The notes under the pieces were generated by a model. It saw nothing but the letters and a program-made list of their open reading frames with translations, ran no database searches and had not been told where the DNA came from. From positions 6,818 through 40,002 of the forward strand of contig JAMDCW010000050.1 of NCBI GenBank assembly GCA_023489405.1: 33,185 nt of DNA, given 5' to 3'. Positions 1 through 33,185 of this stretch are shown in pieces; the stretch's first letter is position 1; every line of letters begins with the position of its first letter. Position numbers and translations under genes: made by a program. The DNA comes from Chloroflexota bacterium (GTDB lineage: Bacteria; Chloroflexota; UBA4733).

Positions 1-66
1 GCCATGCATCGTATTAATGGGATCTGTCCAAAGTGTAAAGGTAAGGGGCGTATCAGCGTCCGTTGA
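1..66 (+). CDS. 3' end of a gene with a C-terminal CxxCxGxG (DnaJ-type zinc-finger) motif; 5'-truncated by the window edge
   Basis: Frame 1 reads AMHRINGICPKCKGKGRISVR*. The TGA at 64-66 overlaps the murT ATG at 66 (TGATG coupling). Confidence 0.6.
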   Translation, partial: AMHRINGICPKCKGKGRISVR

Positions 67-1463
67 TGAGTTACTCCCTACGTCTCCTCACTGCCATCGC
101 TGCGGCTAAGGCTGCTCGAACTCTGAGCCGTATCTGTAGACATGGTGGTAGTACTTTCCCCGGAATTGTTGCAGAACATATTGCTCCCGGAATCAGCCGG
201 CAGCTTGCTCAACAGCTCACTCGCGGACGTTTTCTCGTGTCTGGTACGAATGGTAAAACGACTACCACGCGCGTATTATCTGCAATTCTTCGCCACGCTG
301 GGTGGCGAGTCGTGCATAATCGTCAGGGAGCGAATCTTCCTTCCGGAATCGCTGCTACATTAGTGTTAGCAACAGATCCTTTGGGAAGCTTAAATGCTTA
401 TGCCGGACTGTTTGAAGTTGATGAAGCATATGTTCCCGCTATTACCACGATCATCCAGCCAACAGTCGCCTTGCTCCATAACCTTTCTCGCGACCAACTA
501 GATCGCTATGGTGAGCTTGATCATCTTCTCCGCTTATGGCGAGAGACATTCGTCGACCATCCAACAAGTGCAACCGTTGTAGCGAATGCTGATGATCCTC
601 TTGTCGTTCGAGCGCTTGAGCATATCGAGACACCGATAGTCTGGTATGGATTTAGCCTTCCAGAGAGCCAGAACAGTACACCGATCGATTTCACTGATGC
701 GCGGTATTGTTCTTGTGGAGCAGTGCTATCGTATCGCTCCATACTATATGGACATTTTGGACAGTGGTACTGTCGGCAGTGCGGTCGTGAGAGGCCGCCG
801 CTGGACGTTTCAGGGTCACAGCCAATCCTTCGCGGAGCAGCAGGCTCTCGCTTCTCTGCCAAAATAGCGGACGCTCATTTTGATATCACCATCCAGTTGC
901 CCGGGTTCTACAACGCGGCGAACGTATTAGGCGCTTTGGCGGCTGCTGTTGCCGGAGGAGTGCCCCCTAATACTGCGGTGGCACCATTGGCACAGATCTC
1001 CCCAGCATATGGTCGGGGCGAGCTCGTCGAGAGCGAGTCGCATCGCTTGCGGCTGTGGCTCGTCAAAAATCCAATGGGCTTCTTACAAGCGCTCACTACA
1101 GCATTGTATGATCAATCTCCTCGTGGAGTGCTCTTAATGGCAATCAATGATCGTATCGCCGATGGCCAAGATGTTTCCTGGCTATGGGACGTAGATTTTG
1201 AAAAGGCCTTGACGGCGGACTCTTTCTCGGCCATCGTCTGTTCCGGAACCCGAGCGTGCGACATCGCCGTACGTCTCAAGTACGCCGGTATGCCGGTAGA
1301 TCGATTGATTATTCGCGAACAGCTACTTACCGGTGTAGAGACGGCCTTTGCGCTTGCACAGGGTGACAGCATACTTCCTGTATTTGCCACGTATACCGCA
1401 ATGAGAGCATTACGTGAGTTGTTCGTCCGGCTCCGTTGGGTTGGCCCGGAATGGGAGGTTTGA
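66..1463 (+). CDS. murT: Lipid II isoglutaminyl synthase subunit MurT (Mur ligase family with DUF1727 C-terminal domain)
   Basis: GTNGKTTT P-loop, FEVDE, NLSRDQLDRYGE, Cys-rich zinc finger, LVKNPMG and ADGQDVSWLWDVDFE motifs. Adjacent to gatD. Confidence 0.93.
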   Translation: MSYSLRLLTAIAAAKAARTLSRICRHGGSTFPGIVAEHIAPGISRQLAQQLTRGRFLVSGTNGKTTTTRVLSAILRHAGWRVVHNRQGANLPSGIAATLVLATDPLGSLNAYAGLFEVDEAYVPAITTIIQPTVALLHNLSRDQLDRYGELDHLLRLWRETFVDHPTSATVVANADDPLVVRALEHIETPIVWYGFSLPESQNSTPIDFTDARYCSCGAVLSYRSILYGHFGQWYCRQCGRERPPLDVSGSQPILRGAAGSRFSAKIADAHFDITIQLPGFYNAANVLGALAAAVAGGVPPNTAVAPLAQISPAYGRGELVESESHRLRLWLVKNPMGFLQALTTALYDQSPRGVLLMAINDRIADGQDVSWLWDVDFEKALTADSFSAIVCSGTRACDIAVRLKYAGMPVDRLIIREQLLTGVETAFALAQGDSILPVFATYTAMRALRELFVRLRWVGPEWEV

Positions 1464-1467
1464 CGCA

Positions 1468-2205
1468 ATAGAAATTCGCCTCGCATTTCTGTACGCTGAC
1501 CTTATGAACATCTATGGTGATCGCGGCAATGTTATCGTGCTGTCGCGTCGCGCCAAATGGCGTGCCATTGATATTTCGGTTCAGGCTGTGGGTGTGGGAG
1601 ACTCGTTAAGTGTCGGGGCCTTTGATCTCATCTTCATCGGCGGTGGTCAAGATCGGCAGCAAACGTTGATGGCGACGGATCTTCACCGAAAGGCCGGGGT
1701 ATTGCGCCGCATGATGGCGGACCACTGTCCAGTTCTCGCTGTGTGTGGTGGCTATCAGCTTCTTGGTCATGTATATCGCGATAACGAGGGACACCAACTA
1801 GAAGGCATAGGGATCTTTGACGCCGTTACCGAACATCCAGGTGATCGAGCTCTACGGTGTATTGGCAACACCGTCGTCGCTTGCGACTGGTTTGGTATGG
1901 GCGCCACACTGGTAGGTTTTGAAAATCATGGAGGGCGGACTTACCTAGGTCATGCTCAACCTCTAGGGCGTGTACTGAGTGGCTTTGGTAACAATGGTTG
2001 CGATGGTCTAGAAGGAGCAATCGCAGGATCAGCGTATGGCACCTATCTTCACGGACCGCTCCTCCCTAAAAATCCTTGGTTCGCTGATCATTTGTTACAC
2101 CTCGCCCTACGTTATCGCTATGGAAAGGACATCCCCCTGCAACCATTAGACGATGTACTCGAAGAACGCGCGCACACGACTATTGCTGGTCGTATCCTAC
2201 GGTAA
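1468..2205 (+). CDS. gatD: Glutamine amidotransferase GatD (CobB/CobQ-like); start uncertain (ATA at 1468 preferred, ORF track uses 1414)
   Basis: LYADLMNIYGDRGN, GGGQD, catalytic AVCGGYQ, GFENHGG and TYLHGPLLPKNP motifs. Follows murT. Confidence 0.92.
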   Translation: MEIRLAFLYADLMNIYGDRGNVIVLSRRAKWRAIDISVQAVGVGDSLSVGAFDLIFIGGGQDRQQTLMATDLHRKAGVLRRMMADHCPVLAVCGGYQLLGHVYRDNEGHQLEGIGIFDAVTEHPGDRALRCIGNTVVACDWFGMGATLVGFENHGGRTYLGHAQPLGRVLSGFGNNGCDGLEGAIAGSAYGTYLHGPLLPKNPWFADHLLHLALRYRYGKDIPLQPLDDVLEERAHTTIAGRILR

Positions 2206-2231
2206 TGTCTTCAGCAAGGCGATTGCCCTCG

Positions 2232-3236
2232 CTAAATATTCATCTGCAGTTGTACTGTCGTACCCTGAGCTGCTGCTTGATACAGTGCTTCAATGATGTA
2301 GGTATTGGCAACTCCGTCCTCAGCCGGTTGGAGCAGTTTTCCTTCCGCCACCGAGCGGGCAAAGTGATCCGCTTCTAGTGCGTACTGGTTGGTCGCTGGA
2401 ATCTCGAATGTTTCAACGTTGTTCCCCCGAATCAACCTGATTGTGACTAGATTTGTCCCAGGCGTAAAGGCACGGTCGGCGATAATCATTCCTTCACTAC
2501 CAGCAACCTCATATCTGCCCCCGCTCCCAGTTTCGAGACTGCAATCTACTATTCCTAGGCGACCTTCTGAGAAAAGGAGAATGCCGCCTAGTGACACATC
2601 AACACCATAGACCGGATCACGATGTTCAAAGGCGCTAGCGGCAATCGGCTCAGCTTCGAAGAGGAATCGAGAGGCATTGACGGCGTAACATCCTACATCC
2701 ATAAGGGCTCCACCTTCAAGCTCTGCGTTCATGCGGATGTTCGAGTCAGGGTTGCGCAAGGTGAAGCAAAAAGAGGCACGTATGATGTGGATTTCGCCTA
2801 TCGCTCCTGCGGCGAGGAGCTCCTTCACTTTTGTGTGTTGGGGGTGATGCCGATACATGAAGGCTTCCATAAGAATGATGTCTCGTTGTGCGCAGCTTTC
2901 CGCCACTTCTCGAGCCGCCGAGACTGTCCGGGCGAGAGGTTTTTCGCAAAGTACGTGCTTGCCCGCTTCTGCAGCTCGACGTGCCCAAATTGCATGCAGG
3001 CGATTCGGTAAGCTAATGTACACGGCGTCGATATCAGGATCGCTTAACAGCTCATCATAGGTTCCATAAGCCTTGGGTAGGTTGAGCTGAGCCGCGACAC
3101 GCTGGGCCTGCGTGAGGTCTCGACTGGCTATGGCAGATACCACACAGAGTTCACTGCTTGATTGTACTGCCGGTATGAACTGGCTCACTCCGATGCGAGC
3201 AGTGCTGATTACTCCAAATCGCAGTTTTTCTTTCAC
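2232..3236 (-). CDS. Gfo/Idh/MocA family NAD(P)-dependent oxidoreductase
   Basis: N-terminal Rossmann fold, HVLCEKP, MEAFMYRHHP and GGALMDVGCY motifs. GGAGG SD upstream of the GTG start. Confidence 0.9.
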   Translation of the reverse strand: MKEKLRFGVISTARIGVSQFIPAVQSSSELCVVSAIASRDLTQAQRVAAQLNLPKAYGTYDELLSDPDIDAVYISLPNRLHAIWARRAAEAGKHVLCEKPLARTVSAAREVAESCAQRDIILMEAFMYRHHPQHTKVKELLAAGAIGEIHIIRASFCFTLRNPDSNIRMNAELEGGALMDVGCYAVNASRFLFEAEPIAASAFEHRDPVYGVDVSLGGILLFSEGRLGIVDCSLETGSGGRYEVAGSEGMIIADRAFTPGTNLVTIRLIRGNNVETFEIPATNQYALEADHFARSVAEGKLLQPAEDGVANTYIIEALYQAAAQGTTVQLQMNI

Positions 3237-3357
3237 GGAACCTTGCCTCCTTCCCCCAAGAAGAACACCAACTTGCCAGCCAGACCATCATACATTCCAG
3301 TATGTGAGCGTAGTAGCGATAGGGAAAGAGGATACATCGATACCGAGGCGTAATGAG

Positions 3358-3387
3358 TTGACACGGATGAGCGATTCGGGCTATAGG
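3358..3387 (+). promoter_or_regulatory. Putative sigma70 promoter for nrtR-pncA-pncB
   Basis: Perfect TTGACA (3358-3363), 18-bp spacer, then TATAGG (3382-3387). The -10 element is imperfect. Confidence 0.35.
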
Positions 3388-3394
3388 TGAGTGG

Positions 3395-4123
3395 ATGCAA
3401 CATGAAATGATGGAAATTCGCGAACATCCCCTCGTTACAGTGGATGTGGTCATCCTTACGATACAGCTCACTACCCTTAATGAAGGGGAAGAATGCCTAC
3501 AAGTGCTGCTTGTCCAACGTAAGCAGCACCCCTTTTGGGAACATTGGGCGATTCCTGGGGGCTTTGTTTTGCACAATGAACGGCTCGATGATGCTGCTCA
3601 ACGTGAACTCCGGGAAAAAGCTGGAGTATCGAAAGTCTATCTCGAACAGCTCTACACCTTTGGCGAGCCGGCCCGTGATCCCAGAGCGCGCGTTATTACC
3701 ATCTCGTATTATGCGCTCGTTCGGAGTAGCGATCTCACAATTCATGCCGATGAAGCGGGACTTACTGTTGCGTGGTTCCCCGTGACCGCGCTTCCTGAGC
3801 GTATGGCCTTCGATCATCGCACAATCGTCGAAACGGCCGTAGAGCGCGTACGTAGCAAAGTGGACTATGCCCCAATTGCTTTTCAGTTTGTTCCCGATTT
3901 ATTCACAATGGCAGAACTGCGCCACGTTTATGAAATTATCCTAGAACGTAAGCTGGATCCGGGGAATTTCATCCACAAAGTGCTAGCCTCGGGTCTAGTA
4001 GAGGCGACAGCTTTTCACCGCAGTGGAAATCGACATCGCCCACCGCGCCTGTATCGCTTTATAGGTCTACGTGAGGAGGCGGGCTTACACTCTACTCATA
4101 ATGTGAAAGGGAGGAGAGTATGA
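3395..4123 (+). CDS. nrtR: NrtR-family NUDIX/winged-HTH transcriptional regulator of NAD salvage
   Basis: VTVDVVI, WAIPGGFV, RELREKAG, LEQLYTFGEPARDPRARV, AFDH, FTMAELRHVYE and RPPRLYRF motifs. Lies directly upstream of pncA and pncB. Confidence 0.88.
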   Translation: MQHEMMEIREHPLVTVDVVILTIQLTTLNEGEECLQVLLVQRKQHPFWEHWAIPGGFVLHNERLDDAAQRELREKAGVSKVYLEQLYTFGEPARDPRARVITISYYALVRSSDLTIHADEAGLTVAWFPVTALPERMAFDHRTIVETAVERVRSKVDYAPIAFQFVPDLFTMAELRHVYEIILERKLDPGNFIHKVLASGLVEATAFHRSGNRHRPPRLYRFIGLREEAGLHSTHNVKGRRV

Positions 4124-4728
4124 GCGCTGCCCTAATTGTCGTCGATGTACAGCGTGATTTCTGTCCGGGAGGTGCGCTTGCAGTGCCTCGAGGAGATGAG
4201 GTTATTCCTACCCTGAATACGTACCTACGTCGAGCTCAGCAACATGGAATACTTGTGTATGTTTCTCGCGATTGGCATCCCCAACGATCTACACATTTCC
4301 AAGCCTATGGAGGACCGTGGCCAGTTCATTGTGTGCAAGAAACGGCGGGAGCAGCTTTCCACCCGACTCTGGAACTACCTAGCAATGCCGTTGTCGTCTC
4401 CAAAGGTATGGGAGCTACCGATGATGGGTATTCTGCTTTTGAAGCCCAAACGGATGGCGGGCTCTTTTTAGAAGATGCTCTCCGCACCGAAGACATCGAT
4501 TGCTTGTGCATTGGTGGTTTAGCAACTGACTACTGCGTGCGCGCCACGGTGCTTGAGGCTTGTTCCAAGGGATTCAGGACAATTCTGCTCCTCGATGGTA
4601 GTCGTGGGGTAAACGTTGCTCCAGGTGATTCCGAACGTGCCATTGTCGAAATGGTGCGAGCAGGCGCTTATGTAACAACACTCGAGCACATCGGAAAGCT
4701 TCAACCAGAGCTCGCGCCGGAGAGGTAG
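4120..4728 (+). CDS. pncA: Nicotinamidase/pyrazinamidase
   Basis: VDVQRDFCPGGALAV, DWHP, WPVHCVQ, KG...YSAF and GLATDYCV motifs. ATGA overlap with nrtR. Confidence 0.93.
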   Translation: MSAALIVVDVQRDFCPGGALAVPRGDEVIPTLNTYLRRAQQHGILVYVSRDWHPQRSTHFQAYGGPWPVHCVQETAGAAFHPTLELPSNAVVVSKGMGATDDGYSAFEAQTDGGLFLEDALRTEDIDCLCIGGLATDYCVRATVLEACSKGFRTILLLDGSRGVNVAPGDSERAIVEMVRAGAYVTTLEHIGKLQPELAPER

Positions 4729-4734
4729 CTTAGG

Positions 4735-6135
4735 ATGTCCTATAATCGCACTGCGTGGCGTCAAGACATCCACCCCGGCTTGCTTACTGACATGTATCAC
4801 CCCGATGCTGCCTACATAAGCTGGCTCAACGGCCGCAATGGAGTTGCTACTTTTGACCTGTATACACGAAAAGCGCCATTCGATGGCTCTTATCTACTAT
4901 TCGCTGGGTTAGAGCAAGCTCTAGAGTTCATACGAGATTTTCGTTATACACCTGAAGACTTGCGTTTTTTAGCCCAGATCCGTGATTATCACCCCGGTTT
5001 TTTGGAAGAGCTGGAAAGCCTCCGTTTCACCGGGGATCTCCTTGCAATGCCTGAAGGGTCAATAGCATTTCCTAATGAGCCATTGCTGCGTGTCACTGCA
5101 CCGTTTCGCGAGGCGCTGCTCGTTGAAGCTGGCCTCCTCAATGCGATCAATCTTGCCACGCTCATAGCGACAAAAGCGTCACGTATCGTGTATGCTGCCA
5201 GGGGACGTCGCGTCTCCGAGTTTTCTTTCCGGCGTGCCCAGGAGCCATTTGTCGTAGCGCGTTCAGCATTCATTGGCGGCTGTTCCAGCACCTCCTTCCT
5301 CGCAGCCGCATATCAGTATCGTCTCTTGGCCACTGGGACGATTCCCCATGCACTCGTGCAGATCTTCGAGGATGAGCAGTCAGCATTTGAAGCCGTAGCA
5401 CGGACATATAATCGCTACACGCTCTTGCTCGATACGTACGATGTGCAACGTGCGATTCATGTCGCTGTGGATGTCGCTCTTGCCACCCAGCGCGAATTAG
5501 GGCATACGCTTGCTGCTGTGCGCTTAGATAGTGGTGATTTGCTCAACGATAGCCTGCTCGTCCGGGCAGTGTTGGATGAGGCAGGGCTTGCGGAAGTCAG
5601 AATTCTTGCGAGTGGAGACCTCGACGAGTTTTCTATTGCTGATCTATTGGCGAACGGTGCACCAATCGACGGTTTTGGCGTTGGTACACACCTGGGTGTT
5701 GGCGCCGGATCGGTAACGCATGGCATCCCTGGAGGTTTCCTTGGTGGAGTATATAAGCTCGTACACTATGCCGATACTATTCAAGACGATCGTCCGCTGA
5801 TGAAACACGCCCCTGGTAAAGCAACGTGGCCAGGTAAGAAGGAAGTCTATCGTGTTGGACAGTATGAGCACGATGTTGTCGCCTTAGAAGCAGAGCCAGC
5901 TCCACCAAGAGCAACGCGACTATTGCGACCTGTAGTGCGTAATGGGGTAGTATTATCGGGGAGTCTACCCCCACTTAGCGAAATCTGGGAACTGGCTCAG
6001 CGTAATCTTCAATCATTGCCTGAGTGCTATCGTCTTCTCAAAGATGCAGCCGCCTACCCCGTGCAATTCAGCAGAGCACTGGAGAACTTGCGGAAGGAAC
6101 TTGCACATGAGGAAAAGACAGAGAACGGTGCATAG
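4735..6135 (+). CDS. pncB: Nicotinate phosphoribosyltransferase
   Basis: LLTDMY, EPLLRV, IATKASRI, RRAQ, GTIPH, LLDTYD, VRLDSGDL, ASGDLDE, GFGVGT and GVYKLV motifs. Confidence 0.93.
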   Translation: MSYNRTAWRQDIHPGLLTDMYHPDAAYISWLNGRNGVATFDLYTRKAPFDGSYLLFAGLEQALEFIRDFRYTPEDLRFLAQIRDYHPGFLEELESLRFTGDLLAMPEGSIAFPNEPLLRVTAPFREALLVEAGLLNAINLATLIATKASRIVYAARGRRVSEFSFRRAQEPFVVARSAFIGGCSSTSFLAAAYQYRLLATGTIPHALVQIFEDEQSAFEAVARTYNRYTLLLDTYDVQRAIHVAVDVALATQRELGHTLAAVRLDSGDLLNDSLLVRAVLDEAGLAEVRILASGDLDEFSIADLLANGAPIDGFGVGTHLGVGAGSVTHGIPGGFLGGVYKLVHYADTIQDDRPLMKHAPGKATWPGKKEVYRVGQYEHDVVALEAEPAPPRATRLLRPVVRNGVVLSGSLPPLSEIWELAQRNLQSLPECYRLLKDAAAYPVQFSRALENLRKELAHEEKTENGA

Positions 6136-6154
6136 CTGGTTACACACCTTTCTC

Positions 6155-6259
6155 GATGATCGACCGTAGCTCTCGTACAGTGGCCCGCACGCGAGTCTCA
6201 TAGAGCTCTTGGTCGAGTTTGTTGAGTTGCCGTTGAGCACTGTAGGAGCTATCGTCATT
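6155..6259 (+). other. Long imperfect inverted repeat (candidate structured RNA) between pncB and the GNAT gene
   Basis: TAGCTCT-cg-TACAGTG (6167-6182) pairs with CACTGTA-GGAGCTA (6238-6251). Outer GATGA and CGA pair with TCG-TCATT. Confidence 0.4.
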
Positions 6260-6318
6260 CTGGTATACCCCATATTGCTCTCTGACTTCTCTGGCTAGGA
6301 TTAAGGAAATCGCATAAG

Positions 6319-7332
6319 ATGTATCACTTTTTGACAAGCGGCAAGCTTTCCAGCGGCGAGGCTGTTGACTTTGGCTATGTTGAGGCTCCTGATCTAGAGT
6401 GGTCTGGTCGGCTGCTCACCTTTCTCGCACACAAGGCGCCAGACTGGCGCTTTCACCTGGAGCGAGCCTTCGTGGACTCGCTTGATGGGTTACGCACTCG
6501 CTTCTATATCGCTACGGTGCATGAGGAACTGGTCAGCCAGGTGATGATTTCGGATGCACGCGGTTGTGGCATCCTGAGCCACGTGTTTACCGCGCCGCAA
6601 TGGCGGCGGCGAAACGCTTATCGCCAGCTCATGGCGATCCAGATGGAACATTGCGCAGCGAGCGGTATCAAGATCCTTACCCTGAGCACAGGCTTCAATA
6701 CCCACCCATATTGGATCTATCACTCGTTTGGCTTCCGTTCCATTGCGCCGGGATCTGGGGCAATGATGTGGAAGGTGTCGCCGGAGAGTGATCGCGAACT
6801 GCTGCAGCCTTCCGCAACTGTTACGACCCGAGCGCTGCGGTGGGAGGATTGGCCTGTGCTTAACGTCTCAGCAGTTCAGCCGGTGATGCCTTCTGAACCA
6901 TTGCCTCGATTCTCCACCATGGGGGTGAGTGGTCAGGGAAATCTCGAAGGCTCATTCATCTCTTTTCAGAGGCGAATACAAGCCTTTGATACAGAATTCC
7001 AGCGTGTTCAAGTGACAGAGCACGGCGCAGTAGGGGGATGGTGTTTCTTCAGCCCGGACCCTGGTTGGTTTAATCGCGTATGGCGGGCGGATATCTGTGC
7101 GCTGCCAGCATTTACGGAGATTTGCTCTCAGTCGCCTGATAGTATGTCCTGGCCAGAGGCGCCAATCTGGACGGTTACCACATCTGATAAGGGGAAAGCG
7201 CAGTGGCTTCATACCCTTGGCTTCTCTCAGCGCACTGTGCTGAAAGGTTGGTTGGAACGAAAAGGGTATCCTATGGACGCTGAAGTGTGGGAACGACCGT
7301 TTGTCTCAAAGAGCACGTTCCTCAATAAATAA
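6319..7332 (+). CDS. GNAT family N-acetyltransferase with C-terminal extension
   Basis: LSHVFTAPQWRRRNAY acetyl-CoA-binding motif A, followed by IYHSFGF. A possible degenerate second GNAT fold (LHTLGF) lies C-terminally. Confidence 0.75.
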   Translation: MYHFLTSGKLSSGEAVDFGYVEAPDLEWSGRLLTFLAHKAPDWRFHLERAFVDSLDGLRTRFYIATVHEELVSQVMISDARGCGILSHVFTAPQWRRRNAYRQLMAIQMEHCAASGIKILTLSTGFNTHPYWIYHSFGFRSIAPGSGAMMWKVSPESDRELLQPSATVTTRALRWEDWPVLNVSAVQPVMPSEPLPRFSTMGVSGQGNLEGSFISFQRRIQAFDTEFQRVQVTEHGAVGGWCFFSPDPGWFNRVWRADICALPAFTEICSQSPDSMSWPEAPIWTVTTSDKGKAQWLHTLGFSQRTVLKGWLERKGYPMDAEVWERPFVSKSTFLNK

Positions 7333-7427
7333 GGTTGGTGCGTTTGGGACATAGGATCAAAGGTTGAGTTGTCCAGTATACTGGCTGGGATGTCAGTAGG
7401 GGATAAGCCTCTGGCGGAGGAAACAGC

Positions 7428-7832
7428 ATGACCACACCTCGTTACGAGCGCGAAATTCGCTCTATCCTTGATGGTATTTCGGATTTTCCGGGAGATTATT
7501 CATCACACAGTCACGGCATACCCCCTCGTAACCGGCAATCGCCTCGTTCATTGAGAGTACAGTTACTCAGTACGAGAGACGCGCTACTCCTAGCCGGTGC
7601 GCTCGTTATCTTTGCCCGTTTCGGGGGCATACTTATCGGAGCAGGTGCCAGTTTTCTCCTCGGTATTGTGGCGGCATTCCTCGTCATCTACGGTATCTTG
7701 CTCGCCTTCACCCAAGCATTGTTCGTTCAGAAGCATCCGCATATGTGGCGTGGACGGGTAATTGATTATCCACGTTCTACTGTACCGCCCTGGTGGTCGC
7801 GTCTTCAGCGTTGGTTCCGTCCGCGATACTGA
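7428..7832 (+). CDS. Small hypothetical membrane protein (2 predicted TM helices)
   Basis: GGAGG SD before the ATG, central hydrophobic stretch, basic/aromatic tail (WRGRVIDY...WWSRLQRWF). Confidence 0.7.
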   Translation: MTTPRYEREIRSILDGISDFPGDYSSHSHGIPPRNRQSPRSLRVQLLSTRDALLLAGALVIFARFGGILIGAGASFLLGIVAAFLVIYGILLAFTQALFVQKHPHMWRGRVIDYPRSTVPPWWSRLQRWFRPRY

Positions 7833-7901
7833 GAAGCTCATGTGTCAGCTCAGGTCGGAGAATGCTACACTGGTGCTAGGCTTGGGAGTAGGACATCATA
7901 C

Positions 7902-8198
7902 GTGAAGCTCGTAACGGTTATCACATACCCGGATGATGCAGCGACATTGATTGAGACTTTACGCCAATCAGATTTTCGTTCTACTCGTCTAGACACTGCT
8001 GGGGGCTTCTTGAAACGTGGTAATGCCACTGTCTTTATCGGTGTTGATAATGATCAAGTCGATGAAGTCCTGCGCATCATTCAAGAGACGTGTAAGCCCC
8101 ACACAGTCAATTCCTCTTCTGATCGTGCAGCGCGATCTGTCCGAACCTCGGCCGCAACTGTCATGGTCCTCAATGTTAGCCGTTTCGAACGGCTATAA
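7902..8198 (+). CDS. darA: Cyclic-di-AMP receptor, PII-like DarA/PstA (DUF970) family
   Basis: A GTG start at 7902 gives MKLVTVI..., then TRLDTAGGFLKRGNATVFIGV, VDEVLRIIQETC and the C-terminus ATVMVLNVSRFERL. Confidence 0.85.
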   Translation: MKLVTVITYPDDAATLIETLRQSDFRSTRLDTAGGFLKRGNATVFIGVDNDQVDEVLRIIQETCKPHTVNSSSDRAARSVRTSAATVMVLNVSRFERL

Positions 8199-8218
8199 GC
8201 GGAGAGGGGAGACGAGCA

Positions 8219-8623
8219 ATGGAAAAGACAAAAGTAATCCAGCTTACCGAAAGTGATTGCTGGGCGGTTGATTATCTCATTCGACACACCTGGAAAGATG
8301 ACGAGGGACCGTCAGGGGTTGCGAAAGGGTTATTGATCAAGGTCTTTAGCCTACTCAAGGAATTTGAAGCTGGCTCTCGTTCACCAACGCTTCCTGTCGC
8401 ATTGACAGAACGTGAATGTTGGTGTATTGATTTCAATATTCGACATGATCTAACGATGGGGCATGAACCTGTTGGTAAACACATCCTCTTACAGGTATTC
8501 GGTCTTATTCTCGAGTTTCAGAATGAGCAGGCGACCGAGGATTCTTTGCGAGGTGTAAATTTCATTCACCGCCCCGCCACAAATAACTTAGATACTCCTT
8601 ATGGCGATAGCACTGATCATTAG
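8219..8623 (+). CDS. Hypothetical protein made of two tandem ~45-aa homologous units
   Basis: Purine-rich SD (GAGGGGAG). Internal repeat LTExxCWxxDxxIRH...KxxLxxVFxLxxEF. Confidence 0.75.
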   Translation: MEKTKVIQLTESDCWAVDYLIRHTWKDDEGPSGVAKGLLIKVFSLLKEFEAGSRSPTLPVALTERECWCIDFNIRHDLTMGHEPVGKHILLQVFGLILEFQNEQATEDSLRGVNFIHRPATNNLDTPYGDSTDH

Positions 8624-8642
8624 CTCATAGTAGCAGCGACGC

Positions 8643-10316
8643 GTGAGTCATAACGCTATATCACCATGGTGGCCTTTCTTATTAGGGTGTCTGAGCGCTC
8701 TGTGCGGTTCGTTCGGTGGTCTTCTCGCTTTGCGCCTATTTCCTGATTTTCGCTCCCGCGAGAATAAATCTGGTGAGTATCGCCATGACGCGCATTTCCC
8801 TACACAGGTCAACTATCGCCTTCCTTCTGTTCTGGGTCCCGTCGTCACCCTTTGTGGGGCCTCCTTGTTTCTCGCCTCCGCATTCTACATACCTGTACTT
8901 CGCCGCCCTCTTCTCGTCATCGCTAGCGTACTCTTGGCGGAAGGCGTGCTTGGATGGGTTGACGACGTATGGAAGTCTCGCGGTGCAGGTCTTTCGGAGC
9001 GAGTACGGCTAGGTGCACAAGGCATCATCTTTATAGGGGTTGCCTCTGGCTTGTTCTGGTCCCAGGCTCCCTTGGCACAAGGCAGCCTGGGGAAACTATT
9101 CAGCGTGATCGGAGCAGTGATTTTCGTTCTCATTGTATTGTCTACAGGCTTCTCCGATGGAATTGATGGCCTCACTGGTAGCTTGACGTTTCTGAGCGGA
9201 ATAGGCTTCGTCGGGATTGGCATCTTTACTGGAAGCTTATTGCTACTGATAGAAAGCGCCATCCTCGTAGGAGTGAGCCTTGCCGTGCTCTTGCTCAATA
9301 TGCCATCGAACTGGACAAGAGGTAGCTCTGTGCACCGGCGTGCTCGGGCCTATATCGGCGATTGCGGCGCACTCATCCTTGGAACGCTCGTTGCTTTACC
9401 GCCTCTTCAAACAGGCAGCACGATATTCTTGCCTTTTATTTGTGCTGCCATAGCCGTGGAAGGTGGTAGCGTCTTCTTGCAGACAGGCGTCCTGACACCG
9501 CTCTATCGTCGCTGGGGACGGCTGAGCCGCTTCGCTCATGCGAAAACGTTCGTACCGCATGTCGAATATCCCCTCCCTTTTCTCGCCACTCCGTTTCATC
9601 ACCACTTCAATTTGCTCGGATGGAAACCTCTGACGGTTGTGCGCTTGCTCTGGTTCTTCCAGGCTCTGGGGATAACCTGGAGTGGTGTCATGCTGTTCGC
9701 TCCGGTAGAAGATCGTCCTGCCCTTTGGCTTTTTGGTATGGCTGGCTTAGTACTAGGGGTTTTTGCAATCGCTCTGTCGAGTAAGCGGATGATCGTGCGC
9801 GTCGAGTGTAGAGGGGCCCAGCAATGGCTAGTGATATCGCGAGGGAGTTTATTGCAAATTGGCCGCTGGCACTTGGAGCGCGAAGCCTTCCGATGCGAAC
9901 TGGCCTCGAACACGTCGAACGCTATGCTCTCTTACGTGGCTGTGATGCATCGCTATGATGCGTGGGCTTTTGCAGCCACTGCCGTGCTGCAGCAAGATCC
10001 ACGTCTCACTCTTGAGCTTGGTCAGCGTATTCGACCTCTGAGCATTATACTGCGCCCAGGTTTATCGCTCGCGCTGATTACCGCCGCCTATCACGAGTGC
10101 ATGCTGGATTCCCTTTTTGCAAGCTGGCGGCGAGCTTTGCGCGAAGTCTACCAAGAAGGACGCCTGGATGTCCTTCTCCAGGAGTGGAGCATGCTCCTTC
10201 ATCAACGAGGAGAAACCGCTCTTGCCGAAGCGGTAACTGCATATCAGACGACGTGTCCCGACACACTGGCCCGTGGATCATCGGTATTGAACGTGCCAGG
10301 ACGTACGGCTGTATGA
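8643..10316 (+). CDS. Divergent MraY-like polyprenyl-phosphate transferase (glycosyltransferase family 4) with ~175-aa C-terminal extension
   Basis: About 10-11 hydrophobic segments. GWVDDVWK, SDGIDGL, YIGDCGALILG and TPFHHHF match MraY motifs. Confidence 0.8.
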   Translation: MSHNAISPWWPFLLGCLSALCGSFGGLLALRLFPDFRSRENKSGEYRHDAHFPTQVNYRLPSVLGPVVTLCGASLFLASAFYIPVLRRPLLVIASVLLAEGVLGWVDDVWKSRGAGLSERVRLGAQGIIFIGVASGLFWSQAPLAQGSLGKLFSVIGAVIFVLIVLSTGFSDGIDGLTGSLTFLSGIGFVGIGIFTGSLLLLIESAILVGVSLAVLLLNMPSNWTRGSSVHRRARAYIGDCGALILGTLVALPPLQTGSTIFLPFICAAIAVEGGSVFLQTGVLTPLYRRWGRLSRFAHAKTFVPHVEYPLPFLATPFHHHFNLLGWKPLTVVRLLWFFQALGITWSGVMLFAPVEDRPALWLFGMAGLVLGVFAIALSSKRMIVRVECRGAQQWLVISRGSLLQIGRWHLEREAFRCELASNTSNAMLSYVAVMHRYDAWAFAATAVLQQDPRLTLELGQRIRPLSIILRPGLSLALITAAYHECMLDSLFASWRRALREVYQEGRLDVLLQEWSMLLHQRGETALAEAVTAYQTTCPDTLARGSSVLNVPGRTAV

Positions 10317-11377
10317 ACTCACCTCACTATGACGATCTTTCCCTTTTACTGTCGGATCCCCAGGTTGTACGCCTGCTCGGCATGCCTGGATCGCTTCAGC
10401 CCGATATCAAAGTCCTATCTTTAGGGAGGTTCTCGCGTAACGAAGTCTACCGGCTGACCGATCCTCAAAGTGAAAAGCCGGTGATCATAAAGATCGTGCG
10501 AAAAGGGACAGATCGGTTTTGGGAACACCATGTACGCCGTGAACATTGGATCCTCCGACTTCTGGAACAATGTGCACCGGAGCTCGCGCCTCATCCATAT
10601 GCCGTAGCGATCAATAGGGATTGGGGCGTGCTCTCGATGGAGATGTGTGCTGGCGATAACCTCGCTTACCTCTTGGAGAACGCATCCACTGTGCCGGCGC
10701 GTCAATCATTGCTAGCAGAAGCGCTTGGCGCATTAGCAATCCTGCACCGTATATTGCTGGAGAATAGCAAGATATTTGAGCGAGTCGTTTCTAGTATTGA
10801 GCTTGATGAAGTCACACCAGTCACGCTCCAGGCACGTTTTCATATTGCCCTACAACGCTTGTTTTCCACTTCGAAAGACTACATCGAGGTGCTCTGGCGT
10901 TCCCGTGGCGCCCTCACCGATGATCTATTCAGCGGTCAGGTCCAGGTCATTCACAATTCACTCGTACCATTGAATATTCTGAAAGAAGAAGAACAAGTTC
11001 GATTCATCGATTGGGAAACTGCAACCGTCGCCGCCCCCGAATGGGATCTCGCCGATCTGCTCTTCAATCCGTTCACTGCCCTACCGCCGGATGCTATCTT
11101 TGATCTCATTGCTCGTTCTTATCAAGGTCTATGGAATGCGCAGCGAACACTTGTTGCTGGGCTTTTGCGCTCTCTCGATTACGCGGCGAGCGCCACCCAA
11201 CAAGCAACGATTGCTGACAGTGACTACGCTGTGCGGTTAAAACAGCGCGCTGCCTGCTATCTTAACCACGCGCGGGAGCTTTGTTTCCAATGTGGTTGGG
11301 CTGTTCTGGGCGACTTTCTCGCTCGCGAGACTGCTCAAACACCTCAGTCAGATGGAAGTGTACCTCCCGCTCGCTGA
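10313..11377 (+). CDS. Aminoglycoside phosphotransferase/choline-kinase-fold protein with a degenerate catalytic loop
   Basis: ATG at 10313 overlaps the mraY-like stop (ATGA). NEVYRL, VIIKI, REHWIL, LAILH, IHNSLVPLNIL, FIDWE and PEWDLADL motifs. Confidence 0.78.
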   Translation: MNSPHYDDLSLLLSDPQVVRLLGMPGSLQPDIKVLSLGRFSRNEVYRLTDPQSEKPVIIKIVRKGTDRFWEHHVRREHWILRLLEQCAPELAPHPYAVAINRDWGVLSMEMCAGDNLAYLLENASTVPARQSLLAEALGALAILHRILLENSKIFERVVSSIELDEVTPVTLQARFHIALQRLFSTSKDYIEVLWRSRGALTDDLFSGQVQVIHNSLVPLNILKEEEQVRFIDWETATVAAPEWDLADLLFNPFTALPPDAIFDLIARSYQGLWNAQRTLVAGLLRSLDYAASATQQATIADSDYAVRLKQRAACYLNHARELCFQCGWAVLGDFLARETAQTPQSDGSVPPAR

Positions 11378-11450
11378 CTTGAGGCTCCTCAGTTATTGAG
11401 CGTATCATCACGGAGAGTGCGTCATCATTTGAAATTGAGGAAGTTTTCAT

Positions 11451-12272
11451 ATGACCGAGCGAGTCCTTCAACACGGAGAAATGCTAGCCCGCGATATAGC
11501 TAGCTATGAGGTGCCTAGGAGAACAGTTGCTTGCTGGTATCTTGGGCAGGCCTCAATAGTTCTGAAGTGTTCGGTGGGGATACTCCTCATCGACCCCTTT
11601 TTCAGTGAACATCCCGCGCGACTTTTCCCTCCACCATTACAGTGTAGCGAGATAGCTGATGTTACCTGGGTGTTATGTACCCATCATCATCTGGATCACC
11701 TTGATCCAGCTACCATAGGGCCACTCGCTCAGCGTTTCCCCTCGTGTCGTTTTGTGGTTCCTGAACCCCATATCCCGATAGCCATCACGTCTGGCGTCGC
11801 GATGGAGCGCCTCCATCCAGCAATAGTAGGTACATCAATCGAAGTTCCTGGCTTGAAGATCACTCCATTAAGAGCAAAGCATGAAGAGTTTGAAGTCAAC
11901 GAACGTGGCAATCATCTGTATGTTGGTTATATAGTCGAAGTTGACGGCTTACGCCTTTTTCATTCTGGAGATACCGTAGGATTTGATGGCCAAGCAGAAG
12001 ATCTCGTACCCTTCTCTCCCCACGTTGTCTTCCTCCCGATAAATGGCCGCGACTGGGTGCGCAATCGCCGCAACATCGCCGGCAATATGAACTATCGGGA
12101 GGCCCTAGATTTAGCGCACGCTGTGAAAGCCGGTGTAGTTGTTCCTCTTCACTACGATCTCTTCGGAGGGAATACCGAAAACCCGGTTTTCTTCGTCGAT
12201 CACCTCTACCGGACCTTTCCGGCACAAGCTTTCAAGATGCTTGCTGTTGGTGAACGTTTTCTCATTGGCTAG
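11451..12272 (+). CDS. Metallo-beta-lactamase-fold hydrolase (UlaG-like)
   Basis: WYLGQAS, LIDPFFS, THHHLDHLD (HxHxDH), FHSGDT, LPING...GNM and VPLHYDLF motifs. Confidence 0.88.
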   Translation: MTERVLQHGEMLARDIASYEVPRRTVACWYLGQASIVLKCSVGILLIDPFFSEHPARLFPPPLQCSEIADVTWVLCTHHHLDHLDPATIGPLAQRFPSCRFVVPEPHIPIAITSGVAMERLHPAIVGTSIEVPGLKITPLRAKHEEFEVNERGNHLYVGYIVEVDGLRLFHSGDTVGFDGQAEDLVPFSPHVVFLPINGRDWVRNRRNIAGNMNYREALDLAHAVKAGVVVPLHYDLFGGNTENPVFFVDHLYRTFPAQAFKMLAVGERFLIG

Positions 12273-12381
12273 TAGAGCAATTCTAATTGAACATCATACG
12301 TAGCTTCTGGGTCAGAGAGCTGTTAGCAGACTGTCACTGTCACGAGAAAAACTCTTGAAGCCGGTCTCCAGGGTAGCGCTG

Positions 12382-13464
12382 CTAGCGAGCGCTATCAATA
12401 TCCCAGGACATTGCTTCTCCGCGCACGAGGAATGATCGAATATCATAAGCACCAGGGTACTGTACTGGAACGTGTCCTTGCTCTACCAGTAGGTCAATCG
12501 GTGTAACCCGCGTGAGCAAAGGCATTGTGATAGCTTCATGGAGGCGAGTAGATTCATATACTGCTAATAGGGCTTCGAGCGTAGCTCTTGCTAGCGTCGC
12601 CTCACCCCGATATTCAGTTACTTTGCCGTTAAGCCAATCTAGTAATCCTTGTGCTTGGCCAGCAAATGGATCATTTTGCTCGATCTCGTATTGTTTCCAT
12701 CCCTGAGTCGATGCGTTCATGAGCTTGACGGTGTTTTCATCTATGATGATTGTTCCCTCGCTGCCATAAATGGTGAAGTTAATCGAGCCATACTTGGTCA
12801 GATCGCTCTCAATCAGAACTTGACATCCGTTAGAAAGCTGCATAAGACCCATACAAGCATCTTCAATCCGCATGGCTCGTTCATAACGGTCGGTTTTGCG
12901 CTCGATATTTCCTATGACCCGCTCTACCTTCGGGTCTCCGAGCACGAAGAGAAGCCCGTCGAGGGTATGGGTGCCCCAATTGAGCAGACCGTCGCGAATT
13001 TGTGACCAAGCTCGTTGTGGTGTGCCAATAGATCCATCTGCTACAAGCGCTCTCGCCAGTTCCCATCCACGATAGAATCGGCGCATGTGGCCAATTGCCA
13101 GTTTCACCTTGTTCCGCTTGGCAGCAACGATCATATTGTCAGCTTCTCCGAGGTTGACCGCCATTGGCTTTTCGCACAGGATCAGCTTTGGTGAATGAGC
13201 AGCGGCAGCAATAGTCATTTCGGCGTGCTGGCCATGCCATGAGCAAACGCTCACCACGTCGAGGTGCTCTCGGTCGAGCATTGCCCGAAAATCCAAGTAG
13301 CGGTGCGTTGGGTCGACGTTATGCTGATCCCCGAAGAGGTTCAACGCCTCACCGTTACTATCAGCGATGGCGACGATCTCGTATTCGGGATGGGCGCGGT
13401 ACCCTCGGGCGTGCGCTCGTGCAATTGACCCTGTGGCGATAATGCCGACACGGACTTTGTCCAT
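12382..13464 (-). CDS. Gfo/Idh/MocA family oxidoreductase
   Basis: VGIIATGSIARAH, ILCEKPMA, IGHMRRF and LLNWGTHTLD motifs. GAGGAG SD. Confidence 0.88.
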   Translation of the reverse strand: MDKVRVGIIATGSIARAHARGYRAHPEYEIVAIADSNGEALNLFGDQHNVDPTHRYLDFRAMLDREHLDVVSVCSWHGQHAEMTIAAAAHSPKLILCEKPMAVNLGEADNMIVAAKRNKVKLAIGHMRRFYRGWELARALVADGSIGTPQRAWSQIRDGLLNWGTHTLDGLLFVLGDPKVERVIGNIERKTDRYERAMRIEDACMGLMQLSNGCQVLIESDLTKYGSINFTIYGSEGTIIIDENTVKLMNASTQGWKQYEIEQNDPFAGQAQGLLDWLNGKVTEYRGEATLARATLEALLAVYESTRLHEAITMPLLTRVTPIDLLVEQGHVPVQYPGAYDIRSFLVRGEAMSWDIDSAR

Positions 13465-13608
13465 AATTAATAATCCACTCCTCTTTTATAAATCAGTACC
13501 TCTACATGCTGAGGATAGCAACTCGTGCCGCAGAACACTAGGTAGGATTTGTAAGTGCTGGTATTCTGTTTTACATAGCGTGTGTATGGCGCTTAGTGCG
13601 GGGGAAAC

Positions 13609-13797
13609 ATGTTTGGTATTGGGCGGCTTCCAGAGCTCATTATTCTTTTGATCGTTATCTTGCTCATCATCGGTCCGGGTAAGCTGCCATCACTGGGGCG
13701 CGGTCTTGGCGAGATGATTCGAGGTTTTCGCCAAGAGGCGGAGACCGACACCGCGAAGAAGCATGATGGTAGCTCAGAGCCGTCTCCTAAGTCGTAG
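13609..13797 (+). CDS. tatA: Twin-arginine translocase subunit TatA/TatE
   Basis: N-terminal TM (PELIILLIVILLII), then GPGKLPSLGRGLGEMIRGFR amphipathic helix. Confidence 0.92.
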   Translation: MFGIGRLPELIILLIVILLIIGPGKLPSLGRGLGEMIRGFRQEAETDTAKKHDGSSEPSPKS

Positions 13798-13878
13798 GAT
13801 ACTGCCAGGACATTTCACGAACATAGCTCGAGAGCACGGCGTGTTCTGAGCGTGCAATGGACAGAAGGTGATAGAAAC

Positions 13879-14097
13879 GTGAAAGAGAAGATACATCCTA
13901 AATACATCGAAGCGACGGTTACCTGTGTCTGCGGTAATACGTGGAAAACTCGATCGACGAAACCACAGATTCATGTTGAGGTGTGCTCGAACTGCCATCC
14001 ATTCTATACAGGAACACAACGTATTGTTGATACCGCTGGTCAGGTGGAACGGTTCCGCCGTCGTTACAGCCTCGCTGGTTCGGATACTGCTCAATAG
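13879..14097 (+). CDS. rpmE: 50S ribosomal protein L31 (zinc-binding type)
   Basis: GTG start gives MKEKIHPKY...CVCGN...[13 protein letters not shown]...[13 protein letters not shown]. Confidence 0.96.
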
Positions 14098-14108
14098 TGT
14101 TCGGTTTG

Positions 14109-14146
14109 AGGAGGAGCTCCCATCACCAGGGACTCCTCCTTTTGTT
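14109..14146 (+). terminator. Rho-independent terminator after rpmE
   Basis: AGGAGGAG-c-TCCC / loop ATCACCA / GGGA-CTCCTCCT, followed by TTTGTT. Confidence 0.7.
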
Positions 14147-14233
14147 GTGTTCTGAATCGAGAGAAATTCTCTGCTGCTATTGAGGCGGCGTCGTACTCGA
14201 CGTAGCAAATTGTGGTAAATGGTGGAGGCAGGC

Positions 14234-15322
14234 ATGTTTGAGAAACTAGCTGGGGTTGAAGAGCGTTTTGTAAAACTTGAGGCTCTCTTGGCGGATCCTG
14301 AAGTGGTGACGCAGCCGGCGCTGCTGCAACGCTATGCGCAAGAACATGCACAGCTCGAAGAGATTGTTACGACGTACCGAATGTACCGTCAAGCTCAAGA
14401 GTCGATCCGTACCTATCGGGAAATGTTACGCGATATCACGCTAGAGTTTGAATATCAAGAGCTTGCCCGCGAAGAACTGGTCCATAGCGAATCTGAAGAG
14501 GCCATCCTGCGCGAAAAGCTGCGCCGGTTATTGCTGCCACACGATCCCAACGATGAAAAGAACGTTATTATCGAGGTTCGTGCTGGCGCTGGAGGTGATG
14601 AGGCCGGCCTATTCGCCGCAGATCTCTTCAGAATGTATACCCGCTATGCTGAACGTCAAGGGTGGAACGTAGAAATCATCAGTGGCAATGAAAATGGCAT
14701 TGGCTCATTTCGGGAAGTTGTCTTCAAGGTCAATGGCCGTGGCGCCTATAGCCGGATGAAATATGAGAGTGGCGTACACCGTGTACAGCGCGTGCCGGTG
14801 ACAGAGGCGTCAGGAAGGATCCATACCTCTACAGCTACAGTTGCGGTGCTTCCAGAAGCCGAAGAAGTCGATGTAGACATTAATCCGGAAGATCTGCGGA
14901 TTGACGTATATCGCTCCACTGGACATGGTGGCCAGAGCGTCAACACTACAGATTCAGCGGTACGGATTACTCACTTGCCCACAGGGTTAGTGGTAACGTG
15001 CCAGGATGAAAAGTCTCAGCTCAAGAATAAAGCCAAGGCGCTCATGGTCCTGCGCTCGCGCCTCTATAACCTGGAGCTACAGCGGCGCCAGATGGAGGAG
15101 TCTGCCGCGCGACGTTCTCAAGTTGGCTCCGGTGATCGCAGCGAAAAAATCCGTACGTATAATGTGCCTCAGGATCGAGTGACGGATCACCGCATCAACC
15201 TCACTGTACATAGACTGCCGGATGTGATGGATGGCAATCTCGATCCGCTTATCGATGCTCTGATCGCTGTCGACCAAGCTGAGCGCCTCCAAGCTGAACA
15301 CTACCAAGAAGAAGTTGCTTAG
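14234..15322 (+). CDS. prfA: Peptide chain release factor 1
   Basis: [24 protein letters not shown] (PxT, RF1 type), [15 protein letters not shown] and [10 protein letters not shown] motifs. GGAGG SD before the ATG at 14234. Confidence 0.97.
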
Positions 15323-15460
15323 TCTGAACTATTCGCGGAGGCGAAGTATGGCACCGGTTGCCGCCCACGTCTCCCGCCCTTCTCCATTAGGGTGGGGGAG
15401 GCGGGTACGGCCATTCTCCCCAGTGCCGGCGGCGTGAGGACTGGTGAATAATCCGGATTA
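15320..15460 (+). ncRNA. Candidate rod-shaped structured RNA (closing stem, central bubble, terminal stem) between prfA and prmC; family unassigned
   Basis: 15320-15336 pairs with 15444-15460 (15 of 17 positions). 15350-15357 pairs with 15420-15427. 15360-15380 pairs with 15389-15411. G-U pairs favour the + strand. Confidence 0.4.
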
Positions 15461-15485
15461 GTGTACGTACCCTACCTCTAGGAAC

Positions 15486-16331
15486 GTGTTTGTGAATACG
15501 GTGCGCGAAGCAGTAGCGGCAGCGGAGCAAGCATTTCGACTAGCCGGTATTTCAACGAGTGCTCTAGATGCTCGCGTCCTTGTGAAGCACACACTCCAGT
15601 TGAGTGATACCGCCTTTTATCGAGAACTCGAGCGCCTATTGATGCCAGGAGAAAAAGAGCGGCTTCACCTTCTCATTATGCGCCGTTGTCGTCGAGAGCC
15701 TGTAGCATACCTTACTGGACAGCGCGAGTTTTATGGCCTAGCTCTGTCGGTATCGTCAGCCGTGCTCATTCCAAGACCAGAGACCGAGTTGCTCGTCACG
15801 CTTGCTATCGATCTCATTCCTGCTGGCGGCCAGTGCGTGGATGTAGGGACAGGGTCAGGTGCTATAGCCTGTGCTGTGGCCAGTCGTCGCCCCGACGTAT
15901 CGGTAATTGGCATTGATGCCTCTGCCGCTGCTTGTACGGTAGCTAGGACAAATGTGAAGCAGTTCAACCTCGAACACCAGATAGCGATAGTAAGAGGGGA
16001 TTTGCTCACTCCCTGTACCCCTTCTTGCACGGCAGTTCTCGCCAACTTACCCTATCTTAGTGCTGATGAAGTCAGTAATCTGCAGCCTGAAATACGCTAT
16101 GAGCCGCTAATGGCGCTTACCGGTGGTAAAGATGGCCTTGATTTGTACCGACGGCTCTTTGAACAACTCTCTAACTGGTCTTTTGTAGTACTGCTCTGCG
16201 AAGTAGGCACAGGACAAGCCGCACACCTTGCCCATCTCGCGTATCACCACTGGCCCGATGCGGTCATTTCTATTCATTCCGATCTTGCAGGCTTGTCGCG
16301 TCTTGTAACCGTCCTACGTCCTAGCGGGTAA
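15486..16331 (+). CDS. prmC: Release factor glutamine methyltransferase HemK/PrmC
   Basis: RREPVAYLTG, VLIPRPETE, DVGTGSGAIA, ANLPYL and ALTGGKDGLD motifs. Downstream of prfA; exact start uncertain. Confidence 0.93.
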   Translation: MFVNTVREAVAAAEQAFRLAGISTSALDARVLVKHTLQLSDTAFYRELERLLMPGEKERLHLLIMRRCRREPVAYLTGQREFYGLALSVSSAVLIPRPETELLVTLAIDLIPAGGQCVDVGTGSGAIACAVASRRPDVSVIGIDASAAACTVARTNVKQFNLEHQIAIVRGDLLTPCTPSCTAVLANLPYLSADEVSNLQPEIRYEPLMALTGGKDGLDLYRRLFEQLSNWSFVVLLCEVGTGQAAHLAHLAYHHWPDAVISIHSDLAGLSRLVTVLRPSG

Positions 16332-16343
16332 ATGTCTGGTCGT

Positions 16344-17381
16344 CTACAAAAGGTCCGTGCCTCTCGTCGTAATAGGCACGTATCGTAAGTCGTGGAGCTG
16401 CCGGCATCCCGTAGCGAATAAGGCGACCCGCAGCTCGAAGACAATCTGTTCAATGCGATCGATAACTGCTTCTACTGAATCGAGAGCAGGTTGAAGAAAA
16501 GGCCGGGCAGCAGCGACGAGGTCTGCACCAAGAGCTATCGCCTTGGCGGCATCAACGCCAGTTCGAATGCCGCCACCAGCAATAAGTGGTAAGTCAGGGC
16601 AAGCTTGCCGCACTGACCTTATACACAGCGGAGTTGGAATACCCCAATAGCTAAATGCTTCCGCTGCACGGACAAGGCGGTCCATACGAGCTCGTTGTCC
16701 TTCTACACGAGCCCACGAAGTTCCTCCTGCTCCTTGGACATCAATCGCGGCAACGCCACAAGCGAGCAGCCGCCGGGCGACGCGGCCGGAGATGCCGAAG
16801 CCAACCTCTTTGATGATGATGGGTACCGTCAGCGCATGGCAGACCTCGGCAATATGGTCAGCAACTCCTGAAAATGTTGTATCCCCATGTGTTTGCAAGG
16901 CTTCCTGTAGCGGATTGAGATGGAGAGCTAGAGCATCTGCTCCTATGAGATCAACCGCAGCTTGACATTCAGCTATACCAAAACCGCGGCGAAGCTGTAC
17001 GGCTCCAAGATTGCTAAAGAGAAATACATCTGGAGCAACATCCCGAACAAGATACGTGGAAGCTAGTTGCGGATTGACGATAGCCGCACGTTGACTCCCG
17101 ACACAGAATGCAATGCCTGTAGCTTCAGCCGCAATTGCGAGATTACGATTCACACTCCCCGCTTGTTCGGTACCTCCAGTCATCCCGCTGATCATAATGG
17201 GAGCTTTCAGTTGCCGGCCAAGAAATGTCGTGGAAACATCGACATCTTCAAGATTCACTTCGGGTAGGGCGCAATGTTCGAGGCGCAGCGCAGAGAAGCC
17301 TAACTCGACCGGTTCTTGTACCGATTGGTCGAGAGAGATTCGTAGGTGCTCATCTTTACGTAAGGAAATATTCTCATCCAT
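16344..17381 (-). CDS. fni: Type 2 isopentenyl-diphosphate delta-isomerase (FMN-dependent)
   Basis: RKDEHL, ISGMTGG, VGSQR, HLNPLQE, KEVGFG, GAGGTSW and GGIRTG motifs. ATG at 17381 follows a GAGGTGA SD. Confidence 0.93.
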   Translation of the reverse strand: MDENISLRKDEHLRISLDQSVQEPVELGFSALRLEHCALPEVNLEDVDVSTTFLGRQLKAPIMISGMTGGTEQAGSVNRNLAIAAEATGIAFCVGSQRAAIVNPQLASTYLVRDVAPDVFLFSNLGAVQLRRGFGIAECQAAVDLIGADALALHLNPLQEALQTHGDTTFSGVADHIAEVCHALTVPIIIKEVGFGISGRVARRLLACGVAAIDVQGAGGTSWARVEGQRARMDRLVRAAEAFSYWGIPTPLCIRSVRQACPDLPLIAGGGIRTGVDAAKAIALGADLVAAARPFLQPALDSVEAVIDRIEQIVFELRVALFATGCRQLHDLRYVPITTRGTDLL

Positions 17382-17427
17382 CGTCACCTCTCTCCAACCC
17401 TCTGTTGATCGGCTATCCAGGACGTGT

Positions 17428-18168
17428 TTAGCCTTGGGGCAAGTGCGGTTTTGTTGATAGGACAACATTGGTTAGACGTGGCACCGCCGATCGACCCGCC
17501 AGCAGAAAGCCACAGAATAGGACACTCCAGCCAGCGAGCATTGTGAACCAGAAGCTGCTCGCTGCGAATAGGCGAGCTGAAGTCCCGGCGGAGGCTACAA
17601 TCAAGGCTCCAGCAGCAATGGTGAAGTTCGCCCGCGCTTGAGAACGGAGATCAGCGCGGCGAAATGCTCGAACACCGGAAATAATGGCAACACCGATCAG
17701 GCAAATAGTGCCGAATGTATTATTGATGATGAGCAGCCAGATCATCAGACCGAACGGGAAAACGTGAGTTCCCGCTCCAGTTGCCCTGAGGAGCGCGTAC
17801 TGGTCATATGGGGCAGTCATCACAGCAATTGTTGTGATCACGGATAATAAGACGAGCACGGAGACGAGTGGACGAAGTGGACGTCGGGAGTAGAGGAATA
17901 GACTCCCTAGGCCCAGGTAGGTGACATTTAGGGCAGCGCCAAAGAGGTAGTACATTCGGAAGAGGAAGATCGGTCGACCAAAGATGAGGAAGCCTACGTA
18001 TGCAGCAGCGGCAAGGCAAGCCATAGTGAGGGCAATAGCCCAAGAGAGCTGGTAGGAGCGATGCCGAAGTTGCCAGTCCTGCCAGACGCGTGTGGCAAAG
18101 ATGCCGCAAAGGATGCAGACGGCTGAGGCAGCAAGACGCTCCACGGACGCTCTCTTTTCCCCTACCAT
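17428..18168 (-). CDS. Hypothetical integral membrane protein (~7 TM)
   Basis: Seven hydrophobic segments, with WAIAL, FRMYYLFGA and LGLGSLFL. No soluble domain. Confidence 0.75.
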   Translation of the reverse strand: MVGEKRASVERLAASAVCILCGIFATRVWQDWQLRHRSYQLSWAIALTMACLAAAAYVGFLIFGRPIFLFRMYYLFGAALNVTYLGLGSLFLYSRRPLRPLVSVLVLLSVITTIAVMTAPYDQYALLRATGAGTHVFPFGLMIWLLIINNTFGTICLIGVAIISGVRAFRRADLRSQARANFTIAAGALIVASAGTSARLFAASSFWFTMLAGWSVLFCGFLLAGRSAVPRLTNVVLSTKPHLPQG

Positions 18169-18254
18169 GGATGGCTATATGGCTATATTGTAGCGCGTAC
18201 CACGGATAACAGAGGGGAAGATAAGATCAGCAGTGTTTCATCTGAGAGGTACTT

Positions 18255-18284
18255 TTTACGGCTTATAGACACTAGTGCTATCCT
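18255..18284 (+). promoter_or_regulatory. Putative extended -10 promoter for pdhAB
   Basis: TG-C-TATCCT (18276-18284) with a weak TTTACG -35 element 18 bp upstream of the hexamer. Confidence 0.3.
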
Positions 18285-18328
18285 AATGAGAAGAATGACG
18301 CGGAAACTAGTAGGCGGAGTTGACAGTT

Positions 18329-19342
18329 ATGGTAGAGCAATCTACGCGGGCTACCGATAGACCGCTTCCTCTTCCGCGAGCAAATCTCCTGCACCTCCTT
18401 GAACAGATGGTCCTGATCCGCCGTTTTGAAGAGAAGACGATGGAGATGCTCGCACTTAATCGAATTCGCGGATATTGCCATTGGAATATCGGGGAAGAGG
18501 CAAGCGTTGTGGGAGCAGTGACTGCTTTGACAGAGAACGACCGCCTCATCACTTCTTATCGTGATCACGGGTTTGCTATTGCCCGTGGTACTCCGCCCGA
18601 GACAGTCATGGCAGAGCTATTTGGTAAAGAAGGTGGCTGTGCTGGTGGTCGCGGTGGATCTATGCATATGGTAGATATAGCCCGTGGCTACTTCGGAGGG
18701 TATGGCATTGTTGCCGGACACCTTCCGCTGGCCGCGGGGCTTGCTCTTGCTGCCGATTATCTTGGTGAAGATCGAGCTGTGCTATGTGCTTTTGGAGATG
18801 GTGCGACGAACATCGGTGCTTTCCATGAATCACTCAATCTCTCCAAGCTCTGGCACCTTCCTGTAGTTTGGCTGATTACGAATAATCAGTATGGGATGGG
18901 GACTTCTGTCCACCGTGCTTCAGCGGAAGCAGAGCTATACAAGCGAGCATGCGCCTACGAGATGTACTCGGAGCAAGTAGACGGCATGGATGTGCTCAGC
19001 GTCTACGAGGCTACCGAGCGGCTGCTGCGGCGAGCACGAGAAGATCGAGAACCGAGCTTGCTGGAAACACTGACGTATCGCTACCCTGGGCACTCATATG
19101 CTGATGCCGGAAAATCTTACCGCACAAAGGAAGAAATCGAGCGATGGCATCAACGCGACCCGATTCGCTTGTTCCAGCGATATCTCGAGGAACACGGTAT
19201 CTTGAACCAAGGCGAGTATGACCTCGTTGAACGACGAGTATCTCAAAAGATTGAGGAAGCAGTAAAGTTCGCTGAGGAGAGCCCTTTCCCATCTCCAGAT
19301 ACCCTATTCAAATATCTGTATGCAGAAGAAGGTACAAAATAG
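18329..19342 (+). CDS. pdhA: Pyruvate (2-oxoacid) dehydrogenase E1 alpha subunit
   Basis: IRRFEE, GYCH..IGEEA, YRDHG, GRGGSMH, TPP motif GDGA...NNQYGMGT, and TYRYPGHS. Confidence 0.9.
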   Translation: MVEQSTRATDRPLPLPRANLLHLLEQMVLIRRFEEKTMEMLALNRIRGYCHWNIGEEASVVGAVTALTENDRLITSYRDHGFAIARGTPPETVMAELFGKEGGCAGGRGGSMHMVDIARGYFGGYGIVAGHLPLAAGLALAADYLGEDRAVLCAFGDGATNIGAFHESLNLSKLWHLPVVWLITNNQYGMGTSVHRASAEAELYKRACAYEMYSEQVDGMDVLSVYEATERLLRRAREDREPSLLETLTYRYPGHSYADAGKSYRTKEEIERWHQRDPIRLFQRYLEEHGILNQGEYDLVERRVSQKIEEAVKFAEESPFPSPDTLFKYLYAEEGTK

Positions 19343-19344
19343 GC

Positions 19345-20328
19345 ATGGCTGAAGGGACATACCGGCAGGCTTTGCAACAGGCTCTGCGCGAAGAGCTTAT
19401 ACGAGATGAACGTGTCTTCCTCATGGGTGAAGAGATCGGCCTTTTTGGGGGTTCATATAAGATTACCGATGGTCTCCTCCAAGAGTTTGGTGAAAAGCGT
19501 GTCCGAGACACGCCAATCTCCGAAGAAGGATTTCTAGGAGCAGGTATTGGCGCTGCAATGGGTGGCCTGCGTCCAGTAGTGGAAATTATGACAATCAACT
19601 TTATTCTAATCGCTATGGACCAGATCGTTAATAATGCGGCGAAGATTCGTTACATGTTTGGAGGGGCTATTGGGGTACCGATGGTCATCCGCACCCCTGG
19701 TGGAGCTGGCGTTGGCCTCACGGCTCAGCACTCCCAGAGCCTTGAAGTCTGGTTTGCTAGTACGCCTGGTTTGATCGTCGTGGCTCCGTCTACTCCTGCT
19801 GATGCTAAGGGACTGCTCAAAGCGAGTATCCGGAGTAATGACCCCGTACTATTCTACGAACACCTCATGCTGTACAACGACAAGGGTGAGATTCCGGATG
19901 AGGATTATGTTGTCCCGATTGGGAAAGCTGAGATTAGGCGGCCGGGGAAAGATCTCACAATGATTTCCCATTCGCTCATGACCCAGCGAAGTCTGAAAGC
20001 CGCTGAAGAGCTTGAGCGCAATCATGGGATCTCCGCAGAGGTGGTCGATCTGCGCAGCCTACGTCCCCTCGACTTTGATACCATAGCGGCGTCTGTACGC
20101 AAAACAAACCATGTACTGTGTATTGAGGAAGGCTGGCTAAGCTACGGAATAGGAGCAGAGATTGCAGCACGTGTAGCTGATGAGTGCTTTGACTGGCTCG
20201 ATGCTCCAGTAAAACGGATCGGCGGTGCCGAAGTGCCCATGCCTTATTCTAAACCCCTGGAGAGTGCGGCGATGCCAAGCCACGAGCGCATCCTCGAGGC
20301 GGCAATACGAGCGCGCCGCGGATCATAG
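19345..20328 (+). CDS. pdhB: Pyruvate (2-oxoacid) dehydrogenase E1 beta subunit
   Basis: MGEEIG, RVRDTPISE, LRPVVEIMT, AQHSQSLE, DLRSLRPLD and LDAPVKRI motifs. Confidence 0.92.
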   Translation: MAEGTYRQALQQALREELIRDERVFLMGEEIGLFGGSYKITDGLLQEFGEKRVRDTPISEEGFLGAGIGAAMGGLRPVVEIMTINFILIAMDQIVNNAAKIRYMFGGAIGVPMVIRTPGGAGVGLTAQHSQSLEVWFASTPGLIVVAPSTPADAKGLLKASIRSNDPVLFYEHLMLYNDKGEIPDEDYVVPIGKAEIRRPGKDLTMISHSLMTQRSLKAAEELERNHGISAEVVDLRSLRPLDFDTIAASVRKTNHVLCIEEGWLSYGIGAEIAARVADECFDWLDAPVKRIGGAEVPMPYSKPLESAAMPSHERILEAAIRARRGS

Positions 20329-20424
20329 CGCCTCTTACGAGTTCCCGCCTGATTGGCCAAGGCGGTAGCGGTTGCCTAGCTCTTGCGAGTACCCCTGAAC
20401 GTATCGCTCTTAAGTCGAAAGATC

Positions 20425-21894
20425 CTACAACGTTGTCGCTGGCAGCTTGGCCTGCGACTGGTGCCGATCGGTAATTGGGAATGGGTATCCTTGGCGTGCG
20501 AGACAACCATAACAAAATTGACGATGAAGCGCTGCTTCAGGGTGATCTAGATCAGTAAGCGCTCCAGTAGCTCGCGCCAATCCTTCTAAGCTAAGATAGC
20601 CCAAACTCGTTGCATTAATGTACTCTGCGATTTGATCAACGCTGTGGTTACTGGCGATAAGCTCTGTTTCTGTAGGTATATCAATACCGAAGTAACAGGG
20701 GTGTTTGAGTGGTGGCGAGCCAATGCGTACGTGAACCTCTTTGGCGCCAAGTCGCCGTAATGAGCGAATGAGGATAGAGGGCGTGTTGCCGCGGACTATG
20801 GAATCGTCTACGACGACAAGCCGTTTCCCCTCGACCTTACTTCTGACGATATTGAACTTGAGGTCCACTTCTAACTGCCGCAGCCGTTGATCAGGCTTGA
20901 TGAACGACCTATCAGCATAACGACTTGCAATAATTGGCTCCGCGTATGGTAAGCCACTCTCTTCGGCATACCCTAAGGCAATCGGAATTGCCGTTTGAGG
21001 TATTGGCACCACGAGATCAGCATCCGCTGGATATTCACGAGCAAGCTGCCGGCCAAGTTCTTCGCGTACGCTGTAAACGTTTTGGCCACGTAGTTGACTT
21101 GTTGCATCACTGAAGTAGATATATTCGAAGATGCAGAGCGCCGAGTGCGACCGGTTGCCGATAGAAGAGAGAGAAACACGGCCCGAAGAATCGATGCGTA
21201 CGACTTCTCCAGGATTAATCTCACGCTCAAACGTGGCCCCTACACGATCGAGCGCGCAGGTTTCGGAGGCTAGCATCCACCCCGCACCTAATCTTCCCAG
21301 ACATAGTGGGCGCATACCATAAGGGTCACGAACGCCATACAGACAGCCGTCTGCCAGAAGCACGAGAGAGTATGCACCACGTAGGCGGTGTGCTACGTGC
21401 CGGATCCGCTGTTCCATCGGTAGCCCTACTTGTTCGAGCAGCAGAGCAGCGATGACCTCGCTGTCAGTTTCTGATCTCAAAGGTATCTGCTTGACCTCGT
21501 GGCGCAAGCTAGCAACGTTCATCACATTACCGTTGTGGGCTAGCGCCAGCGAATCGTACAGGAGCCGGCAATGGGAACGGAGCACGAAGGGAGCGGCATT
21601 CTCTACCGCACTTGAACCGCTCGTTGAGTAGCGAACGTGACCTATGCCAAAGTGTACTTGAGAAGATGAATGCGCTCCGTGAGGAAACACATCACGTACT
21701 CGTCCCATTCCCGTATGTGCATCGATGTCCCCGTCCGGGAGGAGCAGAGCGATGCCGGCACTTTCTTGGCCTCGGTGCTGTAGAGCATTGAGCGCAATAA
21801 CGAGATACTGCGCGATGTCGATCTGGCCAGTGGGGTCGAAAACGCCTGCGATTCCGCAATGATCTCTTAGGACATCTTCTTCGACCGAACGCAC
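20425..21894 (-). CDS. purF: Amidophosphoribosyltransferase
   Basis: Propeptide then CGIAG, LQHRGQESAGI, GHVRYST, HNGN, CIFEYIYF, VDDSIVRGNT, PCYFGID and CYGC (Fe-S type) motifs. Confidence 0.95.
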   Translation of the reverse strand: MRSVEEDVLRDHCGIAGVFDPTGQIDIAQYLVIALNALQHRGQESAGIALLLPDGDIDAHTGMGRVRDVFPHGAHSSSQVHFGIGHVRYSTSGSSAVENAAPFVLRSHCRLLYDSLALAHNGNVMNVASLRHEVKQIPLRSETDSEVIAALLLEQVGLPMEQRIRHVAHRLRGAYSLVLLADGCLYGVRDPYGMRPLCLGRLGAGWMLASETCALDRVGATFEREINPGEVVRIDSSGRVSLSSIGNRSHSALCIFEYIYFSDATSQLRGQNVYSVREELGRQLAREYPADADLVVPIPQTAIPIALGYAEESGLPYAEPIIASRYADRSFIKPDQRLRQLEVDLKFNIVRSKVEGKRLVVVDDSIVRGNTPSILIRSLRRLGAKEVHVRIGSPPLKHPCYFGIDIPTETELIASNHSVDQIAEYINATSLGYLSLEGLARATGALTDLDHPEAALHRQFCYGCLARQGYPFPITDRHQSQAKLPATTL

Positions 21895-21996
21895 CTTTTT
21901 CTCCCTTGACCAGTATACACTAGGCCAGGTAGCCCTGCTTACTGATCCTGAACGTGAACGATGTTTGCACCGATGGTACGGATGTCGGCGATATAC

Positions 21997-22233
21997 TATA
22001 ATGGCGTAGCTTACTGGTTGGATAGTAAGGGGTGGAGATAGAGGGTATCGCTATTCTGATGCCACAATTGCTCTCCTTGCGGAATTGATAACGAGGAAGG
22101 AACAAGCCTACCTGCACTATTGTCGTCATGGGAAATACGACAAGCCCTAAGAAGGGGGGTGAACGACTGTGAGGCTGCGTATGGAGCGCACATGGTGGCG
22201 CTCGAATCCTGCCCTTGAGGGTAGGAGCGCACC
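21997..22233 (+). promoter_or_regulatory. Putative -10 box and long structured 5' leader of the RND operon
   Basis: TATAAT at 21997-22002. Hairpins at 22010-22029, 22120-22143, 22184-22203 and 22207-22226; the last occludes the SD. Confidence 0.4.
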
Positions 22234-25200
22234 ATGTGGCTAACGCGCTATGCGCTGCGTAATCCTATTGCCGTCGCTGTCATTTGTCTCCTTTTGGTTG
22301 TGATCGGAATCTATGCCTACTTTACCCTCGGGATTAGTCTTATTCCGAACGTTACTTTCCCTGGGGTCACCGTCGTAACAACTCTTCCAGGAGCGGACCC
22401 GCAAACGATCGAGACACAAATTACCAAGCCTATTGAAGATGCTATTGCGCAACTGAGCAATGTCGACACTATTACTTCGACTTCTTCAGAAGGGAGAAGT
22501 GTTGTCAATGTCCAGTTCACGTCATCGGCGAATGTTGATCTTGCTCCGATTAATGTCGAACGCGCGGTTAACTCTGTGCAGAATCAGTTCCCTGCAGGAA
22601 CAAACGCTCCGAGCATTCAACAGTTCAATTCGAGTGCCATTCCAGTCGAAGTCATAACATTGTCAGGCCCCCAATCAGCGAATGAGTTACAACAGCTTGC
22701 AACGAACCGCCTCCAGCGACCATTTCAAGCCCTACCAGGAGTACAAAGCGTGCAAGTTGTTGGTGGCTCCGCACGGGAAATCCACGTAGAAGTCAATGTC
22801 AACAAGCTGGTAGGGTATCAGATCGGCCTCAATCAGATTCAAACGGCTATCGCCTCGTCGGAATTGCAACAGTCAGCCGGCATACTTCCTAGTGGCCGGA
22901 TGGATACATCGGTGGTGTTCGATGCCTTATCGGCGACGCCTCAACAACTGAAGAATATTGTTGTTAGTTCTACTTCCCGTGGAAACGTGAGGCTTGGTGA
23001 GCTTGCGACGATTAGTGATGGCTTCAAGAAGGATACATCTTTTTTTAGAGTTGACGGAAAGTCAGCTATAGCTCTCATTGTAAGGAAGCTCTCCTCCGCT
23101 AATACGCTCGTGGTAAGCCATGAGGTTGACCGGGAAATCAAGCTTCTAGCTCCTTCGTTGCCTGCTGGGACTAAGCTAAGTGTGGTTTTCAGCCTAGCTG
23201 ACTATACCCAGCAGTCCTTCAATACTGTACAGCATACACTTATTGAAGCGATCATCTCTACAGGACTTATTCTCCTGATTTTTCTTCATACATGGCGTAG
23301 TACGCTCATTGTGCTTGTAGCTATTCCCACATCGCTGCTGACTGCTATAGCAGTAACTTTCTTCCTTCACTATGACCTCAATCTTTTTACGATGCTGGCA
23401 TTGACCCTGAGTGTTGGTATCCTCGTTGATGATAGTATCGTTATTCTTGAAAATATTTATCGCCATCTCTTTTTACGGGAATTGCCGGTTTTTGCCGCAA
23501 TAAATGGCCGTAGTGAAATAGGTTTTGCTGCTATTACTATTACGTTTGTTGATGTGGTAGTCTATGCTCCTATTGCTTTCATTCCCAATGTTGCCGGTCA
23601 GATCCTTGGCCCTTTCGCTTTAGTAATCGCTAGTGCGACATTGACCTCACTATTGGTCTCATTTACCCTCACACCTTTACTGGCCAGCCGTATCTTAACT
23701 CCCGAGGTAGCGTTGCAAGAAGGAAGCGGCTACCTTGCCCGTTTTGGACGTAAGTGGAATCACGGTTTCGCACAGCTCACAGCATTGTACAGTCGTACCC
23801 TGGATTGGACACTAACCGGATACTGGGTGAAATTTGGTCCGTTGCGTCTAAGAGCACGCTTCTTAGTCGTGTTAATTGGTGTCTTCACAATCCTTGTTGC
23901 TATTGGTTTCGTTGCCAGTGGCAGCATTGGAGTAGACCTTTTCCCTACCGGTGACCAGAGTGAAGTAGATGCTACACTGACTATGCCACCTACTACAGCG
24001 ACCCGAGAGACTGAGCGTGTCGTAGGACAGATGCTCACCAAAATACATCAGTTCCCAGAAGTGCGTGAGTATTACAGTGATGTCACTAATAATACTGCGC
24101 AATTGACATTCTTACTTGTTCCCATCAATGATCGTAAACGCTCATCTGCTCAGATAGCTGAAAGTATTCGTAAAAATCTGGACCCCCACCTTCCGGGTGA
24201 GCATTTTACTACCAGCCTGCCCAATGCTTTCGCCTTTAGCAGTGGCAGTGGTGGTCAAGATCTCCAAATTGCTATCAGAGGTGATGATCCTACGATCCTG
24301 TCTGAGCTGACTACTCGAGTAGAGCAGACGCTGCGAAATATTCCAGGAGCAGTGGCTATTACCAGTTCATCGGATGTTGTGCAGCCCCAGATGGTCTTCC
24401 ACTATAACCGCGCTGAAGGGAGTGATCTCGGAATTTCCGCTCAGCTTGCCGCCCAGACACTTGCGCTAGCCGTGAATGGCCAGGTAGTGAGTGAGTTCCA
24501 GCAGCCTGGGCGGGCCAATGTCGATATTCGACTCCGTGCAGACCAGGCATTTCGATCATCTCCACCCCGGCTTGTCACGCTGCCACTCTTGTCATCGACG
24601 GGTCAATTCGTTCAGCTAGGACAGGTCGGATCATTCGTTTCGCAAACAGCGCCCTTGAGTATCGACCATTATAATCGCCAGCGCAGCATTACTGTGAGCG
24701 CGTCGGTCGAGGGGCGGCCTGTTGGATCCGTAATCGCGGATGCCAGTACGGCAATCGCCAGAATCCCCGTACCACCAGGCTACTCTATTCAGCTTGGTAG
24801 CCAGTCACAAACCTCTATGACGACCTTCGCCGACCTTGGCAAAGCCCTCCTTATTGGTATCTTGCTGGTGTATATCCTCATGACCTTCCTATTCCGTTCT
24901 TTTACACTGCCGTTTTCTGTGCTTGTTTCCCTACCACTCGCGTCATTCGGTGCTCTTGGTGCTATGGTCCTCACTAAAACGCCATTTACCTTATTTTCTG
25001 CCCTCGGCTTTTTCCTACTGGTGGGCCTCGTAGGTAAAAACGCCATTCTCCTCGTAGATTACACCCATACGCTCAGAAAACGCGGGAGAAGCCGGACCGA
25101 TGCCCTACGAGAGGCTGGACCGATACGGTTGCGCCCTATCGTTATGACGACTACGTCTGTTATTGTGGCGCTCGTTCCAGTAGCGATTGGCATTGAAGCA

Positions 25201-25485
25201 GGGTCAGAACTGTTGAAAGCTTCAGCGATCGTGTTAATCGGCGGGCTGCTTACCTCAACGTTGTTGACACTGGTCTTTGTGCCGGCAATGTATACGTACT
25301 TTGACGATCTTCAGGAGCATCTACTGCATCGTTGGCGGCGGCTTACTTCCCCACGGGAACTTACTGAAGAGGAAAAAGCTTTTCTGTCGGTGAAGCACGA
25401 TGGAACCGCCGTCGCTAACAACGATGGATACGCCCTACCCCAGGCTCACGATGATGAAGTCGCACTGAAAGTACTAGGAGAATGA
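22234..25485 (+). CDS. RND-family efflux transporter permease (AcrB/SwrC-like)
   Basis: PGADPQTIETQITKPIE, proton-relay motifs GILVDDSIVILENI, VGKNAILLVD and RLRPIVMT. 1083 aa with 12-TM architecture. Confidence 0.95.
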   Translation: MWLTRYALRNPIAVAVICLLLVVIGIYAYFTLGISLIPNVTFPGVTVVTTLPGADPQTIETQITKPIEDAIAQLSNVDTITSTSSEGRSVVNVQFTSSANVDLAPINVERAVNSVQNQFPAGTNAPSIQQFNSSAIPVEVITLSGPQSANELQQLATNRLQRPFQALPGVQSVQVVGGSAREIHVEVNVNKLVGYQIGLNQIQTAIASSELQQSAGILPSGRMDTSVVFDALSATPQQLKNIVVSSTSRGNVRLGELATISDGFKKDTSFFRVDGKSAIALIVRKLSSANTLVVSHEVDREIKLLAPSLPAGTKLSVVFSLADYTQQSFNTVQHTLIEAIISTGLILLIFLHTWRSTLIVLVAIPTSLLTAIAVTFFLHYDLNLFTMLALTLSVGILVDDSIVILENIYRHLFLRELPVFAAINGRSEIGFAAITITFVDVVVYAPIAFIPNVAGQILGPFALVIASATLTSLLVSFTLTPLLASRILTPEVALQEGSGYLARFGRKWNHGFAQLTALYSRTLDWTLTGYWVKFGPLRLRARFLVVLIGVFTILVAIGFVASGSIGVDLFPTGDQSEVDATLTMPPTTATRETERVVGQMLTKIHQFPEVREYYSDVTNNTAQLTFLLVPINDRKRSSAQIAESIRKNLDPHLPGEHFTTSLPNAFAFSSGSGGQDLQIAIRGDDPTILSELTTRVEQTLRNIPGAVAITSSSDVVQPQMVFHYNRAEGSDLGISAQLAAQTLALAVNGQVVSEFQQPGRANVDIRLRADQAFRSSPPRLVTLPLLSSTGQFVQLGQVGSFVSQTAPLSIDHYNRQRSITVSASVEGRPVGSVIADASTAIARIPVPPGYSIQLGSQSQTSMTTFADLGKALLIGILLVYILMTFLFRSFTLPFSVLVSLPLASFGALGAMVLTKTPFTLFSALGFFLLVGLVGKNAILLVDYTHTLRKRGRSRTDALREAGPIRLRPIVMTTTSVIVALVPVAIGIEAGSELLKASAIVLIGGLLTSTLLTLVFVPAMYTYFDDLQEHLLHRWRRLTSPRELTEEEKAFLSVKHDGTAVANNDGYALPQAHDDEVALKVLGE

Positions 25486-27362
25486 AGAGAATAAGCGCTC
25501 CGTGGAGACTGTTTTCGGTTGCTGGTTTGGTCGTGATAGTACTGACAAGCTGCGCTACCCAGGCTACGCCTGCCGTCAAGACTCCCGCAACGCTGGTGCA
25601 AGTTGCTCCAGTACAGCGAACAACGATTGTTGCCACCTATAGCTTTACAGGCTCTGTCGTGCCACTATCATCGGTTAATGTTCAGCCTCGCCAGGGCGGT
25701 CGGATCATCACAATGTCAGTGTCGGTTGGGCAAACTGTTCATACCGGCCAAGTTTTAGCAGAGCTCGACCATACCCAGCAGCTTCTCGCAGTAGAGCAGG
25801 CAAAAGCGGCTCTCGAACAGGCACAGGCAAAGTTAGATGCTCTCAAGGCTGGTCCACGTCCGGAACAGGTAGCTCAAGCGAAGATCGCGGTCGAGATGGC
25901 TAAGTCGAAGCTTCAGGCTATGCTCAATCCGCGCCCAGAGACGATCGCCCAAGCTCAGGCACAGCTCACCATCGCGCAACAAAACGTGCAAGCGCTTCTA
26001 ACAGGACGGCCGCAACAGGTCGCGCAGGCAAAGCTTGCGCTTGATCAAGCAAAACAGCGCCTAGCGACTATCCAAGCAGGTCCACGCCCTGAGGTTGTTG
26101 CTCAGGCCCAAGCTCAACTGACTTCTGCCGAGGCACAGCTTGCTGCGCTGCGCAATGGACCGACTGCTGCTGACTTGGCTCCGTTACAGCAAGCTGTAGA
26201 AGTAGCGAAAAATCAGCTCAACGCTGCCCAGATCTCGCGCGATGCAACCTGTGGCCAGGTAGGAAAACCTGCGGGATTTGGTAATGTTGGTACCCAGGCC
26301 GCTTGCAACGCTGCTAATGCGCAGGTCAATGCCGCTCAATCAGCAGTCAATGAAGCACAGGCGGCTCTGGCAAAAGCGGAACAGTCCCCAAGCAGTACTG
26401 ATCTCCAACGAGCGCAGGCAGCGGTAAAAGCGGCTGAAGCTGCTCTTCAGCAAGCTGAACATCCGTATACAGCTCAAGACTTCATACAAGCGCAAGATGC
26501 TGTCAGCACTGCAGAACAGCAACTGGCAATTGCTGAGCAACCTGGATCTGCAGAAGATATCGCAAAAGCGCGAGCAGTCGTGCAAGAGAACGAAGCAGCT
26601 CTCGCTCTAGCTCAACACCCCGCTTCGGCACAAGACATCCAGCAAGCTAAGCTCGCGGTGCAGAATACAGAACAGCAGCTTGCTCTCACCGAACATCCAT
26701 ATACTGCACAAGATGTCGAACAAGCGCAAGCAGTAGTTGATCAAGCCAGGGCTGCCTACGATCAAGCTGAACAGAACCTGAAAGATATGACAATTACTGC
26801 ACCAATCAGCGGCGTTGTAACACAGAAGAACTTTTCTCGAGGAGCCCTCGTTGTCCCATCGAACACCGTACTTACTATCGCAAGCCCGCAGGACGATATC
26901 GAGATCAATGTTCCAGCGACAGAAATCGCTGGGGTTGCTGTTGGCACGCCTGCGTTGATTGCAGCGAGTGAATCCTCTCCTAGCACAACGGTCTCTGGCA
27001 AGGTTACGTCCGTAGCACCGAGTGCCAATGCCAAGAGCCGGGCATTCCTGATCAAAGTGATGCCGAGCGCAAAATCTGTGCACCTTCTTCCCGGTACTTT
27101 TGCAACGGTCAGCCTGACACCACTGAAGCACACCAATGTTCTTGCTGTCCCGAATGATGCTATCGTCCAGCGACAGGGTAAAGCCGTAATTTTCATCGTC
27201 GAAAATGGCCTTGCTATGCAGACCGCTATCCAGACAGGCATCAGTAACGGAACAGTCACGGAAGTTCTGTCAGGGCTCAAAGTGGGCCAGGAAGTGATTA
27301 CTCAGGGACAAGATACGCTTGTCAATGGCGATCACATCACAGTGGCGGCAGCGGCAGGCTAG
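25482..27362 (+). CDS. RND periplasmic adaptor (membrane fusion) lipoprotein with an extended repeat alpha-hairpin
   Basis: Lipobox LTSC, lipoyl halves (VSVGQTVHTGQVLAELD and ITAPISGVV), LLPGTFA and TEVLSGLKVGQEVI. ATGA overlap with the permease. Confidence 0.9.
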   Translation: MKRISAPWRLFSVAGLVVIVLTSCATQATPAVKTPATLVQVAPVQRTTIVATYSFTGSVVPLSSVNVQPRQGGRIITMSVSVGQTVHTGQVLAELDHTQQLLAVEQAKAALEQAQAKLDALKAGPRPEQVAQAKIAVEMAKSKLQAMLNPRPETIAQAQAQLTIAQQNVQALLTGRPQQVAQAKLALDQAKQRLATIQAGPRPEVVAQAQAQLTSAEAQLAALRNGPTAADLAPLQQAVEVAKNQLNAAQISRDATCGQVGKPAGFGNVGTQAACNAANAQVNAAQSAVNEAQAALAKAEQSPSSTDLQRAQAAVKAAEAALQQAEHPYTAQDFIQAQDAVSTAEQQLAIAEQPGSAEDIAKARAVVQENEAALALAQHPASAQDIQQAKLAVQNTEQQLALTEHPYTAQDVEQAQAVVDQARAAYDQAEQNLKDMTITAPISGVVTQKNFSRGALVVPSNTVLTIASPQDDIEINVPATEIAGVAVGTPALIAASESSPSTTVSGKVTSVAPSANAKSRAFLIKVMPSAKSVHLLPGTFATVSLTPLKHTNVLAVPNDAIVQRQGKAVIFIVENGLAMQTAIQTGISNGTVTEVLSGLKVGQEVITQGQDTLVNGDHITVAAAAG

Positions 27363-27380
27363 AGACAGAGCTGATATCGG

Positions 27381-27407
27381 ATAGAAGATCGTCGTAAGCT
27401 CTTCTAT
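27381..27407. repeat. 8-bp inverted repeat between the adaptor and LysR genes
   Basis: ATAGAAGA-N11-TCTTCTAT; could be a terminator or an operator. Confidence 0.4.
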
Positions 27408-27444
27408 GCTAACTGGCTACAGCTTTGATAGATTGTAGTGTCAC

Positions 27445-28389
27445 GTGTTGACAATAGCCGAATTGCAGGTCTTTGACGCTGTCGCTCGCTATCATCACTT
27501 TACTCGCGCAGCGGAAGAGCTTGGTATTGCCCAACCATCAGTAACTTATCATGTTCGGGAGCTTGAGCGTCATCTAGGCGTCCAGCTTGTAGAGCTTGTT
27601 GGACGGCGAATACGCTTGACTGATGCAGGAGAACGTTTGGCTGTTCGTGTTGCTGCTATCCTAAGCGATCTTCACGATCTTGATGAGGAGATGCTCGAGT
27701 ATCAAATCGGAGCGCGTGGCCAGTTGCGGTTGGGGGCAACCCGCACTGTGGGAGGCTATGCTCTTGCCCCGGCGCTTTTGCAGTTCTATCGGCGTTTTCC
27801 TAAAGCTTCTTTTTCTCTCCAGATCGATAACACGGTAGCGATTGAGCGACTCTTGCTTGAGCGTCAGCTTGATCTAGCGCTCGTAGAATGGGAGGTGATA
27901 AGTCCTGACTTACTGGTAGAGCCACTGCGGCAAGATGCCCTACTGCTCGTGTGTTCTCCTGAACACCACCTAGCACATCAAGCAGGTGTCGATATCACGG
28001 AGCTCAGCGGTCAAGCATTCGTCATGCGGGAACGCGGTTCCGGGACGCGAGCACTAGCAGAGAAGGCACTTGCCCCAGTCCTCCACTCACTGCGGATTGT
28101 CTTGGAAATTGCCGAACCTGAGGCAATCGTTCGCGCTGTTCAAGCAGGGATCGGTCTGTCGTTTCTCTCGGAAACAATCGTCCGACATCATCTCCAGGAA
28201 GGTACGTTGGTTGCTATTCCTCTATCTCACGTAGATCTCGTTCGGAACTTTTCGCTCGTTCGTGTTGCTGATCGTCGTGCGTCAACAGTAGTGGCGGCGT
28301 TTATAGAGATTGTCCGAAAAACGCTGCGAAACAATAGGCACGCAGCGAAAACTCCTGAAGGCATATCTAATGGTAAGAGGGTTTTATAA
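27445..28389 (+). CDS. LysR-family transcriptional regulator (CysL/CmpR-like)
   Basis: HFTRAAEELGIAQPSVT HTH, LTDAGE, MRERGSGTR and VQAGIGLSFLS motifs. Confidence 0.93.
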   Translation: MLTIAELQVFDAVARYHHFTRAAEELGIAQPSVTYHVRELERHLGVQLVELVGRRIRLTDAGERLAVRVAAILSDLHDLDEEMLEYQIGARGQLRLGATRTVGGYALAPALLQFYRRFPKASFSLQIDNTVAIERLLLERQLDLALVEWEVISPDLLVEPLRQDALLLVCSPEHHLAHQAGVDITELSGQAFVMRERGSGTRALAEKALAPVLHSLRIVLEIAEPEAIVRAVQAGIGLSFLSETIVRHHLQEGTLVAIPLSHVDLVRNFSLVRVADRRASTVVAAFIEIVRKTLRNNRHAAKTPEGISNGKRVL

Positions 28390-28411
28390 CCCCAAGGTTA
28401 CAAAACCCTCT
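28376..28411. terminator. Strong hairpin between the convergent LysR gene and the small ORF; probable bidirectional terminator
   Basis: AGAGGGTTTTATAACC-CCAA-GGTTACAAAACCCTCT, 15 of 16 complementary (the mismatch is G-U on the minus strand). U-tract is weak. Confidence 0.5.
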
Positions 28412-28428
28412 GCGCAGTTCGAGCGTTA

Positions 28429-28593
28429 CTACGCTTGCCATAAGCGTCGACGGACGAAATTGATCAATCGAGTAGGAAGATTAGATATCTGCTTACGCTG
28501 CAACTTTGCATACCGAGCGATACGGTGGCTTTCTGCCGCTTCACGTAGTCGTTCTTCATAAATTGTCTGTCCGATACCAACATAAGGTAGCAC
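28429..28593 (-). CDS. Small hypothetical protein, 54 aa (below the ORF-track cutoff)
   Basis: SD AAAGGAGGAGG, then GTG: MLPYVGIGQTIYEERLREAAESHRIARYAKLQRKQISNLPTRLINFVRRRLWQA*. Followed by the hairpin. Confidence 0.7.
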   Translation of the reverse strand: MLPYVGIGQTIYEERLREAAESHRIARYAKLQRKQISNLPTRLINFVRRRLWQA

Positions 28594-28681
28594 TGCTGCC
28601 TCCTCCTTTCAATCCCATTTTCTCAATTGCTATCCTCCGTGTAATTTGGAGACGGGCGCCACGAACACTATGAATAGTTAG

Positions 28682-28697
28682 GCGTCTTCTAAGACGC
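28682..28697. promoter_or_regulatory. Perfect palindrome, candidate operator in the divergent promoter region
   Basis: GCGTCTT-CT-AAGACGC. Confidence 0.35.
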
Positions 28698-28792
28698 ACT
28701 CTGTATGAAGGACATCGGTCGTAAAGCTGTTATGTAAGAGCAGGCGTACCGTCCTCCCCGAGTAGCTCTTTAGGGGGCGGACATGCGTAGCC

Positions 28793-31504
28793 GTGTATCA
28801 ACGTGCTACGATGAGTAGGCAATCGTCGGAGCCCTACGAATGGCGATTGAGAGGCTGCTCACCAGTGCACGCTACACATCGGCTCGGGAACTCTGCGAGT
28901 ACTGATGCCAGCGAAAGTTTCGGTGAGGTCCTACGTCGCTACCGCCTGGAAGCAGGGTTGACTCAGGAACAGTTAGCTGAAGGCGCGGAGATGAGTGTGC
29001 GTGGCCTTCAGAAACTCGAGCGTGGCCAGACGAGACCATACCGCGAAACCCTCGAGCGCCTTATTCAGGCGCTTCGACTCGAAGAAGACGAGGCGGCACA
29101 TTTGCGTCTATTGGGACGCCCCCAGCCGCGCCGCACAGATGAGCCTGATGCGGAGGTGATGCCTGATACCAGTGCCCACAATCTACCCAGGTTACTGACG
29201 GATTTGATCGGTCGTACACAAGAGCTTGCCGACCTCGAACGCCTCTTGAGCTCCGTTCGACTGATAACCATTACAGGGCCAGCAGGCATTGGCAAAACAC
29301 ACTTCACCATTTATGCCGCTTGGCAGCATCTAGCTCGCTATCGGGATGGAGTGTGGTGGATAGATCTCGCCGCTATTACCACTCCGACTAGCGTAGCCCA
29401 AGCGATAGCGAGCGCCCTCCAGATCACTGAGCAACCACCCTATCCAGTTGAAGAGACACTCTATCGATCGCTGCGCGATGACCAGGCGTTACTCTGTTTA
29501 GATGGTTGTGATCGTGTGATTATTCCAACAGCACACATCGTTGATCATCTTCTCCGTAGTTGTCCAGGCATCTGCATACTTGCTACCAGTCGCGAGCCTC
29601 TGCGTGTTTCAGGAGAACAGCTTCTCCGCTTACAGCCACTGGGATATCCCACAAACCCAAGATCGGTGACGGTGGAAGAAGCTTTAACCTGGTCCGCTAT
29701 ACACCTCTTTATCGATCGGGCGAGAGCGAGCGACCCAACTTTTGCTCTAACTTTGGAAAATCTTCCATACCTGCTTGAGATCTGTGAGCAGCTCGATGGA
29801 TTACCACTTGCTCTAGAATTAGCCGCAGGATGTGTCAGTGCGCTCAGCGTTGCTCAAATTGCGGAGCGATTGCATGAGCGCTTCATTCTACTGACGGGCG
29901 GGAGTCGAAGTGCTCCTCAGCGGCATCAGACGCTCCGTGCTGCCATCGATTGGAGCTATGATCTCCTCGACGCCGAACAGCAACGCCTATTTGATCGCCT
30001 CTCGATCTTTGCCAGCGGATGGGACCTGGAAGCTGCCGAAGCTATCTGTGCCGGTCCGGACCTTGAAACAGCACAGGTTGTTCAGTTGATGGTGCAGTTG
30101 GTTTCTCGATCTGTGGTGATGGCTGATACGCGCCATCCGTTAGCACGCCGTTACTATCTGCTTGAGACCCTCCGACTATATGGTCAGCAGCGTTTGCGCG
30201 AACGAGGTGAGCTGTCTGCAATGCGGGAGCGCCACGTTCGCTATTTTCTCGATCTCGCTCGTCAAGCCGCAGCAGAAAGCTCCTCACCTCAAAGTCGTTC
30301 ACTCTGGCTCGGACGAATCGAACGGGATGAAGCGAACTTCTGTGTAGCTTTCCAATGGCTCCACGAACACCGCCGTGTACGAGACCTCGCCGAACTGGCT
30401 AATGCTCTCACCGTCTACTGGCATATGCAGAATCACTACTCGGATGCTCAGGCAAGATTGAACCAGGTGCTGGCGTGCTCAGAGCTTGCGAGCTTTGAAC
30501 GAGAGCACGAACGCACACTCTACAATGCGGGCACAATAATGCTAGCTATCGGTGAATATCGGCGAGCGTGGGAGCTGCTCATTCGTGCCGTGGCTATCGC
30601 TCGCTCTTTGAATGATCCGATTGAACTGGCCCAGGTTTTGGGTAGTGCGGCAGAGGTAGCGATCCATAATCGTGAACGGTTCGCTCAGCCGCTCTTAGAA
30701 GAGAGCCTAGCTATCTATCAACGGAGTGGCGATCGTACAGGTGAAGCCAAGCGCCTTGGCCAGTTGGGTGTCCTGTTATTGTATGCTGGGAAAATAGAAG
30801 AGGGAACGAGCTTTCTCCAGCGCAGCGTGGCACTCTCTCAAGAAGTTGATGACGCCGTTGGAGTGGCTCACGCTGTTGCTGGCCTTGGTTTAGCGGCTTG
30901 TATTCTCGAGGATTGGGAACTCGCAGAGCGACACTTCCGCGATGCACGAACGCGCTATCGTGCTGTCGCCAATCGGCGCGGAGAAGGGAGGACGTTGTGC
31001 TCCTTGGCGCAAGTAGCCTTGCGAAGACAACAACTGACATCTGCTAGCCGGCTATTACTGGAAAGTCTTGAACTGGCTCGAGAAATCAATCTTCGAGACC
31101 TTGAAGCCTGGGCACTCCTTAATCTTGGACGGCTCTACCGGGAGCGACATAACTTTACTGCGGCAGTTGCACACCTTGCCGAATGCCTCACAATTCGCCT
31201 TACCTTAGGGTATGAGTGGGGCGTAGCCACCACACTGGCTGAGATTGGTGAGGTGTATGAACGGCAGCGCGAATGGCACCGGGCAGTCATATTTTATGCT
31301 GCTGCCGAACGCCGGTTTACTGCGCCAGAGCTGCTCGCTTCACCAGGTGATCCTAGCGGGTATCCGCTTGATCGATTGATCGAGAAGCTGAACACGCTAC
31401 GTCACAGACTAGGAGAAGAGAAGTGGCACCGAGCCTGGGAGTTAGGGCACGGCTTGGAAGACCGTGATCTCAATGTCCCTGGTGAGCAGCTCGTTCAAGT
31501 GTAG
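28793..31504 (+). CDS. XRE-HTH + STAND (NB-ARC/AAA) ATPase + TPR transcriptional regulator; start uncertain
   Basis: FGEVLRRYR..GLTQEQLAE..LERGQ HTH, HNLP, Walker A GPAGIGKT, LATSREPL, LDGLPLALELAA, HQTLRAAIDWSYDLL, C-terminal TPR-like repeats. Confidence 0.9.
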   Translation: MYQRATMSRQSSEPYEWRLRGCSPVHATHRLGNSASTDASESFGEVLRRYRLEAGLTQEQLAEGAEMSVRGLQKLERGQTRPYRETLERLIQALRLEEDEAAHLRLLGRPQPRRTDEPDAEVMPDTSAHNLPRLLTDLIGRTQELADLERLLSSVRLITITGPAGIGKTHFTIYAAWQHLARYRDGVWWIDLAAITTPTSVAQAIASALQITEQPPYPVEETLYRSLRDDQALLCLDGCDRVIIPTAHIVDHLLRSCPGICILATSREPLRVSGEQLLRLQPLGYPTNPRSVTVEEALTWSAIHLFIDRARASDPTFALTLENLPYLLEICEQLDGLPLALELAAGCVSALSVAQIAERLHERFILLTGGSRSAPQRHQTLRAAIDWSYDLLDAEQQRLFDRLSIFASGWDLEAAEAICAGPDLETAQVVQLMVQLVSRSVVMADTRHPLARRYYLLETLRLYGQQRLRERGELSAMRERHVRYFLDLARQAAAESSSPQSRSLWLGRIERDEANFCVAFQWLHEHRRVRDLAELANALTVYWHMQNHYSDAQARLNQVLACSELASFEREHERTLYNAGTIMLAIGEYRRAWELLIRAVAIARSLNDPIELAQVLGSAAEVAIHNRERFAQPLLEESLAIYQRSGDRTGEAKRLGQLGVLLLYAGKIEEGTSFLQRSVALSQEVDDAVGVAHAVAGLGLAACILEDWELAERHFRDARTRYRAVANRRGEGRTLCSLAQVALRRQQLTSASRLLLESLELAREINLRDLEAWALLNLGRLYRERHNFTAAVAHLAECLTIRLTLGYEWGVATTLAEIGEVYERQREWHRAVIFYAAAERRFTAPELLASPGDPSGYPLDRLIEKLNTLRHRLGEEKWHRAWELGHGLEDRDLNVPGEQLVQV

Positions 31505-31729
31505 TCTGCTCCCTACCCTCTTCACTTTCTTCACGTTTCGCCGCGCACTCTTACGACGTGGAGGTGGAGCGTCACCACCGACACCGCGACGGAACCGCTC
31601 GCAGTTGGTGGCAGAGCCCAGAGCAGCGCAACTCCACTCGGGTGGTGTGTACTGCTGCCGGGGGGCTAGCGAGAGCGAGGATCGACAGGGCGCGTTTACA
31701 CTGGAATGCATACATTTGGTGAGAGGAGG

Positions 31730-33184
31730 CTAATGAACGCGCGAGCCATTCCCATACGATCCTCCAGGCCTGACCACGGTAACGTGCGTAAGCGTATACG
31801 TAGAGCGCCCATCCCCGAGAAGCAGACGCTGGCCTGTCTGTAACTGATACAGTCCCACGACGATCTGGTAGGTGCCGGGTGCTGTGCTGGGAGGGACGGG
31901 GACTGCCAGATGATCCGCCACCACCTCATCGGCTACCCAATCATTGGTGGGGAGCTTTCCGCTCTGCGGTCGTGCGTCAAGCTGGAAGACCAATCGACCG
32001 CTCGCATCAAGCGCATGGAGGAAGACGGTGTAGTCCGCTGTTGGATTGCGGACTGCCTGCCATTGCAACGTTATGTCTAGCGACTTTCCCGCTTCTACGT
32101 GGTCCGGGACAGCGGCGCTGAGCAGCCGGATCGTCTGGCCAAAGGTGACGTTAGCGCGAAGAGGCAGCGGTGCCGGTAGGGGCGTTTGTCCACCGCTCGA
32201 TCGGACTACGAGGCGGGCTACGACGGGTTGCGGCTCCGGCTGCCCGGTGACTGTCTGCGCATGGAAGGGCTGGTTGGGGTGACCACGGGGATAGACGTAG
32301 ACAGAGAGCAGGGCGAGGCTCGGTGAAGGAGCATCCGGTACAACCCTCAACGTGACGACGTTGCTCACATTGAGTCCTGAGCGCCACTCAGGCGTAGGAA
32401 TGGTGCCACCAGGCTGAAGATCGCGCTGGGCGAGCAGCGTTCCAGTAGGACTACGAAGCTGGATGGAAAACGCCTCACGGACCGCCGCACGCTGCTCAAC
32501 ATGCCAGAGCAACGTCACCGTAAATGGTTCGCCTGGCGCAAGAGGGTGTGCTGGGACAGTCACCTGCGTCAGCCGTAGGGTGCCATACGTCAGTTGGGGA
32601 TCTACCGACTGCACGCGGTTAGCTGGTGTGGCAGCGACAACGGCTATATGATCAATATGAGCCTCTGGTGCGCCACCGTCGACGCCGAGATACACACCGG
32701 TGCGCAAGTTGACCAGGCGAATGTCCAGATTGTACTGACCTGGTGGCACGTTCGCTGAGAGTGGCACATTCAGCGTATCCTCGATGACTTCGCCAGGAAC
32801 CCAGTCGCTCGTTGGCAGCAAACCACCGTGCGGTATGGAAGTAACGGCGAATAGCTGATATCCATGGCTATCGCGCCCAATAAGCGTGACAGCGTAGCTT
32901 CCATCTGGTGGCTTCTCCACCGACCACTGCGTGGCTACCTGCAGGATCCCACCAGCAGGTACCTGTGCTGGTACCCCCACGCTCGTCAAGACGAGACGTC
33001 CGCCGAATATGATACCGGCCCGCTGCGGCAAGGGTGTCGGAGTAGGAAGAGGCGTGGTGTCTCGCACGGTATATGCCTCTACTACCGGGTCACCGAGAGA
33101 CCGACCGCTCGCAGTGGTAGCCGGAATACGCTGATCAGGTAGATATTCCGGATATACAAGGACAGGAAGGCGCCCAAGAAAAGG
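31730..33184 (-). CDS. C-terminal part of a large protein with three or more tandem Ig-like beta-sandwich domains; 5'-truncated by the window edge
   Basis: The frame stays open to the window end. Three repeats of ..G..L.v.l.W...(Y.V)...PT..W..G..v.D....P...PG.Y, resembling C-terminal domains of Chloroflexota membrane glycosyltransferases (inference). Confidence 0.7.
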   Translation of the reverse strand, partial: PFLGRLPVLVYPEYLPDQRIPATTASGRSLGDPVVEAYTVRDTTPLPTPTPLPQRAGIIFGGRLVLTSVGVPAQVPAGGILQVATQWSVEKPPDGSYAVTLIGRDSHGYQLFAVTSIPHGGLLPTSDWVPGEVIEDTLNVPLSANVPPGQYNLDIRLVNLRTGVYLGVDGGAPEAHIDHIAVVAATPANRVQSVDPQLTYGTLRLTQVTVPAHPLAPGEPFTVTLLWHVEQRAAVREAFSIQLRSPTGTLLAQRDLQPGGTIPTPEWRSGLNVSNVVTLRVVPDAPSPSLALLSVYVYPRGHPNQPFHAQTVTGQPEPQPVVARLVVRSSGGQTPLPAPLPLRANVTFGQTIRLLSAAVPDHVEAGKSLDITLQWQAVRNPTADYTVFLHALDASGRLVFQLDARPQSGKLPTNDWVADEVVADHLAVPVPPSTAPGTYQIVVGLYQLQTGQRLLLGDGRSTYTLTHVTVVRPGGSYGNGSRVH

Positions 33185-33185
33185 C

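Follow-up and report, generated by a model that had tools for sequence, protein, structure and literature searches.

The locus raises the question of whether a long MraY-type protein, encoded beside a c-di-AMP receptor homologue and a kinase-fold protein, is the MraY of its lineage or a spare paralog, and what its neighbours contribute. MraY, an essential enzyme found in nearly all bacteria, has long been pursued as an antibiotic target; it is usually compact, without soluble domains. The reading that we favor, and hold as a whole to be moderately probable, is that the long protein is the essential MraY of the lineage with an attached pseudokinase partner, probably a regulatory one.

Layout of the locus

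The window, meaning the whole analysed stretch of 33,185 nucleotides, contained all six co-oriented ORFs of the initial annotation, on the + strand. A small hydrophobic ORF (7428..7832), probably a membrane protein, was followed by darA (7902..8198; 98 aa, GTG start behind AGGA), an orphan gene (8219..8623), the extended mraY (8643..10316; 557 aa), the gene of an APH-fold pseudokinase-like partner (10313..11377; 354 aa) and the gene of an MBL-fold metal-dependent hydrolase (11451..12272). The reported spacing was reproduced, with 20 bp between darA and the orphan, 19 bp between the orphan and the mraY-like gene, and an ATGA overlap of the APH gene with the MraY stop; the outer gaps of the run were 69 and 73 bp. 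Pfam gave CdAMP_rec (74.8 bits), Glycos_transf_4 (50.6), APH (44.9) and Lactamase_B_2 (76.9) for darA, mraY, the APH gene and the MBL gene, respectively, no family for the orphan, and one sub-threshold match for the first ORF. The dcw and tmk context was missing, as had been claimed: the scan covered 28 ORFs of the window and annotated neither tmk nor any dcw gene. Promoter and terminator scans of the locus stayed at chance level. The proposed envelope theme held, as did the functional tie between the mraY-like and APH genes, which are fused in Armatimonadota; the paralog and resistance-cassette readings did not.

The long MraY as the MraY of its lineage

In the long MraY, a phosphoglycosyl-transferase membrane core covers residues 1-354; one additional helix follows, then a beta-sheet (383-435) and finally a tail of TPR-like helices (437-532). 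The AF2 model of the protein (pTM 0.80) gave only MraY proteins as top Foldseek matches and aligned with E. coli MraY (8g01) at Z 31.2 and rmsd 3.0 over 299 residues. DPAGT1 was near behind (Z 28.3), so the fold alone does not settle specificity. The catalytic motifs DDD and HHH were retained, and D107, D108, D240, K111, S276, Q280, P317, H319, and H320 of the window protein aligned to MraY positions. The columns D115, D116, D267, and H325 were kept in 14/14 long forms and H326 in 11/14; of the MraY-type columns in which WecA-like proteins differ, K119, S303, and P323 were kept in 14/14 and Q307 in 12/14. The long form thus shares with canonical MraY the fold, the DD and GD aspartates, DGxDGL, Q307, and P-x-HHH. 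WecA/TagO-type GlcNAc-1-phosphate transferases have the PF00953 superfamily and the aspartates in common with it, but they have neither K119 nor Q307, carry H at P323, and group in a clade of their own, which also holds the second PF00953 gene of long-form genomes.

Compared with canonical MraY (about 320-360 aa), the long form lies outside the dcw cluster, carries the cytoplasmic beta-sheet and TPR-like tail, and has two enlarged loops. The loop D span was 18-23 residues in 14/14 long forms (N219-D240, 22 residues, 9297..9362, + strand, in the window protein), against 11 residues in 9 canonical Chloroflexota MraY, 16 other MraY, and 12 MraY-APH fusions; WecA also has 11. The TM9b/loop E span, assigned to the cytoplasmic active site of MraY in the available text of PMC6606608, was 39 residues (Q280-F318, 9480..9596, + strand) against 18-24 in canonical MraY and 31 in fusions. 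Column N192 was G, D, or S in 14/14 long forms and was retained in 12/12 fusions, while T73 was replaced in both. The positions N190, T75, and F262 (Aquifex numbering), named as inhibitor contacts in the portion of PMC6606608 at hand, were altered in the long form. For the tail, structure comparison gave TPR proteins among its matches (Z 6.4-7.5), and P0071 and P0108 showed sub-threshold Pfam TPR matches; an Atlas search with the tail returned no usable match. An HMM built from the TPR region of the fusions matched 12 of 21 test proteins and missed the window protein, although hhalign does align that region.

With the TIGR00445 profile the window protein scored 41.5 bits and the best long form 140.5, far under the cut-off of 192, and the long-form HMM gave 75-109 bits for canonical MraY and 16-48 for WecA-like proteins. 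The low TIGR00445 score and the loss of N192 in all 14 sequences indicate that the substrate of the long form could differ. A first tree gave a three-way split in which the extended clade was not placeable. In a tree rooted on WecA-like proteins this clade fell outside crown MraY (SH-aLRT 99, in a quick tree with long branches), which by topology alone sets it apart from both MraY and WecA as a third lineage.

We surveyed 301 Chloroflexota genomes with profile thresholds for long and canonical MraY. The long form was present in 72 genomes, which belong to eight families and are not independent observations, the canonical form in 192, both above thresholds in none, and neither in 37. The initial annotation had taken the gene for a paralog and had named a genome with no other mraY as grounds for refutation; canonical mraY was above cut-off in 0 of 73 long-form genomes, and the claim fell. 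The long MraY was the sole MraY-type gene found in the window's own assembly (G000, 57% complete) and its lineage, and in G009 and G021 it was the sole PF00953 match. The dcw clusters of six long-form genomes (G000, G003, G004, G014, G107, and G155) contained no mraY; in another, G246, a frameshifted canonical murF-mraY-murD stretch was also present. MurF was found in 40/41 and MurG in 41/41 genomes tested, 40 of the 41 being long-form; murF was not found in G000, at 57% completeness. In the homologue search of genome contigs a single-protein query gave nothing and an alignment query gave matches. Across 80 related loci, murE lay just upstream of the long mraY in 50 and murF downstream in 6, so linkage to murE/murF and the filling of the MurF-to-MurG gap are further features in common with canonical MraY.

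The 557-aa protein is most likely the only phospho-MurNAc-pentapeptide translocase of the lineage. Motifs, fold, and the filling of the pathway hole make it very probable that it is the housekeeping MraY, making lipid I. It would move phospho-MurNAc-peptide from the MurF-made UDP-linked precursor onto the polyprenyl-phosphate carrier, and the resulting lipid I would pass to MurG. As no second MraY-type gene was found in the lineage, the long form is neither a side-pathway paralog nor part of a resistance cassette. The main idea of the initial annotation was that an MraY paralog works with the kinase and the MBL hydrolase in a second lipid-carrier pathway, to assemble or modify a surface glycan. 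The low TIGR00445 score, the clade position outside crown MraY, and a GT4-type glycosyltransferase gene that precedes the long mraY in 5/80 related loci are consistent with it. However, such a pathway would leave no canonical mraY for housekeeping, the second PF00953 gene groups with WecA-like proteins, and the MBL gene is not linked. We therefore regard the surface-glycan pathway as very improbable.

Reading the long form as the housekeeping MraY has consequences for genome annotation, where the TIGR00445 cut-offs call mraY absent in 72/301 Chloroflexota genomes that carry the long form. This HMM was previously used to survey dcw genes in Chloroflexota, as the available text of PMC10608941 describes. 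Cultured carriers of a long MraY without the APH gene are Ktedonobacter, Dictyobacter, and Thermosporothrix, so the enzyme can be tested now, including the nucleoside-inhibitor sensitivity of its remodelled pocket.

The APH-fold protein and its fusion to MraY

The APH-fold protein retained K60, E77, N221, and D233-W-E235, with Ser216 at the position of the catalytic Asp. Its degenerate catalytic loop (10952..10975, + strand) reads H-N-S-L-V-P-L-N against H-G-D-L-A-P-S-N in corramycin phosphotransferase, which the APH profile matched best among PDB sequences (E 2.9e-8). The catalytic Asp of H-x-D-x-x-x-x-N was S or G in 17/17 split copies examined and Glu in 84/84 parsed fusion-family proteins (91 tried), and the Asn of this loop was His in most fusions. 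K60, E77, D233, E235, and a set of arginines were invariant over 37 split and fused sequences. The protein shares the fold family and the K, E, N, and DxE motifs with the APH/choline-kinase-like phosphotransferases (PF01636); it differs from them at the catalytic position (S, G, or E) and in being tied or fused to MraY, not to a biosynthetic cluster. An AmgK-like recycling kinase was considered as well and rejected for want of the catalytic Asp.

Resistance kinases of the capuramycin type are another comparison for an APH-fold protein, and a self-resistance cassette against uridyl-nucleoside antibiotics, with a spare insensitive MraY and an inactivating phosphotransferase, had been the alternative of the initial annotation. 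The corramycin phosphotransferase match and the altered N190, T75, and F262 positions would fit a cassette. It was not borne out: the long mraY is single-copy and fixed over whole families instead of patchy, no second MraY supplies an extra target copy, the window holds no biosynthetic cluster, the GC of the locus is similar to that of the rest of the window, and the phosphotransferase lacks its catalytic Asp. A cassette is extremely improbable.

The APH gene family was found in 27/301 genomes, all with the long MraY (27/72); in 26 it lay directly behind mraY and in one the two were separated by contig ends. In two families the gene stood between mraY and murF. No APH match was found in 45/72 long-form genomes, including G026 and G211, whose family has a match in 17/19 genomes. 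Ktedonobacteria and two further families have a long MraY but no APH gene, so the APH-fold protein is dispensable for catalysis. MraY and APH were fused as one protein of ~970 aa in 67 of the 85 clusters found, the named ones being Armatimonadota. The APH HMM matched 11/11 fusion proteins of 925-1013 aa (E 3.5e-29 or better), and hhalign comparisons with the fusions gave E 1e-63 and 4.9e-38. A metagenome scan gave one fusion-like locus, ending at a contig end; the rest were short MraY-core matches of 29-43% identity (two loci read). No literature on this MraY-APH architecture was found by title or abstract.

Fusion and adjacency make it quite likely that the APH-fold protein is a partner of MraY, the split-off C-terminal domain of an architecture in which a distinct extended MraY clade would combine MraY core, beta-sheet, TPR-like helices, and APH-fold domain. 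As the ATP/Mg-binding residues are kept and the catalytic base is lost, the protein most likely binds nucleotide without phosphate transfer. It might tune lipid I synthesis allosterically or via a recruited regulator, in the manner of the MviN pseudokinase, a proposal for which we see about equal chances of being right or wrong. Mycobacterial MviN (MurJ), with its fused pseudokinase domain (ActPs3 family), is likewise an essential peptidoglycan-synthesis membrane enzyme with a cytoplasmic kinase-fold domain without catalytic Asp, and the available text of PMC12599244 describes this domain as a dispensable regulator, unable to bind ATP. The MraY-linked domain retains the ATP/Mg residues, and it belongs to another enzyme and another kinase family (APH/choline-kinase-like, not Hanks type), so the likeness is an analogy only. 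An enlarged MraY that comes with a kinase-like protein lacking its catalytic residue hints that cell-wall synthesis has a control built into it, and such an MraY, whether its pseudokinase is fused or split off, would offer a direct way into how the first membrane step in wall building can be regulated.

The APH-fold domain might instead be an active enzyme without a general base, serving carboxylate activation or phosphorylation of a precursor or lipid carrier for an MraY of the same role adapted to a modified substrate. This agrees with the Lys, alphaC Glu, D-x-E, and arginines invariant in 37 sequences, the remodelled substrate loops of MraY, and the gene order with murF in two families. It is also consistent with the beta-alanine and ornithine in a Dictyobacter wall reported in the accessible part of PMC12453558, and the Glu of the fusions could still serve as base. 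However, the catalytic position varies between S, G, and E, the loop Asn is changed to His in most fusions, the Ktedonobacteria, a cultured group with an unusual wall, have no APH gene, and G026 and G211 stand without a match in a family that otherwise has one. An active enzyme is unlikely.

darA, the orphan gene, and the outer neighbours

DarA, a DarA/PstA-like PII-fold homologue, matched S. aureus PstA (4d3g) at E 4.5e-13 with the common GGFLxxGNxT motif intact. With 74.8 bits it passed the PF06153 cut-off but fell below the NCBIfam DarA equivalog cut-off (78.4 vs 140). It is shorter than known DarA/PstA proteins, stands in another gene context, and is judged from its sequence a putative c-di-AMP binder. 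The internal repeat claimed for the orphan was confirmed as two beta-alpha-alpha units, whose halves aligned with 19/47 identities (E 1e-11). Its fold gave no convincing match, with one Z of 9.6 at rmsd 8.1 and the others <=5.3, and its Atlas matches were all below 0.9.

Within the window's family the orphan was 71-78% identical, and the orthologues of the first ORF were 38-43% identical and kept the same position in 4/4 same-family loci. The order membrane gene-darA-orphan-mraY was found in G000 and these four loci, with darA, the orphan, and mraY spaced only about 10-30 bp apart. In this family DarA and the repeat orphan might couple c-di-AMP to MraY-APH, making the five-gene operon a turgor-responsive control of lipid I that is compatible with a regulatory pseudokinase. 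The kept gene order with its short gaps, cdaA-cdaR in G000 (cdaA being the c-di-AMP synthase), and the intact predicted binding motif of DarA speak for such a coupling. However, darA and the orphan, which had been proposed as members of the module, lay beside the long MraY in only 4/80 related loci, all of the window's own family, and in 0/76 others. Other families contributed 10 genomes with the orphan, 9 of them with canonical mraY, and the 8 of its loci that were read had neither darA nor long mraY nearby; neither DarA nor the orphan is part of the fusion. The coupling is quite unlikely. Somewhat less doubtful, and offered tentatively, is a second, ancient MraY class in Armatimonadota and several Chloroflexota, gated by a nucleotide-binding pseudokinase via the TPR-like linker and enlarged active-site loops, with c-di-AMP as a further input in the window's family, by way of DarA and the repeat protein.

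The six genes did not hold together as one module. The membrane gene, darA, and the orphan are a family-level addition to the operon, of which the membrane gene is the first. The MBL hydrolase had been counted as a pathway member, yet its gene adjoins the long MraY in 0/80 related loci; it is an unrelated, incidental neighbour outside the conserved unit, and a 58% orthologue in G004 was located on another contig.

The MraY complement of long-form genomes

The long form is most likely the only kind of MraY in the genomes that carry it. The assembly of the window (57% complete; source contig C71) contained two PF00953 genes, the extended mraY of 557 residues (8643-10316, forward strand) and a second gene which scored best as WecA-like and clustered with WecA-like proteins. 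Its division-and-cell-wall (dcw) cluster, located mid-contig on C87, comprised rsmH, an ftsL-like gene, murD, ftsW, and murG, without mraY. The dcw clusters of G003, G004, G014, G107, and G155 likewise missed mraY; a stretch of G203 showed murG alone and was uninformative. In one draw of 301 Chloroflexota genomes, the long-form profile was found at E 1e-40 or better in 72, and TIGR00445, which recognises canonical MraY, at E 1e-50 or better in 192, 189 of them over the cut-off; 37 genomes had neither form. None of the 72 long-form genomes reached the canonical cut-off, nor did G005, which argues against the initial annotation's MraY paralog. One exception was the long-form genome G246, where a heavily frameshifted canonical murF-mraY-murD stretch (C22, L151; 69% GC) may be contamination or a relic. 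The 72 genomes fell into 8 families and therefore represent few lineages, not 72 independent events.

MurF was detected in 40 and MurG in all of 41 genomes (40 long-form genomes and G001); hence the tested genomes both make the substrate of MraY and use its product. The long form was carried by named genomes of Dictyobacter, Ktedonobacter, and Thermosporothrix, and peptidoglycan has been chemically demonstrated in a Dictyobacter species (PMC12453558). A side glycan pathway with a MraY paralog, as first proposed, was not supported and is very unlikely.

G032 and G222, from the same family, each held two long MraY copies (L024:7784-9811 and L025:7792-9642 in G032); true paralogs therefore exist inside the long-form clade.

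Anatomy and placement of the long MraY

Foldseek ranked MraY entries highest for the AlphaFold model of the window protein (pTM 0.80), whose residues 1-354 gave a Z of 31.2 against E. coli MraY. D115, D116, D267, K119, D195-G196, N257, S303, P323, and H325 (E. coli numbering) were conserved in 14/14 long forms and Q307 in 12/14, and WecA-like controls (n = 10) departed from MraY at K119, S303, Q307, and P323. The three aspartates form the essential DDD motif of MraY (PMC6606608). With this fold and these residues, the long MraY would very probably synthesise lipid I, its predicted activity.

The inhibitor pockets of MraY are lined by T75, N190, F262, and loop E (PMC6606608); pocket positions were mapped from Aquifex to E. 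coli residues in this analysis. The long form was without N192, its loop D was 7-12 residues longer, and its loop E about 20 longer. A resistance cassette against uridyl-nucleoside antibiotics, the other initial reading, found no support and is extremely improbable.

Behind the core the long form showed a helix, then a beta-sheet, then a helical tail with weak resemblance to TPR proteins. A quick tree, built from 65 rows with a subset of the proteins and with WecA-like proteins as the root, joined the long forms (SH-aLRT 100) to the MraY-APH fusions (99) at 84 and set both outside crown MraY (99). Such a placement would fit either a clade that separated early or long-branch attraction. In the available text on a family-wide MraY tree, the only divergent MraY named are those of Ruminococcaceae and Treponema (bioRxiv 10.1101/2022.11.30.518518), and another study applied TIGR00445 to Dehalococcoidia only (PMC10608941).

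P0103, P0105, and P0108 (645-685 aa) combined MraY, beta-sheet, and TPR-like tail without an APH domain and formed a third clade in the tree. P0067 (940 aa) joined a long MraY to an NB-ARC domain; this single representative may be a chimera.

The APH-like partner and its fusions

The profile of the APH-like partner (aph, 10313-11377) matched 27 of the 301 genomes, every one long-form, in three families. In 26 of the 27 the gene lay directly behind mraY, and the remaining copy was severed by contig ends. The profile found no match in the remaining 45 long-form genomes, among them those of the family that clusters with named Ktedonobacteria.

An MraY-profile search of the full library yielded proteins of 925-1013 aa; PF00953 and PF01636 occurred together in 10/11 of them, and the APH profile matched all 11. 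Of the 85 clusters obtained by searching with one of these proteins, 67 combined the two domains; PF00953 stood alone in 15 and PF01636 in 3. Armatimonadota was the organism given for all 5 named clusters, and for one more from a separate search. Profile comparison matched the N-terminal part of the fusion to the window MraY family, tail included (E 1e-63), and its C-terminal part to the APH family (E 4.9e-38). Gene order and fusion suggest that the APH-like protein would partner MraY physically, which we consider probable.

All 17 distinct split copies carried Ser or Gly at the catalytic Asp position of APH enzymes, and fusion-family proteins carried Glu there in 84/84 with a parsable loop (91 tried). 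The nucleotide-site Lys, Glu, and D-x-E of the partner were invariant. The APH-like protein would accordingly be a putative regulator that binds nucleotide and does not catalyse, a role for which the balance is even. The closest working analogy would be with mycobacterial MviN, whose pseudokinase recruits an inhibitor but is not required for synthesis (PMC12599244; the main text nowhere mentions MraY). In the leading alternative, which we regard as rather unlikely, the APH-like protein would be an active enzyme whose chemistry needs no base; the invariant nucleotide site is consistent with it, and the varying residue at the catalytic Asp position speaks against it.

No paper describing a long MraY with a kinase-like partner was found by title or abstract in a search of mainly open-access literature. 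In databases the fusion is annotated as 'phosphotransferase' or MraY, and the split form as 'hypothetical' or generic PNPT. New here is a form of the known essential enzyme MraY with an unexpected, conserved pseudokinase-like partner.

In L023:2557-9528 (G014), L041, L057, L063, L068, and L088, the genes behind mraY-aph encoded a fusion of MurF with alanine racemase, a xylose-isomerase-like TIM barrel, and another MurF. Two MurF matches were also present in many other long-form genomes.

The six-gene locus and the rest of the window

ORF reading and Pfam agreed with the initial annotation on the six ORFs, their gaps, and family labels: a probable membrane-protein gene (7428-7832; membrane gene below), darA (7902-8198), an orphan (8219-8623), long mraY, aph, and an MBL gene (11451-12272). 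Relatives carrying organism names were Chloroflexota. The order membrane gene-darA-orphan-long mraY was preserved in 4/4 same-family genomes with a match, and aph came next in the two whose contigs reach far enough. In the best 80 of 167 loci related to long mraY, 50 had murE immediately upstream, 8 had aph downstream, and 6 had murF farther in that direction. Both darA and the orphan accompanied long mraY in 4 of these loci, all of the window's family; the MBL gene did so in none. The G004 MBL orthologue was on a different contig from its long mraY locus. The orphan also occurred in 10 genomes from four other families, and the 8 loci read outside the window's family (L250-L257) had neither darA nor long mraY nearby. 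On these neighbourhood counts, the MBL absence, and the separate orphan loci, what remains of the proposed module of six genes is a conserved pair, mraY-aph, with a family-level prefix; the MBL gene is unlinked. A putative c-di-AMP input via DarA, for which cdaA-cdaR is present, would concern the window's family only and is distinctly improbable.

Within the family, the orphan was conserved at 71-78%, far above the 34-65% of neighbour genes. A Lon protease gene lay directly upstream of the operon in 3/4 same-family relatives (L019:4639-7011, L020, L021:7314-9776).

The window also carried a murT-gatD pair (lipid II amidation; 63-2205), some 5 kb ahead of the locus; this pair did not turn up close to long mraY among the best 80 of 167 related loci. 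An nrtR-pncA-pncB NAD salvage operon (3395-6135) and a GNAT gene (6319-7332) followed. An AcrB-type RND pump, an HlyD-type fusion protein, a LysR regulator, and an XRE-NB-ARC-TPR regulator occupied 22234-31504. The reverse-strand ORF at 31730-33184, of at least 445 aa and open at the window end, showed no more than weak Nis1 and ML-domain matches and lay within a stretch of higher GC.
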